Below, piece after piece: positions 1-64,000 of a stretch of 64,000 nucleotides of DNA. The stretch comes from a bacterium (lineage in GTDB: Bacteria; Bacteroidota; Ignavibacteria; Kapaibacteriales; Kapaibacteriaceae). A program made the position numbers and the translations under genes. The notes under the pieces were generated by a model. The model did no database searches, was not told the DNA's origin, and saw nothing but the letters and a program-made list of their open reading frames with translations. Within the stretch, counting starts at the first letter, position 1. Each line of letters opens with the position of its first letter. The stretch is taken from the NCBI GenBank assembly GCA_036840065.1, contig DAITZZ010000003.1, positions 28,378 through 92,377 of the forward strand. Reading direction: 5' to 3'.

Positions 1-1305
1 AAACTCCAGCACCCAGTGGAACGAATATGTTCCCGCGAGCTGATCCAGTATGCCGCATCGGCGGGCGATCTCCGTCCGCAGAGCGCCACCGATCGTGCAG
101 GCCCGTTCCCACTCACCGGGGAAGAACAGCAGCAGGTCGCCATTGTCCGCACCAAGTGCAGCACAGAGCTGCGTGGCTTCATCACCGGCAAGCTGCTTGG
201 CAAACGAGCCAGAGATTTCGCCGTCGACCATTTTCAGCCAGGGAAGCCCCTTGGCTCCATACTTCTTGGCATGTTCCGTGAGCTCGTCGATCTGTTTGCG
301 CGAGAAGCCACCGCATGACTTGGCATTTACGGCCATGACGACTCCGCCATCGGCGACCGTTGTCGAGAAGATTCCAAAGGATGACTGCGCGGCCAGCTTC
401 GAAACGTCGGTCAGCTCAAGGCCATATCGGATATCGGGTTTGTCGGAGCCGTACCGACTGAGAGCTTCGTGAAAGCTCATGCGACGGAATGGTACCGCGA
501 CGTCGACGTTGAGGATCTCTTTCCACGCCGAGGCGATGAATCGTTCGGTGAGCGATAGAATGTCCTCCTGGGTGACGAATGACATCTCCACGTCGATCTG
601 TGTGAACTCCGGCTGACGATCAGCGCGCAGATCTTCATCACGGAAACACTTAACGATCTGCATGTACTTGTCGAAACCCGACACCATCAGAAGCTGCTTG
701 AACAGCTGCGGCGATTGAGGAAGGGCATAGAACCGTCCCTTATTCATGCGGCTCGGCACAAGAAAATCGCGGGCTCCTTCGGGGGTAGACTTTGTCAGAA
801 CGGGTGTCTCAACTTCGACGAATCCCTCCTGCTCGAAGAACCGGTGCGTGATCTGATAGAGCTTGTTGCGAACAAGGAAGTTCCTCTGCAGCGACGGCCG
901 GCGAAGGTCCAGATACCTGTGCGTGAGGCGCAGTTCTTCGTTCGTTGCCAGATCATCAACGATCTCAAATGGCGTCACCTCAGCAGCATTGATCACACCG
1001 ATATCGTCGGCCAGAACCTCAATAAGTCCCGTCGGGATGCGCGGGTTGGGATTCTCACGCAGACGGACCTTCCCTTTCACCCACAGCACGTACTCCGACC
1101 GCACAGGATCGATGGCCGATGCCAGGTCGGGCGAGTACGACGTGTCGACGACGACCTGCGTCAGACCATACCGGTCACGCAGATCGATAAAGATGACGCC
1201 TCCGTAATCGCGTCGGGCGTTGACCCAACCATTGAGCGTTACATGCGTGCCGTCATGTGATGGACGAAGCTCTCCGCAGGAGACTGTGCGCTTTTGAAAC
1301 TGCAT
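1..1305 (-). CDS. aspS: Aspartyl-tRNA synthetase, N-terminal ~435 aa; the gene runs off the left edge of the window
   Basis: Reverse-strand translation from the ATG at about 1305 gives MQFQKRTVSCGELR...NGWVNARRDYGGVIFIDLRDRYG...FRDEDLRADRQPEFTQID..., the class II AspRS anticodon-binding and catalytic core motifs. The reading frame is open to position 1 with no stop. It is absent from the ORF track because it has no in-window stop. Overlapping plus-strand ORFs (16..318, 715..1260 and others) are antisense artefacts. Confidence 0.9.
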   Translation of the reverse strand, partial: MQFQKRTVSCGELRPSHDGTHVTLNGWVNARRDYGGVIFIDLRDRYGLTQVVVDTSYSPDLASAIDPVRSEYVLWVKGKVRLRENPNPRIPTGLIEVLADDIGVINAAEVTPFEIVDDLATNEELRLTHRYLDLRRPSLQRNFLVRNKLYQITHRFFEQEGFVEVETPVLTKSTPEGARDFLVPSRMNKGRFYALPQSPQLFKQLLMVSGFDKYMQIVKCFRDEDLRADRQPEFTQIDVEMSFVTQEDILSLTERFIASAWKEILNVDVAVPFRRMSFHEALSRYGSDKPDIRYGLELTDVSKLAAQSSFGIFSTTVADGGVVMAVNAKSCGGFSRKQIDELTEHAKKYGAKGLPWLKMVDGEISGSFAKQLAGDEATQLCAALGADNGDLLLFFPGEWERACTIGGALRTEIARRCGILDQLAGTYSFHWVLEF

Positions 1306-1339
1306 GGTGGTTGTTTACGAGGGAAAGTGGACATGAAAA

Positions 1340-2386
1340 TTACGCATCGCCGACCTTGTTACCGGTGGTGGCCTTGATCATCTCATCAACCGCGCAGACG
1401 ATCTCTTCAACGGGAATCGTCTCGAGTGCGCCGCGGGTGGTGACGCACGGCCAGCATGGTGTGTCGTATGGGAACCACGGCATGATACCTCGCGAGTCCT
1501 GAGAAAAGAGCACAACCGATGGAACGCGGTAGGCCGCCGCGGCATGGACTGCAGATGTGTCCGGCGTTAGCAGCATGTCAGCCGAAGCAAGGCAGGCGGC
1601 AAACATGGCATACGACGTTTGTGGTTCGACAACGCTGACGCCTGTGGCCTGTCCGATCCGACGTGCCATTTCGGCATGCATGGGTGCCGACAGGATGCAG
1701 GGCTGCACACGTTCCGACTCTGGCCCGGCCCAGTGCTTGGAGATCTGACGAAGCAGTTCGATCATCTTGGTCTCGGGATACATGCGGTGAACATCCGAGC
1801 CGGAGATGTTGATGGCCAGAACGGGGCGCTGCGATCCGTCGCTCATGAGGCCGACAGCGGCAGCGCGCTGCGCATCAGTCAGAGGAAAGCTCAGCCGCAG
1901 ATCTTCGTCCCGAAGGTCGACGCCGAGCGGCCAGAGAAGCCGGGCAATGCGTTCGACGATATGCACACGGGTCTGATCAGCAAGCGGCACGACGTGCGTG
2001 TACACGCCGCGGTTGACCTTGTCGACGCCGATGGCCAGGCGCGGTTGGGCTCCTGAGATCAGCAGTGCCGAGGTCGAAGAGGCATTGTCCATGAGGTCGA
2101 TCACCAGGTCGTAGCTTCGACGTCTTAGAGTGCGTCGCAGCACGAGCAGGTGCAGAAGCGACTTACGAAAGACATGCACGTGATCGATCTCTGAATCAAT
2201 GGCCTGACGAACCGAGATGTTGTTTGTCGACATCACCATGTCGATCTCCGCTTCGGGAAGAAGTCGGCGCAGTGCCCGTATCACTGGCGTACTGACCAGC
2301 ACATCACCGATCCGATCTTGCCGAAGAAGCAGCACGCGGTGCAGCGAAGAACGCCCTACGACATCCTTCGCTTCTGCCACCAGCAT
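1340..2386 (-). CDS. Glycosyltransferase family 9 (LPS heptosyltransferase-like)
   Basis: The ORF track gives 1340..2590. The conserved GT9 N-terminus RVLLLRQDRIGDVLVSTPVIRALRR sits shortly after Met69 (MLVAEAKD...), which puts the likely start near 2386. A 2590 start would overlap the upstream GT1 gene by ~115 nt. The GT9 fold continues through ...SAVHAAAAYRVPSVVLF... Confidence 0.75.
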   Translation of the reverse strand: MLVAEAKDVVGRSSLHRVLLLRQDRIGDVLVSTPVIRALRRLLPEAEIDMVMSTNNISVRQAIDSEIDHVHVFRKSLLHLLVLRRTLRRRSYDLVIDLMDNASSTSALLISGAQPRLAIGVDKVNRGVYTHVVPLADQTRVHIVERIARLLWPLGVDLRDEDLRLSFPLTDAQRAAAVGLMSDGSQRPVLAINISGSDVHRMYPETKMIELLRQISKHWAGPESERVQPCILSAPMHAEMARRIGQATGVSVVEPQTSYAMFAACLASADMLLTPDTSAVHAAAAYRVPSVVLFSQDSRGIMPWFPYDTPCWPCVTTRGALETIPVEEIVCAVDEMIKATTGNKVGDA

Positions 2387-2474
2387 GGGCTCGCCACTGC
2401 GTCCTACGCGCGCATTGTACAGGCGCCGCACGGCTAACTCCAGACGTTTGATGAAGGTCTCTGCCACCGACGTC

Positions 2475-3611
2475 CTAACCGATGAGGTTTCGATAGACGT
2501 CGGCCGTGGCGCGAGCCGTTGCGTCCCATGTGAACATCTGACTGCGCGCCAGACCTGCTTCGCGCCGCTGTTGGACAAGGTCGTCGTCAACGATGCATTG
2601 CATCATCATGTCGGCGATCTGCTCAACATTTGTCGGATCGACATACAACGCCGCCTCCCCTCCGACTTCCGGGAGGGATGTCGTGCTTGAGGTGATCACC
2701 GGGCATCCGCAGCGCATGGCTTCCAGCACCGGAAGGCCGAAACCCTCGCCCAGTGTGGCAAAGGCCAGAGCGCGGGCTGACGACAGGATCTGGATCATGG
2801 CGCGTGTTGGTACGTCGGTAATGATGCGGATCGACGGGTCGCTTAACACCGAGCTGTTCTCTTGACGGAACCGAGTAACGGCCTCATCGCCCCCTGCCAT
2901 CATGAGAACGAACTCGGCATTCCTGCGCACCGACACCGGTAGCGTGCTCCAGGCATACATCATTCGATGCAGGTTCTTTCGCGGATCGACGCGTCCGACA
3001 AACAACACATATGGCCGATGAAGACCATAGGTGTTTCGCATATCATCCTGCATCGGAGTAGGCACAAACTCATCGCTCGCCGCAAGGGGCGTAACGGTGA
3101 TCGGCAGTCGGCACGCGGGAAAATACTCGTTGATGGTTCCGGCCACGTAGGCCGACGGACAGACGATCGCACTTGAGGCCGCAAGATGTCGACGCACCCG
3201 TCCGGGGAAACGTCTGGCCAGATATCCGTCGATGCCCATATTCGGATACATCGGGAATAGGTCATGGATCGTGGTCAGTATCGGCCGCTTCGACGGGATG
3301 ATCTTGCCCGGTGAGAGCAGATGCACCACATCGGCCTTCTGCGCGGCAAAGGAGAGCTTGCGTTGCCGCACAAGTCTCATCAGCGGACGCAGCGGAGCAC
3401 CCAGTCGACGCTCGTTGGGCAGGCAGTCGTCAACAAGTACACGACGATCAAGATCGAAATATTGCTGCACAGCGCAGCCATCATGCTCATTGACCACGAG
3501 CGTGCAGGTCAGGTCGGCCTGCGTCCGCAGAAGCGCATTGATAAGCTCACGCGAGTAGCGTTCGATTCCGCTGCGACCAAGGATGGTGCTGGCATCGAAC
3601 GCAATGTTCAT
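2475..3611 (-). CDS. Glycosyltransferase family 4 (GT-B, group 1)
   Basis: The C-terminal sugar-donor motif [20 protein letters not shown] and overall GT1/GT4 architecture. It is co-directional and adjacent to the GT9 gene. Confidence 0.8.
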
Positions 3612-3639
3612 CGTACTGCGTGCTTTGAGCGCTTGCCGT

Positions 3640-3933
3640 TTAGGCTACTTCGTTGGCGACGTCGTAGGTGACGTTCGAGGCCAGCGCGTAGATCTTCTCG
3701 ATGGAGCCGGCGATTGAGGCAGTTGAGGCCGGATCATCAGAAGCCTCATAGGCGTCAGCATTCGGGTAGACATACACTTCCTGGAAGTGGTTGTGCTTAC
3801 CCTTGGTCTCGTATAAGGAGAACTGCACGTCAGAGCTCGCGTAGAAATCGCGAACGGAAGCAACCGCTGCGAGATACTCAGATCGCTTGCCGTCCGGAAT
3901 CGAATACGATACGCTGAAGAGAACTTTCGACAT
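3640..3933 (-). CDS. Small acidic hypothetical protein (~97 aa), unknown function
   Basis: The ORF is 3640..3963. The likely start is Met11 (MSKVLFSVSYSIPDGKRSEY...YVYPNADAYEASDDP...). It is wedged between the glycosyltransferase pair and pdhB on the same strand. No family is recognised from sequence; a small alpha+beta fold is plausible. Confidence 0.4.
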   Translation of the reverse strand: MSKVLFSVSYSIPDGKRSEYLAAVASVRDFYASSDVQFSLYETKGKHNHFQEVYVYPNADAYEASDDPASTASIAGSIEKIYALASNVTYDVANEVA

Positions 3934-4016
3934 GTACGAGTGCCCCGTTGTGAATGGTTGCAAAGTTACGGTTCAGGTCAGAGGTGCGTGCGTCCAACTT
4001 TTCAACACGACCTGAC

Positions 4017-4988
4017 TCAAAACGAACAAGTTTGACGAATCGTGTCCGCAATTGTCTCAGAATTTGGCAGCACGGCCTGCTCGAGCGTGGGGGCAAAGGG
4101 CGTTGGTGCGTCAAATGCCGCAACGCGTTTGACAGGCGCATCGAGGTAGGCGAACGCCTTATCGGCAATGCGTGCCGCGATCTCACCGCCGAAGCCGGCG
4201 GTGAGCACGGCCTCGTGGGCGATCACCGCACGATGTGTTTTGCGAACAGACTCAAGCACGGTTTCCTCATCAAACGGCACGAGCGTTCGAATGTCAACGA
4301 TCTCAACATCGATGCCCTCAGAGGCAAGCACATCTGCAGCAGCAAGCGCCATGTGAACCGCCGAACCGTAGCAGATCACGCTGCAGTGCGTTCCCGTACG
4401 CACCACACGGGCCTTGCCAAGAGGAACGATGTACTCCCCTTCCGGGACCTCACCTTTGATCTTGCGGTACAGACCCTTGTGCTCAAAGAACACCACGGGA
4501 TCATCATCACGCATCGACGCCGTCATCAGCCCCTTTGCGTCATCGGCAAATGCCGGACATACCACTTTGAGTCCGGTAGCATGGGCAAACCACGCTTCCG
4601 AATTGCGACTGTGAAAGGGATTGGCCCCTACGCCACCACCCGATGGTCCGCGCACCACCATCGGCACGGGTATCGACCACCGGTATGCTGTCGTGCCTGC
4701 AACGGTCACCAGCTGATTAAAACCGTTCGTCACGAAATCCATGAACTGCATTTCGGCAACCGGACGCATGCCGTTGAGCGCCGCGCCGATGGACGCACCG
4801 ATGATCGCTGATTCGCTGATCGGTGCATCGATCACTCTTTTTGCGCCGAACTCGTCGAGAAAACCTTTTGTGAGCTTGAACGCTCCTCCATAGGTACCGA
4901 TGTCCTCACCGATAAGAAAGACGCGCTCATCGCGGCGCATTTCAAGACGAATAGCATCGGCAATTGCCTCGAGGTAGGTCATTTGCAT
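4017..4988 (-). CDS. pdhB: 2-oxoacid (pyruvate/acetoin-type) dehydrogenase E1 component, beta subunit
   Basis: MQMTYLEAIADAIRLEMRRDERVFLIGEDIGTYGGAFKLTKGFLDEFGAKRVIDAPISESAI... is the canonical transketolase-like E1 beta N-terminus plus C-terminal domain. It starts 1 nt after the pdhA stop, indicating an operon. Confidence 0.9.
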   Translation of the reverse strand: MQMTYLEAIADAIRLEMRRDERVFLIGEDIGTYGGAFKLTKGFLDEFGAKRVIDAPISESAIIGASIGAALNGMRPVAEMQFMDFVTNGFNQLVTVAGTTAYRWSIPVPMVVRGPSGGGVGANPFHSRNSEAWFAHATGLKVVCPAFADDAKGLMTASMRDDDPVVFFEHKGLYRKIKGEVPEGEYIVPLGKARVVRTGTHCSVICYGSAVHMALAAADVLASEGIDVEIVDIRTLVPFDEETVLESVRKTHRAVIAHEAVLTAGFGGEIAARIADKAFAYLDAPVKRVAAFDAPTPFAPTLEQAVLPNSETIADTIRQTCSF

Positions 4989-4989
4989 A

Positions 4990-6021
4990 TCAGTGCTGCT
5001 CCCCTGCTGGCGTCATGAATACGTTTCGAAGTCCTTCCTCGGCCGCCGGCCACGGTCTTTCCAGAGCGCGGTCGATCGCCTCGATCATCTGCGACAGGAT
5101 CTCTGCGCGCATGGCCTCGGCATCGGCACGAGCGATCACACCGTCGGCGTCAAGCCGGTCGATGTATCTCTCGACAGGGTCCTTAGCCGACCATTCTGCG
5201 AGCATCTCCTTGGGCACATACGAGAAGTCGTCGTGCTCGGCGTGTCCGCGCATGCGCATGGTCACTGTCTCGATCAGCGACGGACCTTCGCCGCGCCGGG
5301 CGCGTTCGACGGCATCGAGACACGTAGCATAGACCAGCTCAACGTCGGTTCCGTCGATCGTTACACCATGCATGCCATAGCCGCGCGCCCGATCACTCAA
5401 GTGCTCGCAGGCAAACTCGAGCGAATTCGGTGTCGAGTATGCATACTGGTTGTTTTCAATGATCAGGATCAGCGGCAGCTTGTGTACCGAGGCAAAGTTC
5501 AGTGCCTCGTGTACTTCCCCGACCTGGGCGCCGCCATCACCGATGTAGGTCATCGACACGGTGGTGATTCCACGCATGGCATCGGCCATCGAGAATCCGG
5601 CAGCCACGGGAATCATCGCACCAAGATGCGAGACGTTGCCATAGATGCGCAGGGCAGGATCGGCATAATGTCCGGTACCATCTGTGCCGCGCATCTGACT
5701 TCCCTCGCGGGCAAGATGATTGATCATCAACTGATCGAGCGACTGACCAAAGACGAAGTGTCCACCGATGTTTCTGTGCATCGGGAACAGCACGTCGCGT
5801 GTCCGGTCAAGCGCCATCGCGCTGCCGACGCTGACGGCTTCATTGCCGAGCTGCGAATAGACTCCGCCAAAGGCCTTCCCCTGACGGTAGAGTCGAAGCA
5901 TTGCCGTGTCGAACTCACGGGCCATGAGCATGTATCGCAGCATCTGACTGCGCAGCGGACCCGGAACTGACTGTTCTTTCTTACGTGCCATGATCAGGTG
6001 TGAAGTGAGCAAAGAGGACAA
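4990..6021 (-). CDS. pdhA: 2-oxoacid dehydrogenase E1 component, alpha subunit (TPP-binding)
   Basis: YRQGKAFGGVYSQLGNEAVSVGSAMALDRTRDVLFPMHRNIGGHF...YIGDGGAQVGEVHEALNFASVHKLPLILIIENNQYA, the TPP-binding E1 alpha fold. Confidence 0.9.
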   Translation of the reverse strand: MSSLLTSHLIMARKKEQSVPGPLRSQMLRYMLMAREFDTAMLRLYRQGKAFGGVYSQLGNEAVSVGSAMALDRTRDVLFPMHRNIGGHFVFGQSLDQLMINHLAREGSQMRGTDGTGHYADPALRIYGNVSHLGAMIPVAAGFSMADAMRGITTVSMTYIGDGGAQVGEVHEALNFASVHKLPLILIIENNQYAYSTPNSLEFACEHLSDRARGYGMHGVTIDGTDVELVYATCLDAVERARRGEGPSLIETVTMRMRGHAEHDDFSYVPKEMLAEWSAKDPVERYIDRLDADGVIARADAEAMRAEILSQMIEAIDRALERPWPAAEEGLRNVFMTPAGEQH

Positions 6022-6027
6022 AAATAC

Positions 6028-6070
6028 GCAAGCCCCCTGCAGCCGAAGCTATCAGGGGGCGTGCAGAGCG
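6028..6070. terminator. GC-rich hairpin (GCCCCCTG...CAGGGGGC) between the cytochrome c gene and pdhA, with an A-run on the plus strand; probable terminator for the minus-strand cytochrome c gene
   Basis: Inverted repeat gccccctg / cagggggc seen directly in the intergenic sequence near 6040-6068, with an adjacent aaaaa tract on the appropriate side for a minus-strand transcript. Coordinates are approximate. Confidence 0.35.
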
Positions 6071-6090
6071 CATCGTGCTGGGGCACGATC

Positions 6091-6498
6091 TTACTTCTTC
6101 TTGTGCTTCTTGACGTCGGCTACCGTCACGATCGGACCGGAGTTGCCAAAACTGTTGTATACGTAGGTGACCACGGAAGCGATGTCCTCGTCGGTATACT
6201 TCTTTGGCAGCGGAGCCATTACACCATTGTACTCTTTACCGTTGACCTTGATCTTGCCACTCTTTCCGTTGACAATTTCCTTGATGATCTGCGGCATGGG
6301 CGTATTCTTCAGATAATCGCTCTTGGCAAGCGGCGGATAAACAGCCCCAAGTCCCTGTCCATTGGCCTGATGACATGTCTTGCAATACTCGGTGTAGACC
6401 TGCTGACCGCGCGCCATCAATTTTGCCTTGTCATTGGCCATCGATGCCTGTGCGGCAAAAACCAGAGCGATGACGGCGAAAACCATGAACCTGTTCAT
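6091..6498 (-). CDS. Class I c-type cytochrome (monoheme, secreted)
   Basis: Signal peptide MNRFMVFAVIALVFAAQASMA (start at Met16 of the 6091..6543 ORF). It has a single CXXCH (CKTCH) and a Met-containing distal ligand region (NGVMAPLP). It lies directly next to the cbb3 oxidase locus and is a likely electron donor. Confidence 0.8.
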   Translation of the reverse strand: MNRFMVFAVIALVFAAQASMANDKAKLMARGQQVYTEYCKTCHQANGQGLGAVYPPLAKSDYLKNTPMPQIIKEIVNGKSGKIKVNGKEYNGVMAPLPKKYTDEDIASVVTYVYNSFGNSGPIVTVADVKKHKKK

Positions 6499-6606
6499 AC
6501 CTGCCTGCTTCCCTGAAGAATGATTGTACATTGAACGGCACAAATATCGGACATCGTTGTCTGAAATACAAGAGTGCGCATCGGAGTGTCCTCAAACGGA
6601 TCGCAT

Positions 6607-7395
6607 TCATTTTCCACAGCAACCATTATGGACGTGCGCGCCATCCGATGCAATGAGCTTCGGTGACACGTACGGCACGTCTAACGACAGCCCCCTGAGC
6701 AAGACGACCATTCCTACTGCAAGCATCACATAAGCCAGCGTGGTTTGCAGACGCGGCTGCCAGGCCGTGGCAAGACGACGAAGGAGATTGCCGATGCCTA
6801 TGAGTGCCGGCAGAGTGACAATTCCGAACGATGCCAGAAAGATCATACGAAGCGGCAGGTCCGGAATGGTTGCCGACGCGATAACGGCCGACAATGAAAC
6901 CCCGCATGGCAGTAGCCCGTTTACGATGCCCATGACCAGTGGCCGAGCAACTGGGAGTTTTGCCGACGTGCGTGTGATATGCACACCCACGCGACGCATC
7001 ACACGCGCAAGCGGGCCAGGCACGCCTACATGTCCGCCAAAAATCTGCACGACAGCCAGGAGCAGTAACAGCGAACCGGATACGATCGAAACCGTTGATC
7101 CGAGAACGACGATTCGCAGTGCATCACTGGCAGCGCCCACAAGCAGGCCAAGGATAACGTAGGTAGAGATCCGGCCGATGTGATGCAGGACAAGGGCATT
7201 GCTTGCGGCAGAGCCCTGTTCGTTTCTGCCGACGAAGATGCTCATAAGTGGACCGCACATGCCAACGCAGTGAAGCCACGATGCGAGGCCGAGAGATGCG
7301 CCGGCGACCAGGACTTCGATCACGACTTCACCCGAACTACGGTATCGATCTGCAGGTCTTTCGACTGTGAGGTCCACCGCACTTCGAGACGCCAC
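6607..7395 (-). CDS. DsbD_2/TauE-SafE-like integral membrane protein with HCxxMCGP motif, associated with the cbb3 oxidase cluster
   Basis: Polytopic membrane protein with the motif WLHCVGMCGPL near the N-terminus, typical of the DsbD_2 / 'sulfite exporter TauE/SafE' family found at the end of Bacteroidota cco clusters. The true start is probably the GTG near 7323 (VVIEVLVAGAS...), overlapping the fixH stop by 2 nt. The track ORF start 7395 would overlap fixH by 76 nt. Confidence 0.6.
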   Translation of the reverse strand: MASRSAVDLTVERPADRYRSSGEVVIEVLVAGASLGLASWLHCVGMCGPLMSIFVGRNEQGSAASNALVLHHIGRISTYVILGLLVGAASDALRIVVLGSTVSIVSGSLLLLLAVVQIFGGHVGVPGPLARVMRRVGVHITRTSAKLPVARPLVMGIVNGLLPCGVSLSAVIASATIPDLPLRMIFLASFGIVTLPALIGIGNLLRRLATAWQPRLQTTLAYVMLAVGMVVLLRGLSLDVPYVSPKLIASDGAHVHNGCCGK

Positions 7396-7766
7396 ACTCC
7401 CGGCTTCAGGGCATCAGTCACCACCACGTAGCCACGTTCATCGGGCGCACGCAGAACCATTTCGCGATCGAGTGCCGGATCATCGGCACGACGAAACCGG
7501 AAGACCACATCACCGTCGACGCGTAGCTCCCGTGATGACAGGATGCGCAGCGAATCACCGTCATGTATGACACGGGCACCCAATGAGTAAGCGCGATATC
7601 GCGCAGCGGAGACCTCATCATGGCGCAGAGCATCCTCATAGTAGTGCTCACTGGTAAGGTCGACACGCTGCGTCATGGCAAAGCCGACGAAGGCCAGCGT
7701 GCCACAAGCGAACATTGCATAGACGATGACGATGTTGCGTCCCCAGGTGCTGACTGACTTGCTCAT
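7320..7766 (-). CDS. FixH/CcoH family cbb3 oxidase assembly protein
   Basis: N-terminal TM helix (RNIVIVYAMFACGTLAFVGFAMT) then a ~120 aa periplasmic domain. It sits between ccoG and the DsbD_2-like gene, which is the typical FixH position. Confidence 0.7.
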   Translation of the reverse strand: MSKSVSTWGRNIVIVYAMFACGTLAFVGFAMTQRVDLTSEHYYEDALRHDEVSAARYRAYSLGARVIHDGDSLRILSSRELRVDGDVVFRFRRADDPALDREMVLRAPDERGYVVVTDALKPGVWRLEVRWTSQSKDLQIDTVVRVKS

Positions 7767-7781
7767 GCTTGTGCTCTAAAG

Positions 7782-9275
7782 TTAGGGTCCGACAAAAGAT
7801 GTCTTCAATGACTGCACACCATCAGGTGTTTCGACATCGACAATGACCTGCATAGCCCCCTTTTCATGGAACTCTACATGGTCATCACGGTGGCTTTCTC
7901 TGCCGTCCTCCGATGCCGATTGCATCGTCAGGATAAACCGTGCGTTCACGATCTGCTCGCCCCGTAGAACACTCGGCAAGCCTAGTGACTGCAGACGCAT
8001 TCCACGGGGCTCGCGCACGCGGATCGAGACCGGCATCTTCTTGCTGGTCTTGTTGATGAGCCGAACCTGATAAAAGTTGGCAAGGCCCTGAGGCGTCTGC
8101 ACCCATGTACTGCCGGCTTGACGAAGGATAACAACATCGAGCGACGAGCGCATTGCAAACAGAGTTACGACCGTGCACATAAGCACAAGCCAGACGATCC
8201 CGTAGGCAACGATGCGACGGGTAAGAAACGACTGGCGTTTGCCACTGCGGATGGACGTCAAACTGTCGTAGCGGATAAGTCCGCGATCAAGCCCGACCTT
8301 ATCCATGACCTCGTCACAGGCATCGATGCAGGCCGTGCAACCGACGCACTCAAGTTGAATGCCATTTCGGATGTCGATACCTGTGGGACAGACCGTCACG
8401 CACTGATGGCAGTCGAGGCAGTCACCCGATCCGGCAGGACGTGCAAATGTCTGGCCGCTTGCCAGTGCCGCTCGCTGAGCCGCAACATCCTCACGCGACC
8501 ATTTCGTGCGGTCCTCACCGCGGACATGATCGTACGAGACGGTAACGGTTTTGTCATCGACCAGCGCCGACATATACCGGCCGTAAGGACAGGCGATCAG
8601 ACAGGCCTGCTCACGGAACCGGTAAAAGACCATGAAGAACACGCCAGTGAAGAAGACCAATCCACCAAACAGCTCGACGTGTGCCATCGGGCCGTCGGCG
8701 ATATATCTCAGCAGAACATCGCTGGAGATCACATACGACAGGAATGTGTTGGCGATAACAAAACTCAACGCGAAGAAGATCACGAACTTGCCCCCTGTCC
8801 GCATGATGCGATCGGCATTCCACGGTCCGGCATGACGCCTGGCCTGCTCCACCGGTGATCCCTCAACCAGCCATTCGATTTTGCGGAAGACCATCTCCAT
8901 GAAGACCGTCTGCGGGCATAACCAGCCGCACCAGATACGTCCCAGACTTGCCGTGGCGATCACAAACGTCACGATGGTGGTCAGGAACATCAACGTCACA
9001 AGGTAGAAGTCACTCGGCCAGAAAGGAAAGCCGAAGAACACGAACTTTCGATCGATGATGTTCAGCAGCATGAACTGATGACCATCGACTTTCACGTACG
9101 GGGCGAGCATAAGGAATGCCAGCAGCACCACGCTGACGATGTTACGCCAGCGCGTGTAACGTCCACGCGGCTTGCGCGCATAGATCCACCGTCGGCGTCC
9201 GTCGGGACGGATACTGGCCAGTTCGGCACGAAAACGCTCGTGATCGTCGATGGTCGATATGTCGATGATTGCCAT
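7782..9275 (-). CDS. ccoG: Cytochrome c oxidase accessory protein CcoG/FixG (polyferredoxin)
   Basis: Two 4Fe-4S motifs, CLDCHQCVTVCPTGIDIRNGIQLECVGCTACIDACDEVM. TM helices precede and follow them. The length (497 aa) fits CcoG. Confidence 0.9.
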   Translation of the reverse strand: MAIIDISTIDDHERFRAELASIRPDGRRRWIYARKPRGRYTRWRNIVSVVLLAFLMLAPYVKVDGHQFMLLNIIDRKFVFFGFPFWPSDFYLVTLMFLTTIVTFVIATASLGRIWCGWLCPQTVFMEMVFRKIEWLVEGSPVEQARRHAGPWNADRIMRTGGKFVIFFALSFVIANTFLSYVISSDVLLRYIADGPMAHVELFGGLVFFTGVFFMVFYRFREQACLIACPYGRYMSALVDDKTVTVSYDHVRGEDRTKWSREDVAAQRAALASGQTFARPAGSGDCLDCHQCVTVCPTGIDIRNGIQLECVGCTACIDACDEVMDKVGLDRGLIRYDSLTSIRSGKRQSFLTRRIVAYGIVWLVLMCTVVTLFAMRSSLDVVILRQAGSTWVQTPQGLANFYQVRLINKTSKKMPVSIRVREPRGMRLQSLGLPSVLRGEQIVNARFILTMQSASEDGRESHRDDHVEFHEKGAMQVIVDVETPDGVQSLKTSFVGP

Positions 9276-9301
9276 GATTCAGTCAATGTTGTTGCCGATG
9301 A

Positions 9302-9928
9302 TCACTGCGCCGGCTGGCTGCTGCAGAGAACTTCCCGACCCTCTTCGATCGGCTTCGGGTCAGGTGGGTTGGTGCCACGCTTGGAAATGATGTACGAGGC
9401 CACCTGCATCAGCTCGCGATCGGAAAGTTTGTTACCGCTACCATAAGCAAGCATGCCCTTCTCGGGGAAGCCAGTCGTGATGCTGGCAACGATCTCCTCC
9501 AGGGAACAGCCGTGAATCCAATGATCGTCGGTCAGATTAGGACCGACCTGCCCGCCCATGTCCTCGCGATGGCATGTATAGCAGAGGCTGTTCGTACCAT
9601 TGAAGATCTCGGCCCCCTTGGCCAGAGACTGTGCATCGGTCAGCAGAACGAGCGGTTCTTTCTTGGACTTCGGCGCATTGGCCATCATCACTTCCGCCTC
9701 TTTGATCTGCGCATCATACTCAGCCTGGGACGACCGCGGACCATACCAGAGGATGTTCCAATCGGGACCGGAGTAGATGTGGTAGTAGTACATGTACACC
9801 ACGCTCATCACGATCGTGAAGTAGAATCCATAGAGCCACCAGCGAGGAAGATTGTTGTCCAGCTCGCGGATGCCATCGGCCTCGTGATCGAGAAGTTTTT
9901 CGTCGGTATTCTGATGTTCCTGTGACAT
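9302..9928 (-). CDS. ccoP: cbb3-type cytochrome c oxidase subunit III (CcoP-like, monoheme variant)
   Basis: Conserved FixP N-terminus ...DHEADGIRELDNNLPRWWLYGFYFTIV... and a single heme-c site CYTCHREDMGGQVGPNLTDDHW. The likely start is Met37 (MSQEHQ...) of the 9302..10036 ORF, 4 nt after the ccoQ stop. Confidence 0.8.
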   Translation of the reverse strand: MSQEHQNTDEKLLDHEADGIRELDNNLPRWWLYGFYFTIVMSVVYMYYYHIYSGPDWNILWYGPRSSQAEYDAQIKEAEVMMANAPKSKKEPLVLLTDAQSLAKGAEIFNGTNSLCYTCHREDMGGQVGPNLTDDHWIHGCSLEEIVASITTGFPEKGMLAYGSGNKLSDRELMQVASYIISKRGTNPPDPKPIEEGREVLCSSQPAQ

Positions 9929-9932
9929 GACA

Positions 9933-10136
9933 TTACTCTCCGGATGAAGATGGTGAAGGTGCGGGGCCGGCGGGCTGACCATCGTCGAGCACCGCCGATG
10001 AGAGGCGTTGGAGTCGATTGTTGTCAACGAGCACAAACCAGATCATCAATGCGCTGAAGAAGCCGAAGAACAGCACCAGAGCAATGATCGGGTACCATTC
10101 GATTCCTGGGATACTTGTCAGAACGTTCTTATACAT
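9933..10136 (-). CDS. ccoQ: CcoQ/FixQ-like small membrane protein of the cbb3 oxidase
   Basis: 67 aa with one TM helix (WYPIIALVLFFGFFSALMIWFVLV). It sits between ccoNO and ccoP, as in other cco operons. Confidence 0.6.
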   Translation of the reverse strand: MYKNVLTSIPGIEWYPIIALVLFFGFFSALMIWFVLVDNNRLQRLSSAVLDDGQPAGPAPSPSSSGE

Positions 10137-10143
10137 GGCAACC

Positions 10144-12306
10144 TCACTTCATCGACGCCGTTGCCGGCGCCTTCTTGATGTCTGTACCGAGCCGCTGCAG
10201 GTAGGCGATCAAGGCGATGATCTCTCTGTCGGCGTTCACATCTTCAATTCCACTCGAGCGCAATGATTCGGCGATCAGCTCGGCCTGACCCCGAAGATCG
10301 TCTACGGCCTTGAGAGCGAACCCCTCTGCGTATGGAACGCCAAGCTTCTGCATTGTCAGGATCTTGCCTTCCGTATGGCGCAGATCAAGCTTGTCGCTGT
10401 AGAGCCACGGATAGGTCGGCATGATCGACCCGGGTGATGTCGAGCGAGGATCAAGCATGTGCTTGAAGTGCCACGCATCGGGACGCTTTCCACCCTCACG
10501 ATGAAGGTCCGGACCGGTTCGCTTCGATCCCCATTGGAACGGGCGATCATAGACAAACTCACCTGGCTTGGAGTACTCGCCGTAGCGCTCGGTTTCCGAG
10601 CGAAACGGACGGATCATCTGTGAATGGCAGGTATAGCAGCCTTCACGGACGTAGATGTCCCGACCCTCAAGCTCAAGGGGCGTATACGGCGTCACGGTCG
10701 AGATCGTCGGAATATTCGATTGAACCAGAGCCGTAGGGATAAACTCCACCACGCCCCCTATCAGGATGGCAATGAACACGTACACGGCAAAGCGAACCGG
10801 ACGTCCCTCCAGCACGCGGTGCCAGTATTCCTTTGTTTCGGGGGCATGAGACGTCTCAACGGCTGCAACGTGAACCTCTTCATTGGCCAGTAGCGATCCG
10901 CTCTTGGCCGTCTTGTAGAGATTCCATACGCCGACGCAGGCGCCGACCAGATATAGGGTTCCGCCGATCGACCGCATGATATACAGCGGAATCAGCTGCG
11001 TGACGGTGTCGAGGAAGTTCGTGTACTGCAGCGTTCCATCGGGAAGGAACTGCTTCCACATAAGCGACTGCGTGATCCCGCCGAAGTACATCGGAATTGC
11101 GTAGATCACCACGCCCAGCGTCATGAGCCAGAAGTGCGTGTTGGCCTGCGAAACGGAATGCAGCTTGGTCTGATAGATCCGCGGAATGATATAGTACAGC
11201 ATCGCAAAGGTCAGTCCGCCATTCCAGAGCAGAGCGCCAAGATGGACGTGTCCGATGATGTAGTCCGTATAGTGCGTCAGAGCATTGATGTTCTTGAGCG
11301 ACATCATCGGCCCTTCGAAGGTGGACATGCCGTAAGCCGTGATGCCGACAACAAGAAACTTCAAAACCGGGTCAATACGGACCTTGTCCCATGCGCCGCG
11401 CAGCGTCAGCAATCCATTGACCATACCGCCCCACGACGGCGCGATGAGCATGACAGAAAACACCACACCCAACGACTGGGCCCAGTCCGGAAGTGCCGTA
11501 TAGAGCAGGTGATGCGGACCTGCCCATATGTACAGGAAGATCAGGGCCCAGAAGTGGATGATGGAGAGTCGATAGGAGAAGACCGGCCGGCCGGAGGCCT
11601 TCGGTATGAAGTAGTACATGATGCCGAGAAATGGCGTCGTCAGGAAGAACGCAACGGCGTTATGTCCATACCACCACTGCACAAGCGCATCCTGTACGCC
11701 GGCATACATCGAATAGCTCTTCAGCAGATGCACCGGCAGAGCCAGTGAGTTGACCACGTGAAGCAGAGCCACGGTGATGAACGTTGCCAGATAGAACCAG
11801 ATCGCAACGTACATGTGACGCTCACGTCGACGCATCACCGTGCCGATCATGTTCCAGCCAAAGACAACCCAGACGAGTGTGATGGCGATATCGATCGGCC
11901 ATTCGAGCTCGGCGTACTCTTTGCTTGAGGTGATGCCCAGCGGCAGGGTAAGAGCAGCGCTGACGATAATCAGCTGCCATCCCCAGAAGTGGATCTTGCT
12001 GAGCATGTCGCTGAACATCCGCGCCTTGCAAAGACGCTGCAGCGAGTAGTACACGCCAACGAAGATCGCATTGCCGGCAAAGGCAAAGATCACTGCATTG
12101 GTATGCAGGGGGCGAAGGCGCCCGTACGACAGGAAGTCGATGCCTCCAAGAAACTCTGGCAGATAGAGCTTGATGGCGACGATCAGACCGACAAGGAATC
12201 CAATGATCCCCCATCCCATCGCCGCAATGGCGAACATCCTGACGATGTCGTTATCATAGCGGACAAGGTGCTGTGGACCTGTCTCGTGATGCTTTTGCGT
12301 TTCCAT
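10144..12306 (-). CDS. ccoN: cbb3-type cytochrome c oxidase subunit I fused to subunit II (CcoN-CcoO fusion)
   Basis: 720 aa. The N-terminal 12-TM heme-copper oxidase core has histidine ligands (HFWALIFLYIWAGPHHL..., YIIGHVHLGAL...). The C-terminal domain is CcoO (CYTCHSQMIRPFRSETERYGEYSKPGEFVYDRPFQWGSKRTGPDLHREGGKRPDAWHFKHMLDPRSTSPGSIMP). This fusion is characteristic of the Bacteroidota lineage. Confidence 0.95.
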   Translation of the reverse strand: METQKHHETGPQHLVRYDNDIVRMFAIAAMGWGIIGFLVGLIVAIKLYLPEFLGGIDFLSYGRLRPLHTNAVIFAFAGNAIFVGVYYSLQRLCKARMFSDMLSKIHFWGWQLIIVSAALTLPLGITSSKEYAELEWPIDIAITLVWVVFGWNMIGTVMRRRERHMYVAIWFYLATFITVALLHVVNSLALPVHLLKSYSMYAGVQDALVQWWYGHNAVAFFLTTPFLGIMYYFIPKASGRPVFSYRLSIIHFWALIFLYIWAGPHHLLYTALPDWAQSLGVVFSVMLIAPSWGGMVNGLLTLRGAWDKVRIDPVLKFLVVGITAYGMSTFEGPMMSLKNINALTHYTDYIIGHVHLGALLWNGGLTFAMLYYIIPRIYQTKLHSVSQANTHFWLMTLGVVIYAIPMYFGGITQSLMWKQFLPDGTLQYTNFLDTVTQLIPLYIMRSIGGTLYLVGACVGVWNLYKTAKSGSLLANEEVHVAAVETSHAPETKEYWHRVLEGRPVRFAVYVFIAILIGGVVEFIPTALVQSNIPTISTVTPYTPLELEGRDIYVREGCYTCHSQMIRPFRSETERYGEYSKPGEFVYDRPFQWGSKRTGPDLHREGGKRPDAWHFKHMLDPRSTSPGSIMPTYPWLYSDKLDLRHTEGKILTMQKLGVPYAEGFALKAVDDLRGQAELIAESLRSSGIEDVNADREIIALIAYLQRLGTDIKKAPATASMK

Positions 12307-12309
12307 GGG

Positions 12310-12537
12310 CTATCTCACCCTCCCGTGCAGATTGTGATGAATTGTTGTTGGTTTTTCACTTGTTGCTTGTTCGGCCTGCTGGGGCCGACTCCGGCGTTGC
12401 TCGTCGTCAAAGAGCATCCTCATGGCCGGTGTCTGCGTGTCATCATACTGTCCGCCCCGGGCGGCAACCACAAAGGCAATGACAAAGCCCCCTGCCACGA
12501 CCAGGCTCACGAGAATGATCAGCGGCATTACTCCCAT
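12310..12537 (-). CDS. ccoS: cbb3 oxidase maturation protein CcoS/FixS
   Basis: MGVMPLIILVSLVVAGGFVIAFVVAARGGQYDDTQTPAMRMLFDDE... is the single-TM CcoS signature. The track ORF (12310..12648) carries an implausible N-terminal extension overlapping ccoI. The start at 12537 (or Met41 at 12528, TAATG-coupled to the ccoI stop) is preferred. Confidence 0.7.
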   Translation of the reverse strand: MGVMPLIILVSLVVAGGFVIAFVVAARGGQYDDTQTPAMRMLFDDEQRRSRPQQAEQATSEKPTTIHHNLHGRVR

Positions 12538-14912
12538 GACACTCTCCTGTAGCTCCACCGCGCACCACCGACGCTGATGGCGATCACCAGCAACGAGCTG
12601 ATCGGCATCATGATGGCCGTTATCACCGGAGAGAGAGCGCCGCTGCATGCCAGCGTAAATCCGAGGGCATTGTAGATCATCGTGAACCAGAAGGCCATGC
12701 CGACAACTCTGTGCTGATCTGTGGCGTACTGCAGCACATGATCCAGCTCACTGATCCGATCGGCATCGATCATCACGTCACAGGCCGGCACGATGCGGCT
12801 TGATCCGTTGCTTACGGCCACGGAGACATTCGCCGCGGACATGGCAGCAATGTCATTCAGGCCGTCACCAACCATCAGCACGTGACCACCTCGACGCTGA
12901 ACATGGAGCACATACTCGACCTTCCGCTCGGGTGTGGCCGACATATGCAGATCACCGGCGCTGAAGACGCCCTCGAGCGCAGCACCCGAATCGGGTCCGT
13001 CTCCGGAGACCACACTCGTGGAGATCGATCGCTGTCCGAGACGTTGGATCATTTCACGCGCGCCGCTGCGAAGCACGTGTCGCATGACAAAGCGTCCAAC
13101 GGCTCGCCCATCGATGATGGCCATCGCACCCGAGCGGTTAACATCCATCGTAACGTCAGACATGGGAACATCAGCCAGTCCCACCGAACCAAGAGCGAGC
13201 TTTCGCTCGCCGAGCCGGCACGTCAGCCCCTTTCCGGGGATCTCCTCGACATTGGCGATGGGCACATCGGTCCATGGTGATTGCCGGGCAATGGCCTGAC
13301 TCATCGGATGCGTGCTGTGCCGAGCCATTGAAGAGAAGGCCATTCTCAGTGAGGGGGCGAGCTCTTCTCCGACATACTCGGCCTGCTCCGGTGATGTCAG
13401 TGTTCCGGTCTTGTCGAACACCACATGGGTCACACGCTGCAGTTCGCCAAGTGCCGCGACATTCTTCAGGAAGATCCCTCTGCGTGAGAGCATCGTCATG
13501 GCCGTGCCGTAGGTGATCGGCATCGCCAACGTCAGTGCGCACGGGCAGGCGATGATCAGCACCGAGGAGAATACCGAAATGGACGTGCCAACATCCGGCA
13601 GCCAGGCAAGGGCGGCAACAATGGCAATGGCAAGGACCGACGCCGTGAACACGAGTCCAAAACGCTCACTGGTCCACGACAGCGATCGCCGCTGCGTATG
13701 GATGTCCTGACGTGACCACAATGAGGCCATGTAACTGGATGTCGAGGGCTTGACAACATTCAGCTCAGCGGATCGGCCCAGGATGCGCCCCCCGGCAAAG
13801 AGCATTGCTCCCGGTGCGCACTCGAGCGGCTCGGACTCCCCGGTGAGATAGGCGTAGTCGACCACGGCCCCGGTGCGAAGCAGCACGGAATCGGCCGGGA
13901 TGACCTCGCTGTTGCGGACCACAATCGTATCGCCGACGCAGAGATCTTCGATGGCTACTTCCTGCTGCTGTCCGCGGCGCAGCACCGTTGCCGAGAGCGG
14001 GAAGAACGATCGCATGGAGCGGTCAAACTCCAGGGCCTCGAATGCCCGCTGCTGGAACAGCCGCCCGATCAGGAGAAAAAAGACCAGGCCGGTGAAGGAA
14101 TCAAGAAATCCCTCGCTGTGGAACACCAGAATATCGACCATGCTGCGCAGGAAGATGGTCACAATGCCCAGAGACACTGGCACATCAAGATTGACCACAC
14201 CCTTGCGAAGACTACCGAAGGCCGATCGAAGCCACGGCTGCGCGCAGAAGAAGAGCACCGGTAGACTGAGCGCGATCTCGATCACGCGCAGCGTAAGATC
14301 GACATCTGCCGAGAGTCCTCCCGGACCGGCCACGTACTTGGACAGGCCGATCATCATGACGTTACCGGCTGCGAACCCCGCCACGCCGAGCTGTGTGATG
14401 AGCCGGCGTCGACTGCGTCGCTGACCGTCCTGGCGATCGGTGTCTGTGACAACCACCGGCGGATAGCCGAGCGACGTCAGCAACATGGCGATCTTCGATG
14501 GCGTTGTCTGCCCTGTTCGATAATCGACCGTCAGGCCGCGCGAAAGTAGATCCACGCGCGAAGAGATGATCCCGGCGTCGAACCGCGACAGCCGTTCCAG
14601 AAGCCATACGCAGCTTGCACAGTGCATATCCGGCAGCTGAACGGTAAACGTGGAGCGTCCCGGTGCGGTATCAGCGGCGCGTAGACCCGCCGCTGCATCG
14701 AGGCCGTCGAAACGCATCTCAGGCTCACCAGCCGGACGCTGTCCGGGATGATCCTCTACGTCATAGTAGGTACAGGCATCATGCGAGCGCAGAAGCTCAT
14801 ACACGCCCAGGCAACCCTGACAGCAGAAGAGGTGCTCATCGGCCCTGATCGTATCATTTGGACAATCGGCGCCGCAGTGGTAACAGGTCCTATCGTGCCG
14901 CGGCACGCTCAT
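12528..14912 (-). CDS. ccoI: Copper-translocating P1B-type ATPase CcoI/FixI
   Basis: N-terminal cysteine-rich region plus an HMA-like motif (MHCASCVWLLERL), the CPC transduction motif (IIACPCALTLAMP), the phosphorylation site DKTGTLT, and the hinge MVGDGLNDIAAM. Confidence 0.9.
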   Translation of the reverse strand: MSVPRHDRTCYHCGADCPNDTIRADEHLFCCQGCLGVYELLRSHDACTYYDVEDHPGQRPAGEPEMRFDGLDAAAGLRAADTAPGRSTFTVQLPDMHCASCVWLLERLSRFDAGIISSRVDLLSRGLTVDYRTGQTTPSKIAMLLTSLGYPPVVVTDTDRQDGQRRSRRRLITQLGVAGFAAGNVMMIGLSKYVAGPGGLSADVDLTLRVIEIALSLPVLFFCAQPWLRSAFGSLRKGVVNLDVPVSLGIVTIFLRSMVDILVFHSEGFLDSFTGLVFFLLIGRLFQQRAFEALEFDRSMRSFFPLSATVLRRGQQQEVAIEDLCVGDTIVVRNSEVIPADSVLLRTGAVVDYAYLTGESEPLECAPGAMLFAGGRILGRSAELNVVKPSTSSYMASLWSRQDIHTQRRSLSWTSERFGLVFTASVLAIAIVAALAWLPDVGTSISVFSSVLIIACPCALTLAMPITYGTAMTMLSRRGIFLKNVAALGELQRVTHVVFDKTGTLTSPEQAEYVGEELAPSLRMAFSSMARHSTHPMSQAIARQSPWTDVPIANVEEIPGKGLTCRLGERKLALGSVGLADVPMSDVTMDVNRSGAMAIIDGRAVGRFVMRHVLRSGAREMIQRLGQRSISTSVVSGDGPDSGAALEGVFSAGDLHMSATPERKVEYVLHVQRRGGHVLMVGDGLNDIAAMSAANVSVAVSNGSSRIVPACDVMIDADRISELDHVLQYATDQHRVVGMAFWFTMIYNALGFTLACSGALSPVITAIMMPISSLLVIAISVGGARWSYRRVSWE

Positions 14913-15397
14913 GCCTGTGCGCCATTGATGGGCTTGATGCTCGGAAACAGCCTCTGGGCATAGCGGAACTCATCCGTCAGCCGTACGTTCAACTCACCGG
15001 CCTTCTTTGCCATGGTCTCGAGCGTCAGCCGGCGGGCGATCACGGTCAGCTCATTGCGGATCTTTGTCCAGTGTTCATGTGCCGGACAAGGCTCGGCAAT
15101 CCCGCAGCCCGGAAGACCAAGCATGCACTCTGTGAAGATCGACGTGCCGTCGATAGCACCGATAAGGTCGTAAAGGGTGATCTCGGTGGCCGGTTTGGCC
15201 AATGCCACGCCCCCTTTCGGCCCACGATACGAGTTCATCAGTCCCTCCTGCGTCAGCTGCTGCAGGACCTTGGTCAGAAAGTGAAACGAGATCTTGAGTT
15301 CAGACGCGATCTGACTGATCGGGACGAACTCCTGCGATGCGTTGGCAGCAACGTAAATCGTCGCTTGAATGCCATAAATGCAGGATTTTGAGAGCAT
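14909..15397 (-). CDS. Rrf2 family transcriptional regulator (IscR/NsrR-like, 3-Cys cluster-binding type)
   Basis: wHTH N-terminus MLSKSCIYGIQATIYVAANASQEFVPISQIASELKISFHFLTKVLQQLTQEGLMNSYRGPKGG and C-terminal cysteines (CMLGLPGCGIAEPC). Its stop overlaps the ccoI start by 4 nt (ATGA). Confidence 0.8.
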   Translation of the reverse strand: MLSKSCIYGIQATIYVAANASQEFVPISQIASELKISFHFLTKVLQQLTQEGLMNSYRGPKGGVALAKPATEITLYDLIGAIDGTSIFTECMLGLPGCGIAEPCPAHEHWTKIRNELTVIARRLTLETMAKKAGELNVRLTDEFRYAQRLFPSIKPINGAQA

Positions 15398-15492
15398 TGA
15401 GGATTCGTCCGGTGATTAATGCAGATTTCAGACTCTTTTGTCCAAAATAAGGACACGAGCCCGCTTTCGCAAGGGGCTACATGAATTTCAGC

Positions 15493-17931
15493 TTACCGGA
15501 ACGAGGGAAAACGCGTCGGATCGGACTCATGCATGATGCCATAGGCGGCATCAATGATGTGCTCGGCTTCGGGCTTCGACCAGTAGTTACCGTCAGTACC
15601 GTAGGCCGGACGATGGGGCTGCGCCGATAGCGTTACCGGCGCCGAATCGAGCCACCGGAATCCGTCCTGCACTTCGATGATCTCCCGCAGCATATATGCC
15701 GTGGTGCCTCCGGGGACGTCTTCATCAACGACCAGAAGGCGGTTGGTGCGCTTGAGTGAGTCGACGATCAGCCCCGACGTATCAAATGGGAGAAGCGTCT
15801 GTACATCAACAACCTCGATCGATACGCCGAGCAGCTCAAGAACCGATGCGGCGTCAAGGGCCACCCGCACGGTGGCTCCATAGGTCACCAGGGTGATGTC
15901 CGAACCGGGCCGGACGATTTCGGGAATACCAAGCGGGACGCTGTACTGCCCCATGTTCGACGGAATGGTCTCTTTCAGGCGGTAGCCGTTGAGCACCTCA
16001 ACGATCAGACCTGGGTCGTCGCCCTTCAGCAGCGTCTGATACATGCCGGCAGCCTGCACAAAATTGCGCGGCACGCAGACGTGCACTCCGCGCACGAGGT
16101 TGATGATCCCGGCCATCGGCGAGCCGGAGTGCCAGATTCCCTCAAGGCGATGTCCACGCGTGCGAACGATCACGGGCGCCTTCTGTCCCCCGCGCGTGCG
16201 CCATTGCACCGTGGCAAGATCATCACTCATCAGCTGGAGCGCATACAGAAGGTAATCCAGATACTGGATCTCGGCTACGGGTCGAAGACCGCGCATGGCA
16301 AGGCCGATGGCCTGACCCAGGATGGTGCATTCGCGGATGCCAACGTCGCTCACACGAAGGTCACCATAGGCGGCCTGCAGTCCAGTCGTCCCCTGGTTGA
16401 CGTCGCCCAGCTTACCGGTATCCTCACCAAAGATCACCACCCGCGGATCGGTCGATAGTGCATGGTCGAACCATGCCCTGATGACCTCCGAGCCATTGAC
16501 GGATGCCGCATCGTGAGCAAACTCCGCAGCGACATGCTGCATGGTAAGGGGGCTGTGGGCTGACTCGCTGTGCAGGTGCGATGCGTAAAGCGGACGGATG
16601 CGAGCATCGAGATCCTTACGCCAGCGTGCCAGCTCGGCAAGGTGCGAACGGGTGTATGCACGTCCGATCACCAGCGCCCGATGAGTGGCCGTCATGATGT
16701 CACGGCGGAACGGCTCGCGAATGCGCTCGAGATCATCGGCAATGCGCGTGATCTCTGAGGCGACCTCTGCCGAGTCTGAGCCCCCTATCGACGCGGCGGC
16801 AGCTCTCAGCACGCCCACACACTGACTGATCTCTGAGCGGATCGGGGCGATATAGGCATCCCAGGCTTCCTGCTTGGACTGCTGCACAGAGCGCACGGCT
16901 TCTTCGTCGATCGCCGCAAGCTCATCAGCCGTTGCCACCCCCTGATCAAGGATCCACTGGCGCAGACGGGTAATGCCATCCATCTGCTGTTCCCATTCGA
17001 GGCGCTCCGGCGACTTGTAACGCTCGTGCGAGCCGCTCGTGGAGTGACCCTGTGGCTGTGTCACGTCGATCACGTGAATGATCTGCGGAACATGCTCCCG
17101 GCGGGCCGTCTCGGCGGCACGTCGATAGGTATCAACCAGTGCGGGATAATCCCAGGCACGGACGACATGGATGTCGTACCCGTCGCGCGTGCCCGGCCTG
17201 CGGGCAAATCCCTGCAGGAGTTCGCCGACGTTGGACTTGGTCACCTGAAACTCATTCGGCACACTGATGCCGTAGCCGTCATCCCAGATCGAGATCACAG
17301 CCGGCGCCTTCAGTACCCCGATGGCGTTAACGCTTTCCCAGAACATACCCTCGGCGCTCGACGCGTTGCCGATCGTGCCAAAGGCAACTTCGTTGCCACC
17401 GTTGCTGTGGTCGGGCATTCCGGCCAGCACGGGGACCTCACGGAAGAGCCGGGAGGCGTACGCCAGGCCCACCAGACGGGGCATCTGAGAACCCGTCGGA
17501 GAGACATCCGCAGAGACATTCACGGAGGATGTCAGGGACCGCCACGAGCCGTCGGACTCGAGGAATCGCGTAGCAAAGTGGCCGTTCATGGAACGTCCGG
17601 CACTTGCCGGTTCGGCTTCAATGTCCGTGTGCGCATAGAGCTGCGCAAAGAACTTCCGCACATCGCTCTGGCCGATGGCGAACATAAACGTCTGGTCGCG
17701 GTAATAGCCGCTCCTCCAGTCACCCGGCTGCGCCGCGCGCGCCATGGCCAGCTGCGCCACTTCCTTGCCGTCGCCGAAGATTCCGAACTTGGCCTTGCCC
17801 GTCAGAACCTCTTTACGTCCCAGAAGTGATGCCTGCCGACTTAGAACGGCAAGTCGGTAATCGTTGAGGATGTCTTCGGGAGATAATCCGCCCGGCAGCG
17901 CGTCAGCCGTCGCCTTCTTGCTCTTCTTCAT
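15493..17931 (-). CDS. 2-oxoacid dehydrogenase E1 component, fused alpha-beta subunits (~812 aa)
   Basis: The N-terminal half is TPP-binding E1 alpha-like (…GNASSAEGMFWESVNAIGVLKAPAVISIWDDGYGISVP…). The C-terminal half is transketolase-like E1 beta (…RVVIFGEDTGKLGDVNQGTTGLQAAYGDLRVSDVGIRECTILGQAIGLAMRGLRPVAEIQYLDY…). The likely start is Met28 (MKKSKKATADALP) of the 15493..18012 ORF. Confidence 0.85.
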   Translation of the reverse strand: MKKSKKATADALPGGLSPEDILNDYRLAVLSRQASLLGRKEVLTGKAKFGIFGDGKEVAQLAMARAAQPGDWRSGYYRDQTFMFAIGQSDVRKFFAQLYAHTDIEAEPASAGRSMNGHFATRFLESDGSWRSLTSSVNVSADVSPTGSQMPRLVGLAYASRLFREVPVLAGMPDHSNGGNEVAFGTIGNASSAEGMFWESVNAIGVLKAPAVISIWDDGYGISVPNEFQVTKSNVGELLQGFARRPGTRDGYDIHVVRAWDYPALVDTYRRAAETARREHVPQIIHVIDVTQPQGHSTSGSHERYKSPERLEWEQQMDGITRLRQWILDQGVATADELAAIDEEAVRSVQQSKQEAWDAYIAPIRSEISQCVGVLRAAAASIGGSDSAEVASEITRIADDLERIREPFRRDIMTATHRALVIGRAYTRSHLAELARWRKDLDARIRPLYASHLHSESAHSPLTMQHVAAEFAHDAASVNGSEVIRAWFDHALSTDPRVVIFGEDTGKLGDVNQGTTGLQAAYGDLRVSDVGIRECTILGQAIGLAMRGLRPVAEIQYLDYLLYALQLMSDDLATVQWRTRGGQKAPVIVRTRGHRLEGIWHSGSPMAGIINLVRGVHVCVPRNFVQAAGMYQTLLKGDDPGLIVEVLNGYRLKETIPSNMGQYSVPLGIPEIVRPGSDITLVTYGATVRVALDAASVLELLGVSIEVVDVQTLLPFDTSGLIVDSLKRTNRLLVVDEDVPGGTTAYMLREIIEVQDGFRWLDSAPVTLSAQPHRPAYGTDGNYWSKPEAEHIIDAAYGIMHESDPTRFPSFR

Positions 17932-17953
17932 AGGCGGCAAAGTTACGACGTTG

Positions 17954-18556
17954 CTACGGCTCGGCGAAGAGCGAAGGCTGATGTGGAGAACCTTCCACGT
18001 GCTGCCGCACAAGATCAGTGGCGCGCGTCAGCGTTTCTTCGAGCTTGTTGTTGACCAGCACGACGTCGAACATTTCCTGGTGTGCCATTTCCATTTCCGC
18101 CCGTGCCAGACGCGTATCGATCTGTTCGGCCGTCTCCGTGTGCCGGCTGGTAAGGCGCTCACGCAGCGACTCCAACGATGGCGGCGCAACAAAGATCAGC
18201 AGCGTGTCCTGCGGGAAAGCCCCCTGCAGCGAGAGTGCACCTTTAACGTCGACGTCGAACACCAGGAACTCCCCGCGACCGATCGCTTCGGAGACGACCG
18301 TGCGAAGTGTTCCGTAATAATTGCCGAAGATCTCTTCGTACTCGATGAGATCGCCCTGCTCGATCCGCTGGCGAAACTCCTCACGGGAGAGAAAAAAGTA
18401 GTCCGTTGCGTCAACCTCGCCCGGACGCTGCTGGCGCGTGGTGGCACTTACGCTGAAGCGAAGCTGCGGGAACGTCGACAGAAGATGCCGCGCAACCGTG
18501 GTCTTGCCGGCTCCGGATGGAGCACTCAGGACAATGAGGTGTTTTCTATTCGACAT
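17954..18556 (-). CDS. gmk: Guanylate kinase
   Basis: P-loop LIVLSAPSGAGKTTVARHLL and the GMP-binding fold. The likely start is Met10 (MSNRKHLIVL...) of the 17954..18583 ORF. Confidence 0.9.
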   Translation of the reverse strand: MSNRKHLIVLSAPSGAGKTTVARHLLSTFPQLRFSVSATTRQQRPGEVDATDYFFLSREEFRQRIEQGDLIEYEEIFGNYYGTLRTVVSEAIGRGEFLVFDVDVKGALSLQGAFPQDTLLIFVAPPSLESLRERLTSRHTETAEQIDTRLARAEMEMAHQEMFDVVLVNNKLEETLTRATDLVRQHVEGSPHQPSLFAEP

Positions 18557-19421
18557 TCTGCACCTGCTCACGCATGCGTTCAAGTTCCTCCTTCATCTGC
18601 ACAACGATAATGGCGATGTCGGCATGATTGGACTTTGAACCGATGGTATTTACCTCGCGGTTCATTTCCTGCAAGAGGAAGTTCAGTTTACGTCCGGCGT
18701 TCTCCGATGATGCGATGTACTGACGCATGTGCTTGATGTGACTGCGCAGACGCACGCACTCTTCGGCAACATCAAGCTTCTCGGACAGCAGAACGATCTC
18801 CATGGTCAGTCTGGTCTCGTCGATGCCCGCCTCACCCACGAGCTGTGTTACGCGATCACGCAGGCGCTGACGCTCGTATTCGATACGCGTCGATGCCGTC
18901 GACTCGATGGTCGTCAAACCCTGCTCGATGATCGTCAGGCGCTGCTCAACATCACGGGCAAGCTCGGCTCCCTCCCGGTCGCGCATGGCATTCAGGGCCA
19001 CAAGCGCCTGCTCAAGGCCACTCTGGATCTGCAGCCATGTCTGCTCGTCATCATCATCCTTGTCAGGGGGCGAGAGCACTCCGGGAAGCAGAACGATCTG
19101 CTCTATGCCGATGCTCCCGGTAAGCCCCAGATCATGCTGCAGCTGACGTAATGAATCCACGTAGGCGGCTGCGATCTCGCGGTTAACAGCCACCGAGCCC
19201 GATTGCTCGGCATTCTGCAGGCGCAGCGATACGGTCAGCGATCCTCGCGAGACATAGGTACGAGCGAACTCCCGAATGCGATGCTCTTTGTCGGCATACT
19301 CCCTGGGAATCTTCGGTGAGACTTCCAGAAATCTGCCGTTGACGCATCGAAGCTCAATGGTGCATGGAGTGCCGGCAACAACCGTTTCGGCCTTGCCGTA
19401 TCCCGTCATGCTGCGGATCAT
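18546..19421 (-). CDS. yicC: YicC/YloC family stress-induced protein (DUF1732)
   Basis: MIRSMTGYGKAETVVAGTPCTIELRCVNGRFLEVSPKIPREY... and C-terminal ...NFLLQEMNREVNTIGSKSNHADIAIIVVQMKEELERMREQVQNVE. The start is Met42 of the 18546..19544 ORF. The yicC-gmk adjacency is conserved in many bacteria. Confidence 0.85.
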   Translation of the reverse strand: MIRSMTGYGKAETVVAGTPCTIELRCVNGRFLEVSPKIPREYADKEHRIREFARTYVSRGSLTVSLRLQNAEQSGSVAVNREIAAAYVDSLRQLQHDLGLTGSIGIEQIVLLPGVLSPPDKDDDDEQTWLQIQSGLEQALVALNAMRDREGAELARDVEQRLTIIEQGLTTIESTASTRIEYERQRLRDRVTQLVGEAGIDETRLTMEIVLLSEKLDVAEECVRLRSHIKHMRQYIASSENAGRKLNFLLQEMNREVNTIGSKSNHADIAIIVVQMKEELERMREQVQNVE

Positions 19422-19488
19422 AAATGGTTCCTTCTGTTCATAGCCAAGAGCCGCAAAGATACACCGTGCCAGTCGTGGCCTTGACCAC

Positions 19489-20319
19489 GTGGCGTATCTT
19501 TCCGGCAGCATGCAAGCAACTTCTCCCGAAGCGGCATCTGCCATGGCCGCGGCCGAGTTTCTCAGCAGTCACTACAACGTGAGCTTCGACGCACTCGTCG
19601 TCACGGGGTCGGGCTTCGTGCTCGGTACTGATCGCTCCGGCACAGGCTCTTCCCTGCCCTACTCCCGCGTTCCCGGAATGCCACGCGGAAGCGTTGCCGG
19701 CCATGAACATACATTTCGTGTTCTGCAGATCGGTGATCGCCATGCACTTCTCTGTTCGGGTCGGTTCCATCTGTACGAAGGCCTGAGAGCCGACGAATGC
19801 GGGATCTTCGTCGACATCGCCAATGCCCTGCATTGCCGGCGCATGCTGCTAACCAACGCCGTTGGCGGACTGAGCCCCTCCCTGCGCGTAGGAAGCATTG
19901 TGGCCGTACACGACATGCTGGACCTCAGCTCAACGATCATTCAATCTGCGCCGAGCAAAAAGAGATGGCCCTCCGGTACGGGGCTCTCTGGCGCGTGGCA
20001 TGATGACCTCATGCTCCGATGCCGGCAAAAAGGTCATCATCTTCATGAGGGCGTTCTTGCACAGATGCGTGGTCCGTCGTACGAAACACGCGCCGAAGTT
20101 CGCATGCTCCGTCGCATTGGGGCCGACGTGGTCGGAATGTCGACGGTGATCGAGGCACGTCGTGCGCTGGCATGCGGACTCGATACGATGGTTCTTTCGC
20201 TGGTCACCAACATGCTGACCGATGCTGTCCTTCCGATGCTGTCACACGATGATGTGATGCTGGCGGCCAGGGCCGCAAATTCCCAGATGGCCGAGGTCGT
20301 GCTGACTGCACTTGAATAG
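19489..20319 (+). CDS. Purine nucleoside phosphorylase (PNP/MTAP family, PunA-like)
   Basis: …ALVVTGSGFVLGT…HEHTFRVLQIGDRHALLCSGRFHLYEG…NAVGGLSPSLRVGSIVAVHDMLD…MRGPSYETRAEVRMLRRIGADVVGMSTVIEA, the PNP family phosphate- and nucleoside-binding motifs. The exact start is ambiguous (Met1, Met8 or Met19). Confidence 0.8.
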   Translation: MAYLSGSMQATSPEAASAMAAAEFLSSHYNVSFDALVVTGSGFVLGTDRSGTGSSLPYSRVPGMPRGSVAGHEHTFRVLQIGDRHALLCSGRFHLYEGLRADECGIFVDIANALHCRRMLLTNAVGGLSPSLRVGSIVAVHDMLDLSSTIIQSAPSKKRWPSGTGLSGAWHDDLMLRCRQKGHHLHEGVLAQMRGPSYETRAEVRMLRRIGADVVGMSTVIEARRALACGLDTMVLSLVTNMLTDAVLPMLSHDDVMLAARAANSQMAEVVLTALE

Positions 20320-20367
20320 TCGGATTGCAGACTCTACCTTTGCCACGCGTCCAGTGCCACGCTGACG

Positions 20368-20393
20368 CCCCCCCCTTTTTCGCGCGCGCGCGC
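20368..20393. repeat. Homopolymer C8-T5 followed by an alternating (CG)6.5 tract in the intergenic region upstream of the 20405 gene
   Basis: Seen directly: ...gacgcccccccctttttcgcgcgcgcgcgctcc... The coordinates are approximate. Confidence 0.6.
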
Positions 20394-20404
20394 TCCCCGA
20401 ACGT

Positions 20405-21223
20405 ATGCCTCTCTGTCCCACATACCTCATCCTGCCGGTCGCGCTTCCCCGTGCCCGGGTGCTTCGCACCCTTGTGCTGTTGACCCTCGCGAGCCTGACA
20501 TGGGGGTGTGGCACGGCCTCTCAGGATCTGACATCTCGCGTGCTTTCCGATACGATCTCCGTGCGAATCGTCCCCGGACCAACCCCGGCTGCCCTGCGTG
20601 TTGTGACCGAGCAGACGAGTGTTCCGCTGCTTTCCGGAAGCACCGAAGCAGAGCTGAGAATACGTGCGGCTGATTCGACCGTGATGCGCTACCCACTTGC
20701 CTTTGCGTCCATGGGTGCGCCCGGGAGGACAGAAACGCTCACCACCATGATCACCGCCGACATTCCGGCGGAGCTCGCGGCGAATGCGCTCGAGATGAGC
20801 ATCCGCGCTACAGCTGATTCCAAGGAGCGCATCTTCTCGGTTCGTGCGCAGGTCGACACCGCAGCGTTGGAGCTGACGCCATCGATGACGAAGCAGAGCG
20901 ACGGAACCTATCAGTTCTTGTTGAGAGCAACACGCCGGCGGATCATTCCCGGAGAATACTTTCCCTCGTCGGAACAACTGCGCATTGCTATCTACAACGG
21001 CAAGGGCGCCTCGGTTTGGTCGTCGAATGATGGCATGGCCTTTCTCACGGTTGTCATGCCCGTCGAGCCGGCTCTGCAGGGGGCTTCCCATCTCTACACG
21101 CTGGACTGGAACGGAATGTCGTCGCAGGGAGCTCGGCTGCCGTCCGGACGCTACCGCGTGCAGCTCACATTGCCCGTCAGGCCGGCCCCTTACTCATGTT
21201 TTTTGGATGTAGTGCTGCCCTGA
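20405..21223 (+). CDS. Hypothetical secreted protein with a C-terminal FlgD-Ig-like / T9SS-cargo-like beta-sandwich motif
   Basis: Signal-like N-terminus (LVLLTLASLTWGCGTAS) and a C-terminal ...YTLDWNGMSSQGARLPSGRYRVQLTLPV resembling the WDGxDxxGxxxxxGxY motif of FlgD-Ig-like domains. The antisense 295-aa ORF (20204..21091) is Arg/Gly/His-rich and judged spurious. Confidence 0.5.
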   Translation: MPLCPTYLILPVALPRARVLRTLVLLTLASLTWGCGTASQDLTSRVLSDTISVRIVPGPTPAALRVVTEQTSVPLLSGSTEAELRIRAADSTVMRYPLAFASMGAPGRTETLTTMITADIPAELAANALEMSIRATADSKERIFSVRAQVDTAALELTPSMTKQSDGTYQFLLRATRRRIIPGEYFPSSEQLRIAIYNGKGASVWSSNDGMAFLTVVMPVEPALQGASHLYTLDWNGMSSQGARLPSGRYRVQLTLPVRPAPYSCFLDVVLP

Positions 21224-21227
21224 CGCC

Positions 21228-22310
21228 ATGACCGTTTCAAGTTCCCATGATGAATGGATGCGCAGGGCGCTCCTACTAGCACAACTTGGTTCGGGCCGTG
21301 TGTCCCCTAACCCGATGGTGGGCTGCGTTATCGTCCACGATGACACGGTAATCGCCGAGGGCTGGCACTCGGCCTATGGCGAACTGCATGCCGAGACCGA
21401 CGCGCTGCGCCACCTCAACGGTATCGCCACCGGCGCAACGATGTATGTAACTCTCGAGCCGTGCACCCATTATGGGAAGCAACCCCCGTGCATCGACGCC
21501 ATCATACGAAGTGGTGTTGCACGCGTGGTCGTTGCCATGATTGACCCGAACCCACTGGTCTCGGGTCAAGGCATTGAACGTCTGCGCGAGGCGGGAATTG
21601 AGGTGATCACCGATGTGCTGCATGACGAGGCGGCCTACCTCAACCGCAGGTTTCTGCACTGGATGCGCAGTGGCTTGCCCCATGTTACGTTGAAGCTGGC
21701 AACGTCCCTTGACGCCAGGGCGCAGATGCCACCGGGCCAGCCGCGCTTTATCACATCCGCTGAGAGCCGGTTTCACGTCCACAAGCTCCGGGCCTGTGTC
21801 GATGCGGTGATGATCGGCATCGGAACGGCTCTGTACGACAACCCCGAACTGACCGTTCGGCTGTGTCCGGGACGTAACCCCGCACGCGTCGTGATCGACT
21901 CGATGTGCCGTTTGCCAACGAGCACGACGCTCGTAGCTACCGCCCGCGAAACACCTACCATCATCATCTGCTCCGACAAGTCAGATCGCGATGCTCGCGA
22001 AGAATTGCGCAACCAGGGGGTGGACGTTATCGTCGTGCCCACGCGGGAAGAACGAACGATCCTGACCGAAGACATCCTACGCGTGCTTGCAGAGAGGAAG
22101 ATCACTTCGGTGATGGCCGAAGGGGGCCCCTATCTGGCGGCACGGCTGCTGCGCGACGACGTTGTCGATGAGCTTCACTTCCACGTTGCCCCTGTGATGA
22201 TCGGAAGCGGGCCCAGCTGGGTCTTCGATACGGCGTTCCGCAGATGGATGCTGCGCGAACACCGCCATGTGGGACAGGATATCCACATGCAGTATGTTCG
22301 CAATCGATGA
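21228..22310 (+). CDS. ribD: Bifunctional riboflavin biosynthesis protein RibD (deaminase/reductase)
   Basis: Cytidine/dCMP deaminase zinc motif HAETDALRHLNGIATGATMYVTLEPCTHYGKQPPC, followed by a RibD C-terminal reductase domain. Confidence 0.9.
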   Translation: MTVSSSHDEWMRRALLLAQLGSGRVSPNPMVGCVIVHDDTVIAEGWHSAYGELHAETDALRHLNGIATGATMYVTLEPCTHYGKQPPCIDAIIRSGVARVVVAMIDPNPLVSGQGIERLREAGIEVITDVLHDEAAYLNRRFLHWMRSGLPHVTLKLATSLDARAQMPPGQPRFITSAESRFHVHKLRACVDAVMIGIGTALYDNPELTVRLCPGRNPARVVIDSMCRLPTSTTLVATARETPTIIICSDKSDRDAREELRNQGVDVIVVPTREERTILTEDILRVLAERKITSVMAEGGPYLAARLLRDDVVDELHFHVAPVMIGSGPSWVFDTAFRRWMLREHRHVGQDIHMQYVRNR

Positions 22311-23644
22311 CTACCCTCCGCGCGATTCTGATTCTCATGTTCGGCTTTTGCAGCCTGCCATGCATGCTGCCGGCGCAGACCACACCCAAGGTCATGTCCG
22401 AGCCCGTACAGAGCGCCCTCATCAAGCAGGACTGGAAAAGGGCCGAACGTGTTCTGCGAAGCGAGCTGCGCAGTAATCCCCGTGATCTGGATCGTCAGAC
22501 GCTTCTTGCCATCTGCCTGATGCGTCAGCAGAAGTTCGACGCGGCCCTGCGACAAGCCGAACTCATCACCCGTAGTCATCCACAGGCCTACGCAGCTCAC
22601 ATGATCGCAGCTGAATGTCACATGAGGCTTGGTCAGACAGATAAAGCTCTCGACATCTTTCGGTTGGCTCGCACGATCGCCCCCGACTCTGCAGAACCGG
22701 CAATGGCTCTGGGCATGATCCTTTCGAGCACCGGACGATTCGACGAGGCCATCACCTTTCTCGAGGAGTCACTCTTTCGCCGTCCCGGCAACATGCCCCT
22801 GACCATGCAGCTGGTTCGTTGCTATCTGCGCCTGGGTCGGGCATCGGAAGCTGCCGAGCTTGCCACGCGTGCCGCGGAGCTGGCTCCCGGTGATGCGAAC
22901 GCGCAGATGATGGCCGGCGAAGCGCTGATGGCATCACGCCGAACCGAACAGGCAATCGACTTTCTGCAACAGGCCATACGTCTTGGCGTCGGATCGTCAT
23001 CACCGCACATGCTGCTGACCATCGCGCTGCAAGACAATGGCCGAACCGACGAGGCGCTCGCCGTTGCCAGAGCATACGTCCAGGGCTCACAGGATGACCC
23101 TCAGGGATGGTACAATGTGGGACTGCTGCAGTTAGAGAAGATGCAGCTTGATTCGTCGTTGCGCTCTCTCAAAAAAGCCGTCGGTCTCAAGCCCAACTAC
23201 CCGGAAGCATACTACAACCTCGGACGCGTCTACGATGGACTGGGGTTTGGCGAGGACGCCATTCAGTCGTACCGCCGGGCTGCTGCGACGGGCGGAAACT
23301 TTGCCGCCGATGCCTATCTCGGAATGGCACTTATCTATCGCAAATCTGGAAACTTCACTGAAGCGATCCGTGCACACAGCCAGTCGGTATCGCTGCGGGA
23401 CACCTCCCAGGTGATGCGCGTGCAGCGCCTACAGACATGTTTCGAGGCTGATCGATGCGCCGACGCATCGGGATTTATCGACAAGGACGTGCGTGACTTC
23501 CCCACCAGCCCCGGAGTGCTGTTCGAAGCAGCGCGGTGCTTCGCTCGCACGGGACGGCGCAGCGACGCCGAACGCATTCTGACGTTTCTCGATAAAGAGT
23601 CGCCGGCGCTTGCCAGGGATCTCCGAATCTTCATGAGTCTGTGA
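22307..23644 (+). CDS. TPR repeat protein with signal peptide
   Basis: The start is Met22 (MTTLRAILILMFGFCSLPCMLPAQ), overlapping the ribD stop (ATGA). Multiple 34-aa TPR units follow (…AYAAHMIAAECHMRLGQTDKALDIFRLA…, …AYYNLGRVYDGLGFGEDAIQSYRRA…). Confidence 0.8.
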   Translation: MTTLRAILILMFGFCSLPCMLPAQTTPKVMSEPVQSALIKQDWKRAERVLRSELRSNPRDLDRQTLLAICLMRQQKFDAALRQAELITRSHPQAYAAHMIAAECHMRLGQTDKALDIFRLARTIAPDSAEPAMALGMILSSTGRFDEAITFLEESLFRRPGNMPLTMQLVRCYLRLGRASEAAELATRAAELAPGDANAQMMAGEALMASRRTEQAIDFLQQAIRLGVGSSSPHMLLTIALQDNGRTDEALAVARAYVQGSQDDPQGWYNVGLLQLEKMQLDSSLRSLKKAVGLKPNYPEAYYNLGRVYDGLGFGEDAIQSYRRAAATGGNFAADAYLGMALIYRKSGNFTEAIRAHSQSVSLRDTSQVMRVQRLQTCFEADRCADASGFIDKDVRDFPTSPGVLFEAARCFARTGRRSDAERILTFLDKESPALARDLRIFMSL

Positions 23645-26445
23645 TGTTGTTACGACTGCTCGGCCTGCCATCTGTCATGGCTCTGTGCGCGGCGCTTGCT
23701 GTGCTGTCAACTTCGATACTGCCGGCACAGAACAAGCCCGCATACCAGCACTCTGAAGCACACCGCCGTCTGCTCCATGGAGTCGACACTGCCCTTTCGG
23801 TCCTTGGCATGCGCATGGCCGATCTTTCCATGCCGGCCGACCTTCTGGACCGCGATCGGCACCGGAACGCCTTTCATGATCGCCTGTTTGACGACCCTCT
23901 GGCAAGCATGGCGTGGACTGATACGATCGCCGCAAAGCTTATCGCCCGCCAGGATAGCACATGGCGTCAGGTGCATGCCTCCCTGGTCACTGCACTTGGT
24001 TCATACGGTCGAAGGCCCCAACCGCTAGCAGACGAGAGTTCGCCGATTCGCTATCCGCCCGAGATGGAGCGTGCTGCACGACGTCTCAATACGACCTCGC
24101 GCAGACTCCTCGACCGCTACATCATCGGTACATTCAAGGCCGCTGCGGTCGCCATGAACGTGACGCAGCTTCAGCCAACAATGAACCCAGGGCTTGAACT
24201 ATCGAGCTTTAAGAAGCAGCTTGATTCGATGTGGACGCCATCGTCGGAGGACGACAAGCTCACCCTCTGGCAGGTGTACGACGGTGAACAACGCAGCCGA
24301 GAATCCACGGATGCAGTGAATCGATCTCTAAGCACAGTTCTGAATGAGTCGCTCAATGACATGGGCATGGCGGTCTACCTTGATATCCTTGAGCAGAACG
24401 CGCAGGCTCTTCGTAACCATGCTGGCCTTCTGGATTCGGTGAAGAGCGTTGTTTTTCAGACCAGCGTCGGCCGCATAGCCATCGGCGGCAGAGGCACGGA
24501 CCTCTACACTGGATCGTATGCGCTGATCATTGATGTTGGCGGCAATGATTCCTATGACCTGGCATCGTCGGACTCAGCGATGACGCAGATCATCATCGAC
24601 ATGGACGGTGATGATGTTTATCGAGGTCAGGACCACACACTCGGCTCGGGTCATTTTGGCATCGGCGTTCTGATAGACCATGCCGGCGATGATCAGTACA
24701 CCGCGCGAGATTTTGCTCTCGGATCTGGCGTGTATGGCTTTGGCATTCTCCACGATATGGCTGGCAACGATGTCTATCGCAGCCGTTCTAACTCCCAGGG
24801 GGCAGGCATTGTCGGCATGGGAATGCTGCTTGATGACTCAGGGCACGACCTCTACGTCTGCGCCTCGCAGTCTCAGGCCTTTGGTGCCACGCGTGGCGTT
24901 GGGATCCTGAGCGACAACGCCGGCAATGACCGATACATCGCCGTGAGCCCCTTTGCTGATGTTCTTCGATACGATGACCACCAGGTTTCGTTTGCGCAAG
25001 GGGCTGCCCTGGGTCATCGACCAACGATGTCCGGAGGTATCGGTCTGCTTGTTGATGCCTCCGGCAACGACCTCTACTCCTGCGACATCTATGGTCAGGG
25101 CACTGGATACTGGTTTGGACTTGGAGCCCTCATCGACCTCGGGGGAGACGACCGATATGATGCGTATCAGTATGCTCAGGGCTCCGGCGTTCATTTTGCT
25201 GTTGGCCTTCTGACGGATGCAAGCGGTGAAGATGTCTATCGTTCTCACGGCGTGTCGCAAGGCTGCGGACACGACATTGCCACGGGACTGCTTCGAGATC
25301 ACGCCGGTAACGACACGTACATGTGTGAGAGTCTCTCACTCGGGGCCGGCAATGCGAACGCCGTCTCAATCCTCTATGATGAATCGGGCCAGGACAGCTA
25401 CAGCGCCTTGAATGAAAGCAACACCATCGGTTACTCTGACATGCGTCGCGGCTACGGGATGATCGGGCTGTTCATTGATGGCGGAGGCCGCGACCGATAT
25501 GGCGAGACACTTCGCAATGACACGGTAGTGGCAAAGTCGACCTACGGCCTGTTTCTCGATGCCGAACTTGATGGCACGCAGCGCAGTTCGTCACAGACCC
25601 CGCCGTCGGCTTCGTCCTACACGCTGACTTCCAGCATCGACAGTTTGTTTATCCAGGCTTCGGCCTCTCATCTCCGGTTTCAGAACGCCGTGTCCCCGGC
25701 ACGGAAGGAACTGGGCAAGCGCGGACAACCGGCACTCGCATTCCTCGAAACACAGCTTTCAACTCAGATGCCACGTGAGCGCCTGACGTTGGAGATCGTG
25801 CTTCCCGATCTGTATGCAAGTGACCGTGATTCGACCATAGCTCTACTCAGGCGCGGCCTGCTGTCGGACGATAACGCCTCGGTCACCATCGCAGCGACAG
25901 TCGCGGGCAAGGTCAAGTGCCGAGAACTGGTTTCGACGCTTACGGACATGGTTTCGAGTGCTTCATGGCGTCGACGTCGGCTTGCCGTCGCCACACTTGG
26001 CGAGATCGGAGACTCGGCCAGTATTCCTGCCTTGAGAGCGGCCTGCAAGGACGTGCATCCATACGTGCGTCAGCGCGCGGCAAGCGCATACACGCGATAC
26101 GTCAGCAGCGACGATCCGTTGCTGGCAACGTTGCTCGCTGACACGCTGCAGGTTGTTCGCATGGCCGCTGTCGAGGGCCTTGCGCGCGGTGCAAAGCGCC
26201 CCCTCTCATCGATCTTACCGCTTATTGATGGACACGCAGATCAGCGGTCGTTGCCATCTATGATGCGTCTGCTGGCTGCATCGGATACAACAGCATCTGA
26301 TATCGACACCTTCACGCAATGGTGGTCACGGCAGGATGACTCTCGGAAGGGGCTCGTACGGCGCATCAGCGCGGCAGTGCCTGGCCCACTGATCCGTGTC
26401 ATGGATGGCACGACGAGTTCGTCGCCGACGGAACCGAGGAAATGA
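23641..26445 (+). CDS. Large secreted protein (934 aa): signal peptide, ~13 tandem ~26-aa Asp-rich repeats (G-x-G-[IL]-L-x-D-x-[AS]-G-[ND]-D-x-Y), C-terminal HEAT/PBS-lyase-like repeats
   Basis: N-terminal signal MMLLRLLGLPSVMALCAALAVLSTSILPAQ. Repeats include GSYALIIDVGGNDSYDL / GIGVLIDHAGDDQYTARDFALGSG / GFGILHDMAGNDVYRSRSNSQGAG / GMGMLLDDSGHDLYVCASQSQAFG / GVGILSDNAGNDRYIAV / GIGLLVDASGNDLYSCDIYGQGTG / LGALIDLGGDDRYDAYQYAQGSG / VGLLTDASGEDVYRSHGVSQGCG / TGLLRDHAGNDTYMCESLSLGAG / GLFIDGGGRDRYGE. The C-terminal HEAT-like helices (…RRRLAVATLGEIGDSASIPALRAACKDVHPYVRQRAASAY…VRMAAVEGLARGA). The start overlaps the TPR gene stop by 4 nt. Confidence 0.75.
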   Translation: MMLLRLLGLPSVMALCAALAVLSTSILPAQNKPAYQHSEAHRRLLHGVDTALSVLGMRMADLSMPADLLDRDRHRNAFHDRLFDDPLASMAWTDTIAAKLIARQDSTWRQVHASLVTALGSYGRRPQPLADESSPIRYPPEMERAARRLNTTSRRLLDRYIIGTFKAAAVAMNVTQLQPTMNPGLELSSFKKQLDSMWTPSSEDDKLTLWQVYDGEQRSRESTDAVNRSLSTVLNESLNDMGMAVYLDILEQNAQALRNHAGLLDSVKSVVFQTSVGRIAIGGRGTDLYTGSYALIIDVGGNDSYDLASSDSAMTQIIIDMDGDDVYRGQDHTLGSGHFGIGVLIDHAGDDQYTARDFALGSGVYGFGILHDMAGNDVYRSRSNSQGAGIVGMGMLLDDSGHDLYVCASQSQAFGATRGVGILSDNAGNDRYIAVSPFADVLRYDDHQVSFAQGAALGHRPTMSGGIGLLVDASGNDLYSCDIYGQGTGYWFGLGALIDLGGDDRYDAYQYAQGSGVHFAVGLLTDASGEDVYRSHGVSQGCGHDIATGLLRDHAGNDTYMCESLSLGAGNANAVSILYDESGQDSYSALNESNTIGYSDMRRGYGMIGLFIDGGGRDRYGETLRNDTVVAKSTYGLFLDAELDGTQRSSSQTPPSASSYTLTSSIDSLFIQASASHLRFQNAVSPARKELGKRGQPALAFLETQLSTQMPRERLTLEIVLPDLYASDRDSTIALLRRGLLSDDNASVTIAATVAGKVKCRELVSTLTDMVSSASWRRRRLAVATLGEIGDSASIPALRAACKDVHPYVRQRAASAYTRYVSSDDPLLATLLADTLQVVRMAAVEGLARGAKRPLSSILPLIDGHADQRSLPSMMRLLAASDTTASDIDTFTQWWSRQDDSRKGLVRRISAAVPGPLIRVMDGTTSSSPTEPRK

Positions 26446-28043
26446 TCGGCCATCATCTCACGCTTGAGCACATCGCACGGGAACTGAGTACTCTTCTCTG
26501 CGGTGCAACATTGGTGCGCGCATGGTCACAGCAGAAGGGTGTGGCCACGCTCGTTTTTGCCATGGGGTCAGATGAGATTCCGGTGGTCATCGACGTGCAT
26601 GCGAAGGATGCCTCGATCACGGTGCGTCAGAGTGCGCAGCGCGCGCTGCGCAATTGTATCGACATTTTTCCGGGGTTACTTGGCCAGAGTCTCGGCGCTG
26701 TGGTGAAACTCGAGCACGACCGGGTTATCAGCTTCATCTTTTCCCATGATGTCCTCCATGTAGAGCTTTTCAGCGCTGGCCGCGGCAACATCCTCTGCTG
26801 CCATGAGGCCATGGTGACCGATGCGCTGCACCGGAGGACGGAGCGCATCGGGCATGCCTTTTCGACGTTGCCTCGGGTCTCTGCCGAGCCTCTCGTTCGC
26901 GCTGAACTGACGCTGCTGCAGGATCTGTCAACGTGTGCGCATCGACTTGGCAAGCACTACGCGGAAGAAGTCTGCATCCGTGCCGGACTCAGCCCGTCGC
27001 TGCTGGTCGAGCAGCTCTCGGCAGATCAGCGAGAGCTCGTCACGGCATGCGTAGTGTCGCTCCTGGAGCAGTGCCGGACGTGCACGCAGTATCTAATCCT
27101 GCGGCGCGGCGACGACGTGCTGCTGTCGCTCATCCCGCTGCATGGCTGGCAGGTCGGCGAGAGTCATGACTCGGTGCTCGAGGCTGTGCGCATTGTCTCG
27201 TTCCGACGCCGCTCGGATCGTACATTTCGTGATGAACAGCAGCGTCAGCTGCGGTCGATCGACGCTCTGATCGGCAAGATCAGCCGCACCCTGCAGGCCG
27301 TTCTCGGCGATGAGGATGCTACGGGGCGCTCTGGTCGCTATCGCTCATGGGCTGACACACTGATGGCTCAGCAGGATATTCAGCGCACCGGGATGAATCA
27401 CCTCGAACTTGTTAACGTGGTCAGCGGCGAATCGGAGACGATTCCACTGCGGCGGGAATCGACGATTCTCGAAAATGCCACGGCGCTCTATGCCAAAGCT
27501 CGTGATGCCGAGCAGGCTGCTCGACGTCGAGAGCAGCGCATTCCGGAATTGCGACGTCGACTCGACGACCTCTACGGTGAGCGCAATCGTATCGCAGCAG
27601 CCCGGTCGCTTTCGGATCTCCCTAAACACCCGCCAGCCATGGATAACCAGCAGAACACTCGTACTCCCGTTTTCAGGGAGTTTCGACTTGATGACAAACA
27701 CACGCTCTATGTCGGCCGCAGTGCGGCAAACAACGACGAGCTAACGATGAAGTTTGCGCGGCAGCAGGACTGGTGGATGCACGTGCGGGGCGCGAGTGGT
27801 TCACATGCTGTGCTGCGGGGAGTGAGCGGTCCGAAGATCCCGAAGCAGATCCTAGAAGCAGCGGCGGCCATCACCGCCTATTACTCGCAGGCGCGCAATG
27901 CCTCCTACGTTCCTGTCGTTTACACGCAGCGCAAGTACGTCCGCAAGCCCAAGGGGGCGAACGTTGGAGCAGTAGTGATCGACCGCGAGCAGACCGTCAT
28001 GGTGCGTCCGTCTCTGCCCGAGGGCGCGATCAGCGAAGAATGA
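26442..28043 (+). CDS. NFACT-family protein (RqcH / FbpA-like ribosome quality control protein homolog)
   Basis: NFACT-N-like N-terminus (LEHIARELSTLLCGATLVRAWSQQKG…VELFSAGRGNILC), a central coiled coil (ARDAEQAARRREQRIPELRRRLDDLYGERNRI), and a C-terminal NFACT-R/DUF814 domain (LDDKHTLYVGRSAANNDELTMKFARQQDWWMHVRGASGSHAVLRG…AAAITAYYSQARNASYVPVVYTQRKYVRKPKGANVGAVVI). The start overlaps the preceding stop by 4 nt. Confidence 0.75.
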   Translation: MIGHHLTLEHIARELSTLLCGATLVRAWSQQKGVATLVFAMGSDEIPVVIDVHAKDASITVRQSAQRALRNCIDIFPGLLGQSLGAVVKLEHDRVISFIFSHDVLHVELFSAGRGNILCCHEAMVTDALHRRTERIGHAFSTLPRVSAEPLVRAELTLLQDLSTCAHRLGKHYAEEVCIRAGLSPSLLVEQLSADQRELVTACVVSLLEQCRTCTQYLILRRGDDVLLSLIPLHGWQVGESHDSVLEAVRIVSFRRRSDRTFRDEQQRQLRSIDALIGKISRTLQAVLGDEDATGRSGRYRSWADTLMAQQDIQRTGMNHLELVNVVSGESETIPLRRESTILENATALYAKARDAEQAARRREQRIPELRRRLDDLYGERNRIAAARSLSDLPKHPPAMDNQQNTRTPVFREFRLDDKHTLYVGRSAANNDELTMKFARQQDWWMHVRGASGSHAVLRGVSGPKIPKQILEAAAAITAYYSQARNASYVPVVYTQRKYVRKPKGANVGAVVIDREQTVMVRPSLPEGAISEE

Positions 28044-31000
28044 TCAGCAACGTGCGGCTCTGGCCCACGCGCAGGATGTAGGTCCCCTGCTCAAGGGCCG
28101 ACACATCGACTCCCTGCTCGGTCTGCGACGCAGGCAGCTGCCGCTGGTATACTACGCGTCCGTCCATAGCGGTGATCGAGATATCATGCAGGCCTCTGCC
28201 CGATCGGATGTGGATCATATCAGACGCCGGGTTGGGACCAACGTCGATGTTGTGGACAGACGAGCCCTCCGCGACGCTGACCGGCAGACCGGAGTATGTC
28301 ATCATGATCTGCGTGGGTGTAAGCAGCCCCCTATCGACATTGGCCGACACACCGGACTGGTTCAAGCGAAGAAAACCATTGTCGTTGATGCGTGCTGCGG
28401 ACCATTCCTCCGAGGTGCTCCACGACGAGCGAGTCAGGATGCCGTACGTCCTGTCAGTCGAATCATCGGCAAGAGCGCGTCGATCGCAGGAAAGACGCAT
28501 CCGTGCCAGCTCAGCGCCTCGCTGCGGACCAAAGACGTTCAGCACACGCCAGCTATGTTCAAGAGGATTCTGCTGTCCTGTCGCTCTGGCACCGGCTACC
28601 CGGTCAAAGGTGGTCATCACCAGTTCCACGTCGTCTGTAAGGGGCTTCTGGAGCTCGACGGTGTCCTCGGCAAATCCCGCCTGCCGAGCCCCCTTGGCAA
28701 GCCGCACGAGCTCGCTCGAACCGGACGCCACAAGTGCGCCCGAGGCGATGGGCCCGGAGCCCGATTGATAGCTCCCGTCGCGGCCGGCAACTTTGTCGTA
28801 GATCACTCCTCGTGAGCCCTCATTGAACTGGTAGTAGGCCATCAGTCCCTCGTCACCGCGACGTCGGGTAAGGTGCATGGATGTCCTGACGTCGAATTCG
28901 GTTAGACATCGGCTGTAGAGCGACACCTCGTCGATGGAGCCCGAGAAATTGCGGTCGCTCCAGTAGTGATAGGTTCCGAGCGTGAACACCAGTGATGACA
29001 GATCCAGTTTCGGCAGAGACGTTGCATCCTTGCTACCGATGCCATTGACGTACACCGTCGCACCGGTGCTGTCAATGGTCAACGCCACATGTGACCATTC
29101 ATCAGGGCGGAGGGTAAGACCCGAGCCCCACCACCATCGACCTCCTGACCAGAGGTATCCGAGCTCATTACGATCATTGACAAACTGCAGTCCTATTTCC
29201 TGCGATACACCGGGATCAGCATCCGTGCAGAGGATCGCCGAAAAATTGGGCTGCATGCCAACGGGCTTGACCCAGGCCGTGAAGCTGAACTCGCGCGTGG
29301 TGCCGGAGTAGCGGCCCAGCGTGATATGATCCTGCGCACCCGACAGGTCTGCCGCATTGCCTGCTTCGGCTGCGAAGACCTCGCACTCACTCGGCAGCAC
29401 CGTGATGGCATCCTTCATCAATGCTGTGTCGGCTCCGTATTCGTTCTCAACGATGAGACGCACGTCATACGTGCCGGGTGCTGAGTAGAGGACGTTCACA
29501 ACCGGGAGGGCAGACTCCGACGGCTTACCCGATGGGAACTGCCAGCGACGTCGGAAGGCCGCAGTTTCAATGGCCGCTGACCGGCAGCCGAACCGCACGG
29601 GATGGCGCGCACATCGAACGGTATCGGTGTCCATCGAGATCAATGCACGGGGCTTGGTCGACATGGGGAGATCGATCTGCCACAGTCCGCGGTTGGTAGC
29701 GATGCGAAGTCGGGATCCCGGGTCATCAATGTGCAGGAAGTTCACATCGGAAATGGGAAGCCCCCTACCGAAGAGGGCCCACCTGGTTTGCGGCGTGTAC
29801 CGATAGACGCCATAACTCGTCCCGGCGTAGAGTTCACCCGATGTGCCGCGGCGGCTCACCAGCGTGAAGATCGCGAACGCTGGAAGCCCGTCAGAAAGCG
29901 ATGCCCAGGTCTGTCCTGCATCGGAGGTTTCGGCAACCTTCACCTTGTTTTGATTGCCTCCAAAGGCCACGTACAGTCGAGAGGAGACGTCGTCATCGAA
30001 GGCAACATCTACCATTCCCTGCCCACGAGAAACACTCTCCTTCGGCGTGATATTCGTCCAGCTCACTCCGGCATCAAGACTCTGCCAGAGCTCAGCGTCG
30101 GCAATAGCAACAATGTGATTGCCATTCTCGGGGTGCACACGCACGCGTGATACGTAGCGTGCAAACGTCTTCAGCGTCGTCCACGAGCTGGCATTATCGT
30201 CGCTGAGAACCACGCGTTGTGTGGCGTGATCAGCGGCAATGATGCGGAAGTAGCGCACCGGGTCGAACTCGATGTTGTTCATCGTCAGATAGCCAAGATC
30301 GATTCCCAGCTCCGAGGAGGAAGGGGGCAGAAGCTTTGATCGCGTGCGTCGCACGCGGACGTTGCCCCAGGGCTTGGCATAGATCCATTCACTGGCAACC
30401 GGGTTGACGTTTGCACCCATGGCGTCTGCCCCGGCCCACGGATACCAGCCTCCCATGGGGAACTCAGCCGTGTAGACGGTCGTGTCACGAAAGAACGTCG
30501 GCAGGTGATAGGCCCCCATGGCCATGATGTGTCCGTCGTGCGACTGATCAAAGCCCCAGACCTCCGCGGCACTGATGCCGAAACTGCGCTCGGAGATCGA
30601 CCCGCCGCGGTTACTGCTGAGTGTTATCCCGCCGTCATGCGTAAGCCAGACCGAATCGCCGACAACCGATGCGGATTGAATGTCGTAGTGCATCGGAGGA
30701 AATGTTCGCCAGTTGCGACCACCGTCGCTGGAGCGATACGGGAAAATGCCGGCAGCAACCATGAACTGCGGATCCCGCGATGAGATCGCAAACCCCATAT
30801 CCCAGGTGACCTGTCCCAGCCCCTTGCCGTCGATATCGTAGTCGAAGATATTCGGGTTCGTCCCACGGTTCGTTGCTTCCGGACCGTCAACGTTTCCGCA
30901 GCAGCGGTGCTCAAAGGTCGACCCTTCATCGGTGGAAACGTACAATCCATAGACGCCGCCGAATTCACCGGCAGAGCCGGCGATCATGACGCTTACCATC

Positions 31001-32022
31001 CCGGGCGATGCCGGCGTGACGGCCAGCAATGCCCGCGCCATCGACATGCCTGGCCGAGCAGCCGGATAGCCCTGACCAGTGGGATTGAACTTCACGCCCG
31101 AGCTTGTTGACCTCACGAAGCTGATGTGCGATTCGATCTGCACGAGGCCGTAGGCAACGTCACTGCGCTCGGGATGCCACAGCAAGTCCCACCATGTGCC
31201 GATCATGTTGCTGGCCGACTTCCATGTCGATCCTGCGTCGGTCGACAGGAACAAACGTCCGATCGTTGCAATCACTACACGCCGGGCATTGTTCGGGTCG
31301 ACGGCGCAGAGATCCACTGCCACCGCCTGCGTAAGGGCAAGGTCCCCCTCGAGAGAAACGCGACGAAACGTCAGCCCCGTGTCGGTAGACACGTACAGGC
31401 CGGCGCTGGTGGCGGCATACACCGTATCGTTCGCAACCGTGAACCGTTGAACACTCTGGATCGGCTCGTCCTGAGCGATCGCCGACCAGGTGCGCCCGGC
31501 ATCCGTGCTGCGCCATATGCCGGCAGAAATCGTTCCAGCAAGAATCAGCTCCGGCTGCCCGGGCCAGACAAGATGTGTTCGCACCACACCGATGCCCTGC
31601 GAACCGGTCTGCAGCACGGCGTCCGTGTCCCAGCCGAATGGACCGAGGGCCTGCCACTGTGGCTCAGAGCTTTGCACATTCTCCGAGGCACTCTTGCGCC
31701 GAAGGGACTCGCGCAGGATCTCGCCGATTGGCGGCCTCAGGGGGCCGATGTTGCCGCGCGCGTCAGCGTGAGGGAGACGTTCGGAGATCCAGCGCCGAGC
31801 CGCGCGAACCTGTCTGCTCGCCCCCTGACCGTGCGTGGAAGAGTCCCGCTGCAGAAGCGTCAGGACATCGAAGACATTGGGATGGTCGGCCTCGACAAGC
31901 CGATACCACTGCGAATGACGGTGTTGAGGATTATCCGGCAGACGCTCATCGTTGCGACTCGCTCCGGCCGCAGCCGACGTCAGCAACGGCAGAAGAATGA
32001 CGAGAAACGCATAAACCGGCAT
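28030..32022 (-). CDS. Giant secreted protein (1330 aa): BNR/Asp-box beta-propeller repeats, LamG/ConA-like domain, T9SS C-terminal sorting domain
   Basis: Signal peptide MPVYAFLVILLPLLTSAAAGA. At least 8 Asp-box motifs (STDAGRTWSA, STDTGLTF, STDAGSTWKS, STDEGSTFEH, SSDGGRNWRT, SDDNASSWTT, SLDAGVSWTN, TSDAGQTWAS). A LamG-like segment (…GLQFVNDRNELGYLWSGGRWWWGSGLTLRPDEWSHVALTID…). The C-terminal T9SS tail GPNPASDMIHIRSGRGLHDISITAMDGRVVYQRQL…GTYILRVGQSRTLLIILR. Confidence 0.85.
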   Translation of the reverse strand: MPVYAFLVILLPLLTSAAAGASRNDERLPDNPQHRHSQWYRLVEADHPNVFDVLTLLQRDSSTHGQGASRQVRAARRWISERLPHADARGNIGPLRPPIGEILRESLRRKSASENVQSSEPQWQALGPFGWDTDAVLQTGSQGIGVVRTHLVWPGQPELILAGTISAGIWRSTDAGRTWSAIAQDEPIQSVQRFTVANDTVYAATSAGLYVSTDTGLTFRRVSLEGDLALTQAVAVDLCAVDPNNARRVVIATIGRLFLSTDAGSTWKSASNMIGTWWDLLWHPERSDVAYGLVQIESHISFVRSTSSGVKFNPTGQGYPAARPGMSMARALLAVTPASPGMVSVMIAGSAGEFGGVYGLYVSTDEGSTFEHRCCGNVDGPEATNRGTNPNIFDYDIDGKGLGQVTWDMGFAISSRDPQFMVAAGIFPYRSSDGGRNWRTFPPMHYDIQSASVVGDSVWLTHDGGITLSSNRGGSISERSFGISAAEVWGFDQSHDGHIMAMGAYHLPTFFRDTTVYTAEFPMGGWYPWAGADAMGANVNPVASEWIYAKPWGNVRVRRTRSKLLPPSSSELGIDLGYLTMNNIEFDPVRYFRIIAADHATQRVVLSDDNASSWTTLKTFARYVSRVRVHPENGNHIVAIADAELWQSLDAGVSWTNITPKESVSRGQGMVDVAFDDDVSSRLYVAFGGNQNKVKVAETSDAGQTWASLSDGLPAFAIFTLVSRRGTSGELYAGTSYGVYRYTPQTRWALFGRGLPISDVNFLHIDDPGSRLRIATNRGLWQIDLPMSTKPRALISMDTDTVRCARHPVRFGCRSAAIETAAFRRRWQFPSGKPSESALPVVNVLYSAPGTYDVRLIVENEYGADTALMKDAITVLPSECEVFAAEAGNAADLSGAQDHITLGRYSGTTREFSFTAWVKPVGMQPNFSAILCTDADPGVSQEIGLQFVNDRNELGYLWSGGRWWWGSGLTLRPDEWSHVALTIDSTGATVYVNGIGSKDATSLPKLDLSSLVFTLGTYHYWSDRNFSGSIDEVSLYSRCLTEFDVRTSMHLTRRRGDEGLMAYYQFNEGSRGVIYDKVAGRDGSYQSGSGPIASGALVASGSSELVRLAKGARQAGFAEDTVELQKPLTDDVELVMTTFDRVAGARATGQQNPLEHSWRVLNVFGPQRGAELARMRLSCDRRALADDSTDRTYGILTRSSWSTSEEWSAARINDNGFLRLNQSGVSANVDRGLLTPTQIMMTYSGLPVSVAEGSSVHNIDVGPNPASDMIHIRSGRGLHDISITAMDGRVVYQRQLPASQTEQGVDVSALEQGTYILRVGQSRTLLIILR

Positions 32023-32037
32023 TGCGCTGGTCGGGCG

Positions 32038-34155
32038 TCAGTCGTTGAGGATCATGAACTCGACGCGTCGGTTGCGGCGTCGGCCATCTTCTGTTGCGTT
32101 ATCGTAGATAGGCTTTGACGCTCCATAAGCCATAACCGTCATGCGCTTTTCGTCGATGCCCTTTGCCACGAGATACTCCTTCACCGACGTCACGCGAAGA
32201 CGCGACAGCTCCTTATTCGCCGCTGCGCTGCCGACGTTGTCTGTATGCCCGCCCAGCTCGACGGTGATCCGCGGCTTGTCCTTGAGAAACTGCACAAAAC
32301 GGTCCAACTCGGCGAACGATTCCGGACGGATCGTTGCCATGCGGAACTCGAAGAACAGGTTATTGAGCGTCACCACCTGATTCTTTACGATCGGTGCCAG
32401 GAAGAGATCCTTGTTGATCTCCGAATACTCCGAGAGCTTTCGCGTGTCCAGCTGATCACTCACCGGATAGAAGCCGTCAAGCTCGGCGCGGAAACCATAG
32501 AGGTCGCCCACCGGAAGAACGATCGAGTAGGCGCCGTTGGTTGGTTCAGAGCGGGCAATGCCGACTTCTTTTCCCTTGGTCAGACTCTCGTAGGTGACGG
32601 CGGCGGCAAGGGGCTTTTTCGTAGCAGCATTGAGTACTCGCCCACTGATAAGGGCCACGGGAAGGGGCTTGAGACCCTTTGCCAGCTTTATTCGATACAG
32701 ATCCGAGCTTCCGTCTTCGGGACTTGCAGCGCTGAAGTATGCGTAGTCGGCCTTTGCCGGAATGGTAAAGTAGGCATCCCACGTCGGTGTATTGATCACA
32801 GGACCGACGTTCTTCGGCTCGCTCCAATTTGTCCAGGTGTCATCGAGGCGACGCGACATCCAGATGTCCATATCGCCGTATCCCTTGCGTCCATCAGTGG
32901 CGAAGAAGACCGTCGATCCGTCGGCAGCGATGAACGGAGATATCTCATTGCCCCATGTATTGAGCGACGGACCGCAGTTGACCGGTTCGGTGAACATGCC
33001 ATTGCTTTTGCGACGCGAGATGTAGAGGTCCTTCTGCCCGAGTCCGTCACTTCGCTGCACAGCCATCATCAGAATCATCCCCGTCGGATCGAGGCACAGC
33101 TCGGAGTATTCATCTTCATTGTAATACTTGTCGACCTTGACCTCCGTCGGGATACTCCAGCCCCTATCTGTCATGTACGTCGCCGAAATGCCCGATCCCT
33201 TCGGGGCACCGTTGGAGTAGTAGGTGTTGCCAATGATCGCAGAGTTGCGATCGGGCGCTATGCTGACCAGAAAATTCGAACTGTAGTTGTTCAGCGGCGG
33301 GCCCTGGTTCTTTGCCGGACCCCACGTGCCATCGGGCTGAAGATCGGTGTACCAGATGTCTTCCGTTGCCGTATCGCCGATGTTATCACGGTGCGGATAG
33401 CGACCGAAATACAGGCGCTTGCCGTCTGCAGTGATCACCGGAGAGATGTCACCGCCCGTGCTGTTGACCTGCGGACCAAGACTCTCCGGCTCGCCGAGGA
33501 CGATCTCATCCTCGATGATCCTGATGGAATCCTGTGCCTGGCGGATGTGCATTTCGTCGACCTCTACAACAACCTGAGGACCGACGATCAGGCCGATCTT
33601 GCTCCCGAAAATCGGAGGGGGCTGAAAGGCAAACAGCGTCGCACCGTTGAACAGAACGCTCATGCCCAGGCCGCGCTTGCGAACCGTGATGGTAAACCAG
33701 GTCTGCATCGGTGGCAGGCCCTCGAACGGCGTCCACGGCTGCACATCCGTCACGCTACCGTTGCGCAGCGAATACACACGGTAGCGACCGGAGCCGCTGA
33801 TCAGCAGGGCGTTATGACTGAACCCTTCGCGCGCACCCCAGAAAAAACCGAACGCTGAATTCGTCGTCCCGGTGACCTGACGGAGCTTGAGCTCAACGTC
33901 GAAGTCCTTGCCGTAGTCCAAAAAGTACCCCACTTCGCTGAGCAGGTCAGATGTGGCCGAACGCTGGTCGATCCGATACACGCCGGAGACCACCGACGCA
34001 CTGCGTCCCAGCGAGCCCCCTTCGATCCAGCCCCCCACGTTCTCGTCGAACGGATCGTGGTACGCAACTGGCAATGGTTGGGCAAATGCGGCCGCAGCCG
34101 ACATCACCAGTAGTGCCGGAAGAAGGAGGAATCTCTGTATGCGATGCGTGATCAT
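32038..34155 (-). CDS. OmpA-family protein with TolB-like PD40 beta-propeller repeats and C-terminal OmpA peptidoglycan-binding domain
   Basis: Signal peptide MITHRIQRFLLLPALLVMSAAAAFAQ (Met27 of the track ORF). PD40-type repeats (…RLYFGRYPH…, …STVFFATDGRKGYGDMDIWMS…). The C-terminal OmpA motif TVELGGHTDNVGSAAANKELSRLRVTSVKEYLVAKGIDEKRMTVMAYGASKP…NRRVEF. Confidence 0.85.
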   Translation of the reverse strand: MITHRIQRFLLLPALLVMSAAAAFAQPLPVAYHDPFDENVGGWIEGGSLGRSASVVSGVYRIDQRSATSDLLSEVGYFLDYGKDFDVELKLRQVTGTTNSAFGFFWGAREGFSHNALLISGSGRYRVYSLRNGSVTDVQPWTPFEGLPPMQTWFTITVRKRGLGMSVLFNGATLFAFQPPPIFGSKIGLIVGPQVVVEVDEMHIRQAQDSIRIIEDEIVLGEPESLGPQVNSTGGDISPVITADGKRLYFGRYPHRDNIGDTATEDIWYTDLQPDGTWGPAKNQGPPLNNYSSNFLVSIAPDRNSAIIGNTYYSNGAPKGSGISATYMTDRGWSIPTEVKVDKYYNEDEYSELCLDPTGMILMMAVQRSDGLGQKDLYISRRKSNGMFTEPVNCGPSLNTWGNEISPFIAADGSTVFFATDGRKGYGDMDIWMSRRLDDTWTNWSEPKNVGPVINTPTWDAYFTIPAKADYAYFSAASPEDGSSDLYRIKLAKGLKPLPVALISGRVLNAATKKPLAAAVTYESLTKGKEVGIARSEPTNGAYSIVLPVGDLYGFRAELDGFYPVSDQLDTRKLSEYSEINKDLFLAPIVKNQVVTLNNLFFEFRMATIRPESFAELDRFVQFLKDKPRITVELGGHTDNVGSAAANKELSRLRVTSVKEYLVAKGIDEKRMTVMAYGASKPIYDNATEDGRRRNRRVEFMILND

Positions 34156-34183
34156 GGGAATCCCGATGACGTTATCCGTCAAA

Positions 34184-36079
34184 CTAATCCTCGAGGTATG
34201 TGTACCCGTAAAGTCCGGAACGGTAGATCGCAAGGAACTCCTTCCCTTCCTGTACGGTGATCTTCTTACTCTTGACCGACGCGCTCACCCATGCTTCCAT
34301 CGTACGTACAAGTTTCTTGGCATCAAACTGCACATAGTCAAGAACGTCGGCCACGGTCTCACCGTGAATGATCTGTTCGATTTCGTACTTATCACCACGA
34401 ACCGTCACGTGCACCGCGTTCGTGTCGCCGAAAAGGTTGTGCAGATCGCCCAAGATCTCCTGGTACGCCCCGACGAGGAAGACGGCAAGGTAATACTCCT
34501 GGCCCGTAACCAGCGGGTGCACCGGAAGCATAGACGTATAATCACGCGTTCCAATGAAATGATCGACCTTGCCGTCCGAGTCGCAGGTAATGTCCTGCAA
34601 CGTTGCCATGCGCGTAGGACGTTCCTGCAGGCGGTGGATCGGCATGATCGGGAACAGCTGATCGATGGCCCACGAATCTGGCAGCGACTGGAACAGCGAG
34701 AAATTGCAGAAGTACTTATCGGCAAGAAGCTTCGGAAGGGATCGCAACTCTTCGGGAACAACCTTGAGCTCACCGGTCATTTCCGAGATACGCTGCGCTA
34801 TGGTCCAGTAAAGCCGTTCGACCTGGGCGCGCGTGCGAATGTCGATCAGTCCCAGCGAAAATCGGTCGAGCGTTTCCTCCCGCAGCTGCTGCGCATCGTG
34901 CCAGGCCTCGAGCATGGTGCGGCTGTTGAGAGCCGTCATGATCTCGTGCAGCTCACGAACCAGTTCGTGATCTTTCTTCGACACGCGGTCGCGAGAGCTC
35001 CATGTTGGCACGCTGGCCGTCTCAAGGACGTTGAAGACCAGCACCGAGTGATGCGCCGTCAGCGCACGGCCGGACTCGGTGATGATATGCGGATGCGGAA
35101 GAGAGGCCTTCCCTGCCGCGTCGGTAATGGCACTGATGGCATCGTTGGCGTACTCCTGAATCGAGTAGTTGATGCTTGAGGCAACGCTGCTGCGCGTACC
35201 GTCATAGTCGACGCCCAGGCCGCCGCCGATATCGACGAATTCAATCTGACAGCCCATGGCCATCAACTGGACGTAGAACTGCGAGACCTCGCTCAGTCCC
35301 TGCTTGATCTTGCGGATGTTCGTGATCTGCGATCCGAGGTGGAAGTGGATCAGCTTCATGCAGTCAAGCATGTCGCTGGCGCGGGCGTACTCGACCGCTT
35401 CGAGAAGTTCCGAAGCATTCAGACCAAACTTTGACTGGTCGCCCCCTGACTCTTCCCACTTGCCGCTACCGCTGGAGGCGAGCTTGATGCGGATACCGAT
35501 ATTGGGCCGCACTCCGACACGCTTCGACACCTCGTTGATCAGACGCAGCTCGTTGAGTTTCTCCACAACAAGAAAGATGCGCTTGCCCATCTTCTGCGCC
35601 AGCAGCGCAAGCTCGATGAACTCTTCGTCCTTGTAGCCGTTGCAGACGATCAGCGCTTCGCTGTTGTCCATGATCGCCAGCACGGCATGCAGTTCCGGCT
35701 TCGAACCGGCCTCGAGACCGATGTTGAACCGTTTTCCGTGGCGTACTAATTCTTCGACCACCGGACGCTGCTGGTTGACCTTGATCGGGTATACACTGTA
35801 GTACGTCCCGGTGAACTCGTACTCGGCGGCAGCCTTCTTGAAGCACTCGGAGATCTTCTCGATGCGGTCATCGAGAATATCCGGGAAGCGCAGCAAGACC
35901 GGAGAGCTGACGTCACGCAGCAACAACTCATCGACCAATTCCTTCAGGTCGATCTGTGGCCCCTTGGTCTTGCGCGGGGCAGCCACCACGTGACCTTTGG
36001 AATTAATCCCAAAGTAGCCGATTCCCCAGCCGGGTACATTGTATACCTCGAGGGAGTCCTCAACGCGCCATTTGCGCAT
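34184..36079 (-). CDS. speA: Biosynthetic arginine decarboxylase
   Basis: MRKWRVEDSLEVYNVPGWGIGYFGINSKGHVVAAP… and a full-length (~630 aa) fold-III PLP decarboxylase. The start is Met43 of the track ORF; the upstream part of that ORF overlaps the divergent fur region. Confidence 0.9.
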   Translation of the reverse strand: MRKWRVEDSLEVYNVPGWGIGYFGINSKGHVVAAPRKTKGPQIDLKELVDELLLRDVSSPVLLRFPDILDDRIEKISECFKKAAAEYEFTGTYYSVYPIKVNQQRPVVEELVRHGKRFNIGLEAGSKPELHAVLAIMDNSEALIVCNGYKDEEFIELALLAQKMGKRIFLVVEKLNELRLINEVSKRVGVRPNIGIRIKLASSGSGKWEESGGDQSKFGLNASELLEAVEYARASDMLDCMKLIHFHLGSQITNIRKIKQGLSEVSQFYVQLMAMGCQIEFVDIGGGLGVDYDGTRSSVASSINYSIQEYANDAISAITDAAGKASLPHPHIITESGRALTAHHSVLVFNVLETASVPTWSSRDRVSKKDHELVRELHEIMTALNSRTMLEAWHDAQQLREETLDRFSLGLIDIRTRAQVERLYWTIAQRISEMTGELKVVPEELRSLPKLLADKYFCNFSLFQSLPDSWAIDQLFPIMPIHRLQERPTRMATLQDITCDSDGKVDHFIGTRDYTSMLPVHPLVTGQEYYLAVFLVGAYQEILGDLHNLFGDTNAVHVTVRGDKYEIEQIIHGETVADVLDYVQFDAKKLVRTMEAWVSASVKSKKITVQEGKEFLAIYRSGLYGYTYLED

Positions 36080-36130
36080 AGGCCCTGCTTGTTGTTTCGT
36101 GGAAAATGAAAGCGCAAAACTACGCACAAG

Positions 36131-36138
36131 TATATTTG
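36131..36138 (+). promoter_or_regulatory. Bacteroidota-type -7 promoter element (TAnnTTTG) a few nt upstream of the fur start codon
   Basis: The sequence ...gtatatttgtgcccATG contains TATATTTG ~6 nt before the fur ATG. A similar TAtcTTTG lies just upstream of the murI start (~50058-50065). The coordinates are approximate. Confidence 0.4.
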
Positions 36139-36143
36139 TGCCC

Positions 36144-36611
36144 ATGCCTGTTTCCGCCGACAATGAATCCCTGAAAAAGCAGTTCGCAGAGTTCCTCAAG
36201 CGCAAGAAGTATCGCGGGACTCAGGAACGGTTCAATGTGATTGACCGCATCAGCGAGCTCGACCGGCATTTTAATGCCGACGAGCTCTACCTTTACATGA
36301 ATGGAAGGGGCGATCGGATCTCCCGCGCGACCATTTATTCGACGCTGGACCTACTGACCACCTGCGGTATCCTCATGAAGCATCGCTTTCAGGGGGGTAG
36401 CGCCCATTTCGAACTCGCCAGCCGCATGCCCGATCATGATCATCTGATCTGCGTCGAATGCGGCAGGATCGAGGAGTTTCGCGATGAACGGATCGACGAG
36501 ATCCGAGACACGGTATCGGGGAAACTCGGGTTTCGCCCCATGGCTCATTCTCTACAAATCTTCGCCACATGTCACGATCCACTGGCCTGTCCGCACAATA
36601 CGCAGGAATAA
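36144..36611 (+). CDS. fur: Fur family transcriptional regulator
   Basis: MPVSADNESLKKQFAEFLKRKKYRGTQERFNVIDRISELDRHFNADELYLYM…HDHLICVECGRIEEF…C-terminal His/Cys metal sites. The start is Met36 of the 36039..36611 ORF. Confidence 0.8.
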   Translation: MPVSADNESLKKQFAEFLKRKKYRGTQERFNVIDRISELDRHFNADELYLYMNGRGDRISRATIYSTLDLLTTCGILMKHRFQGGSAHFELASRMPDHDHLICVECGRIEEFRDERIDEIRDTVSGKLGFRPMAHSLQIFATCHDPLACPHNTQE

Positions 36612-36623
36612 GGGCATAAACCC

Positions 36624-39062
36624 ATGAAAAACCTCGTAATCGTCGAATCTCCCTCAAAGGCCAAGACCATCCAGAAGTACCTTGGATCGGACTTCGAGGT
36701 CACCTCCTGCATGGGACACATTCGTGACCTGCCGGGCAACGACAAAGCCATTGACATCGCCAATGACTTTCGGCCCGTGTATGAAGTCAACGAAGACAAG
36801 AAGAAACTTGTGCAGGAGCTCAAACGCCGCGCACGCCAGGCCGAGTATGTCTGGCTGGCGTCTGACGAAGACCGCGAAGGTGAGGCCATTGCATGGCACC
36901 TTTTCGAGGCGCTTGAACTTGATGCCGAGCACACGCGTCGGATCGTCTTTCACGAGATCACGAAACCGGCAATCCTGAAAGCGGTTGCCAACCCTCGCGG
37001 TATCGACGTCAACCTCGTCGATGCTCAGCAGGCGCGGCGCGTGCTCGACCGGCTGGTGGGCTATGGCCTGTCTCCCATCCTGTGGCGGAAGGTGCAGAAG
37101 AACCTATCGGCAGGACGCGTGCAGTCCGTCTCAGTGCGGCTGGTGGTAGAGCGCGAGCGCGAGATCCAGGCCTTTACGGCCAAAAGTCAGTTTCGGATCA
37201 TCGCGGAGTTTGTCGAAAGTGGTCGCGGCTTCAAGGCCGAACTCCAGAAGCGATTTGACACCGAGGAGCAGGCTCGTGAGTTCCTCGAGTCGTGCATCGG
37301 CGCAGACTTCACCGTCAGCAATCTCGAGGTCAAGCCCGCGAAACGGTCACCCTCAGCCCCTTTCACAACGTCTACTCTGCAGCAGGAAGCCAGTCGCAAG
37401 CTCGGCTACTCCCTGGTGCGCACGATGCGCCTTGCGCAGGACCTCTACGAGGCCGGACAGATCACCTACATGCGTACCGACTCGGTGAATCTCTCGGAGC
37501 TTGCCATTGAGGGGGCTCGGCAGGAAATCCTGTCGACATTCGGTGAGGCATACAGCCGACCGCACAATTACGTGACAAAGGTCGCTTCGGCACAGGAGGC
37601 CCACGAGGCGATCCGTCCGACGGACTTTTCGCGTCGCACGGCCGGTGCCACCGACGCTCACGAGCGTCTGTATGATCTGATCTACAAGCGCACGCTGGCA
37701 TCTCAGATGGCCGAAGCGCAGCTCGAGAGAACCGTGGTCACCATCTCGATCTCGACGCGTCCTGACGAGCTGATCGCTACCGGAGAGGTCATCCGCTTTG
37801 ATGGTTTCCTTCGCCTGTACCTTGAATCGACCGACGAGGAAGCCACCGACGAAGAATCATCGAAGATGCTTCCGCCTCTGAGTATTGGCGCGCGGCCATC
37901 GCTTACCCGCATGCTGGCGCGTGAACGGTTCGACCGGCCGCCGTCGCGATATACAGAAGCGTCATTGGTGAAGAAGCTTGAGGAACTCGGCATCGGGCGA
38001 CCATCGACGTATGCCCCGACGATCGCCAACGTTCAGGCGCGCAACTACGTGGTCAAGGAAGATCGCGACGGACGTCAGCGCGAGATCCGAGAGCTGCGCC
38101 TTGAACGCCAGATCGTCTCTCGCACGGTTGAGGTCGAGAACACCGGTGCAGAGCGCTCGAAGCTCTTCCCAACCGACATCGGCATGATTGTGACGGATTT
38201 TCTGGTAAAGCACTTTCAGGAGATCATGGACTACAACTTCACGGCCACCGTGGAGAAGCAGTTCGACGAGATCGCGCAGGGGAACGTGCGATGGACCGAG
38301 ATGATCCGCTCGTTCTATGAGCCTTTTGAGAAGGACCTTGTAAGAACCAGCGAGACAGCCGAGCGGCAGAGTGGAGAGCGGCTTCTCGGGGTCGACCCGG
38401 CCTCGGGTCGCAACGTCTATGTTCGCCTTGCGCGCTATGGCCCCATTGCGCAGATCGGTGATGCTGACGATGAGAACAAGCGTCAGAAGGGGCTGCCGGG
38501 CAACGCCAGCATGGAGAGCATTACCCTCGAGCAGGCACTGGAGCTCTTTAAGTTTCCTCGCGTGATCGGTGCATACGAGGACTTCCCGATGGAGGTCAAA
38601 CTTGGTCGGTTCGGTCCGTACATCGAGCACAACAAGGCCTTCTACAGTCTGTCCAAAGAGGACGATCCCTACACGATCGCCGGACCGCGTGGCATTGAGA
38701 TCATTCTGGCACGACGTCAGAAGATCGCCGAGAACACCATCAAGGTCTTCGAAGAGGACGCGTCGGTGAAGATTCTCAAGGGGCGATGGGGTCCGTACAT
38801 CGTTGTCGGACGGCAGAACGTGCGCATTCCCAAGGGAACAGAAGCATCGACACTGACGCTGGAAGACTGCCTGCAGCTTGCTCAGCAGCAGGAGCCCCCT
38901 GCAAAGACCAAGAAAGGCGCCAAGGCCAAGGCCGACGCAGCCGATACCGCCGCGGCGAAGAAACCGGCCGCGCGAAAGACGCCTGCCAAAAAGACGGCTG
39001 CCAAGACGGCTACAAAAAAGGCCGCGGCCAAGAAGACCGCGGCCAAATCGCCGAAGAAGTGA
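36624..39062 (+). CDS. topA: DNA topoisomerase I with a C-terminal lysine/alanine-rich histone H1-like tail
   Basis: Toprim N-terminus MKNLVIVESPSKAKTIQKYLG…, the active-site region …GQITYMRTDS…, zinc-ribbon/Topo-C repeats, and the terminal ~60 aa PAKTKKGAKAKADAADTAAAKKPAARKTPAKKTAAKTATKKAAAKKTAAKSPKK. Confidence 0.95.
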   Translation: MKNLVIVESPSKAKTIQKYLGSDFEVTSCMGHIRDLPGNDKAIDIANDFRPVYEVNEDKKKLVQELKRRARQAEYVWLASDEDREGEAIAWHLFEALELDAEHTRRIVFHEITKPAILKAVANPRGIDVNLVDAQQARRVLDRLVGYGLSPILWRKVQKNLSAGRVQSVSVRLVVEREREIQAFTAKSQFRIIAEFVESGRGFKAELQKRFDTEEQAREFLESCIGADFTVSNLEVKPAKRSPSAPFTTSTLQQEASRKLGYSLVRTMRLAQDLYEAGQITYMRTDSVNLSELAIEGARQEILSTFGEAYSRPHNYVTKVASAQEAHEAIRPTDFSRRTAGATDAHERLYDLIYKRTLASQMAEAQLERTVVTISISTRPDELIATGEVIRFDGFLRLYLESTDEEATDEESSKMLPPLSIGARPSLTRMLARERFDRPPSRYTEASLVKKLEELGIGRPSTYAPTIANVQARNYVVKEDRDGRQREIRELRLERQIVSRTVEVENTGAERSKLFPTDIGMIVTDFLVKHFQEIMDYNFTATVEKQFDEIAQGNVRWTEMIRSFYEPFEKDLVRTSETAERQSGERLLGVDPASGRNVYVRLARYGPIAQIGDADDENKRQKGLPGNASMESITLEQALELFKFPRVIGAYEDFPMEVKLGRFGPYIEHNKAFYSLSKEDDPYTIAGPRGIEIILARRQKIAENTIKVFEEDASVKILKGRWGPYIVVGRQNVRIPKGTEASTLTLEDCLQLAQQQEPPAKTKKGAKAKADAADTAAAKKPAARKTPAKKTAAKTATKKAAAKKTAAKSPKK

Positions 39063-39069
39063 GTGTTGT

Positions 39070-39100
39070 TCCTGTGGTGCCCGACCTTGGGGTCGGGCAC
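39070..39100. terminator. Perfect 11-bp stem hairpin (GGTGCCCGACC-ttgg-GGTCGGGCACC) between convergent topA and glnA-III; a likely bidirectional terminator
   Basis: The inverted repeat is seen directly in the 46-bp convergent intergenic region. The coordinates are approximate. Confidence 0.45.
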
Positions 39101-39108
39101 CATGGAGA

Positions 39109-41265
39109 TCACTTCACAAAGAGCATTTCCCGATACGACGGCAGTGGCCAGTGATCGTAGGCCGCAAGGCGCTCGAGGGCATCCGCCGCTTGACGCACAC
39201 GCCGCATGGCAGGAAGAACACTGTTCAGCATATGGTGTGCCTTGGAGTGCACGGTGTCTCCGCCTAGTTCGTTGTTCTGCGTGCGCAGCGCGGCAATGGC
39301 CAGCGCCAGTTCATTGGTCACTTCTGCCAGTTCCGCGGTGGCGCGGTCAATGGCAGGCAGCGAAACACCGGTAGAGGTCATCTCCCGCAGAGAGCGCATG
39401 GCACTTGGAAGGATCTGCGTCTGCGCGATCCATTCGGTTGTTTCTCCCTCGATGTTCACCGTCTTGAAGTACTGCTCGAACATCACTTCCTGGCGGGCCT
39501 CAAGTTCGCGGCTTGAAAGGACATTGTTGCTCGCAAAGAGCCCGGTGTTCTTCGGACTGACCAGCGTCTCGATGGCATCGATAGCGGTCTTGAGAGCCAG
39601 AAGCCCCCTACCGGCCGCTTCCTCGTGCCACTCGGACGAGTACCCGTCACCGTTGAAGAGGATCCGCTTGTGGGCGCTGTAGACTTCCTTGACCACATCG
39701 CTGAGTGCTGATTCGATGGCCTGACCTTTTTTCAGGCGCTTTTCGACGCGTGAGGAAAGGTCGTTGATCGCATCGGTGGCGATGACGTTGAGCACCGTGA
39801 TCGGAAACGACACGGACTGCGATGAGCCGACGGCACGGAACTCAAACTTGTTGCCCGTGAAAGCAAACGGCGAGGTCCTGTTACGGTCACCCGTATGCTG
39901 TGGCAGTGCCGGCAGCACCTGCGTTCCTAGACCCAGAAAACCGGCCTTTTTCGACGCTCCGCCCTTGCCAGAAACAATGCGGTCGAAGATGTCGGTGAGC
40001 TGCTCTCCGAGGAACATCGACATGATGGCAGGGGGCGCTTCATTGGCCCCAAGACGATGGTCGTTCGAGGCAGATGCCACACAGGTACGAAGCAGATCCT
40101 GATGGTCATCGACGGCCTTGATCATGGCCGCACAGAAGAAGAGAAACTGCATGTTGTCCTGCGGCGTGTCACCGGGCTCAAGCAGGTTATGCCCCGTATC
40201 GGTGGACATGCTCCAGTTGACGTGCTTACCGGAGCCGTTCACGCCGGCAAAGGGCTTTTCATGAAGCAGGCAGACCATGCCGTACTTGCGGGCGGTGTTC
40301 TTGAACACCTGCATAAGAAGCTGTTGATGGTCCGCGGCGATATTGGCATGCTCGAAGATCGGTGCGATCTCAAACTGTCCCGGAGCAACCTCGTTGTGAC
40401 GCGTCTTGACGGGAATTCCCAGCGCATAGAGCTGATGTTCTGCGTCGGTCATAAACGTCAGCACGCGGTCGGGAATGGAGCCGAAGTAATGATCCTCCAG
40501 CTCCTGGCCCTTGGGCGGCTGGGCTCCGAAGAGCGTTCTACCCGACATCACCAGGTCAGGACGACGGAAGTAGAACTCCTCGTCGATCAGGAAGTACTCC
40601 TGCTCGGCACCCACCGTTGCCACCACGCGTTGTGACTCGTCGTCGCCAAACAGCCGAAGAGCTCGTAGCGCCGCCGTATTGACGCACTCCATGGAGCGCA
40701 GAAGAGGCGTCTTGTTATCAAGAGCTTCGCCGGTCCACGAGGCAAAAGCCGTCGGGATGCATAGCGTGGCGCCGTTGGAATGTCGCATGATGAACGCCGG
40801 CGAGGTCGGATCCCAGGCCGTATATCCGCGCGCTTCGAAGGTTGCGCGCAGACCACCACTCGGCAACGATGACGCGTCAGGCTCACCCTGGATGAGCTCC
40901 TTGCCGGAGAACTGCGAAATAGCAGAACCGTCCGACGTAGGCGTTACGAATGAATCATGTTTTTCGGCCGTCAAACCCGTCAGCGGCTGAAACCAGTGCG
41001 TATAGTGTGTGGCCCCCTTTTCCATCGCCCATGTCTTCATGGCCAGTGCTACCGTGTCCGCGATCGCCGGATCGAGCGTTGCTCCGCGCTCCGATGTAGC
41101 CAGCAGCGATTTCCAGACCGGCTTGCTCAGGCGCTGCCGCAACTCCTCCATCGTCAGCACATCGCTGGCAAAGACTTCGTTAACAACGTCGGACGGTGAC
41201 GGAACATCAACGCCGTCCAAGCGCCAGTTACGCGCTACCGTTGAGACATCCACATTGTTTGCCAT
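39109..41265 (-). CDS. Glutamine synthetase type III (GSIII, ~720 aa)
   Basis: The length and the N-terminal GSIII-specific domain ([24 protein letters not shown]…[26 protein letters not shown]…). The catalytic core …[13 protein letters not shown]… and …[27 protein letters not shown]… typical of Bacteroides-type GlnN. Confidence 0.9.
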
Positions 41266-41292
41266 GCTGGCTCTCCCCCAAGTGTAAAGAGT

Positions 41293-41739
41293 TTAGATGA
41301 TTGTAATTGCCGGTGATTCCTTGTGCGTGCTGAGCACGACATTTGTCTGCGTACGCGAGACGCCCTTCCACTGCTGAATGGCCGAGAGCAGTTGTTCGAG
41401 TTCGCCCGTTGTCCTGACGCGGATCTTCAGAAGATGTGACGCCGTGCCGGTAACGGCATGACACTCCTGGATCTCCCTGCGCGCGCGGCATTGACGCCGA
41501 AATCCATCGTAGTTCGTGCTTGAGTCCATGTCGACAAAAATGAACGCCGTCACGTCGTACCCGAAGTCGACCGCTCGGAACAAGGTCGTATACTCGCGGA
41601 TGGTCCCGTCGGCCTCCAGTCTGCGAACGCGATCGCTGACCGTCGGTACCGATGAACCGACCTGTTCGGCGATCTCACTGAGGCTCAGGCGCGCGTTCTC
41701 CTGCAGCAGAGAACAGATCTGTCGATCGAGTTCTTTCAC
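41293..41739 (-). CDS. Lrp/AsnC family transcriptional regulator
   Basis: HTH MKELDRQICSLLQENARLSLSEIAEQVGSSVPTVSDRVRRLEADGTI plus the RAM domain. It lies 27 bp upstream of glnA-III and is co-directional with it. Confidence 0.85.
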   Translation of the reverse strand: MKELDRQICSLLQENARLSLSEIAEQVGSSVPTVSDRVRRLEADGTIREYTTLFRAVDFGYDVTAFIFVDMDSSTNYDGFRRQCRARREIQECHAVTGTASHLLKIRVRTTGELEQLLSAIQQWKGVSRTQTNVVLSTHKESPAITII

Positions 41740-41813
41740 GATAATGCCGTACGTTCGTTAAGATTGACGCCTGCAAAACTAACGTTCGTAAAGCTCCACC
41801 CACCTTTGTAGCA

Positions 41814-42503
41814 GTGATGTTGAAAACTATTTTCCTCTGGACGTTCCGCACGATCCTGGCGTTTCTTGTCGGGACGGTCTTGGTCGTTGGCCTCCTGCGC
41901 GTGATACCGCCGGCCATTACACCGCTGATGGTGTGGCGTCTGGTGCAAGCCCCGTTCAGCGGACGGTCCATGCTTATTCGACATCACTGGGTTGGCTACG
42001 ACGAGATCTCTCCATGGGTCGGGCGCGGTGTTGTTGGCGGCGAGGACGCAGGATTCATGCGGCACAATGGCATCGACTGGAACGCGGTCGATCGCGCGCA
42101 GCGTGTGAACGCCTCAAGAGCCAAGCGCGGACGTCCGCCGCTTGGTGCCAGCACCATTACCATGCAGACCTGCAAGAATGTCTTTCTCGTGCCATGGCGG
42201 TCGATGATCAGAAAGGCCTTTGAGGTGTACTTCGTGTACCTCACCGAAGCGCTGTGGGGCAAGAAGCGCATTCTTGAAGTCTACCTGAACATGATCGAAT
42301 GGGGCGACGGAGTCTACGGCATCGATCAGGGCGCGAAGAGCGCTTTCGGTGTCGGGGCAAAAGATCTCACCCGCGACCAGGCGGCTCGTTTGGCTGCGAT
42401 CGTTCCCAACCCCCGGCGTTTCAGCGCGTCGACGCCGAGTGCCTATACTCTACGCCGTGCGGCCTGGATCCGTGGCCGCATGAGCGTGGCCGTGCCGAAG
42501 TAG
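41814..42503 (+). CDS. mtgA: Monofunctional biosynthetic peptidoglycan transglycosylase (GT51)
   Basis: Single TM anchor, then GT51 motifs …EDAGFMRHNGIDW…GASTITMQTCKNVFL…RKAFEVYFVYLTEALWGKKRILEVYLNMIEWGDGVYG…. Confidence 0.85.
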   Translation: MMLKTIFLWTFRTILAFLVGTVLVVGLLRVIPPAITPLMVWRLVQAPFSGRSMLIRHHWVGYDEISPWVGRGVVGGEDAGFMRHNGIDWNAVDRAQRVNASRAKRGRPPLGASTITMQTCKNVFLVPWRSMIRKAFEVYFVYLTEALWGKKRILEVYLNMIEWGDGVYGIDQGAKSAFGVGAKDLTRDQAARLAAIVPNPRRFSASTPSAYTLRRAAWIRGRMSVAVPK

Positions 42504-43637
42504 ATCAAGACACGCCTGCATGTCTGCTGGAAGGGGGCTTTCAAAGGTCATCCGCTGACCCGTGACCGGATGCGTGAACGCAAGCATGCGTGCATGCAGA
42601 GCCTGCCTGTTGATACGTCCGAGCAAGGAAGATGCCAGAGGTCTGTAGGCCGTGTGCAGGCCCCCTACGGCAGTCTCCCGACCTCCATAGTCTGCATCGC
42701 CGATGAGTGGATGTTTACCAGAGCTCAGGTGTACGCGGATCTGATGCGTACGTCCGGTGCGAAGCCTGCAGGCGATCAGTGTGGCACAGTCGAACCGCTC
42801 CAGAACGCTGACCTCGGTTGCAGCATACTTCCCCCCCGTGCGAAGCACGGCTCGCAGGGTTCGATCCTTGGGAGAGCGACCGATCTGACCCTCGATAAGC
42901 CGGTGATCATCGGCGATCACTCCCCAGGCAAGCGCTACGTACTGACGTGAGACCGTGCGGTTTGCAAACTGCGTAGCAAGGTGCATGGTCGGACCATATG
43001 TCTTGCCAATGACCATCACGCCGGTGGTATCCCGATCGAGACGATGCACGATACCGGGTCGAACACCGGGAACCTCTTCTGCACCAAGCTCATCGCTTCC
43101 CCACTGTGCCTGGTCATCCTCATCTGCTTGATCATCACGAGGCGCAGAAGCTGCATCCTCATCGTCTTCTTCGCCCCATGACTCGCGGGCTTTGAGAACG
43201 CGCATCGGCTCACGCTGTCCGAGGTGCCATAGCACGGCATTGACGAGTGTTCCATCGCGGTTGCCAAGTCCGGGATGGACAAGAATTCCGGCAGCCTTGT
43301 CGATCACCATCAGGTGCTCGTCCTCATAGAGGACCGACAGTGGAATATCCTGCGGGATGAGCTGCAAAGGGGGCGGCCGCATAACCGTAACGCGGATCAC
43401 ATCGCCGGGACGGATCTTGTAGTTTGCCTTTGTTGGACGGTCATTGACCGTTACCGCATCAGCGTCGATGGCCTTCTGCACGCGCGTGCGCGTGGCGTGC
43501 ACAATGCTGTGCGTCAGAAACGCATCCACGCGCTCGGGCCTCTGTCCGGACGGAATGGCAAACTCGTACACATGCTCACTCCACTCCAGCGGCGATCGCG
43601 TTGCCGGCGCCTCCGCCTCAGCCTTCTTTTTCATCAC
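42450..43637 (-). CDS. rluD: RluA-family 23S rRNA pseudouridine synthase (RluD-like) with an internal acidic insertion
   Basis: S4 domain (…VDAFLTHSIVHATRTRVQKAIDADAVTVNDRPTKANYKIRPGDVI…), the catalytic motif HRLDRDTTGVMVIGKT, and an inserted acidic stretch EEDDEDAASAPRDDQADEDDQAQ. The 3' end overlaps the convergent mtgA by ~54 nt. Confidence 0.85.
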   Translation of the reverse strand: MMKKKAEAEAPATRSPLEWSEHVYEFAIPSGQRPERVDAFLTHSIVHATRTRVQKAIDADAVTVNDRPTKANYKIRPGDVIRVTVMRPPPLQLIPQDIPLSVLYEDEHLMVIDKAAGILVHPGLGNRDGTLVNAVLWHLGQREPMRVLKARESWGEEDDEDAASAPRDDQADEDDQAQWGSDELGAEEVPGVRPGIVHRLDRDTTGVMVIGKTYGPTMHLATQFANRTVSRQYVALAWGVIADDHRLIEGQIGRSPKDRTLRAVLRTGGKYAATEVSVLERFDCATLIACRLRTGRTHQIRVHLSSGKHPLIGDADYGGRETAVGGLHTAYRPLASSLLGRINRQALHARMLAFTHPVTGQRMTFESPLPADMQACLDLLRHGHAHAATDPGRTA

Positions 43638-44214
43638 GGACGCTGAACAGGGGCAGGTTCTGGTCGCTGATCATCGAGGCGATGAGTAGCGTGACCACGC
43701 CGACAGATACGCAGGAGTCAGCAATGTTAAAGACAGGCCAGTGCGTGTACAGCTCTCCAAAGAGCGAAACGTCGGGAATGTCCACCTGCAAAAAGTCAAC
43801 GACCTTCCCATAAAACAGTGGACCCTCTCCGTAGATGACGCCGTAGAACATCCGATCAATGAGATTACCGACGGCACCGCCCAACAGCAGAGTGAGGGAA
43901 AATCTCACGAGGCGGGCAGTCGCCGGCGTCTGCATGATCATCCTGACTATCAGCATCACAATCCCGATCGTCAGCAGCGTCAGGATGATCTTCGCATCCC
44001 CCCATCCAATGCCAAAGGCCATACCGGGATTCTCAACAAAGGTCAGTCGGAGCGTTTCTCCCAACAGGGGGCGACTCTCACCGAGGAACATCCCGTGGTG
44101 GACCACACCGAAGAGGTCGAAGCCCTTGACGAGGACCTTCGTGACCTGGTCGAGTACCACAAGCATCGCAGCGATGATCAGTGGCCAGCGTACAGAGCGA
44201 AATGCCTCAGACAC
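43618..44214 (-). CDS. lspA: Lipoprotein signal peptidase (signal peptidase II)
   Basis: Four TM helices with conserved LspA motifs (…LIIAAMLVVLDQVTK…, …FNIADSCVSVGV…). Confidence 0.85.
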   Translation of the reverse strand: MSEAFRSVRWPLIIAAMLVVLDQVTKVLVKGFDLFGVVHHGMFLGESRPLLGETLRLTFVENPGMAFGIGWGDAKIILTLLTIGIVMLIVRMIMQTPATARLVRFSLTLLLGGAVGNLIDRMFYGVIYGEGPLFYGKVVDFLQVDIPDVSLFGELYTHWPVFNIADSCVSVGVVTLLIASMISDQNLPLFSVRDEKEG

Positions 44215-44219
44215 GTTGA

Positions 44220-44783
44220 TCAGTTCGAACCTTTAGCCTGGATGCGATCAATTCCGTCATCTGGACAGCGCTTGCGGATCTTGTACGATGCGGACTGCGT
44301 GGTGATCGGTACGGCGAGCAGTCGCTCACGCGCAATGAGAATTCCGCACATATGACAGATTCCGTACGTCTTGTCGTCGATCCGCACGATAGCCTCATCC
44401 AGCTTACGGATGTAATCCTGCACGCGCTGAATCTGAGCGTACGTCTTCTCCTTCTCGGCTGCCTCGGAGCCCTGTTCGGCCATGTGCATGGAGTAGATCG
44501 ACGAATCTTCGTTGGCCTCACTGTTGGTGAGGTCCTCGAGACGCTCCCGTAGCATACGGAGCTCCTCAAGGGCATCAGCTTTTGCGCGTTCGATGTTTTC
44601 GCGGAAAGACTTCAGATCCGCATCAGAATAGCGCGGGGTCTTCTTGACAGGTTGCTTTTTTGCTGGCACTGGTATCGGTGAAACGGATGATAAAGAAGAA
44701 CCCGCACCGGTGGTCGTACTGACCGCCGATGCGGGCTTCATATTCGCAGTCACTGTCTTGGGTTGCGGCTTCGGACTCGTCAT
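44220..44783 (-). CDS. DksA/TraR-family C4-type zinc-finger protein with an unusually long K/S/A/P-rich N-terminal region
   Basis: A coiled-coil region (…DLKSFRENIERAKADALEELRMLRERLEDLTNSEANEDSS…EKEKTYAQIQRVQDYIRKLDEAIVRIDDKTYG) and a C-terminal finger ICHMCGILIARERLLAVPITTQSASYKIRKRC. The frame stays open (no stop, no ATG/GTG/TTG) for ~190 nt upstream of the annotated ATG. Confidence 0.7.
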   Translation of the reverse strand: MTSPKPQPKTVTANMKPASAVSTTTGAGSSLSSVSPIPVPAKKQPVKKTPRYSDADLKSFRENIERAKADALEELRMLRERLEDLTNSEANEDSSIYSMHMAEQGSEAAEKEKTYAQIQRVQDYIRKLDEAIVRIDDKTYGICHMCGILIARERLLAVPITTQSASYKIRKRCPDDGIDRIQAKGSN

Positions 44784-44935
44784 CTTCCTACTTGCTGCTG
44801 CTGAAACCGTACCCGTCTTGGCTGTTGCCGAACTTTTCTTCGACGCGGATGCAGACGTCTTTACAGACGCAGATCCTTTGGAAGCCGATTTACCCTTCGA
44901 CGTTGCTGACTGCTTGGCCGAGTTAGGAGTTACCC

Positions 44936-45166
44936 TTACTTGGCTTTTTTTTTTGCCGCAGGCTTTGCAGCCTTCTTAGCTGGCTTTGCCGCTGGCTTCG
45001 CAGCCTTCTTGGCTGGCTTAGCTGCTGGCTTTGCAGCCTTCTTGGCTGGCTTTGCCGCTGGCTTCGCAGCCTTCTTGGCTGGCTTTGCAGCCTTCTTGGC
45101 TGGCTTTGCAGCCTTCTTAGCTGGCTTGGCCGCTGGTTTCTTGGCGGCTTTCTTTGCTGCTGCCAT
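44936..45166 (-). CDS. Histone H1-like lysine/alanine/proline-repeat protein (76 aa)
   Basis: MAAAKKAAKKPAAKPAKKAAKPAKKAAKPAKKAAKPAAKPAKKAAKPAAKPAKKAAKPAAKPAKKAAKPAAKKKAK. The other two frames on this strand encode low-complexity R/L/Q or G/F/A strings. This frame gives a typical bacterial H1/Hc1-like basic tail. Confidence 0.6.
   Translation of the reverse strand: MAAAKKAAKKPAAKPAKKAAKPAKKAAKPAKKAAKPAAKPAKKAAKPAAKPAKKAAKPAAKPAKKAAKPAAKKKAK
44955..45150. repeat. Tandem DNA repeats (~21-nt units, e.g. ggctttgcagccttcttggct) encoding the AKKAAKP repeats
   Basis: Directly visible periodicity in the nucleotide sequence of the H1-like gene. A T10 homopolymer (~44945-44954, A10 on the coding strand) lies immediately 3' of the repeats. 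Confidence 0.7.
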
Positions 45167-45225
45167 GAGAGTACCTCAAAAAAAGTGAAACATGAAAACG
45201 CGTGCGCCACCTTGACGCACCATCA

Positions 45226-48200
45226 TCAAACACGCTGAACGCGTACGTTGACGTGACGCCCGTTTATCTCGAGTCCAGTTCCTTCGAACTGTCCCCCCCG
45301 CTCGAGCGCTTCCGCCAGCGTTTCCATTGCAATGTACGACCGCATGGACTCGAGCGCGATGGACGTGTCATCATCTGTCTCGTAGAGAACAGTGATGCGA
45401 TCCGTCACATCAAACCCCGAATCCTTACGGAGCTTTTGAAGGCGACTGACAAACTCACGAGCGAGACCCTCGCGAATGAGCTCTTCGTCTAGTTCGGTAT
45501 CAAGGGCGACCGTTACGCCGTTGTCACTTGCAACAAGCCAGCCTTCGATATCCTCGCTGATGATCTCAACGTCTTCGAAATCAATCTGCACATTTCGTTC
45601 ACCAACATCGATCGTCAGGACTGACGACTGCTCGAGCCTTCGAACATCGTCATGCGTCATGCTCTTGATCGCGTTGGCCACCGACTGCGTGTCGCCTCCA
45701 TACTTACGCCCAATCACTTTGAAGTTCGGGCGAGCACTGCGACGAACGATGTTCGTATCGTCCGAAACGTACTCGATGGATTTGACGTTGATCTCTTCTG
45801 TGATAATCTCTTCGACCGACTGTATGTGTCTGCGCATTTGCGGACTGTCGACCGGAAGAAGAATTCGTTTCAACGGTTGACGCGTTTTGATCTTCGCCTT
45901 CTCTCTCAAAGAACGAGCAAGAGAAACAATTCGTTGCGCTTGCTGCATGCGGTGTTCCAGATCGGAATCGATGACTGTCTCATCGCACCGTTGCAATATA
46001 ATACAATGCACAGTGAATTGTTCTTGATGCAAACGCAATCGTAAGAAAAGTGACTCAGCTAAAAACGGAGCAACAGGAGCCGTCATTTCCGTGACGCGAA
46101 GCAGTACCTCGTGCAGCGTCTGATAGGCTGCACGCTTGTCGGCATCGTACTCACCTTTCCAGAAGCGACGGCGGTTGCGACGCACGTACCAGTTGGAGAC
46201 TTCTTCGATCATAAACTCTTGTAGAAGTCGGCATGCCCTGGTCAGATCATACTCATCCATCGCTGCCGTGTAGCTCTTGATGAGCGTGTGCAGTCGTGAG
46301 ATGATCCAGCGGTCGATCTCCGGACGCTCTGCGATCGGGATCAGCGACTCGGCCGCTGAATAGCCGTCAACATTGGCGTAGAGAGCAAAGAACTCATACG
46401 TATTCGTGAGCGAGCGGAAGAAGTCGGCGATGACAGTCTTCGCAATATCATCCTCATTCCACAGCTTGGGCTTGTGGACCGGCGAAGACGTCATGAGGAA
46501 CCAGCGAATGGCATCGCTGCCGAAGCGTGAGATGACCTCGAACGGATCGACGGTGTTACCCTTCGACTTCGACATCTTCTGACCACGCTTGTCGAGCACA
46601 AGATCGTTGACTACCACATGGCGATATGCCGGCGCATCGAAGAGCGCCGTCGAGATGTTGTGCAGTGTATAGAACCAGCCTCTGGTCTGATCGATTCCTT
46701 CAGCAATGAAGTCCGCCGGGAACGATGCCTCAAAGAGCTCCTTGTTCTCAAACGGATAGTGGAACTGTGCAAACGGCATGCTACCGGAGTCGAACCAAAC
46801 ATCAACGACCTCGCGCGTGCGTCGGTACGTCACACCGTCGCGTTCAAACACGACACGATCAACGAACGGCCGGTGCAAGTCCACGGCCACTCCGCACTGC
46901 GCCACAGGAACGCGCGTACCATCTTCCCGCTCATAGAGTCCGGCATGAAGTTCTTCGATCGAACCGACGGCGAACATCGACGTACCGTCCTCGCTGACCC
47001 AGATCGGAAGGGGGCTACCCCAATACCTGTCGCGGGAGATCGACCACTCCTTGACTTCTTCGAGCCAATTTCCAAAACGGCCCTCTCCGATCTCTTCGGG
47101 ATGCCAGTTAACGCTGCGATTGAGTTCGACGAGCCGATCACGATAGCGCGGCGAACGAATGAACCAGGAATCGCGCGCATAGTAAATGACCGGGTTGTCC
47201 GTGCGCCAGCAATGCGGATAGCTGTGCAGGTAGTCGAAGGACGCTTTGTAGATCTTGCCGGCGATCTTCAACGCCTTGACGATGTCACGATCGGCCCCCT
47301 CCTCGGTGTGATCCGAGTACGTAAACGACTTTACGGCACGTCCCGAAAAGTCCCTGATCTCCGATGAAAAGTGTCCGTTTGGAGAGACCGGCTGAGGAAC
47401 GGGCAGATGAAAGAGCTTCGACATTTCGAAGTCGTCCTGGCCAAAGGCCGGCGCAAGGTGCACAATTCCGGATCCGTCATCTGTCGAGACAAAGTCGCCT
47501 GGAAGGATCGTCAGAACATGCGGATGCTGATCAGCATCGAGAGCAACATCACTGAAAATCTGCTCATAGGCCGAGCCAACGATCTCCGAACCCTTATGCG
47601 ATGAGAGAATCTCGACGTCGCCTTCCAGGATGGCAAGGCGTGATTCAGCAAGCAGAAGCTCTTCGCTGATCGTTGACTCACCTACCTGGCGCGTGTTACG
47701 AACGCGCACGTAGGTTATACCGGCGCCAACGGCAAGAGCGACATTGGCAAACAACGTCCACGGCGTGGTCGTCCAAACCAGAACCTTCACACCACGAAGG
47801 GACTCGACCGGCGAACTGGTAATGGCGAGCTTGAGATAGACGTTGGGGTCACGGACCTCTTTGTAATTCTGTGACAGCTCATGCGACGATAGTGGCGTGC
47901 CCAGCGTTGGGGACTGCGGCACCACCTTGTATCCACGGTAAATGAGCCCCTTATCGAAGAACTGCTTCAGAGCCCACCAGACGGACTCGATGTAGTTGTT
48001 CGTGCAGGTGATGTAGGCGCTGTCAAGATCAAGCCAATGCCCCATCCGACGTGTAAGCGTGCGCCATCCGCTCTCCATGGTGATGTTGCGGTAGACGATG
48101 TCCTTGCATGCGGCATTGAACACGTCGACGCCCATCACCTCGATCTGCGCCTTATCGGTGATGCCGAGCTCCTTCTCGGCACTGAGCTCCACCGGAAGTC

Positions 48201-48498
48201 CGTGCGTGTCCCAGCCGGCCTGGCGGCGTACGAAGAAGCCCTGCATGTTCTTGTAGCGGCAGACGGAGTCTTTGATGGTCCGCGCAAGAACATGGTGAAT
48301 GCCGGGCTTGCCGTTTACCGTTGGCGGTCCTTCATAAAAAGTGAAGGACGGCGCTGATTGTCGCAGTTCCTGAGTACGAGCGAACACATTATTCGCTTCC
48401 CAGTATTCAAGGATGGACTCTTCTTGCGTTGGGTAGGAGAAATCGTCAGGAAGAGGTTGAAACATGTGCTGCAGGAATCCCCAGATGATCGATCTCAC
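45226..48498 (-). CDS. ileS: Isoleucyl-tRNA synthetase (type 2, eukaryote/Bacteroidota-like, ~1090 aa)
   Basis: HIGH region (…PTVNGKPGIHHVLARTIKD…), KMSKS (…KMSKSKGN…), the editing CP1 domain, and a long C-terminal extension. An alternative start is at Met12 (48465). Confidence 0.95.
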   Translation of the reverse strand: MRSIIWGFLQHMFQPLPDDFSYPTQEESILEYWEANNVFARTQELRQSAPSFTFYEGPPTVNGKPGIHHVLARTIKDSVCRYKNMQGFFVRRQAGWDTHGLPVELSAEKELGITDKAQIEVMGVDVFNAACKDIVYRNITMESGWRTLTRRMGHWLDLDSAYITCTNNYIESVWWALKQFFDKGLIYRGYKVVPQSPTLGTPLSSHELSQNYKEVRDPNVYLKLAITSSPVESLRGVKVLVWTTTPWTLFANVALAVGAGITYVRVRNTRQVGESTISEELLLAESRLAILEGDVEILSSHKGSEIVGSAYEQIFSDVALDADQHPHVLTILPGDFVSTDDGSGIVHLAPAFGQDDFEMSKLFHLPVPQPVSPNGHFSSEIRDFSGRAVKSFTYSDHTEEGADRDIVKALKIAGKIYKASFDYLHSYPHCWRTDNPVIYYARDSWFIRSPRYRDRLVELNRSVNWHPEEIGEGRFGNWLEEVKEWSISRDRYWGSPLPIWVSEDGTSMFAVGSIEELHAGLYEREDGTRVPVAQCGVAVDLHRPFVDRVVFERDGVTYRRTREVVDVWFDSGSMPFAQFHYPFENKELFEASFPADFIAEGIDQTRGWFYTLHNISTALFDAPAYRHVVVNDLVLDKRGQKMSKSKGNTVDPFEVISRFGSDAIRWFLMTSSPVHKPKLWNEDDIAKTVIADFFRSLTNTYEFFALYANVDGYSAAESLIPIAERPEIDRWIISRLHTLIKSYTAAMDEYDLTRACRLLQEFMIEEVSNWYVRRNRRRFWKGEYDADKRAAYQTLHEVLLRVTEMTAPVAPFLAESLFLRLRLHQEQFTVHCIILQRCDETVIDSDLEHRMQQAQRIVSLARSLREKAKIKTRQPLKRILLPVDSPQMRRHIQSVEEIITEEINVKSIEYVSDDTNIVRRSARPNFKVIGRKYGGDTQSVANAIKSMTHDDVRRLEQSSVLTIDVGERNVQIDFEDVEIISEDIEGWLVASDNGVTVALDTELDEELIREGLAREFVSRLQKLRKDSGFDVTDRITVLYETDDDTSIALESMRSYIAMETLAEALERGGQFEGTGLEINGRHVNVRVQRV

Positions 48499-50024
48499 AA
48501 AGTTACGAACGTGATCTTGAAGGTCGTGCCGGCACCCTCTGCTGATACCACATCGATCGTGGCATGGTGTGCGTCAAGAATCCACTTGACGATCGACAAA
48601 CCGAGGCCGGTACCCTGGATGTCCTTCGAGCGCGCTTTGTCGACTCGGTAAAAGCGATCATAGATATGCGTCAGGTCCTCGGCAGCAATTCCGATTCCGG
48701 TGTCGCTGACCAGCAGACGCGCTTTGCCGTCGATGGCAAGCAGCTCCACACGCACAAAGCCCCCTTGCGGAGTGTACTTGATGGCATTCTCGATGATGTT
48801 CAGCACCGCCTGATGCAGTCGGGTTTTGTCGCCCTCGATCATCACGTTCGAGGCGATGTCCGTCGTAAATCCGACACCTTTACTATCGGCCATCAGCAGC
48901 ATGTCATCACAGATGTCCCCTACCAGAACACTCAATGAAACCGGTGCGCGCTCGATCGTAACCTGCCCCGACTCGGCGCGACTGATCTCAAGAAGTCCCT
49001 GCACGACGTTTGTCAGTCGCTCAACCTCCTCAAGGCAGCTGGCCAGCGTTGCCTGATACTCCTCCACGCTCATTGGCCGACGCAAGGCAACACCGAGCTC
49101 GCCCATAAGGATGGCAAGGGGCGTCTTGAGCTCATGCGATGCATCGGACGTGAACTGCCGAACCTGCGCAAATGACTGCTCAAGCCGGGCGATCATCTCG
49201 TTGAGCGTGTCGATCAGCCGCGCGATCTCGTCGTTGTTCGGCGATCGCGGCAACCGAAGCTGAAGATTGCTGGCCGTGATCGACCGCGCTGATCGTGTGA
49301 TGTCATCGACAGACTTCAAAGAGCCCCGTGCAATGAACCATCCCAGAATACCCGAGATCACCAGAGCCATCGGCATGCCATAGAGCATAAGCGAGAACAG
49401 GCGACGCAAGGTCTCATCGACCTCAGACAGTGGGTACGCCGCCGTAACCGAGGCTACGTCTGCCGTGATCATCACGATACGATAGCGCTCACCGCGCAGC
49501 CAGTAGTGCGAAAAGATCGGCGCGGGCTTTGCCGACGATGCCTCGCGGGCGAACATCCCGTAGGTGGGCAGGCTATCCGTACCAAGGTTGTCTGACTTCC
49601 ACGCCACCGCTCCGTCATCGGTAGCCAGTTGCAGAGCAGTGCTCGATGAGTTCAACAGCATGTGCTCATAAACTGCCGACCAGACCGGATCCTCTGGAGC
49701 GACGGTCCCGCTGCCGAGTATCGGCCCGACGAAGTTGCGCATGTTCGGACGATCAAGGATATCGACGCGCAGAGGATCGGTCTTGGAGAGTCGGCCACGA
49801 GACCGCAGCGAGGCAAGGGGCTTGCGGGCCTGCTGCTGCTCCTTGCGGATAATGTCCAGCAGTGAGCTTCCTGCCCGCTCCAGCGAGGCATCCAGATTCC
49901 GAAGAAGCTCGTTGCTCACCGTCACGTACGCGATACCGGCAAAGCCGGCCAGCGTCACGGCAACGATGGTCCCATACAGAAGGGCGAGTTTCGCACGAAG
50001 GGTCAGATTCACGGTCCCGAACAT
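48495..50024 (-). CDS. Sensor histidine kinase (TM-periplasmic-TM, HAMP, HisKA, HATPase_c)
   Basis: H-box …SHELKTPLAILMGEL…, N/G boxes …NIIENAIKYTPQGGFVRV…DTGIGI…GTGLGLSIV… The start is Met24 (MFGTVNLTLRAKL…) of the 48495..50093 ORF. No response regulator is adjacent. Confidence 0.85.
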   Translation of the reverse strand: MFGTVNLTLRAKLALLYGTIVAVTLAGFAGIAYVTVSNELLRNLDASLERAGSSLLDIIRKEQQQARKPLASLRSRGRLSKTDPLRVDILDRPNMRNFVGPILGSGTVAPEDPVWSAVYEHMLLNSSSTALQLATDDGAVAWKSDNLGTDSLPTYGMFAREASSAKPAPIFSHYWLRGERYRIVMITADVASVTAAYPLSEVDETLRRLFSLMLYGMPMALVISGILGWFIARGSLKSVDDITRSARSITASNLQLRLPRSPNNDEIARLIDTLNEMIARLEQSFAQVRQFTSDASHELKTPLAILMGELGVALRRPMSVEEYQATLASCLEEVERLTNVVQGLLEISRAESGQVTIERAPVSLSVLVGDICDDMLLMADSKGVGFTTDIASNVMIEGDKTRLHQAVLNIIENAIKYTPQGGFVRVELLAIDGKARLLVSDTGIGIAAEDLTHIYDRFYRVDKARSKDIQGTGLGLSIVKWILDAHHATIDVVSAEGAGTTFKITFVTL

Positions 50025-50070
50025 ACACAGACAATGCAGACCACGAATCGGGATTCTATCTTTGCCGACC

Positions 50071-50895
50071 ATGCATTGCGATCCACGACCCATCGGCGTT
50101 TTTGACTCGGGAATCGGAGGCCTGACGGTGCTGCGGCACCTTCTGCGCCTGATGCCCGAGGAGGACTTCGTCTATCTTGGCGACACGGCCCGAGTGCCGT
50201 ACGGCAACAAGTCGGCCGAGACAGTGCGCCTGTATGCGTCACAATGCGCCGATTTTCTTCTACGTCACGATGTGAAGATGATCGTGGTGGCATGCAATAC
50301 GGCCTCTGCGCTCGCGCTCGATGTGCTGCGAAGCCATCACTCTATTCCGGTGCTGGGTGTCATCGAGCCGGCGGCCGGCGAAGCTGTGCGCCTGACGCGA
50401 AGCGGATCCATCGGCGTGATCGGCACGCGGGCAACGATCAACTCCGAATCGTACCTCAAAGCCATTACCGAAGTCGCCGGTGAGCGGCCGGTCGCCATTC
50501 ACTCGCGCCCCTGCCCACTGCTGGTTCCTCTTGTCGAAGAAGGTTGGGTGGACGCGCCGGCAACACGGCTGATCGCCGAAGAGTACGTTCGCCCCCTGCG
50601 CCAGGCCGGGATTGATACGCTCGTTCTTGGGTGCACACACTACCCGATTCTTGCTCCCGTGCTTCAAGACTTGCTACCGAATGTGGCACTGGTCGACTGT
50701 GGCGAATGCGCCGCACACCAGGCCATGCACCTGCTCGAGCCACATGGTGAGCCTGGTCATGTTCCGCGTCTGTCGCTGTACGTCACCGACAACACACCGG
50801 CCTTCACCTCGCTGGCCTCGGCCTTCCTCGGCAGACGTGTCGACGAACCGGTGCGCGTCAGTCTCGATGGACCTCAACCTGCGGGTCGGGTCTGA
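50071..50895 (+). CDS. murI: Glutamate racemase
   Basis: MHCDPRPIGVFDSGIGGLTVLRHL…VVACNTASA…LGCTHYPIL… (Met113 of the 49735..50895 ORF; the upstream part of that ORF is antisense to the kinase). Confidence 0.85.
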   Translation: MHCDPRPIGVFDSGIGGLTVLRHLLRLMPEEDFVYLGDTARVPYGNKSAETVRLYASQCADFLLRHDVKMIVVACNTASALALDVLRSHHSIPVLGVIEPAAGEAVRLTRSGSIGVIGTRATINSESYLKAITEVAGERPVAIHSRPCPLLVPLVEEGWVDAPATRLIAEEYVRPLRQAGIDTLVLGCTHYPILAPVLQDLLPNVALVDCGECAAHQAMHLLEPHGEPGHVPRLSLYVTDNTPAFTSLASAFLGRRVDEPVRVSLDGPQPAGRV

Positions 50896-51815
50896 TGGTC
50901 TCGTATATCCTTCGCAAGATCCTCTACACGCTGCTGGTACTGGTCGGCGTGGTCGTGGTCACGTTCTTTATCCGTCCTCCGGGCGATCCGGCGCGCGTTC
51001 TGCTGGGGCAGCGGGCAGATTCGGCCTCCGTGGCAGCTCTGCGCGAGCAGCTTGGACTCGACAAGCCCCTTCCCTATCAGATCACGACCTACATGACCAG
51101 TCTGGCAGGGGGCGACCTGGGCCGCTCGATCGCCACCAACCGTCCCGTTGCCGAGACCATCATTGAGCGGCTCCCGGCAACGGCTCTGCTGGCGGTAACA
51201 TCGATCACCATCGCTACCATTCTCGGAATTCTGCTCGGTGTGATCGCAGCATGGCGACCCAACACATGGATCGACACGCTGACGATGTCGACGTCGCTGC
51301 TGGGGATTTCTCTGCCGGCATTTGTGGTGGGACTGCTGCTGGTGCTTGTCTTCGGTGTGGGTCTTGAATGGTTCCCCATCAGCGGATATGTCGACCGTGG
51401 AGCAGAGCATCTCGTGCTCCCGATGATTACACTGGCAATCCGCCCGCTTTCGATCATCGCTCGCGTCACACGATCAAGCATGCTCGATGTGCTGGGTCAG
51501 GATTACGTGCGCACCGCCAGAGCCAAGGGGTTATCGGATGCGGCGGTGTTCGTCAAGCACGCATTGCGCAATGCTCTGAACCCCGTGGTCACCACCGTCA
51601 GTGCATGGTTTGCGGGCCTGCTGGCAGGAACCTATTTCGTCGAGTTTATCTTCAACTGGCCCGGCGTCGGGCTGGCAGCATTCAACGCCATCGAGAAACT
51701 TGATTACCCCATGATCCAAGGAACCGTCCTGTTCACGGCGATCATCTTTGTGACGGTCAACACGTTGGCCGACATTCTTTATGGGTTCATCGATCCGAAG
51801 GTGCGGCTCTCATGA
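50895..51815 (+). CDS. ABC transporter permease (Dpp/Opp-type, DppB-like)
   Basis: MVSYILRKILYTLLVLVGVVVVTFFI…, a 6-TM BPD_transp_1 domain with the EAA-like region …ARAKGLSDAAVFVKHALRNAL…. Confidence 0.85.
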   Translation: MVSYILRKILYTLLVLVGVVVVTFFIRPPGDPARVLLGQRADSASVAALREQLGLDKPLPYQITTYMTSLAGGDLGRSIATNRPVAETIIERLPATALLAVTSITIATILGILLGVIAAWRPNTWIDTLTMSTSLLGISLPAFVVGLLLVLVFGVGLEWFPISGYVDRGAEHLVLPMITLAIRPLSIIARVTRSSMLDVLGQDYVRTARAKGLSDAAVFVKHALRNALNPVVTTVSAWFAGLLAGTYFVEFIFNWPGVGLAAFNAIEKLDYPMIQGTVLFTAIIFVTVNTLADILYGFIDPKVRLS

Positions 51816-52858
51816 GTGCAGATCGCGTGGAAAGTCCCTCACGGCTGGCTTTGCGCCGACTGCGCAAGAACACCGGCGCGGTCATCGCCATGGGTGTTCT
51901 GACCATCATGGTCATTGCAGCCATTGCTGCACCGTGGATCACGCCCTTTGATCCAACGACGCAGATCCTTGAATACAGCGTCAAACCCGCTGGCTTTCGC
52001 GGAACGATCCTGTTCAAGAAGAATCCGGCCGATCCTGAAACGCCGTCGATCATTGCTGTATCAGACTGGCAATTGAAATCCGACACCGTCTTCTATCGAG
52101 ATCCTGCTGGTGAGCCCTACAGTATTGCTCGTTCATCGCTGGTAGGAGTATCAAACGATGACTTTGCAGCAACACCGACATTCTGGCTCGGAACTGATCG
52201 GTTCGGACGTGATATGTTCACGCGTCTGGTGTATGGAATGCGCGTCTCGCTCAGCGTCGGCCTTATCTCCGAATCCATCGCGCTGCTGATCGGCATCATC
52301 CTCGGGGCAATTGCCGGCTACTACCGCGGTTGGGCCGATGACGTGATCATGTGGCTCGTCAATGTCGTATGGTCGTTTCCGACCATTCTACTGGTTGTTG
52401 CCTTCTCGGTGCTGCTTGGCAAAGGATACTGGCAGACGTTTGTGGCCATCGGGATCTCGTCATGGGTCGACATCGCCCGGATCGTGCGCGGACAGTTTTT
52501 CAGCATACGCGAGCAGGAGTACATCGAGGCCACGCGCGCCCTGGGCTACGGTCCTGCAAGGACTATCTTCCGTCACATGCTGCTGAATGCGACCGGTCCT
52601 ATCATCGTCCTCTCGACGGCGGGTTTTGCCACGGCGATCATCGCCGAAGCATCATTGAGCTTCATCGGGCTTGGTGTTCAGCCCCCTACTGCTTCATGGG
52701 GACAGATGATAAAGGATGGCTACGGATACATTGCCCTTGGTACGAACTGGGGCATGACGTTGTTTCCGAGCATCGCCATGGCCATCGGGGTTCTTGTCCT
52801 GAATGTCTTCGGCGATGGACTTCGTGATGCATTTGATCCCAAGACGAGCCAGAGATGA
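51812..52858 (+). CDS. ABC transporter permease (Dpp/Opp-type, DppC-like)
   Basis: An N-terminal extension plus a BPD_transp_1 domain (…IREQEYIEATRALGYGPARTIFRHMLLN…). It overlaps the upstream permease by 4 nt. Confidence 0.85.
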   Translation: MSADRVESPSRLALRRLRKNTGAVIAMGVLTIMVIAAIAAPWITPFDPTTQILEYSVKPAGFRGTILFKKNPADPETPSIIAVSDWQLKSDTVFYRDPAGEPYSIARSSLVGVSNDDFAATPTFWLGTDRFGRDMFTRLVYGMRVSLSVGLISESIALLIGIILGAIAGYYRGWADDVIMWLVNVVWSFPTILLVVAFSVLLGKGYWQTFVAIGISSWVDIARIVRGQFFSIREQEYIEATRALGYGPARTIFRHMLLNATGPIIVLSTAGFATAIIAEASLSFIGLGVQPPTASWGQMIKDGYGYIALGTNWGMTLFPSIAMAIGVLVLNVFGDGLRDAFDPKTSQR

Positions 52859-53931
52859 TCGACGAGATACTCAAATCAGGGACATTCCCACCGGCCATTC
52901 TCCTCTTCGGTGAGGAGGATTTCCTCGTCGAGCACGACGCACAGCGACTCTTCGATGCTGCTGCACGTCAGGATGCCACGGGCATGAACTGCGATGTTCT
53001 CGATGCCGAACAGACATCGCTCGACGCAGTCCTGTCAATTGCCCGCTCATTCCCGATGATGTCCGACCGCCGCGTCGTATGGGTCCGCCGGGCAGATCGC
53101 CTGAGCGGACGCGAGTCGAAAGGGTCTGACGCACTTGCCAGCTACCTGGCTAACCCTTCAGCGGCGACGGCACTGATCTTTACCGCGTCGATCAGCGCTG
53201 CTGATGGTATCGGCAAGCTTCGGCAACGTCCGGACGCCCTGAAGAAGAAACTCTCCAAGGTGCGCTACCCTCTGAATCGTCTCATCACCGCAGCAACATG
53301 GATCGAGTACCCTCGACAGAGCGAATCGAGCGTTCGCTCCTGGATGAACGCGCACGCGGCGCGATTGGGGCTTACGCTGCCGGCCGAGGCGCCGGATCTG
53401 CTGATGGCCAAGGTTGGCATGGGCCTGCGCGAAATCGCAATGGAACTTGAGAAGCTTCGGATCTACGTCGGGGAAAGGGGCTCAGCAACCGTTGAAGATG
53501 TGCATAGTCTTGCCGGTAGTACGCGTGAGTTCAATGTCTTCGAACTTCAGCGTGCCGTTGGACGTCGTGATGCCGCCGCGGCGATGAAGATTCTCAATGC
53601 GATGCTCGAGGCCGACTCGCAGGAAATAATGATCCTTACAATGCTGGTACGACATTTCATGTCATTGTACGCTCTGATCGACCTGCGAACGGTCACCGAT
53701 CAGGCCCAGATCGCCCGTCAGTCAGGTCTTCAACCGTTTGCGATTTCCGAGGCATTCCAGCATCTGGATGCGCTCGGGCCGCGGCGCGTGGAAAGCGCGC
53801 TGCACTATTTGCGTCAAGCGGAAAGATCACTTCGAAGCTCGGCTGACCGTAGAACAACCATGGAGATCCTCATCACTTCCATCATTGGGAGTGACGAGCC
53901 GACTCCGAGCCGTATCTTTGCGCGTGCTTAA
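52855..53931 (+). CDS. holA: DNA polymerase III delta subunit
   Basis: MIDEILKSGTFPPAILLFGEEDFLVEHDAQRLF… and the delta clamp-loader AAA+-like fold. The C-terminal helical domain. Confidence 0.85.
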   Translation: MIDEILKSGTFPPAILLFGEEDFLVEHDAQRLFDAAARQDATGMNCDVLDAEQTSLDAVLSIARSFPMMSDRRVVWVRRADRLSGRESKGSDALASYLANPSAATALIFTASISAADGIGKLRQRPDALKKKLSKVRYPLNRLITAATWIEYPRQSESSVRSWMNAHAARLGLTLPAEAPDLLMAKVGMGLREIAMELEKLRIYVGERGSATVEDVHSLAGSTREFNVFELQRAVGRRDAAAAMKILNAMLEADSQEIMILTMLVRHFMSLYALIDLRTVTDQAQIARQSGLQPFAISEAFQHLDALGPRRVESALHYLRQAERSLRSSADRRTTMEILITSIIGSDEPTPSRIFARA

Positions 53932-54292
53932 TAGTGAACTGCTACATCCATGCGCTCAACTGGCTCAGGCCCAGCTTGATGCGTACAACGCGCGTGACAT
54001 CGATGCCTTCGCAAGGGTGTATGCCGATGACGTTCAGCTGATTGATCTTTCAACAGGTTCGATCTTCTGCGACGGGCTGGAAGAACTGCGCAATCGCTAC
54101 GGCCGTCAGTTCTCCGAACATCCGCAACTGCATTGTCGACTTGTCAGCCGCATCGTCTGCCCACCGTTTGTCATTGACGAAGAAGACGTCAGCGGACTTG
54201 CCGTAAACGGCAACGTTCATGCCGTGGCCACCTACGAATGCGCGGACAGTAAGATCAAGCGTGCATGGTTCCTGAGAGAGGTGAGCCAATGA
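53924..54292 (+). CDS. Small NTF2-like / SnoaL-like (ketosteroid-isomerase fold) protein, ~122 aa, probable GTG start overlapping the holA stop
   Basis: …AQAQLDAYNARDIDAFARVYADDVQLIDLSTGSIFCDGLEELRNRYGRQFSEHPQLHCRLVSRIVCPPFVIDEEDVSGLAVNGNVHAVATYECADSKIKRAWFLREVSQ. There is no in-frame ATG after the holA stop; a GTG lies at ~53924. The track ORF (53738..) is extended far into holA. Confidence 0.5.
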   Translation: MLNSELLHPCAQLAQAQLDAYNARDIDAFARVYADDVQLIDLSTGSIFCDGLEELRNRYGRQFSEHPQLHCRLVSRIVCPPFVIDEEDVSGLAVNGNVHAVATYECADSKIKRAWFLREVSQ

Positions 54293-55158
54293 CATCGCAG
54301 CCGATCCAGGTCGTGGCCGACCTCCACACGCATACAACGTGTTCCGACGGTGTACTCAGCCCGATTGAGCTTATCACCAAGGCAGAGCAGCGCGGACTGC
54401 AGGCACTGGCGATCACTGATCACGACAATCTCGATGCGCATCGCCATCTGCGCGATCTCGGGTACAACGGCCCGCTTCGCCTAATCAGCGGAGTCGAGAT
54501 CTCCTGCTACGACTTTGGTCGTGAGATCCATGTTCTGGCCTACAATGTCGATGTCGATGATGCGAGTCTTCAGGAGTACGAAGCATTCTACCGCAACGAT
54601 CGCGCCCGGCGTGCCGAGGAAATGGTGGCTAACCTTCACCAGGCCCGTGCACCGATCTCGTATCAGGAAGTGATCGACGAGGCAGCAGGTGCTCCCATCG
54701 GCAGGCCCCATGTTGCCTCCGTACTTGTGCGTCGGGGCTTCGTCCCATCGATTCAAGCTGCCTTCGATGTCTATCTAGACGTCGGAAAGCCCGGGTATGC
54801 GGCAAAGACCCCGTTCCCGGTGGCACAAGCCGTCGAGATGATCCATGCCGCCGGCGGTACGCTCTCTATTGCACATCCAGGCAGGTACTTCACCGATCCG
54901 GCAATGTTCCTTCCTCTTGTGAAGACCGGCGTTGATGGCATCGAAGTTTACCACCCGTCTCACTGGCATGTTACCCGTGAGTTTTACCGGGTGATGTGTC
55001 AGCAGCATGGACTTCTGGTGACGGGCGGCTCGGACTTCCACGGATCGCGTGAATACGACGAAGCGAACTTCGGAACGTTTGGCCTGACGGCTGCTGGATT
55101 CGAAGAGTTTGCCGCAACGATAGCTTCACGCCATGCCAGCGTGCCCAAGCATGACTGA
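54289..55158 (+). CDS. PHP-domain metal-dependent phosphoesterase
   Basis: MTSQPIQVVADLHTHTTCSDGVLSPIELITKAEQRGLQALAITDHDNLDAH…, PHP His/Asp motifs. The start is Met9 of the track ORF, overlapping the preceding stop (ATGA). Confidence 0.8.
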   Translation: MTSQPIQVVADLHTHTTCSDGVLSPIELITKAEQRGLQALAITDHDNLDAHRHLRDLGYNGPLRLISGVEISCYDFGREIHVLAYNVDVDDASLQEYEAFYRNDRARRAEEMVANLHQARAPISYQEVIDEAAGAPIGRPHVASVLVRRGFVPSIQAAFDVYLDVGKPGYAAKTPFPVAQAVEMIHAAGGTLSIAHPGRYFTDPAMFLPLVKTGVDGIEVYHPSHWHVTREFYRVMCQQHGLLVTGGSDFHGSREYDEANFGTFGLTAAGFEEFAATIASRHASVPKHD

Positions 55159-55645
55159 GGCAGCGTCATCATCATCGCTCCCCAAGGTGTCCGGCGCAGG
55201 ACGTCGCATCGGAATCTGCCTCGCTCGGTGGCATCGCGACATTGTTGACGAACTTCATGCCGGGGCTATGGATGTGCTCATCGCGAGTGGCGTGAGCGCC
55301 TCTGATATCGTTGTTGTCGAATGTCCGGGTAGCTACGAACTCCCTGTCGCGGCGCTTCACCTGATCGAGAACGCCGGTGTCGACGCTGTTCTTGCCTTTG
55401 GCGTGGTGGTACGCGGCGAGACCGCGCACTTTGAATACGTCTCCTCGCCGGTTGCCCATGGACTGATGGACATCTCTGTCTCCACCGGCGTACCGTGCCT
55501 GTTTGGTGTGCTGACGACGGAGACCATTGAGCAGGCGCGCGAGCGCTGTGGAGGCATTCACGGCCACAAAGGCCGTGAGGCCGCTCAGGGGGCTCTGCAG
55601 CTGCTGCACTCACTCAGCGCGCTAACGACCAGCGAAAAATCATAA
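55151..55645 (+). CDS. ribH: 6,7-dimethyl-8-ribityllumazine synthase
   Basis: …RIGICLARWHRDIVDELHAGAMDVLIASGVSASDIVVVECPGSYELPVAALHLIENAGVDAVLAFGVVVRGETAHFEYVSSPVAHGLMDISVSTGVPCLFGVLTTE… The start is Met7 (MTEAAS), overlapping the PHP gene stop. Confidence 0.9.
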   Translation: MTEAASSSSLPKVSGAGRRIGICLARWHRDIVDELHAGAMDVLIASGVSASDIVVVECPGSYELPVAALHLIENAGVDAVLAFGVVVRGETAHFEYVSSPVAHGLMDISVSTGVPCLFGVLTTETIEQARERCGGIHGHKGREAAQGALQLLHSLSALTTSEKS

Positions 55646-55661
55646 AGCAACGGCCGGTTCG

Positions 55662-57974
55662 TTGACTATGCGGTTGATTTCATCACAGCCCCGTATGATC
55701 ATGACTTGTTCGACCCCACGTCCGGCGTTCCTGCTCGTATGTCTCCTTCTGTCTGTTGTCTCACCGATACGGTCGTGGACGCAGGAGATACGGCTTAGTG
55801 ACTGGACAACGATCTCCTCACTCTACACCGTGAACGCTATCGATGTGGACTCATCAGGCCGAGTGTGGGCTGCAACGACCGGTGGTGTTGTGACCTATGA
55901 TGAGGGCAGCGGTCAGATACGGGAGTTTCGCAACGTCAATGCACTGCAGACACTCGATTGCTCATCGGTGTTCTGCGACCAGCGACGCGGCCAGGTGTTC
56001 ATCGGGCAGCGCGACGGTGCTCTTGATATCTACCGTCGCGACGGAACATGGACTGGGATCCGCGACATCCGTCGCGCAACGGAGTATCCCAAACGAGCCA
56101 TCACGGACTTTGCGCAGCGTGGAGATTCTCTGCTGATCGCCACCGAGTTCGGACTTGTCATCTGGGACATGCGCCGCGAAGTGTTCATCACCACCATCGA
56201 TCGCATCGGATCGCTCGAAGAGAACACGCCCGTTCGCTCGATCTGCCTCTATGCTGACTCCCTCTGGGTTGCCACCGATAGCGGCGTGGCCGTTGCACCT
56301 CTGAATGTGCCAACACTCAGGCTGCCCTCCGTCTGGCGGATCTTGTCCTCATCAAGCGCATTCGATGGCACCGAAGTCCGGCTCTGCCGCAACAATGGAT
56401 CAGAGCTTGCCGTGGCCACGCGCCGTGGACTGTATGTGCGTTCAGGGGGCATGTTCGTTTCCAGACTGACGACATCGGCCGACATTACTTCGCTGAACAA
56501 AACGGGAACGTCATGGGAAGTGGCAACCGCCACCAGCATCCTCACAGATGCCGGTGCAACGCTTACACCAAATACTGACGGGCCGATGCGCTTTGTGATC
56601 TCTCGGACGATCATGGGGCGCCCCCTTCGCTTTATCGCCGTTGAAGGAAAGGGCTTTGGCGTCAGTGAGGATGGTGCAGCAGTCCGGATGGCTCCCATCC
56701 GCACACCTTCGTCAAATCAATTCGCTGATCTGTCGGTGGACTCGCGCGGAAATCTCTGGGTTGCCACCGATGACAACCCTGGACGCGGCTTTGGAGGTCA
56801 GGGCGTATCGTGGTTTGACGGAACCACATGGAGGACCATCAACACGGCCAATCAGCCCCTTTTGCTCTCCAACAACTGTTACCGCGTCAGCTCCGTATCA
56901 GATGGCTCCACGTGGGTGGGCACTTGGGGTCGCGGAGCAATTCGATGTGTACCGAGCGATACCGGTCTTGCGGTCGAGCGATATGGCTTCGATAACTCCT
57001 CGCTTTCCGGCGTATCGGGAGACTCGACCTATGTGCTGGTCTCCGGTGCCGAGATCGACCGCTTTGGGCGCACGTGGCTGCTCAACGAACAGGCCTCCAA
57101 TCAGCTGCTGGCCGTGCGGAGCGCCACCGATTGGACATCCAGAGCCAACTGTACGAACCCTCGTGATAACGTCGTGCGATACATGGCCATCGATCTTGGT
57201 GGAACAGTCTGGCTCGGTGGACATCAGGGCCTGGGCCTGATCGCCTACAATGATCGCAATACCACGCGCACCGACGACGACCTGTGCAACAAGCTCACGA
57301 CGGGTAACTCGCAGTTACCCGATAACTCCATAACGGCCCTTGCCGTTGATCTCAACGGCGCGCTGTGGATCGGGACATCGAAGGGATTGTCGGTGATCAC
57401 CTCCACCGGCTCCGTTTCGAGCTCGACCATCCCATTCGTGCGGCGCGTCTCAGCGTTGTCCTCAGCGACGGTCGTCACCGATATTCATGTCGATGCACTG
57501 AATTACAAGTGGATAGCCTCAACAAGTGGCGTTTTCGTTCTCGACCCCTCGGGAACACAGGTCGTTGCCACGGTTACTTCCAGCACCAGCCCCCTACTGA
57601 GTGATAACGTGCGCTGTCTCGTGCTTGACGAAACAAGCGGTCTGGCGTACTTCGGTACAGCTGGCGGATGTTCGGTTGCCCGCACATCCTCAATGCGCCC
57701 CTTGCCGGACTTTGCTCTCTCGTGTTACCCGCAACCGTTTTCCGTGGGTGGCGACCGTCAGATGGTGATCGATGGTCTTGCACCAGACAGCGACGTCAAG
57801 ATCATGACCATTGCCGGAACAATGGTCGCTGCGCTTCAACTGCGTGGGCGCCAGGCTATCTGGGACGGCCAGGACGTTGGAGGCAACACTGTTCCTCCGG
57901 GGATCTATATCGTCAGCGCTTCGAGCGCCAGCGCCGGTACGGCAGCCGTGACGAAGTTCGCTGTCACCCGCTAG
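55662..57974 (+). CDS. Secreted two-component-regulator-propeller (Reg_prop) repeat protein with T9SS C-terminal sorting domain
   Basis: Signal peptide (…RPAFLLVCLLLSVVSPIRSWTQE). Many Reg_prop-like units (VWAATTGGVVTYDEGSG, LWVATDSGVAVAP, NLWVATDDNPGRG, TWVGTWGRGAIRC, LWIGTSKGLSVIT, KWIASTSGVFVLDPSG, AYFGTAGGCSVA). The C-terminal tail …CYPQPFSVGGDRQMVIDGLAPDSDVKIMTIAGTMVAALQLRGRQAIWDGQDVGGNTVPPGIYIVSA…KFAVTR. Confidence 0.8.
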   Translation: MTMRLISSQPRMIMTCSTPRPAFLLVCLLLSVVSPIRSWTQEIRLSDWTTISSLYTVNAIDVDSSGRVWAATTGGVVTYDEGSGQIREFRNVNALQTLDCSSVFCDQRRGQVFIGQRDGALDIYRRDGTWTGIRDIRRATEYPKRAITDFAQRGDSLLIATEFGLVIWDMRREVFITTIDRIGSLEENTPVRSICLYADSLWVATDSGVAVAPLNVPTLRLPSVWRILSSSSAFDGTEVRLCRNNGSELAVATRRGLYVRSGGMFVSRLTTSADITSLNKTGTSWEVATATSILTDAGATLTPNTDGPMRFVISRTIMGRPLRFIAVEGKGFGVSEDGAAVRMAPIRTPSSNQFADLSVDSRGNLWVATDDNPGRGFGGQGVSWFDGTTWRTINTANQPLLLSNNCYRVSSVSDGSTWVGTWGRGAIRCVPSDTGLAVERYGFDNSSLSGVSGDSTYVLVSGAEIDRFGRTWLLNEQASNQLLAVRSATDWTSRANCTNPRDNVVRYMAIDLGGTVWLGGHQGLGLIAYNDRNTTRTDDDLCNKLTTGNSQLPDNSITALAVDLNGALWIGTSKGLSVITSTGSVSSSTIPFVRRVSALSSATVVTDIHVDALNYKWIASTSGVFVLDPSGTQVVATVTSSTSPLLSDNVRCLVLDETSGLAYFGTAGGCSVARTSSMRPLPDFALSCYPQPFSVGGDRQMVIDGLAPDSDVKIMTIAGTMVAALQLRGRQAIWDGQDVGGNTVPPGIYIVSASSASAGTAAVTKFAVTR

Positions 57975-57995
57975 GACAACCGTCGACAAACAAAA

Positions 57996-58026
57996 AACGG
58001 CCGCTCGAGGTGAGCGGCCGTTCTAT
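57996..58026. terminator. Bidirectional rho-independent terminator hairpin (AACGGCCGCTC-gaggt-GAGCGGCCGTT) flanked by an A-run upstream and T-rich sequence downstream
   Basis: Seen directly between the Reg_prop gene end (57974) and the tRNA gene: caaaaaacggccgctcgaggtgagcggccgttctat. The coordinates are approximate. Confidence 0.55.
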
Positions 58027-58030
58027 GCTG

Positions 58031-58115
58031 TGCGGAAGACGGGACTTGAACCCGTACGCCCTTGCGAGCGCCACCCCCTCAAGATGGTGCGTCTGCCAAT
58101 TTCGCCACTTCCGCA
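58031..58115 (-). tRNA. tRNA-Leu (anticodon GAG), type II with long variable arm
   Basis: The reverse complement reads GCGGAAGTGGCGAAATTGGCAGACGCACCATCTTGAGGGGGTGGCGCTCGCAAGGGCGTACGGGTTCAAGTCCCGTCTTCCGCA. It has a 7-bp acceptor stem, a D-arm, the anticodon loop TTGAGGG (GAG), a long variable stem-loop, the T-arm GGTTCAAGTCC and discriminator A. CCA is not encoded. The coordinates are approximate to within 1-2 nt. Confidence 0.8.
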
Positions 58116-58181
58116 GAGGGACTGCGAAAATAGTGATGTCGGCCCTGACGGCAAAACGTAAACGTGCCTAATCTTCAACCT

Positions 58182-59744
58182 TTACCGTGAGATCGTCAGC
58201 GGCGCGACCGAGCGCACACCGTTGATCATCACACAGCAGACATACGAGCCACTGACCAGATCAGAGACGACAACGCTGTGTGTACCAGGGGCAAGCCTGT
58301 CGGTCAGCAGTGTCTTGATGTGACGACCATCGTGAGCATAGACTTCGACCGTCGTTACACTGTTGACCGGCTGATACCACTCGATCGTTGCCTGGCTTGA
58401 CGCAGGATTCGGAGCAACGCGCACATCCACGCCGACACGTCCCTCGTAGGCGTCATCCACGCTTGTTGTGCGCTGAAGCACGCCGAGTGGGAGCACTCGA
58501 TCCTGCAAAACACTTTCTGTTTCCTGAGGAGTGCCACCGAACCAGTTCTCGAGCACGTCTGCGTACACGCGGCGGTAGTCCCATTGATATCGAACATCTC
58601 CGTTTCCATCAAAGTTGTTCAGATCCGGGCTTTGTCCGTACACACCTGCACGCACGCCATTGCCGAAGACGAACTGCACAGAGGCGGCACCGTGATCGGT
58701 GCCACGGCTTCCATTCTCAAATGGTGTTCTACCAAACTCCGAGACCGTCATACCGACCACACGATCAGCGAATCCCTGTGCCAGTGCATCCTGCATGAAG
58801 CTACCGATGCCGGATGCAAGCTGACCAAGCAGATATGGATGCAGACCATTCTGATACTCGTCCTGCTGCTGCACGTGTGTATCGAAACCGCCCATGTACA
58901 CAAGGAAGATCTTCGACTTCAAACCACCGCTGATGAGACGTGCAACGAGTTTCATCTGTTGAACAAACCCACCATCGACGTACGTGGCAACGTTCTTTCC
59001 CTTGTCGAACGAGTTTTTCACCACCGATGAATACCGATCACACTGTTCGGCTACTGTGCGGACAAAATTGAACTCCCGTCCGTAGCGCGTCTCTTCGGAC
59101 ATCGGTGTCATGTCAGGCGACAGACCCTGGCCAAGCTCGAAGAACGTCTTCGGATCCGTCAGTGCGATGCCGATGTCGCCCTTTGGACTCTGGAGCAACA
59201 TCGACAGTGAGCCCCCTATCTGCACAGCGATAGGGTCAGGGGGCAATACTTCCGGGAAGCCCTCGATGTGATTGGACCAATAGCGCCCAAGCCAGCCATC
59301 GAGAAGTCGAACTTCTGGGTCAGACGAGTTAAACCCGCTCAGCCAGATATCGGTGGATCGGAAGTGCGACAGATTGGGATTCTCGTATCCGATATCCTGG
59401 ATGATCGCCAGCCGTCCGTCTTCGAACATCTGCGGGAATCCGTAGCTATCCTTGGGTGCCAGAGCCGGGTGCATGTGCACACGCGACAGGACGCTGATGG
59501 CTTTGTCCTTCGGCACCGCAATGGTTGGGCGGATGGCATAATACTGGGGATCCTCCACGGGGATGATCGTATTGAGTCCGTCATTACCACCGAACAGCTG
59601 CACAACGATCAAGCAGCGGTCATCGTCGGGCTGCAGCTGAACGGGCATGTTCATGGGCGTGAAGGCCTTCAGAGGAACACCACCGAGGACTTGCGTGCCA
59701 ACGGCTGCGGCTGCGGTAGTTGCGAGGAAGGAGCGGCGCTTCAT
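58182..59744 (-). CDS. DUF1501 family protein with twin-arginine signal peptide and T9SS C-terminal sorting domain
   Basis: Tat motif MKRRSFLATTAAAAVGTQVLG (Met36 of the track ORF). A DUF1501/sulfatase-like core (…LVYMGGFDTHVQQ…SEFGRTPFENGSRGTDHGAAS…). The C-terminal tail RVAPNPASSQATIEWYQPVNSVTTVEVYAHDGRHIKTLLTD…GSYVCCVMINGVRSVAPLTISR. Confidence 0.8.
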   Translation of the reverse strand: MKRRSFLATTAAAAVGTQVLGGVPLKAFTPMNMPVQLQPDDDRCLIVVQLFGGNDGLNTIIPVEDPQYYAIRPTIAVPKDKAISVLSRVHMHPALAPKDSYGFPQMFEDGRLAIIQDIGYENPNLSHFRSTDIWLSGFNSSDPEVRLLDGWLGRYWSNHIEGFPEVLPPDPIAVQIGGSLSMLLQSPKGDIGIALTDPKTFFELGQGLSPDMTPMSEETRYGREFNFVRTVAEQCDRYSSVVKNSFDKGKNVATYVDGGFVQQMKLVARLISGGLKSKIFLVYMGGFDTHVQQQDEYQNGLHPYLLGQLASGIGSFMQDALAQGFADRVVGMTVSEFGRTPFENGSRGTDHGAASVQFVFGNGVRAGVYGQSPDLNNFDGNGDVRYQWDYRRVYADVLENWFGGTPQETESVLQDRVLPLGVLQRTTSVDDAYEGRVGVDVRVAPNPASSQATIEWYQPVNSVTTVEVYAHDGRHIKTLLTDRLAPGTHSVVVSDLVSGSYVCCVMINGVRSVAPLTISR

Positions 59745-59781
59745 CGATGATCCTTTTTCGTTTCGTTTCTCGGGTGATGTC

Positions 59782-61389
59782 TTAACAAAGTTGGAAGTCC
59801 GGTGCCACAGCGAGCGTCTTGAGCAGCGCACGCAGAGAGCGAGCAGCACTTGCAGGCTGATTCAGCTTTTCAGCCCACGTGTAGTCGGGCTGACCTTCCA
59901 GAAGCGTGTTTTTGTAGAAAGCCAGGCGCGTCTCATTGACCGGTAGCGGCAGGAAATACTGAACGATGCTCTGCACGAACTTCGTCACGTCCTCATAGTC
60001 CGGCATTTCCTTGATCAGCTGCATTGCTCTTGCGTCGGTGAGCGTATCGATCATTTTTCGAGCGAACTCCCGCCGGCGAGGGTAGGTGTTGGTTGATATC
60101 CACGACCGGTATCCCGGCCATCCGGCCACATTTGGCGGATCGAACAGCGCCTGATCCATCAGGCCTGCCCACGATGCAGAATCGATAGGCGCAACCTCCG
60201 TGTCATCAAACCGCAGCTGCTTGAGTAGACCGATCACATACTCCATCGGCGTCTTGATCTGCGCTCCACGCAGCGCAGGGTCAAAGAAGTGCTTACTGAT
60301 GAACAAACTCAGAAACAGCTCGCGGAGATCGAAATCCGAATCGCGGAATACTTTGGCCAGATCCGCAACGAACTGTCGATCGATCTCGGCAGCGGAGCTG
60401 TAGACGAAGTACATGTAAACTTTGCCGGCGATAAACCTTGAGACCGCCTCGGGTCGTGCCCTGAAAATGATGTTGATCAGCTCACGGACCTCTTCGTTGC
60501 GAACCTGAAACTCCGTGTTGTTATCAGCTGTGCGGGCCGGAATGGTCACGCCCATGAATTCCTTGGCACCCGTGTCGTGCTTCCTGGCATCGAACCACGT
60601 GTTGTAGATGCCCTTGGGCGCGGGCTGATCATTGAACCTGGCAACCTTCCAACCGGTGAGCACGCGTGCGGCCTGCTCAACGTCGCCCTCGGTGTACCAG
60701 CCAATGCCCGTCGTGTAGAGCTCCATGAGTTCTCGGGCATAGTTTTCATTCGGCCTGCCGGCATCATTCAACCATCCGCCGAGATAGAACAGCATGGCAT
60801 GATCGAGAGTGATGTCGAGCGCCATATCACGGAAGTTTCCGAGACGGTCTTTCCGGAAGGTCAGGTACTGATTGTAGAGCGTGTGCGGTTGCGAGTACTG
60901 ATCGTCAAAACTGAACTCTGTTGTCCAGTGCCCAACCCAGAAATGGGCAAGGCGCTCCACCGAGAGCGGGTCACGCAGCGACTCGAACGTATGCCATGCA
61001 GACAGGCGGCGATAGTTGTTTCCCCACCAGCTTCTGATGGCAAATGCCGCCTGCAGATCTGCCCCTTCGGGGTTCTCTGTGTAGTCGACCATCTGCCCCG
61101 TGGCCGGGTCACGCCACTTGATGAAGTTCACGTCGCGCAGCGGTGCCGGGGGATCCTTCGGCCCAAGCAGCTGTGTAACGACCTGACGTGCCGTCTTGCC
61201 AACCTGCTTCTGGGCATCGGGCATCGAGACGCTGTAGCTGAGCCGGCGATACAGATGCAGAACGTCATCAAGCGTCAGTGGATCGGTATGCTCCTCTATC
61301 CCACCTTCGACCTGCAGTTTGATCTCAAACGGTGCGGTCGGCCGGATGGATGAGCGCGCTATGCTGCTGAAGAGTTCACGTCGTTTCAT
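59782..61389 (-). CDS. DUF1800 family protein
   Basis: …ELMELYTTGIGWYTEGDVEQAARVLTGWKV…DQALFDPPNVAGWPGYRSWISTNTYPRRREFARKM… typical of DUF1800. It forms the usual DUF1800-DUF1501 gene pair. Confidence 0.8.
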   Translation of the reverse strand: MKRRELFSSIARSSIRPTAPFEIKLQVEGGIEEHTDPLTLDDVLHLYRRLSYSVSMPDAQKQVGKTARQVVTQLLGPKDPPAPLRDVNFIKWRDPATGQMVDYTENPEGADLQAAFAIRSWWGNNYRRLSAWHTFESLRDPLSVERLAHFWVGHWTTEFSFDDQYSQPHTLYNQYLTFRKDRLGNFRDMALDITLDHAMLFYLGGWLNDAGRPNENYARELMELYTTGIGWYTEGDVEQAARVLTGWKVARFNDQPAPKGIYNTWFDARKHDTGAKEFMGVTIPARTADNNTEFQVRNEEVRELINIIFRARPEAVSRFIAGKVYMYFVYSSAAEIDRQFVADLAKVFRDSDFDLRELFLSLFISKHFFDPALRGAQIKTPMEYVIGLLKQLRFDDTEVAPIDSASWAGLMDQALFDPPNVAGWPGYRSWISTNTYPRRREFARKMIDTLTDARAMQLIKEMPDYEDVTKFVQSIVQYFLPLPVNETRLAFYKNTLLEGQPDYTWAEKLNQPASAARSLRALLKTLAVAPDFQLC

Positions 61390-63377
61390 CGATCTCTCAA
61401 CGGAGTTGTGATTTGCAGTGTTACAGTTCGACAGTAGAACCGTCCCTCGGGAAGCGAGTTATCGAACAGAGACGGGTTGGGTCCGACGCCCTGAACACCT
61501 TCAATGTTCAGCGAAGGGGCTATCGAACGTACGAAGTTTTCAACGGATTTCGCCCGGTCGATCGACAGCTGCATGTTGTGATCGAACTCACCAAGGCGAT
61601 CGGTCGAGCCGACGATGGTCGCCCGGCTGCCGTCGCCGGTCGAGGCCGACACCACACGGCGCATCATTTCCTGATTCTGCGCCGAGATATCGGCGCGGTC
61701 ATAGTCAAACACGATCAGACTCAGGCGGCTGACCTCAAAGTTGCTCACAGTCTTGATGACGGGAAAACTGGTGGCTCCCCGGGCGTCACCATAGCGCGGC
61801 TGGCGCACGTCGAGATTGGCCGTCAGCGTATCGGTTGTGCCCATGATGGGACCGAGCTTGTCGGTCATCTCCTGCGTCAGGTCGAACACGATCTTCGAAG
61901 GGGGCATCAGAGGTCCACTTCGCTGAGCAAGCATCAGCCCCTTGTGAAGAACATCAAGCTTCCAACCGTCGGCACGTTCAGGATTTGTTACGTCAGTTGT
62001 AAATGTGTGCTGACTCTGCACGGGAACGTATTCGTTGAAGCGTGTGTGGACGATCGGGTCAAGGAGCCGCACATCCGACGATGATAGTTCAACGCGGCGG
62101 TTCTCCTCAGCCCCTTCTGCATAGAGCTCGTTGGAGGCAATGGCCGGACGTTCGCTCACCCGCACGCGCAGGCGATCGCTGCTGATGTTCCAGCGGCTCT
62201 GCAGGTACGCCGCTATGCTCTCGGCGCGCTCGCGGGCGATCCGCGATCGCTGTTCGGCAGAGGATCCCTCGGCACCGTCGCTGGTGCCCGTCAGGTCCAG
62301 CGTCGCCGTGCGATTTTGCTTGAGCCGCGCCCCAAGCACATCAAGGATCCGGTAATAGATCGGGAGCGTCTCGCGCGGGAGCGTGCGCTCGTCGAAGTTC
62401 TCCGTCGAAGACGACTGACGATATGACGCCCTGAGCGCCGTCGAGGCACTGTCGAAGAACACATACGGCAACAGCGGAAATGTCTGCGTCACGACAGTCT
62501 CACGAATCTCCAATGGAATGGTCGTTACCGAGGCGATCACGGCTGGAACGATCTCCGGCGCAGACTGGGCGATCGGCTCCGGCTCGGGCTCGGGAGCCGG
62601 TGGTGGCGGTGGCGGCTCCTCTGCGGGCGGTTCCGGCGCGTCGATCAGACGGTAGCGCAGCTGTATGCCGCCACCGATGATCGTCTGTTCCCAGGTGGCG
62701 GCCGAGCTCAGCGATCCAAGTCCGTGACGGTAGAAGATCTCCGGACCGATCTCGAGGTTACTGCCGATGTTGAATGCTGCGCCAATCGCACCAGTTATAC
62801 CCATCGACGTGCCGAGGCCGGCAAACTCACCCGACCCGACAGTGCGCCGCTTGACGTTCTCGGGGTAGAGGACCGACTCGGGACTGACGATCTCCTCGGT
62901 CTGTGAAAAGTCCGACGATACAACCGGATTGCCAGCATCAAATGTGGCGCGGATGTACACCGGCAACCAACTGATCGGACGTGAGCGCAGGCTGGCCTCA
63001 ATGCTGACATAGCCGAGCGAGCTCTCAAAGACATGTTCCTGGACAAGGGGCTTGTAGATGTTGTCGATCGGATCGAGAACTTCAAACCCCGCCTGCGTCT
63101 GCGTCATGAGCCGCGCAGGCCTCTTGGCATAGAGCAGTCCGCCGCCAACCTCGAGCAGTTCGCCGAACAGCTCATAGTCACCGAAAAGCGAGGCATACAT
63201 GCCTGACGAAACGCCGCTGGAGAACGCTCCGCAGTCCCCCGCCCCAAAGAGGACCGGGATCGCGGTGGCATTCGATACTGAAAGGTAGCCGCCACGGACG
63301 CCGATGGAAGCGACCTGGGCTTCGGCCCACGTCACGAGAATGAACACACATGTGATCGCCGCGGCGATTCCCCTCAT
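61386..63377 (-). CDS. OmpA-family outer membrane protein: N-terminal beta-barrel, Pro/Glu-rich linker, two tandem OmpA-like C-terminal domains
   Basis: Signal peptide MRGIAAAITCVFILVTWAEAQ. The linker PPAEEPPPPPPAPEPEPEP. OmpA-like segments (…TLDLTGTSDGAEGSSAEQRSRIARERAESIAAYLQ…NRRVEL… and …ATIVGSTDRLGEFDHNMQLSIDRAKSVENFV…). It overlaps the DUF1800 start by 4 nt. Confidence 0.75.
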   Translation of the reverse strand: MRGIAAAITCVFILVTWAEAQVASIGVRGGYLSVSNATAIPVLFGAGDCGAFSSGVSSGMYASLFGDYELFGELLEVGGGLLYAKRPARLMTQTQAGFEVLDPIDNIYKPLVQEHVFESSLGYVSIEASLRSRPISWLPVYIRATFDAGNPVVSSDFSQTEEIVSPESVLYPENVKRRTVGSGEFAGLGTSMGITGAIGAAFNIGSNLEIGPEIFYRHGLGSLSSAATWEQTIIGGGIQLRYRLIDAPEPPAEEPPPPPPAPEPEPEPIAQSAPEIVPAVIASVTTIPLEIRETVVTQTFPLLPYVFFDSASTALRASYRQSSSTENFDERTLPRETLPIYYRILDVLGARLKQNRTATLDLTGTSDGAEGSSAEQRSRIARERAESIAAYLQSRWNISSDRLRVRVSERPAIASNELYAEGAEENRRVELSSSDVRLLDPIVHTRFNEYVPVQSQHTFTTDVTNPERADGWKLDVLHKGLMLAQRSGPLMPPSKIVFDLTQEMTDKLGPIMGTTDTLTANLDVRQPRYGDARGATSFPVIKTVSNFEVSRLSLIVFDYDRADISAQNQEMMRRVVSASTGDGSRATIVGSTDRLGEFDHNMQLSIDRAKSVENFVRSIAPSLNIEGVQGVGPNPSLFDNSLPEGRFYCRTVTLQITTPLRDR

Positions 63378-63487
63378 TGCAGCTCCGATAGGTCAAAACG
63401 GCACGGGGGAAACTACCAGTTTTCCGCGCAGGATTCAACCTCAAAACGCGCCATGCACGCCATCAGACGTCAGCAGTCGCAGGGGGC

Positions 63488-64000
63488 TTACATGGCCACG
63501 GCAATGCGGACCACATACAGCAGACCAACGCCGATCAGCGCTATTCCCATGAACGCGCGTATGCGCAGCAACAACGTACCGGAAAGACGCTCGCGGTATC
63601 GCTGCACAAGCATCCCGAGCGTGACCAGCCACAGGGCGTTACCAAGTCCAAATCCAAGACTGAAGATGAGCACGTCGGAGGTTGCCGATCCGAGCACTCC
63701 GGCACTGCGGATCATGCCGGACATCACAACGAGCGACGGAAGAAAGGTCGGGTTGGCGATATTGGTCACGGCAAATCCGATTCCTACAAGGAACGGAAGG
63801 AGCGCCGGTGCCAGCCCCAGCCTCTGTGTCCAGCGTGCAGGGCGGCCATCGTCGGAATCCTGCCCTGCCGCGGGTGATGGCCGGCGCAGAAACACCACTC
63901 CGACAACGATCATCACACTGGCAATGAGCAGGCGCGTAACGCTCATAAGGCCTGTCGAGCCCCCTGTCGCGGACGTTGAAACAAGCGCCGTGAGAAGTCC
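63488..64000 (-). CDS. LysE/RhtB-like small-molecule efflux membrane protein (partial; the N-terminus lies beyond the right edge of the window)
   Basis: A hydrophobic multi-TM protein (…LGLAPALLPFLVGIGFAVTNIANPTFLPSLVVMSGMIRSAGVLGSATSDVLIFSLGFGLGNALWLVTLGMLVQ…). The reading frame remains open, with no stop, from the track start (63946) up to position 64000, so the real start is probably outside the window. The family assignment is tentative. Confidence 0.45.
   Translation of the reverse strand, partial: GLLTALVSTSATGGSTGLMSVTRLLIASVMIVVGVVFLRRPSPAAGQDSDDGRPARWTQRLGLAPALLPFLVGIGFAVTNIANPTFLPSLVVMSGMIRSAGVLGSATSDVLIFSLGFGLGNALWLVTLGMLVQRYRERLSGTLLLRIRAFMGIALIGVGLLYVVRIAVAM

Follow-up and report, generated by a model that had tools for sequence, protein, structure and literature searches.

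A ribD-rqcH gene string in a Kapaibacteria-type bacterium looks like an ordinary, lineage-specific operon

Results

Within the window, by which we mean the whole 64-kb stretch of DNA that was analysed, five genes follow one another on the + strand: C2 (lipoprotein-like), ribD, a TPR protein gene, P3 and rqcH. The last four had been described in an earlier note, and both their positions and their domain calls hold: they encode RibD, a predicted exported TPR protein, a predicted exported repeat/HEAT protein (here P3) and an RqcH-type NFACT protein. That note placed ribD at the head of the string, but a conserved gene, C2, stops 4 nt short of the ribD ATG and is the true first gene.

19489-20319, + strand: PNP-family gene, preceding C2
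20335..20342, + strand: -7 motif TACCTTTG, an exact TAnnTTTG, 63 nt 5' of the C2 start
20405..21223, + strand: C2, 272 aa, lipoprotein-like/exported type, with an Ig-like C-terminal part
21228..22310, + strand: ribD, bifunctional riboflavin deaminase/reductase, cytoplasmic
22307-22310, + strand: ribD/TPR junction, ATGA, 4-nt overlap
22307..23644, + strand: TPR protein, 445 aa, matching many TPR families
23641-23646, + strand: TPR/P3 junction, GTGATG, with the TPR stop TGA at 23642-23644
23644..26445, + strand: P3, 933 aa, exported-type, three domains
23737..24438, + strand: P3 N-terminal all-helical domain, aa 33-266, AlphaFold2 pLDDT mostly >85
24448..25560, + strand: P3 beta-solenoid, aa 270-640, 12 repeats of D-x-x-G-x-D-x-Y at ~26-27 residue spacing
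25636..26406, + strand: P3 C-terminal HEAT-repeat domain, aa 666-922, pLDDT >90
26442-26445, + strand: P3/rqcH junction, ATGA, the P3 stop overlapping the rqcH start
26442..28043, + strand: rqcH-like NFACT gene, its product of 533 aa lacking a signal peptide
28030..32022, - strand: gene convergent with rqcH, its 1330-aa product carrying a C-terminal T9SS sorting domain

The genes lie on one strand with overlapping stop and start codons, the 4 nt between C2 and ribD being the only gap, and they very probably form a single transcription unit. TAnnTTTG is the Bacteroidota-type -7 promoter motif, and TACCTTTG is a weak candidate for the operon promoter: the window contains 11 exact matches against a chance expectation of ~8, and at least six of the 11 stand just 5' of gene starts. 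A motif scan found no exact match on the + strand within 20343-28043. Terminator-like sites are rarer than in shuffled sequence. The end of the string is marked by the 1330-aa T9SS gene, whose 3' end overlaps that of rqcH by 14 nt; related loci L001 and L002 share this convergent arrangement, as do 20 of the 42 related loci in which rqcH adjoins P3.

The earlier note read all three junctions of the last four genes as ATGA. This is true of those at 22307 and 26442, but the middle one reads GTGATG, which lets P3 start either at GTG 23641 (4-nt overlap, 934 aa) or at ATG 23644 (1-nt TGATG overlap, 933 aa). A public protein of 100% identity is annotated with 933 aa, corresponding to ATG 23644, and among 29 relatives with a TPR-to-P3 junction ~10 offer a 1-nt overlap (TGATG or TAATG) and eight a 4-nt overlap. 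Hence, the 1-nt form is most likely. At the preceding junction, alignment of relatives from residue 1 places the TPR start at 22307 and not at the upstream ATG 22244.

Overlaps of this kind are common in the window. With longest-ORF calling, 7 of ~30 same-strand junctions are 4-nt overlaps, among them the ATGA overlaps at 51812, 52855 and 61389. At 15-23% per junction, three 4-nt overlaps in a row are expected ~0.1-0.3 times per window, so the run is mildly unusual at most. The ATGA at 52855 joins oppC to holA, two unrelated genes; therefore, an overlap does not mark a complex here, and the proposal that the junctions are a hallmark of stoichiometric complexes is not supported.

RibD scores 321.5 bits against TIGR00326 (cut-off 156.35), with aa 11-351 aligned to profile positions 1-339 of 343, and carries both dCMP_cyt_deam_1 (PF00383) and RibD_C (PF01872), a full-length match to this equivalog model. 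Nowhere in the 64-kb window does an FMN riboswitch reach threshold, and no other rib gene was found there, in agreement with the earlier remark on the isolation of ribD. C2, the TPR protein and P3 are predicted to be exported from the character of their N-termini, which is export-type in C2 (...LLTLASLTWGCGT) and signal-peptide-like in the TPR protein (MTTLRAILILMFGFCSLPCMLPAQ) and P3. The match of C2 to FlgD_ig is below the cut-off.

P3 is an uncharacterised family. Its N-terminal helical domain has no Pfam match at E up to 10. The invariant motifs of its beta-solenoid include VSQGCGHD, YAQG.G.H and ESLSLG.GNAN, and this domain has no Pfam match, no PDB sequence match and no significant Foldseek match. 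The C-terminal domain is identified as HEAT repeats by HEAT_2 (PF13646; 46 bits, cut-off 27.7, aa 737-816) and by HMM and Foldseek matches to alphaRep, PBS-HEAT and PP2A-A.

The NFACT protein matches NFACT_N (PF05833) at 83.7 bits (cut-off 31), with residues 6-393 aligned to profile positions 3-430 of 456, and NFACT-R_1 (PF05670, DUF814) at 52.3 bits, above the Pfam cut-off. We compared it with motifs defined in Bacillus subtilis RqcH: DR (D97/R98), DWH (D482/W484/H486) and EIM (E121/I122/M123). The tRNA-binding DR motif lies at D93-R94, its Arg invariant and its Asp at least 90% conserved in our alignment, and the DWH motif, for interaction with the 50S subunit, lies at D443/W445/H447 and is invariant in 13 homologues. 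By manual alignment, the EIM-equivalent position reads E108-L109-F110; among relatives the hydrophobic pair is conserved and the Glu is not. The score against the curated equivalog NF041120 (RqcH_arch) is 75.6 bits, below the cut-off of 400, but since this is an archaeal model the shortfall says little about a bacterial protein. In some relatives (P0188 and P0202), the stretch that separates the NFACT-N core from the coiled coil is missing. The protein is probably an ordinary RqcH-type factor, with activity predicted from the conserved DR and DWH positions and the two domain scores; the non-RQC role suggested earlier is not supported.

Gene order in related genomes

We surveyed gene order at 73 related species-level P3 loci and ordered the contexts on a neighbour-joining tree, which is rough. 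We found the full order ribD-TPR-P3-rqcH in no clade but the window's own, which is also syntenic in its flanks (YicC, PNP, the 1330-aa T9SS gene, OmpA and ArgDC). The TPR/P3/NFACT trio is thus conserved only where these flanks are conserved too, and its conservation carries little information. The TPR gene itself is confined to this clade and is absent from the sister clades.

Smaller parts of the string are more widespread. More than 40 loci carry a C2 homologue directly 5' of ribD, a 4-nt overlap being available in about half, and the C2-ribD-P3-rqcH block is kept in at least two distinct gene surroundings. C2-ribD-P3 persists with dnaE replacing rqcH downstream in three loci (L058, L062 and L070), and P3-rqcH persists without ribD in another count of three. 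In one lineage, represented by two protein clusters from different sources with <90% identity, an in-frame fusion joins RibD to P3 in a 1265-aa protein. The P3/rqcH overlap, NTGAT (reading Met-Ile), is kept in ~30 of the 42 related loci with rqcH next to P3, down to ~40% P3 identity, and the ribD-to-TPR and TPR-to-P3 junctions vary more among relatives (+4, +1 or small gaps).

In ~29 of the 73 loci, neither ribD nor rqcH is near P3, the neighbours being DnaB, RecA, DnaE, PreP peptidase, PorV or T9SS cargo; in eight of these the sequence breaks off shortly beyond P3 on at least one side. Overall, rqcH is not the downstream neighbour of P3 in 34 of the 73 tree loci, nor in Zixibacteria. Four distant rqcH homologues (28-33% identity) lie in four unrelated contexts, and a survey by Burroughs and Aravind found that bacterial NFACT genes have no conserved neighbourhoods (PMC4075521).

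In Zixibacteria, the P3 homologue is a protein of 650-669 aa followed by a separate HEAT protein of 279-308 aa; this holds at three of three loci, whose flanks differ. No NFACT gene lies within 8 kb of the homologue at these loci. The homology of the solenoid protein, together with a HEAT gene immediately 3' in every case, indicates that P3 is a fused pair. Among the neighbours of the solenoid module, HEAT alone was seen in both phyla, and in P3 it is fused to the solenoid.

Discussion

We propose that the string is a vertically inherited, compact operon of unrelated housekeeping genes in an uncultured bacterium of Kapaibacteria type (Bacteroidota), with no envelope-RQC machine, and give this reading a probability of about 75%. 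It looks like a lineage-specific but ordinary string and not like a new envelope-to-ribosome-quality-control machine. One promoter upstream of C2 would transcribe C2-ribD-TPR-P3-rqcH. RibD (riboflavin synthesis) and RqcH (ribosome quality control) would work in the cytoplasm, the latter binding tRNA and the 50S subunit and adding alanine tails, and C2, the TPR protein and P3 would be exported. The 4-nt and 1-nt overlaps would represent genome compaction and no physical complex. They probably also allow termination-reinitiation, with downstream genes, above all rqcH after P3, translated without a strong initiation signal of their own.

The earlier note took the overlaps as a sign of translational coupling throughout. 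Because the P3/rqcH overlap is kept in most loci with that pair, co-transcription is likely, and translation of rqcH may plausibly be coupled to that of P3. Persistence of the block amid differing flanks in several clades, deep conservation of NTGAT and the RibD-P3 fusion point to selection or at least inertia, and there may be a functional reason for it. That RqcH is deliberately tied to P3 synthesis by the reinitiation overlap, with RQC dedicated to or regulated by production of P3, as a hard-to-make envelope protein, and of its TPR partner, seems very unlikely to us. If true, it would be an undescribed, lineage-specific link between envelope biogenesis and RQC.

What would favour a functional module of the TPR protein, P3 and the NFACT protein? 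Such a module could be a stoichiometric complex, or could reflect an envelope function of an RqcH-like protein, such as quality control of nascent secretory chains that have stalled, or moonlighting like that of the “fibronectin-binding” NFACT proteins. Stop and start codons do overlap at the junctions, durably so between P3 and rqcH, and these two genes stay together in three kinds of flanking context. Signal-peptide-like N-termini are present on the TPR protein and P3 and absent from the NFACT protein. However, the proteins would lie on opposite sides of the inner membrane, RqcH retains its canonical tRNA- and 50S-binding motifs, and ATGA overlaps in the window join unrelated genes too. The trio is restricted to one generally syntenic clade, with sister clades lacking the TPR gene; P3 is often without rqcH downstream, in Zixibacteria as well; and distant rqcH genes have unrelated neighbours. 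The genes are scattered beyond the immediate clade, so the earlier idea of a conserved module does not hold up there, and we regard this explanation as highly improbable. Moreover, the ribD-P3 and P3-rqcH links have broken separately, in different clades, and the pattern as a whole is better matched by decay of an ancestral operon than by an obligate module.

An alternative explanation is that the exported proteins alone are partners, with the TPR protein, and perhaps C2, joining P3 in a periplasmic or outer-membrane-associated scaffold and ribD and rqcH as passengers. The N-termini of all three are of export type, TPR and HEAT domains serve in protein-protein binding, and the TPR gene is inserted exactly 5' of P3 in the window's clade. 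L057 and L066 carry a different TPR gene (22% identity) directly 5' of P3, preceded by a gene for a DegP-like protease, and in several other contexts P3 has small T9SS-tail or Ig-like genes beside it. Nonetheless, most P3 loci have no TPR gene, the L057 protein may resemble the window's TPR protein in its repeats only, and ribD separates C2 from P3; we consider a partnership of this kind unlikely. A functional link between RibD and P3, for example a P3 that depends on or handles flavin outside the cytoplasm, with rqcH as passenger, would explain why C2-ribD-P3 was kept where dnaE replaced rqcH. The fusion retains the P3 hydrophobic segment as an internal membrane span and is topologically consistent, but removal of one stop codon between adjacent or overlapping genes can produce a fusion, and an internal start may still serve P3. 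Given also that ribD is not beside P3 in about half of the loci or in Zixibacteria, and that profile searches detected no flavin-binding motif or domain in P3, we find this link hard to credit. The compact operon of unrelated genes remains our preferred reading.

Comparison with known systems

Like bacterial RibD proteins generally (TIGR00326), the RibD encoded here has full-length deaminase and reductase domains. In E. coli, ribD is found in the nrdR-ribD-ribE-nusB region. In contrast, ribD of the window sits between genes for predicted exported proteins, and in one lineage it is fused to P3.

The NFACT protein shares the order NFACT-N, middle/coiled coil, NFACT-R with B. subtilis RqcH (YloA; NEMF/Rqc2 family; PDB 7AQC, 7AS8 and 7OPE) and is of similar size (533 versus 570 aa). 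Its C-terminal half aligns to the B. subtilis RqcH chains at 1.4e-23, whereas pairwise comparison does not detect its N-terminal half, which has diverged too far. It also differs in being encoded by the last gene of a probable operon with ribD and genes for predicted exported proteins. Members of the RqcH/NEMF family add alanine tails on obstructed 50S subunits together with an S4-domain cofactor (RqcP/YlmH).

For P3, each part has its own counterpart. The C-terminal 250 aa match PBS-lyase-type HEAT proteins and alphaRep designs (NblB, YibA, MTH187) in both sequence and fold. NblB, YibA and MTH187 are cytoplasmic, whereas in P3 the HEAT domain comes after a signal peptide, a helical domain and a beta-solenoid and probably lies outside the cytoplasm. 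The solenoid resembles Ca2+-dependent beta-solenoids (MpAFP region IV, PDB 3P4G, and RTX beta-rolls) in its regularity and in a G-(N/D)-D ladder per coil, but its repeats are ~26-27 aa long, as against 19 and 9. These proteins are among the top but non-significant Foldseek matches (E 1.7-9, TM 0.15-0.43); hence, there is no demonstrated homology, and the likeness is a resemblance only. The ~655-aa helical and beta-solenoid protein of Zixibacteria, in contrast, is homologous to the N-terminal and solenoid domains of P3 (profile E <1e-100). Unlike P3, it forms a two-gene pair with its HEAT protein, with tatC directly 5' in two of three loci and no adjoining ribD, TPR or NFACT gene.

The gene string and its junctions

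The four open reading frames of the earlier note, for RibD, a TPR protein, a repeat/HEAT protein (P3) and an NFACT protein (RqcH), were confirmed, with their coordinates, in the window. The same note placed ribD at the head of the string. It is in fact the second gene of five: the gene for C2, a lipoprotein-like protein, precedes it, with only 4 nt between the C2 end and the start codon of ribD.

Genes of the string and its 3ʹ boundary
20405–21223, + strand: C2, 272 aa, lipoprotein-like N-terminus
21228–22310, + strand: ribD, full-length bifunctional RibD with deaminase and RibD_C domains (TIGR00326, 321.5 bits versus a cut-off of 156)
22307–23644, + strand: TPR gene, TPR along the whole protein, signal-peptide-like N-terminus
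23641 or 23644 to 26445, + strand: P3, hydrophobic N-terminus, C-terminal HEAT_2 domain
26442–28043, + strand: rqcH, the NFACT gene, with NFACT_N (83.7 bits) and NFACT-R (52.3 bits) and without a signal peptide
28030–28043: 14-nt overlap of the rqcH 3ʹ end with a convergent 1330-aa gene that has a T9SS sorting tail

Two of the three junctions read as ATGA overlaps, as had been reported (22307–22310 and 26442–26445). The middle junction reads GTGATG, and two P3 starts are possible there, GTG 23641 (overlap of 4 nt) and ATG 23644 (overlap of 1 nt, TGATG). A public protein 100% identical to P3 is called at 933 aa, which corresponds to the ATG. Among 29 relatives, a TGATG or TAATG overlap is available at this junction in ~10 and a 4-nt overlap in 8. 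From these comparisons, the 1-nt overlap appears the more likely form in the window. Upstream, more than 40 related loci have C2 directly 5ʹ of ribD, and about half of these allow a 4-nt overlap. Downstream, the convergent 3ʹ ends overlap, and hence there is no space for a terminator between rqcH and the T9SS-tail gene. The same arrangement is found in loci L001 and L002, where the overlap is 11 nt, and in roughly half the loci with rqcH beside P3.

Conservation of the gene order

A word-indexed protein search returned more than 1,100 P3 homologues, the best of them named as Kapabacteria, Ignavibacteria or Chlorobi MAGs, and at least 547 genomes encode a P3 relative in a scan that took one per GTDB species. 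The best 80 loci of these were fetched with 10-kb flanks and searched by tblastn with all six window proteins; all ORFs were clustered, and a neighbor-joining tree was built from 73 full-length P3 sequences.

Gene orders around P3
C2-ribD-TPR-P3-rqcH: 23 sequences including the window; the window's own clade only (P3 identity 43–74%)
C2-ribD-P3-rqcH, without the TPR gene: 13 loci in neighboring clades
C2-ribD-P3 then dnaE, without rqcH: three loci
P3-rqcH only, without ribD: three loci
Different TPR gene, 5ʹ of P3 and 3ʹ of a DegP-like protease gene: two loci (L057, L066)
P3 without ribD and rqcH: ~29 loci, 8 of them truncated near P3 on at least one side

Across the 73 P3 sequences, the trio of TPR, repeat/HEAT and NFACT genes, proposed in the earlier note as a conserved module, is limited to the window's syntenic clade. 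Conservation of the full order says little there, since the flanking genes (YicC, PNP, the 1330-aa gene, OmpA, ArgDC) are syntenic as well. Some loci that lack the TPR gene are flanked by quite other genes, such as those for PRPP synthase and L25 on the upstream side. In the ~29 loci without ribD and rqcH, the neighbors of P3 include PorV, a GBBH-like gene, DnaB, RecA, PreP peptidase, DJ-1, and small and very large T9SS proteins. Judged from gene order, this pattern looks like the decay of an old operon, each junction of which has been broken in some lineage. In the deep-branching loci L057 (5176–12487) and L066, the genes that precede P3 encode, in order, a DegP-like protease, a small T9SS-tail protein, a 335-aa protein of unknown function and the other TPR protein. 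This is a second TPR-P3 adjacency, possibly of independent origin.

One adjacency has become a fusion. ribD and P3 form a single in-frame 1265-aa ORF in L003 (8001–11798, on a contig shared with L030) and in the proteins P0076 and P0077. These represent two protein clusters at <90% identity, from different sources and related lineages. Apparent fusions in L049 and L067 were rejected as artefacts of longest-ORF calling, leaving L003/L030 and P0076/P0077 as the only real cases. Between its RibD and P3 parts, the fusion keeps the signal-like hydrophobic segment of P3 as an internal span (KKLLPLIIAFFIAAESLLAV), a predicted topology consistent with RibD inside and P3 outside. A single lost stop codon between neighboring genes would suffice to account for the fusion.

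Overlapping genes, transcription and translation

Do the overlapping start and stop codons indicate a protein complex? The earlier note took ATGA overlaps to be a hallmark of such complexes. By longest-ORF calling, 4-nt overlaps make up 7 of the window's ~30 same-strand junctions, and ATGA was verified at 51812, 52855 and 61389. The second of these (52855–52858) joins a gene for an OppC-type permease (51812–52858) to holA (52855–53931), for the delta subunit of DNA polymerase III; the functions are unrelated, yet the genes tightly overlap. A GTGA at 48498 (48495–48505, − strand), between a histidine kinase gene and ileS, was considered as a further overlap of unrelated genes and dropped because an exact promoter-type motif, TAACTTTG, lies on the site; ileS probably starts further downstream, with a putative promoter of its own within the end of the kinase gene. 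At 15–23% per junction, ~0.1–0.3 runs of three overlaps are expected per such window, and the run seen here points to tightly packed genes rather than to a complex. The four-gene observation is genuine, though ordinary in this genome, and the evidence gives no support to a TPR/P3/RqcH complex. Compact genomes like this one have many ATGA overlaps, also between unrelated genes, and so these do not by themselves indicate complexes.

The −7 promoter motif of the Bacteroidota type has an exact match, TACCTTTG, at 63 nt 5ʹ of C2, and there is no further exact match on the + strand within 20343–28043. Two broader scans added little: TAnnTTTG with one mismatch gave an uninformative 221 matches versus 243 expected, and the sigma-70 consensus, which is not suited to Bacteroidota, showed no enrichment. 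Terminator-like sites are rarer than in shuffled sequence. The lack of a riboswitch at ribD was borne out, with no FMN riboswitch found anywhere in the window. The only Rfam match at the gathering threshold is a single tRNA gene (58031–58114, − strand). Elsewhere, strong negative AT skew at 44936–45166 (− strand) is due to a 76-aa ORF composed almost entirely of AKKAAKP repeats, with 21- and 33-nt tandem DNA repeats; its predicted product resembles histone H1-like nucleoid proteins rich in lysine and alanine.

The phylum of this bacterium makes little use of Shine-Dalgarno sequences. Most likely, to judge from motif and junctions, the string would be read as one transcript from a promoter 5ʹ of C2 and translated by termination-reinitiation at the stop/start overlaps. 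The best candidate for true translational coupling is P3-rqcH, since an NTGAT overlap is kept there in ~30 of 42 loci. This conserved junction offers a clean natural case of possible termination-reinitiation.

The P3 family

P3 belongs to a large, completely uncharacterised family of predicted exported proteins. Its AlphaFold2 model (pLDDT 84, pTM 0.84) has three domains after a signal-like helix: a helical domain (aa 33–266), a beta-solenoid (aa 270–640) and HEAT repeats (aa 666–922). P3 also contains 12 repeats of D-x-x-G-x-D-x-Y at a spacing of ~26–27 residues. Of the three domains, HEAT alone has known matches: no Pfam family matches the first 660 residues at E up to 10, and a profile search of the N-terminal and solenoid parts against the PDB gave no sequence match. 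The solenoid had no significant fold match; it is nearest in shape to Ca2+-dependent solenoids, a resemblance only. The solenoid is rich in invariant Cys, His and Asp, with Cys542, His544 and Asp545 among the invariant residues, and its polar motifs VSQGCGHD, YAQG.G.H and ESLSLG.GNAN are invariant across 47 sequences.

A solenoid profile matched 4,148 cluster representatives (50% identity clusters), of which 2,188 had E no higher than 1e-30; the matches include ~650-aa forms without HEAT and forms with N-terminal HEAT. In P0301, P0329 and P0340, HEAT repeats are N-terminal and the beta-solenoid C-terminal; the modules are thus joined in both orders. The short (~655-aa) forms, with helical domain and beta-solenoid, belong to Zixibacteria, where in 3/3 loci with different flanks (L088, 8001–10832; L089, 8001–10945; L090, 8001–10966) the short gene is directly followed by a separate HEAT-repeat gene of 279–308 aa. 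Two of these loci have tatC directly 5ʹ of the short gene, overlapping it by 4 nt in L088; none of the three has an NFACT, ribD or TPR gene next to it. In these sequences, HEAT is the one partner that the solenoid module has in both phyla, as an adjacent gene in Zixibacteria and fused in the window.

The NFACT protein and RqcH

Homologues of rqcH at 28–33% identity occur in four unrelated contexts: MlaE-rqcH-DMT; YicC-rqcH beside ATP synthase genes; adjoining urocanase and T9SS cargo genes; and adjoining aminotransferase and RtcB genes. Bacterial NFACT genes have been described by Burroughs and Aravind as being without conserved neighborhoods (PMC4075521). A 2024 survey apparently records rqcH in 404 of 1,956 FCB-group genomes, with the column order of its table inferred; if that figure is correct, rqcH in this phylum is already known (PMC11633108). 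Some Kapaibacteria-type RqcH homologues of ~487–490 aa (P0188, P0202) lack a stretch of ~60 residues that separates the NFACT-N core from the coiled coil (columns ~210–280 of the homologue alignment A4), where the HhH region is expected.

The earlier note also raised a non-RQC role for the NFACT protein. Nothing suggests such a departure from the standard role, and across its coiled-coil and NFACT-R half the protein matches Bacillus subtilis RqcH chains at 1.4e-23. When 13 homologues with identity as low as 26% are aligned, R94, D443, W445 and H447 are invariant, and D93 is nearly invariant. The position of the EIM motif of RqcH reads ELF in the window's protein, its Glu being variable. D93/R94 and D443/W445/H447 correspond to the DR (D97/R98) and DWH (D482/W484/H486) motifs of RqcH (bioRxiv 10.1101/2020.09.03.281279), both of which are thus kept.

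Follow-up and report, generated by a model that had tools for sequence, protein, structure and literature searches.

Within the window (the entire 64,000-nucleotide stretch of DNA analysed here), one gene encodes a repeat-rich protein that the original prediction could assign to no recognised family. This raises the question of which fold its Asp-rich repeats build, whether this fold binds cations, and whether the protein functions together with the products of the TPR and NFACT genes on either side.

The gene and its export signal

The open reading frame was recovered with the bounds and length originally given, and its product begins with an export signal.

23641..26445 (+): whole gene; 934-aa open reading frame from GTG 23641, stop codon 26443-26445
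23641..23727 (+): type-I signal peptide, aa 1-29, with a basic n-region, a hydrophobic core and a c-region ending in LPA, with predicted cleavage before Q

Translation probably starts at the ATG at 23644, which would yield a protein of 933 aa, because a database protein of 100% identity (P0001) has this length and because this ATG overlaps the stop codon of the upstream TPR gene as TGATG. At its stop codon, the solenoid-HEAT gene shares 4 nt with the start of the NFACT gene. The signal peptide and its cleavage site were read by eye from the n-, h- and c-regions; the hydrophobic core and a c-region ending in [A/G/S]-Q are kept in 39 of 46 homologs. Inspection of the signal peptide revealed no lipobox, and a Pfam search of the 934-aa protein found no Por_Secre_tail or T9SS C-terminal domain. 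In family members whose solenoid and HEAT halves are separate proteins (split forms), each half possesses its own signal-like hydrophobic N-terminus, which strengthens the earlier placement in the periplasm or outer membrane, made from a Sec signal and the lack of a T9SS tail. While the N-terminus may instead serve as an uncleaved membrane anchor, we favour a Sec-exported, soluble envelope protein that would be periplasmic or outer-membrane-facing.

A predicted beta-solenoid of 13 coils

Behind the signal peptide, the protein divides into three modules and a linker.

23728..24441 (+): N-terminal all-alpha domain, aa 30-267; helices in the AlphaFold2 model, pLDDT mostly 85-95
24463..25563 (+): 13-coil parallel beta-solenoid, aa 275-641; 13 units, from the AlphaFold2 model and a shuffle test
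25564..25626 (+): Ser/Thr/Pro low-complexity linker, aa 642-662, between the solenoid and HEAT modules
25627..26415 (+): C-terminal HEAT-repeat domain, aa 663-925, ~14 helices, PBS-lyase/alphaRep-type

AlphaFold2 modelled the full-length protein (pLDDT 84.4, pTM 0.82) as a helical N-domain, a beta-solenoid and a HEAT module, and it predicted the solenoid alone (pLDDT 84.9, pTM 0.88) with two to three strands per coil; the beta-solenoid suggested earlier is thus predicted with confidence. The N-domain bears the conserved motifs LDxALxxLGMxxxDLxMPxDL...HR..FHD.LF..P and DSLW..S.EDE..SLW; no Pfam match to it was found among 20 homologs (E ≤ 1), nor did its family profile match any PDB sequence.

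The repeat unit is mostly 26-27 aa long and follows the pattern [FY]-G-x-G-[ILV]-L-x-D-x-x-G-[ND]-D-x-Y-x(5-6)-Q-G-x-G. Scanning the protein yielded 13 copies of G-x-D-x-[aromatic/hydrophobic] and, at aa 298-620, 12 copies of D-x-x-G-x-D-x-[YF], spaced by 22, 26, 26, 26, 27, 47, 27, 27, 27, 27 and 33 residues; the 13th unit is a degenerate first one (GGRGTDLY, aa 282-289). With the units in register, G-x-D-x-Y is present in 13/13 and the preceding (first) Asp in 12/13, N occupies the place between G and D in five units and D does so in three, and G-x-G-[ILV]-L stands ahead of the D-x-x-G-x-D turn. The roughly 13 regular Asp-rich repeats first proposed are therefore confirmed, and chance does not account for them: in 20,000 shuffles of the repeat region the count never exceeded three matches, compared to the 12 observed. 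Elsewhere in the window, D-x-x-G-x-D-x-[YF] matched once in a scan of all six frames, and the gene itself is single-copy there. The repeat region is real, but its limits are about aa 275-641 and not 290-620; similarly, the Asp pair of the proposed invariant Asp triad is invariant, but the third member is an N/D position. Across 140 family sequences (the query and 139 representatives at 50% identity), these two Asp and the N/D position are at least 95% conserved in nearly every coil. Since the repetition is not visible in the DNA (no TRF match in the repeat region; mean DNA identity of 0.49 between repeat cores), the repeat is ancient and does not stem from recent duplication.

An uncatalogued family and its nearest relatives

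The family comprises 3,592 clusters at 50% identity, has members in at least 549 species genomes, and extends over Kapabacteria/Ignavibacteria, Zixibacteria, WOR-3 and Cloacimonadota. The matches listed come only from phyla of the FCB superphylum (Fibrobacterota-Chlorobiota-Bacteroidota), and no Bacteroidia or Flavobacteriia model organism is among them. All named homologs are annotated as "hypothetical" or "HEAT repeat domain-containing". Outside HEAT, the 934-aa protein matched nothing in Pfam or NCBIfam; the solenoids of 19 homologs had no Pfam match even at E ≤ 10, the solenoid family profile matched no PDB sequence, and a Foldseek search with the solenoid returned no significant structural match. 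As had been anticipated, none of the Pfam models for RTX, LbH, pentapeptide, FG-GAP or VCBS repeats matched; a motif scan of the protein found one copy of the full RTX motif GGxGxD and no copies of the FG-GAP, TSP3 and MpAFP (G-x-G-[ND]-D) motifs. These searches bear out the view that the family is unrecognised, and on its sequences we regard it as a real uncharacterised family with a previously uncatalogued solenoid repeat.

The best Foldseek neighbour in the PDB, at a level that is not significant, was region IV of MpAFP, the Ca2+-dependent antifreeze/ice-adhesin of Marinomonas primoryensis (3p4g; E 0.06, TMq 0.43, TMt 0.50, identity 16%). This piece of a giant RTX adhesin on the cell surface has 13 repeats with Ca2+-binding x-G-T-G-N-D turns along one side (PMC3918373). 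Both proteins share the architecture of a 13-coil parallel beta-solenoid in which every coil contributes one ...G-N-D turn to a row down one side. However, MpAFP coils have 19 residues, as opposed to 26-27 with a third strand here, its motif is missing from our protein, which has no evident Thr-rich ice-binding face, and the Sec signal peptide, helical N-domain and HEAT partner set the latter further apart. The RTX domain of CyaA (PDB 7rah, 6sus) followed as second-best neighbour, also sub-threshold. The element G-[ND]-D-x-hydrophobic equals the latter half of GGxGNDxUx, the RTX nonapeptide (HemolysinCabind, PF00353), and the expected logic of acidic turns that fold round Ca2+ only after export would be alike. 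PF00353, however, matches neither our protein nor 19 homologs, the full RTX motif is limited to its single copy, and RTX rolls place two turns in each 18-residue, two-sided roll, compared to one per three-strand coil of 26-27 residues here. RTX proteins are secreted via a C-terminal T1SS signal, whereas our protein has an N-terminal Sec signal peptide.

With right-handed parallel beta-helix/CASH proteins (Beta_helix PF13229, NosD PF05048, pectate lyases, autotransporter passengers) the protein shares export and three-stranded coils of ~22-27 residues, and some distant family members (P0220, P0236) carry an N-terminal Beta_helix/NosD (CASH-type) domain ahead of the solenoid. Yet neither the protein nor 19 homologs gave a Pfam match to these families, and Foldseek comparisons with TibA, Ag43, pectate lyases and pectin methylesterases remained at E 0.4 to > 4 and TM ≤ 0.25. 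To the best of our knowledge, beta-helix/CASH families possess no regular per-coil Asp-Gly-Asp-Tyr ladder. As for the cation binding proposed earlier, the closest solved structures are indeed Ca2+-bound solenoids, but these matches are not significant, and the period of 26-27 disagrees with those of RTX (9/18) and MpAFP (19). By analogy, we infer that the repeat is probably calcium-binding.

HEAT repeats as obligate partner

The expected C-terminal HEAT/PBS-lyase-like repeats were substantiated: PF13646 (HEAT_2; E 6.7e-12) reached 46 bits where its Pfam threshold is 27.7, PF02985 likewise passed its own (27.8, threshold 23.5), and alphaRep HEAT structures (E down to 5e-18) as well as PP2A-A were matched. 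The domain is a genuine member of the PBS-lyase/alphaRep HEAT group; it differs in being exported, with its own signal peptide if separate, and dedicated to a beta-solenoid. Its named HEAT matches (NblB, phycocyanobilin lyase, YibA) are presumably cytoplasmic proteins. HEAT is an obligate partner of the solenoid, either fused or as a neighbouring gene, a new finding that the original prediction did not foresee. The two are fused in 72/72 loci, and in 6/6 split forms a separate HEAT gene (277-332 aa) lies on the same strand, at most two genes downstream; in member P0225, HEAT is found on the N-terminal side of the solenoid. The linker (pLDDT < 50 at aa 642-659; alignment occupancy 0.25) is the fusion or fission point of the two modules, and the DSLF..AS motif with which split HEAT proteins start is found here at aa 667-675.

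A conserved face on coils 7-12

Conservation beyond the scaffold is concentrated in one part of the solenoid.

24892..25455 (+): coils 7-12, aa 418-605, with an extra conserved face (conservation over 140 sequences)
24946..25032 (+): coil-7 insertion of ~20 residues, aa 436-464, conserved, SPFxDVLRYDxHxVxFxQGAALGxRP

Coils 7-12 hold 4-9 conserved non-scaffold residues each, compared to 0-3 in coils 1-6 (n=140). Q453, G454, G458, Y490, W491, Q510, H518, H544 and D545 are conserved at ≥95%, and R460, P461, R602 and R603 at 85-95% (n=140). The insertion accounts for the lone 47-residue unit; its residues P437, D440, L442, R443, Y444, H447, F451, Q453, G454, G458, R460 and P461 are invariant among 46 close homologs, and aa 439-450 are modelled with low confidence by AlphaFold2. 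This face is probably a functional site, predicted to be a ligand-binding or catalytic surface.

Gene neighbourhood

In the window, adjacent members of the trio TPR, solenoid-HEAT and NFACT overlap by 1-4 nt, and this order recurs in many Kapabacteria and Ignavibacteria, as would befit a single operon-encoded system of the solenoid-HEAT protein with its TPR and NFACT (RqcH-like) neighbours. The constant co-occurrence with both genes that had been put forward for checking was not found: of the informative loci, NFACT lies downstream in 38/63, and a TPR gene is upstream in 27/64, while split-form loci from other phyla have NFACT in 0/6 and a TPR gene in 1/6, which is non-adjacent and of only generic TPR similarity. 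Throughout the clade, gene order is kept over the whole 15-kb neighbourhood, in which RibD, PNP, guanylate kinase and YicC also lie, so the adjacency is inherited, lineage-level synteny. NFACT, moreover, works on cytoplasmic ribosomes, whereas the solenoid-HEAT protein is exported. With its members not constant neighbours, such a system is largely refuted and barely credible. Across the loci examined, gene neighbourhoods offered no consistent functional clue.

Proposed function and alternatives

That the protein is a beta-helix enzyme (lyase, epimerase or hydrolase; cf. pectate lyases, AlgG) whose substrate is a polysaccharide of the envelope or extracellular space, and whose Asp/Ca2+ sites and conserved His/Asp/Arg serve catalysis and not just binding, would fit the conserved face of His518, His544, Asp545, Arg460, Arg602-603, Tyr490 and Trp491 on coils 7-12 and the Beta_helix/NosD domain of P0220 and P0236. 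The exported TPR protein upstream in 27/64 loci is reminiscent of periplasmic pairs of a TPR and a beta-helix protein, for example AlgK and AlgG. We nevertheless consider such an enzyme unlikely: neither the protein nor 19 homologs matched a carbohydrate-active or beta-helix Pfam family (E ≤ 10), pectate lyases and pectin methylesterases appeared only at Foldseek E > 4 and TM ~0.2, and polysaccharide-synthesis genes are not consistently nearby. An Asp ladder with a structural role alone (Asx-type turns, hydrogen-bond ladders), or one that holds some cation different from Ca2+, in a protein serving as inert rigid spacer or scaffold, would agree with a period and a first half of the turn unlike those of every validated Ca2+ repeat, and with the sub-threshold Foldseek similarity to Ca2+ solenoids. 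It seems quite improbable, given two Asp and an N/D position conserved at ≥95% (n=140) in nearly every coil; such a large number of clustered or buried carboxylates would destabilise the stack if counter-ions were lacking, and the half of the RTX motif that ligates the metal is G-[ND]-D-x-hydrophobic.

An accessory role in the type IX secretion system (T9SS) or in outer-membrane biogenesis is suggested by one clade (~10/85 loci, e.g., L057), in which the gene lies directly downstream of genes for a PorU-like Peptidase_C25, PorV and a PMT_2 glycosyltransferase, and precedes a gene for a T9SS-CTD protein. In the window, the gene is also close to a T9SS cargo gene and to a PD40+OmpA protein whose architecture is PorE-like, split forms adjoin TatC (L089) or a Patatin-POTRA-Omp85 gene (L090), and the family is limited to FCB phyla. 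However, this adjacency concerns a minority of loci and varies between clades, cargo genes are so numerous in these genomes that adjacency to one carries little weight, and the matches listed include no Bacteroidia or Flavobacteriia model organism. We know of no T9SS component with this architecture, and hold such a role to be very doubtful.

On balance, we judge it somewhat probable that the protein is an exported, Ca2+-laddered solenoid-HEAT envelope protein that binds a polymer. The D-x-x-G-[ND]-D-x-Y turns, which resemble the x-G-T-G-N-D turns of MpAFP, would stack in register at one solenoid corner into an acidic ladder along which about a dozen Ca2+ may be chelated in a row, with the Tyr residues as a core ladder. 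The protein would turn rigid only after export, in the manner of MpAFP region IV and of RTX beta-rolls. Its working surface would probably be the face of coils 7-12 together with the coil-7 insertion (Gln, Tyr/Trp, His, Asp, Arg), which may bind a polymer of the periplasm or cell surface and perhaps also process it. A glycan would be the most likely one, although the missing Pfam match to carbohydrate-active families (protein and 19 homologs) counts against it. The HEAT solenoid would either hold a partner protein or help to clamp this polymer, and the TPR and NFACT neighbours stand outside the system. The gene lies among housekeeping genes, and its single copy, broad presence and housekeeping neighbours give this solenoid-HEAT gene a housekeeping character.

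Gene and Repeat Array

The open reading frame (ORF) encoding 934 aa described in the original prediction was found on the forward strand of the window; it lies among the following genes.

20405-21223, + strand: conserved hypothetical protein, 272 aa, with a hydrophobic N-terminus; between a PNP-family gene and ribD
22244-23644, + strand: TPR protein, 466 aa (445 aa if started at ATG 22307); upstream of the gene under study
23641..26445, + strand: gene under study, 934-aa ORF
26442-28043, + strand: NFACT protein, 533 aa (NFACT_N plus NFACT-R_1/R_2; RqcH-like ribosome quality-control factor); directly downstream
28030-32022, - strand: T9SS cargo protein, 1330 aa (Sortilin/BNR, PKD, Laminin_G_3, Por_Secre_tail); convergent to the gene cluster
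32038-34233, - strand: PD40 plus OmpA protein, 731 aa; convergent to the gene cluster

In the start region (...CTG TGA TG...), the mechanically called ORF begins with the GTG at 23641. Since a 100%-identical database protein (P0001) has a length of 933 aa, and since the TGATG sequence provides an overlap with the stop codon (TGA) of the upstream TPR gene, ATG 23644 is likely to be the true start. The 3' end of the gene overlaps the start of the NFACT gene by 4 nt. No paralog or second copy was present in the window. Two further ORFs, of 154 aa (24838-25302, - strand) and 110 aa (23696-24028, + strand), cover parts of the gene antisense to it or in a different frame; as shadow ORFs of GC-rich coding sequence, they have no support as genes.

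The protein has 12 copies of the motif D-x-x-G-x-D-x-[YF] within aa 298-620, with spacings of 22, 26, 26, 26, 27, 47, 27, 27, 27, 27, and 33 residues. Counting a degenerate first unit (GGRGTDLY), the array comprises 13 units with a period of 26-27 residues, in agreement with the predicted number of about 13 Asp-rich repeats of some 26 aa. When the units were aligned in register, G-x-D-x-Y was present in 13 of 13 and the first Asp in 12 of 13, with G-x-G-[ILV]-L upstream of it. None of 20,000 composition-preserving shuffles yielded more than three motif matches, and a search of the remainder of the window in all six frames returned a single occurrence. No tandem repeat was detected in this region at the DNA level, and the repeat cores share only 49% DNA identity; the repeat is therefore old and has been kept at the protein level, and a recent expansion at the DNA level is ruled out.

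To assess the fold, we built an AlphaFold2 model of the full-length protein from a 46-sequence family alignment (mean pLDDT 84.4, pTM 0.82). It predicts the following parts.

N-terminus: signal-peptide helix
aa ~36-266: all-alpha N-domain
aa 270-640: beta-solenoid; each coil has two long strands and a short one
aa 642-659: disordered Ser/Thr/Pro linker
aa 666-922: HEAT solenoid of paired helices

A model of the solenoid on its own was equally confident (pLDDT 84.9, pTM 0.88), so that both models bear out the beta-solenoid reading of the repeat region. The C-terminal HEAT repeats, likewise anticipated, pass the Pfam gathering scores (PF13646 HEAT_2, 46.0 bits vs 27.7; PF02985 HEAT, 27.8 vs 23.5) and match alphaRep HEAT structures strongly, with E values of 5e-18 for the single sequence and 5.6e-59 for the family profile.

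Export and Location

The N-terminus of the protein consists of MLLR, 22 hydrophobic residues, and PA|Q, which is the n/h/c layout of a Sec/SPase-I signal peptide with a small residue at position -1. In 39 of 46 homologs, a basic n-region and a hydrophobic core are likewise followed by a c-region that ends in [A/G/S]-Q. A conserved Cys was absent from the cleavage region of these 46 homologs, so there is no L-x-x-C lipobox of the kind found in bacterial lipoproteins. No T9SS C-terminal sorting domain (Por_Secre_tail PF18962 or similar) was matched in the protein, whose C-terminus is the HEAT domain followed by a short Ser/Thr/Pro tail. Taken together, these features place it, by heuristic judgement of the sequence as opposed to a trained predictor, either in the periplasm or on the inner side of the outer membrane, much as had been proposed from the Sec signal and the missing T9SS tail. 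The hydrophobic segment may alternatively serve as an uncleaved N-terminal anchor instead of a cleaved signal peptide. The upstream TPR protein, whose 445-aa form begins with MTTLRAILILMFGFCSLPCMLPAQ, a stretch resembling a signal peptide that ends in A-Q, appears to be exported too.

Relation to Known Families and Folds

Pfam and NCBIfam scans of the protein returned no match outside the HEAT region, and neither 19 solenoid homologs (Pfam, E <= 10) nor 20 N-domain homologs (Pfam, E <= 1) gave a single match. Sequence searches of the PDB produced nothing usable for the solenoid or the N-domain, be it with the single sequence, the solenoid profile (best E 1.3), or the N-domain profile (best E 0.019, to a designed repeat); the full family profile matched HEAT proteins only. 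Because a Foldseek search of the PDB with the full-length model returned only HEAT and ARM proteins, the separate solenoid model was built; it gave no significant match in the PDB and none in the viral BFVD. A literature search found no description of the solenoid-HEAT family. The prediction of an unrecognised family thus held for the solenoid and the N-domain, in homologs and profiles as well as in the protein itself.

We considered several established repeat types. The RTX family (HemolysinCabind, PF00353) was not matched by the protein at E <= 1 or by the 19 homologs at E <= 10, and its motif GGxGxD occurs only once, at aa 282. RTX proteins possess tandem GGxGxDxUx repeats with a period of 9 residues that form an 18-residue, two-sided beta-roll, whereas the array studied here has a period of 26-27 residues and, according to AlphaFold2, at most three strands per coil. 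Region IV of MpAFP, the ice adhesin of Marinomonas primoryensis, is built from 13 repeats of 19 residues, with x-G-T-G-N-D Ca2+-binding turns aligned along one side (PMC3918373). In contrast to this 19-residue period, our protein repeats every 26-27 residues, and its count of G.G[ND]D is zero. What all three share is the half-turn G-[ND]-D-x-hydrophobic. Canonical motifs of MpAFP, FG-GAP, and TSP3 were absent from the protein, and the earlier exclusion of RTX and FG-GAP repeats was therefore justified. Right-handed beta-helix or CASH families (PF13229, PF05048, and the pectate lyase families) had no Pfam match to the protein or the 19 homologs, and pectate lyases and pectin methylesterases were reached by Foldseek only at E > 4. 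HEAT repeats and the fold class, a parallel beta-solenoid bearing acidic turns, are known, while this repeat type, the N-domain, and the dedicated pairing of an exported solenoid with HEAT repeats are uncatalogued.

When the repeat region served as query in an exhaustive HMMER search, 3,592 cluster representatives (50% identity) were recovered at E <= 1e-3 and 1,718 at E <= 1e-30. Relatives are encoded in at least 549 GTDB species genomes, the best 80 of which are almost all MAGs of Kapaibacteria, Ignavibacteria, or Chlorobiota, which makes a Kapabacteria-like organism the most likely source of the window. Full-length homologs share 35-70% identity with the protein, which has the layout typical of this family of the FCB superphylum: an N-domain and a 13-coil DxxGxDxY solenoid, with HEAT repeats either fused or encoded by the next gene. 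The more distant part of the family derives from candidate division WOR-3, Cloacimonadota, Zixibacteria, and unclassified 'FCB group' bins. Wherever a source names a member, the name is 'hypothetical protein' or 'HEAT repeat domain-containing protein'. In several phyla that are poorly studied and mostly uncultured, the family seems to supply an envelope protein of housekeeping type, encoded in single copy.

Fused and Split Forms

Among species-genome loci with enough flanking DNA, HEAT repeats directly follow the solenoid in 72 of 72. Six independent loci from other phyla encode a solenoid protein of just 567-661 aa without HEAT repeats; in each of the six, a separate HEAT_2 gene (277-332 aa) of the same orientation lies downstream, and in four of them it abuts or overlaps the solenoid gene. 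In the other two, it is set apart by a ParE toxin gene plus two small unannotated ORFs and by an SDR gene, respectively. Sequences were examined for three split pairs (L086-L088), in which both halves possess their own hydrophobic, signal-like N-terminus, and the HEAT proteins begin with DSLF..AS, the motif found directly after the linker of the fused protein studied here. The order of the modules varies as well: HEAT repeats lie on the N-terminal side in one homolog (P0225), and a Beta_helix/NosD domain replaces the N-terminal region in others. Fusion, fission, and permutation of the two modules across phyla constitute strong evidence that solenoid and HEAT repeats form a two-component functional unit working outside the cytoplasm.

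In one split locus (L088, 6741-7838), the solenoid gene is directly preceded on its own strand by three small prepilin-type (N_methyl) genes, which other contexts lack. In a cluster of three contigs (P0122, 1265-1267 aa), the gene calls join RibD (deaminase plus RibD_C) in frame to the entire solenoid-HEAT protein, and a single ORF likewise covers both genes at another locus (L073, 6081-10016). It is implausible that a cytoplasmic enzyme would precede a signal peptide; these fusions, though recurrent, are therefore probably in-frame read-throughs in gene calling.

Gene Neighbourhoods

The original prediction had raised the question of whether homologs always co-occur with the flanking TPR and NFACT genes. 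They do not: a TPR gene is upstream in 27 of 64 informative loci and NFACT downstream in 38 of 63 (RibD is upstream in 38 of 64), and none of the six split-form loci contains NFACT. The only TPR gene near split forms, in a Zixibacteria-like locus (L089), shows generic repeat similarity only. Loci with NFACT have a whole syntenic block in common, which indicates inherited gene order; it runs from genes for an E1 dehydrogenase, guanylate kinase, YicC, PNP, a conserved hypothetical protein, and RibD, sometimes via TPR, to the solenoid-HEAT gene, NFACT, the T9SS cargo gene, PD40-OmpA, and arginine decarboxylase. Outside related genomes, NFACT has no link to the family. On these counts and the contexts of the split forms, we reject a functional link to TPR or NFACT; an operon partnership with them is very unlikely.

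The 272-aa hypothetical protein is kept at the same position in 40 of 85 related loci, and its counterparts there have no precomputed Pfam match. The PD40 plus OmpA architecture of the 731-aa protein resembles that of the T9SS component PorE. A second clade has a different context upstream. At a locus on MAG chromosome OZ123195 (L057; 172-6766 and 10598-17140), genes for a PorU-like Peptidase_C25 protein (1362 aa), PorV, and a PMT_2 glycosyltransferase precede the solenoid-HEAT gene, which is followed by genes for a small T9SS-CTD protein and a protein of > 1973 aa that has no Pfam match and no copy of the repeat. Similar arrangements occur in about 10-15 other loci.

A Conserved Face on Coils 7-12

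We computed conservation over 140 sequences, i.e., the query and 139 representatives at 50% identity. The scaffold residues of each turn (Asp, Gly, Asp, and Tyr) are conserved to >= 95% throughout, and the N-domain and the HEAT region are poorly conserved (mean column identity about 0.2). Conserved residues outside the scaffold number 0-3 per coil in coils 1-6 and 4-9 in coils 7-12, where all of them fall into the segment after the Tyr. Q453, G454, G458, Y490, W491, Q510, H518, H544, and D545 are conserved to >= 95%, and R460, P461, R602, and R603 to 85-95%; coil 7 contributes a conserved insertion of ~20 residues. Such a pattern is to be expected where a generic scaffold carries an active site or a binding groove of defined specificity, and the function of the family probably sits at this face, whose aromatic, amide, His/Asp, and Arg residues would fit glycan recognition or catalysis.

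Proposed Mechanism and Significance

The stacked D-x-x-G-[ND]-D turns may bind a row of Ca2+, the one feature that points to this ion being the G-[ND]-D-x-Y half-motif; such a row would rigidify the solenoid after Sec export. A metal-free, structural Asp ladder is a less likely alternative. The coil 7-12 face would bind or process an envelope polymer, and the HEAT repeats would recruit a protein partner or clamp the ligand. The His/Asp and Arg residues of the face would also suit a true enzyme, a less likely reading, as pectate lyases and pectin methylesterases gave no good structural match. An accessory factor of the T9SS or the outer membrane, an unlikely alternative, would fit the T9SS-related genes nearby in both clades.

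In its most specific form, our proposal states that the 26-27-residue D-x-x-G-[ND]-D-x-Y repeat is a new class of Ca2+-ladder beta-solenoid whose conserved His/Asp/Arg/Trp face serves as the active site in a hitherto unknown enzyme or chaperone-like machine of the periplasm, and that this protein acts with its dedicated exported HEAT subunit in a central process of the envelope (related to glycans, the outer membrane, or the T9SS) common to Ignavibacteriota/Kapabacteria, Zixibacteria, WOR-3, and Cloacimonadota. We regard this combination as rather unlikely. If the Ca2+ reading by itself holds, the repeat, which Pfam, NCBIfam, and the PDB all lack, would represent a new sequence class among calcium-stabilised beta-solenoids, with one RTX-like half-turn per three-stranded coil of 26-27 residues. 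Fusion and fission with an exported HEAT protein provide a clean two-component system for testing, and the conserved face supplies specific residues for mutation. The N-domain and the solenoid repeat merit domain models of their own, which would improve thousands of 'hypothetical' and 'HEAT repeat' annotations. The protein is a strong candidate from which to define new domain families, and it is well within reach of structural and biochemical study.

Follow-up and report, generated by a model that had tools for sequence, protein, structure and literature searches.

A conserved run of ten adenines as a probable programmed recoding site linking an H1-like tail to a DksA-like domain in Kapabacteria

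The minus strand of the 64,000-nucleotide stretch analysed here (the window), taken from a Kapaibacteriaceae genome, very probably carries one gene that undergoes programmed recoding at a conserved run of ten adenines (A10), by RNA polymerase slippage, −1 ribosomal frameshifting or both. Standard decoding would yield a 76-amino-acid, histone-H1-like basic protein ending two codons past the run. A fraction of expression would shift to the −1 frame at the run, giving a fusion in which the H1-like tail is followed by a disordered Ser/Lys-rich linker and then by a DksA-fold domain; the original prediction put this product at about 310 amino acids, and an inserted A actually gives 315. As the main route, RNA polymerase would slip on the T10 template and leave one extra A in the mRNA; a likely contributor or alternative is −1 slippage of the ribosome on A_AAA_AAA, assisted by the hairpin just 3′ of the run. 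Both the slip itself and its efficiency are what we infer from sequence.

The H1-like ORF (45166..44936, minus strand) starts with MAAAKKAAKKPAAKPAKK, is the product of standard decoding in the zero frame, and ends GCG GCA AAA AAA AAA GCC AAG TAA. Its product, made of Lys/Ala/Pro repeats of the KAAKP type, is basic (pI 11.5) and contains no acidic residues. The candidate recoding site is the A10 run at 44954..44945 on the minus strand (T10 on the plus strand), whose zero-frame reading is GC-A AAA AAA AAA, and the zero-frame stop TAA lies two codons beyond it. In the −1 frame, the last upstream stop is a TAA at 44978..44976, and the frame is open from 44975 into the DksA/TraR-superfamily ORF (187 amino acids, 44783..44220, minus strand), whose frame is −1 with respect to the 76-amino-acid ORF. 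The −1 translation runs ...GKKKSQVRVTPNSAKQSATSKGKSASKG...AAASRK-MTSPKPQPK. A change of frame must fall in the 40-nucleotide overlap at 44936..44975 (minus strand), from the opening of the −1 frame to the zero-frame stop TAA at 44938..44936. Between the run and the DksA-like ORF, the −1 frame encodes a Ser/Lys/Ala/Thr-rich linker, SQVRVTPNSAK...AAASRK (44784..44945, minus strand). No ATG, GTG or TTG occurs in the −1 frame upstream of 44783 in the window sequence; the linker thus lacks a start of its own and could be translated only by entering the −1 frame at the run. The two ORFs, the A10 run and the start-free −1 frame from about 44975 to 44783 are all on the minus strand as the original prediction described them, and the translation that it quoted matches.

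Upstream of the locus, a terminator-like hairpin (45202..45220, minus strand) lies directly 3′ of the ileS stop and is followed by a T-rich leader and then by the H1-like ORF. The sequence at this hairpin and leader is conserved among relatives, and the upstream limit of the transcription unit is probably set by the hairpin. An Rfam scan of positions 44000-45400 matched no family.

The split arrangement was found at 76 related loci from many independent assemblies, a count that overstates the number of independent observations, the loci being mutually related. Well-sampled freshwater lakes are the source of several of them. Among the GTDB species-representative genomes listed, 46 of 80 carry the split, which places it in at least 46 species-level genomes. 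Every split locus has an orthologous zero-frame ORF, 42-163 amino acids long. Exactly ten A's make up the run in 75 of the 76 loci; the lone exception is an A11 that arose through a G>A substitution and leaves the frame relation unchanged, and a frame-restoring run length is seen in none. The 5′ and 3′ flanks diverge freely among loci while the run stays, the −1 frame opens just upstream of the run, and throughout the main clade the zero-frame stop lies 0-3 codons past it. One added A (A10>A11) would bring back the single ancestral ORF; that no locus shows this change implies selection for the split state. The run is also out of character for its surroundings: no other A/T run in the 64-kb window exceeds seven, no further A10 runs occur in 179 kb of related loci, lysine elsewhere in these ORFs is encoded by AAG 1446 times and by AAA 201 times, and the host genomes have a GC content of 44-58%. 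Apparent exceptions within the split clade are explained by a 2.6x-coverage contig with an unrelated upstream part (L026) and by an extra indel at 3x coverage (L033), while L144 contains a 100-N scaffold gap and L007, L020, L108 and L112 are truncated where their contigs end.

Comparison across loci indicates that the spacer between the run and the DksA ORF is coding in the DksA frame. From the run to 52 codons before the DksA core, 56 non-redundant loci (2,997 codons) contain no stop in the DksA frame and 146 and 176 stops in the other two frames, a contrast well beyond chance; per locus, the DksA frame is stop-free over 90-190 codons, with 2-10 stops in each of the other frames. All linker indels are multiples of three. 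Over the whole linker, pN/pS is 0.28-0.71 in the DksA frame and 0.78-2.3 in the others. Upstream of the internal start described below, it is 0.48-0.70, moderately below 1, and is lowest in the DksA frame for two of three groups but not in one subgroup. The absence of stops, the frame-keeping indels and the whole-linker pN/pS all agree with the proposal that the spacer continues the basic tail and is not intergenic DNA. The original prediction had set the fusion against a two-ORF arrangement in relatives with a non-coding spacer; relatives do show the two ORFs, but the spacer between them is coding.

Neighbouring lineages outside the split clade encode a single uninterrupted ORF with a K/A/T-rich tail followed by DksA (for example P0087, P0092 and P0085), as was to be looked for if the two parts belong together; some of these uninterrupted tails weakly match HC2/H1-like models. 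A neighbour-joining tree of the DksA core recovers the split clade as monophyletic. A small second clade, L141/L147, is nested among the uninterrupted forms and shares a linker motif with them. It has its own A10 in a codon phase different from that of the main clade, and probably gained the run independently, judging from this placement and phase. The upstream TGA stop of the −1 frame in L141 extends into the first A of the run, leaving the run itself as the one place where the shift can occur. The conserved A10, the coding spacer and the uninterrupted relatives together support the proposal that a slip on the A tract gives a single tail–linker–DksA protein. A search of a 5.8-billion-protein database with the junction peptide (KAAKP...KKKSQVRVTPNS...) returned 0 of 8,000 candidates at E <= 0.01, a weak negative with so low-complexity a query; no protein in the database spans the junction, and a fused protein from the split clade was not found there. 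The lineage is uncultured, and the site is fixed in at least 46 species-level genomes and probably arose twice.

An imperfect hairpin of 28 nucleotides (44917..44944, minus strand; GCCAAGUAAGGG-UAAC-UCCUAACUCGGC, −10.3 kcal/mol) begins at the first base past the run, takes in the zero-frame stop codon and has its inner stem about 8 nucleotides from the run. It folds in both 36- and 111-nucleotide contexts and is present in most main-clade loci with differing, covarying sequences. A stem-loop had been proposed 5-9 nucleotides downstream of the run; a conserved one is there, but at a spacing of 0 nucleotides, which is unusual for a −1 stimulator. Folding of individual sequences gave a mean z of −2.0 versus −0.65 in control windows (Mann-Whitney p = 6e-12), and 77.6% of alignment cells were paired versus 68.5% in shuffles, with both-side changes in 38 versus 11 cells; these statistics lean towards the author-specified structure, since the hairpin emerged from per-sequence folding together with that structure. 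RNAalifold on the raw 54-sequence alignment returned no consensus structure. The hairpin is absent from the second clade (L141/L147) and from a few sublineages (L017/L116 and L117). Visual inspection of the 5′ flank revealed no upstream Shine-Dalgarno (SD)-like stimulator.

Several features of the locus are those of a slippage site: the run is at least as long as the RNA:DNA hybrid and sits at the frame junction, its length and position are conserved, and the downstream frame is coding-like with no start of its own upstream of 44783. Granted recoding, polymerase slippage as the dominant route is marginally the better bet, with ribosomal frameshifting given slightly less than an even chance. 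Polymerase slippage is favoured by the invariance of all ten A's though the ribosomal heptamer needs only seven, by the same run length in two codon phases, and by a run as long as the 9-10 bp hybrid. Bacterial RNA polymerase has a 9-10 bp hybrid, and efficient slippage in vivo is documented for A9/T9 runs (PMC5009743); in Escherichia coli reporters with A-run cassettes, the shifted product amounted to 10% with seven A's, 40% with nine and 63% with eleven (PMC3711429). Ribosomal frameshifting is favoured by the covarying hairpin that begins right past the run, which fits this route better than polymerase slippage because it cannot act on a polymerase that has yet to transcribe it. The heptamer A_AAA_AAA lies in zero-frame phase within the main-clade GC-A AAA AAA AAA, and L141/L147 read G AA-A AAA AAA AAG, which contains A_AAA_AAG.

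The DksA domain may also be made by itself. The ATG at 44783, with which the original prediction began the 187-amino-acid ORF, is indeed the first start in frame, and the AGGAAG that precedes it (44781..44789 with the ATG, minus strand) forms a probable internal initiation site for a tail-less DksA. Among homologues, an SD-like AGGAA with ATG or GTG lies about 45-50 codons upstream of the DksA core. Nearly every main-clade locus has ATG or GTG at the homologous position; valine there is always encoded by GTG, a codon that makes up 19% of other Val codons. The nucleotides flanking the start are conserved as well (CAGCAGCAAGTAGGAA-N). One subgroup of nine non-redundant loci has GCG at this position, and its frame is still open. 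These patterns suggest that a separate, tail-less 187-amino-acid DksA is probably made from the internal AGGAA and ATG/GTG. As the DksA domain is thus probably obtainable without a slip, the fusion could be a minor product.

The internal start speaks for the reading in which the locus is two ordinary genes, with DksA made only from the ATG/GTG at 44783 and the open upstream frame an untranslated leftover of an ancestral fusion. Its conserved AGGAA and its invariable choice of GTG for valine suit that account, as do the two genes annotated by gene callers and the no more than moderate reduction of pN/pS upstream of the start. An untranslated spacer should, however, collect stops, whereas none is found against 146 and 176 in the other frames over 2,997 codons, and the indels keep the frame. 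The nine GCG loci keep it open without a start, and the invariant A10, the close zero-frame stop, the adjacent hairpin and the second origin would all go unexplained, which makes two ordinary genes improbable. The hairpin and T10 could instead be conserved on the plus strand as an intrinsic terminator for antisense transcription. There, the stem-loop at 44917-44944 followed by T10 at 44945-44954 has the canonical layout, and a weak promoter-like site lies at 44262-44289. A pattern scan did not call the hairpin and T10 as a terminator, the plus strand carries neither a gene nor a conserved ORF, A10 persists without the hairpin in L141/L147 and several sublineages, and neither the frame architecture nor the coding spacer would follow from it. 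As the full explanation for the conservation it is still less credible than two genes, although such a terminator could coexist with recoding.

Two further options named at the outset were a change in the DNA itself and a fault in reading it. A10 tracts are prone to replication slippage (a general property, discussed in PMC1088944), and a phase-variable switch would toggle A10 (split) and A11 (fused) within populations. This we regard as very improbable: all 76 loci have A10 or its frame equivalent, with no fused allele and no length polymorphism, and near-identical strains from different samples share the same run (W/L005/L006/L085/L091, L001/L002, L009/L010/L094, L013-L016 and L021/L120/L121). 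The protein-database searches, too, turned up no fused protein of the split clade. Homopolymers are also a classic source of indel errors, and a true A11 genome with one fused ORF would be misread as split. The chance of this is close to nil, as the frame break recurs with A10, or its one frame-equivalent A11, in all 76 loci (46 species-level genomes) and across dozens of assemblies produced independently, with different assemblers and by different projects (SPAdes, MEGAHIT, hybrid OPERA contigs, JGI, ENA and NCBI), and the zero-frame stop right past the run is conserved as well. Of the options originally offered, the comparative data thus single out programmed frameshifting or slippage.

Under recoding at A10, the domain joined to the tail is, as modelled, a DksA fold: a coiled-coil hairpin with a C-terminal globular domain. 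In the 187-amino-acid protein, residues 1-50 are disordered, residues 54-136 form the coiled-coil hairpin, whose tip IYSMHMAEQGSE is invariant, and CxxC...SxxY lies in the C-terminal globular part. The AlphaFold model places helices at 54-94 and 100-136 with pLDDT >90, and the top Foldseek matches are DksA2 (4ijj, TM 0.77) and E. coli DksA (1tjl/5vsw); sequence matches in the PDB are 6ptg (5.6e-9) and 1tjl (1.2e-3). An exact-sequence look-up found no record of the 187-amino-acid protein, and close homologues were used instead. The C4 finger of the original prediction does not hold up: the residues are C143-x2-C146 ... S164-x2-Y167, with a third invariant Cys at 173, in place of CxxC-x17-CxxC. 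Scores are below curated model thresholds, with the Pfam zf-dskA_traR match at 23.8 bits, just under the gathering score of 24.9, and the NCBIfam models YteA at 70.8 bits (cut-off 134.4) and DksA at 44.8 bits (cut-off 115.5). Pseudomonas aeruginosa DksA2, the best structural match here, is likewise reported without a full C4 finger. In E. coli DksA, an acidic tip, DxxDxA, reaches the RNA polymerase active site. Here the tip YSMHMAEQGSE is invariant among 53 homologues, and the spacing of the HMMER alignment sets E103 against D71 and S106/E107 against D74 of E. coli DksA; acidic residues are present at the tip in a motif that is not the canonical DxxDxA. The DksA domain would bind RNA polymerase, and the H1-like tail would bind DNA.

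The locus would then encode a free H1-like protein, a nucleoid-tethered RNA polymerase secondary-channel factor and probably an untethered one, compactly coupling chromatin-like DNA binding to RNA polymerase regulation. A split that probably arose twice and is kept despite an easy one-base reversion would fit an adaptive, tunable three-product design. It is tempting, though doubtful, to see A10 as a sensor whose slip rate is set by elongation kinetics, NTP pools or the stringent response, so that the ratio of free H1-like protein, nucleoid-tethered DksA and free DksA would follow the state of the transcription machinery. If true, polymerase infidelity would here underlie a feedback loop on the very machinery that DksA regulates. 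The separate idea that DksA suppresses slippage to autoregulate its own synthesis is weakened, as slippage at an A9 run in E. coli is independent of DksA, unlike GreA/B (PMC4666387).

In automatic annotation, the gene is systematically broken up into a "hypothetical protein" and a truncated "DksA". To our knowledge, only a handful of bacterial cellular genes, outside phages and insertion sequences, have conserved programmed recoding, prfB and dnaX among them, and a transcription-factor gene would join that list. The invariant A10 and the covarying 3′ hairpin together make it a natural test case for polymerase slippage versus ribosomal frameshifting.

The closest parallels in mechanism are the dnaX slippage genes. 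In PMC3711429, PMC1088944 and PMC5009743, Thermus thermophilus dnaX is described as undergoing programmed transcriptional realignment on an A9 run, and dnaX is split into two ORFs at A10 in nine species and at A7-A9 in three Chlorobi (PMC3711429). Like the present locus, the dnaX slippage genes have a long A run at a frame junction of a cellular gene, stops of the unused frames close by and two products, and in the split dnaX genes the longer product needs a slip; the Chlorobi belong to a related phylum-level neighbourhood. They differ in encoding a clamp-loader subunit with a truncated short product, whereas here a DksA-like factor is paired with a complete H1-like short product, a conserved hairpin follows the run, and recoding is deduced from comparative sequence. 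E. coli dnaX, IS911/IS3 and the phage tail G/GT genes share A_AAA_AAA/G in zero-frame phase with a downstream stem-loop, and the IS OrfA/OrfAB and gpG/gpGT pairs share a short zero-frame product and a long trans-frame fusion. In contrast to such −1 frameshift cassettes, ten A's and not seven are conserved here, the hairpin is at 0 nucleotides, and the second clade has none. In the endosymbionts Buchnera and Blochmannia, polymerase infidelity allows readthrough of genes whose frame is disrupted and that carry A tracts of about 10 (as cited in PMC5009743); these tracts are seen as decay that is tolerated in AT-rich genomes dominated by drift. The tract in Kapabacteria is, by contrast, unique and of one length clade-wide, and the split is kept despite an available one-base reversion.

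In architecture, the nearest counterpart is Streptomyces DdbA (SCO2075), with an H1-like N-terminal and a DksA-like C-terminal domain, a protein that both binds DNA and condenses it, and that suppresses relA phenotypes (PMC3643593). H1–DksA architecture is therefore already known, and recoding of such a gene appears to be unreported. The two proteins share this two-part organization, in which a Lys/Ala-rich, DNA-binding tail would tether a DksA-fold domain. DdbA, however, is one ordinary actinobacterial ORF whose product retains the C4 zinc finger and the two aspartates of the tip and has a tail specific to streptomycetes (PMC3643593), while the protein here belongs to a YteA/DksA2-like branch of Ignavibacteria/Kapabacteria, has CxxC...SxxY and an AEQGSE tip, and needs recoding to form the fusion. 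With finger and tip differing from that description, orthology with DdbA is unlikely, and the two fusions are probably independent. By analogy, DdbA nonetheless provides a published precedent for a nucleoid-tethered DksA (PMC3643593).

The H1-like and DksA-like ORFs lie in a conserved gene neighborhood and in different reading frames. In the window, ileS (48498..45226, minus strand, as are all genes here) is followed by the 76-aa H1-like ORF (45166..44936), the 187-aa DksA-like ORF (44783..44220), lspA (44214..43618), and an rluD-type pseudouridine synthase gene (43637..42450). lspA starts with a GTG at 44214, 5 nt past the stop of the DksA-like ORF, and its own 3' end overlaps rluD. This order is kept in all relatives examined and, with the tight spacing, suggests a single packed operon. 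A terminator-like hairpin (45220..45202, minus) immediately follows the ileS stop, and between it and the H1-like ATG a T-rich stretch, CGCGTTTTCATGTTTCACTTTTTTTGAGGTACTCTC (within 45167-45225, minus), is conserved clade-wide and may be a candidate promoter or leader for the H1/DksA unit.

The H1-like ORF is a pure Lys/Ala/Pro repeat with a pI of 11.5 and no acidic residues, and its 3' end reads GCG GCA AAA AAA AAA GCC AAG TAA. The A run (44954..44945, minus) is exactly 10 nt long and is the sole A/T run longer than 7 in the 64-kb window; the only other homopolymer of at least 8 is a C8 at 20368-20375. The DksA-like ORF is in the -1 frame relative to the H1-like ORF, and this frame has its final upstream stop at 44978..44976 (minus) and lacks any ATG, GTG, or TTG upstream of 44783. 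The A10 run and the frame relations agree with the original prediction, which also held that a one-nucleotide slip would yield a single longer protein of ~310 aa; inserting one A at the run does give such a protein, although its length is 315 aa.

The product of the 187-aa ORF has a non-canonical DksA fold. It scores 23.8 bits against Pfam zf-dskA_traR, slightly below the gathering score of 24.9, and matches the NCBIfam YteA and DksA models under their cut-offs. Sequence matches in the PDB include Chlamydia DksA (6ptg, 5.6e-9) and E. coli DksA (1tjl, 1.2e-3). In an AlphaFold model built from a 53-sequence alignment, a disordered N-terminus (residues 1-50) precedes a coiled-coil hairpin, predicted with confidence, that is formed by residues 54-94 and 100-136. 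Foldseek ranks P. aeruginosa DksA2 as the best structural match; E. coli DksA, in RNAP-bound form too, is also among the top matches. The C4 finger originally proposed is absent: the finger (residues 143-179, window 44220-44360) reads CxxC...SxxY, with S164-A-S-Y167 replacing the second CxxC family-wide, while the third cysteine, C173 in RCP[ED]DG, is invariant. Equally invariant is the tip of the coiled coil, YSMHMAEQGSE, which differs from DxxDxA.

Homologues are annotated in MAGs of Candidatus Kapabacteria/Kapaibacterium, Ignavibacteria, or Chlorobiota. In neighboring lineages, many are single ORFs of 216-376 aa in which the DksA domain follows a long, basic N-terminal tail rich in K/A/T/S; some match HC2/H1-like models weakly. 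The single fused H1-DksA ORF sought in related genomes therefore exists and is the normal architecture of these relatives.

DNA was retrieved for 164 related loci, and 76 of them are split; among the 80 GTDB species representatives returned, 46 have the split. Every split locus carries an H1-like ORF of 42-163 aa, an A run, and a DksA frame that opens just 5' of the run, with the zero-frame stop 0-3 codons past the run in the main clade of split loci. The run is A10 in 75 of the 76; the remaining locus has A11 because the G after the run mutated to A, leaving overall length and frame relation the same. Sequences flanking the run vary on both the 5' side (GCGGC, GTGGC, GCTGC, CCGGC, GCAGG) and the 3' side (GCCAAGTAA, GCTTAA, GCAGCCAAGTAA, GTGAGCTAA, TAG). 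Lysine codons outside the run are mostly AAG (1446 vs 201 AAA), and no second A10 was found in 179 kb of related loci.

Two of the explanations originally considered were a homopolymer sequencing or assembly indel and a phase-variable switch. A10 is present in all near-identical strains from different samples, and the assemblies span many projects and assemblers, which excludes an artefact and argues strongly against phase variation at the DNA level. A few loci seem to break the split pattern, and these are explained by truncation at contig ends, by a scaffold gap, or by coverage of 2.6-3.3x. The low-coverage contigs, L026 and L033, come from the same microbial-mat assembly; L026 has unrelated upstream sequence (chimera or rearrangement) and L033 an additional 1-nt indel within the linker, and the pattern is intact in their conspecific sister contigs (L027, L028, L030). 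In L093, a species representative, the H1-like repeat ORF seems to switch frame once inside the repeats, 5' of A10 (~1100-1300); a genuine second shift and mis-assembled repeats are both possible readings.

The linker between the run and the DksA ORF has a coding character. Its DksA frame contains no stops across 90-190 codons in every split locus, against 2-10 in each other frame. In the segment that begins at the run and ends 52 codons short of the core, preceding every plausible internal start, the counts are 0 vs 146 and 176 (2,997 codons, 56 non-redundant loci). The two-ORF arrangement occurs in relatives, but its spacer is not non-coding. Linker length differences within three subgroups are multiples of 3 without exception. 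Over the entire linker, the DksA frame has a pN/pS of 0.28-0.71 and the other frames 0.78-2.3; for the upstream part only, it is 0.48-0.70, the lowest of the frames in two of three groups, which fits a disordered linker under weak constraint. By these comparative measures, the spacer's DksA frame is coding, and since the window's spacer has no start codon, translation would enter solely from the H1-like ORF. A 111-aa ORF antisense to the linker (44644-44979, plus) is probably a mirror of the stop-free Ser/Ala/Lys-rich sense frame, not a gene.

About 45-50 codons before the core, a conserved string, CAGCAGCAAGTAGGAA-N-[A/G]TG-ACG (44781-44789, minus, in the window; homologous sites in related loci L001-L129), is a probable internal SD-like site and start for a tail-less DksA isoform. 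At the start position, the subgroup that includes the window has ATG, most others have GTG, and one (9 loci) has GCG; GTG makes up only 19% of Val codons elsewhere.

A neighbor-joining tree built on the 131-aa core groups the main-clade members, every one of them split, into a single clade; the outgroups are uninterrupted or bear short N-termini. Two further split loci, L141 and L147, fall outside that clade, nested among uninterrupted forms with which they share the linker motif EQFAPVPMASRLQR. Their A10 (L141:1152-1161; L147:1140-1149) has a different codon phase, G AAA AAA AAA G vs GC A AAA AAA AAA in the main clade; the zero-frame stop lies within 6 codons, and in L141 a -1 frame TGA overlaps the run's first A. 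In these two genomes, the same recoding solution probably arose a second time, independently. The frame-restoring A11 allele is absent throughout the split loci, although A10>A11 is an easy mutation back to the ancestral single ORF, which implies selection for the split state and thus that the free H1-like product, or a lowered fusion level, matters.

Most main-clade loci have an imperfect hairpin of ~25-34 nt (-9 to -17 kcal/mol) 3' of the run; in the window it spans 44944..44917 (minus) and encloses the zero-frame stop. A stem-loop 5-9 nt downstream had been anticipated; the covarying hairpin begins at the first base past the run. Its sequence differs by sublineage (GCC.AAG..., GCTT.AC.CGGG..., TGAGCT..., TAGAGCT..., GCGT..GTCAG....). 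Folded sequence by sequence, it has a mean z of -2.0 vs -0.65 in control windows (p = 6e-12). For a structure specified by hand, 77.6% of cells pair vs 68.5% shuffled and 18-46% with partners slid, and 38 vs 11 cells have changes on both sides. RNAalifold by itself found no structure, and the hairpin is absent from L141/L147 and several sublineages. Read on the plus strand, 44917-44954 places the hairpin directly before T10, an intrinsic-terminator layout for antisense transcription that a pattern scan for terminators did not call; a weak promoter-like site lies at 44262-44289 (plus).

The conserved A10, coding spacer, and uninterrupted relatives provide strong comparative support for programmed frameshifting or transcriptional slippage yielding an H1-DksA fusion. 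RNA polymerase slipping at the run would add one A to the mRNA; alternatively, ribosomes would shift -1 on A_AAA_AAA, and both routes may operate. The hairpin favors the ribosomal route, because polymerase has not yet transcribed it and could not be influenced. With the last seven A's as the heptamer, its inner stem lies ~8 nt downstream, a placement reminiscent of two-stem stimulators, for example the one in HIV-1. Slippage is favored by the invariance of all ten A's, whereas a ribosomal heptamer needs seven, by the identical run length in two codon phases, and by its match to the 9-10 bp RNA:DNA hybrid. A9/T9 runs cause efficient slippage in bacteria (PMC5009743, PMC1088944). Among dnaX genes split into two ORFs, those of nine species have A10 runs and those of three Chlorobi have shorter A7-A9 runs, attributed to transcriptional realignment, and A-run cassettes in E. 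coli reporters gave 10% (7 A), 40% (9 A), and 63% (11 A) shifted product (PMC3711429). On balance, we slightly prefer a reading in which polymerase slippage forms the invariant core and the hairpin plays an accessory part in translation. The slip, with its efficiency and mechanism, is putative, as is internal initiation.

The proposed recoding is of a known kind, alongside dnaX, mxiE, and IS elements. For a DksA-family gene, no earlier report was found in the literature searched: a 2016 recoding review does not mention DksA, a 2013 GeneTack survey does not mention recoding of such a gene, and full-text literature on DksA with slippage or frameshifting gave unrelated papers only. Here, the tail is a putative DNA binder and the DksA domain a putative RNAP binder. 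The same architecture, an H1-like tail with a DksA domain, occurs in Streptomyces DdbA, a protein that binds DNA, condenses it, and acts as a suppressor of relA phenotypes (PMC3643593). DdbA, however, is encoded by one ordinary ORF and has the C4 finger as well as both aspartates at the tip (PMC3643593), suggesting that the fusion described here probably arose independently.
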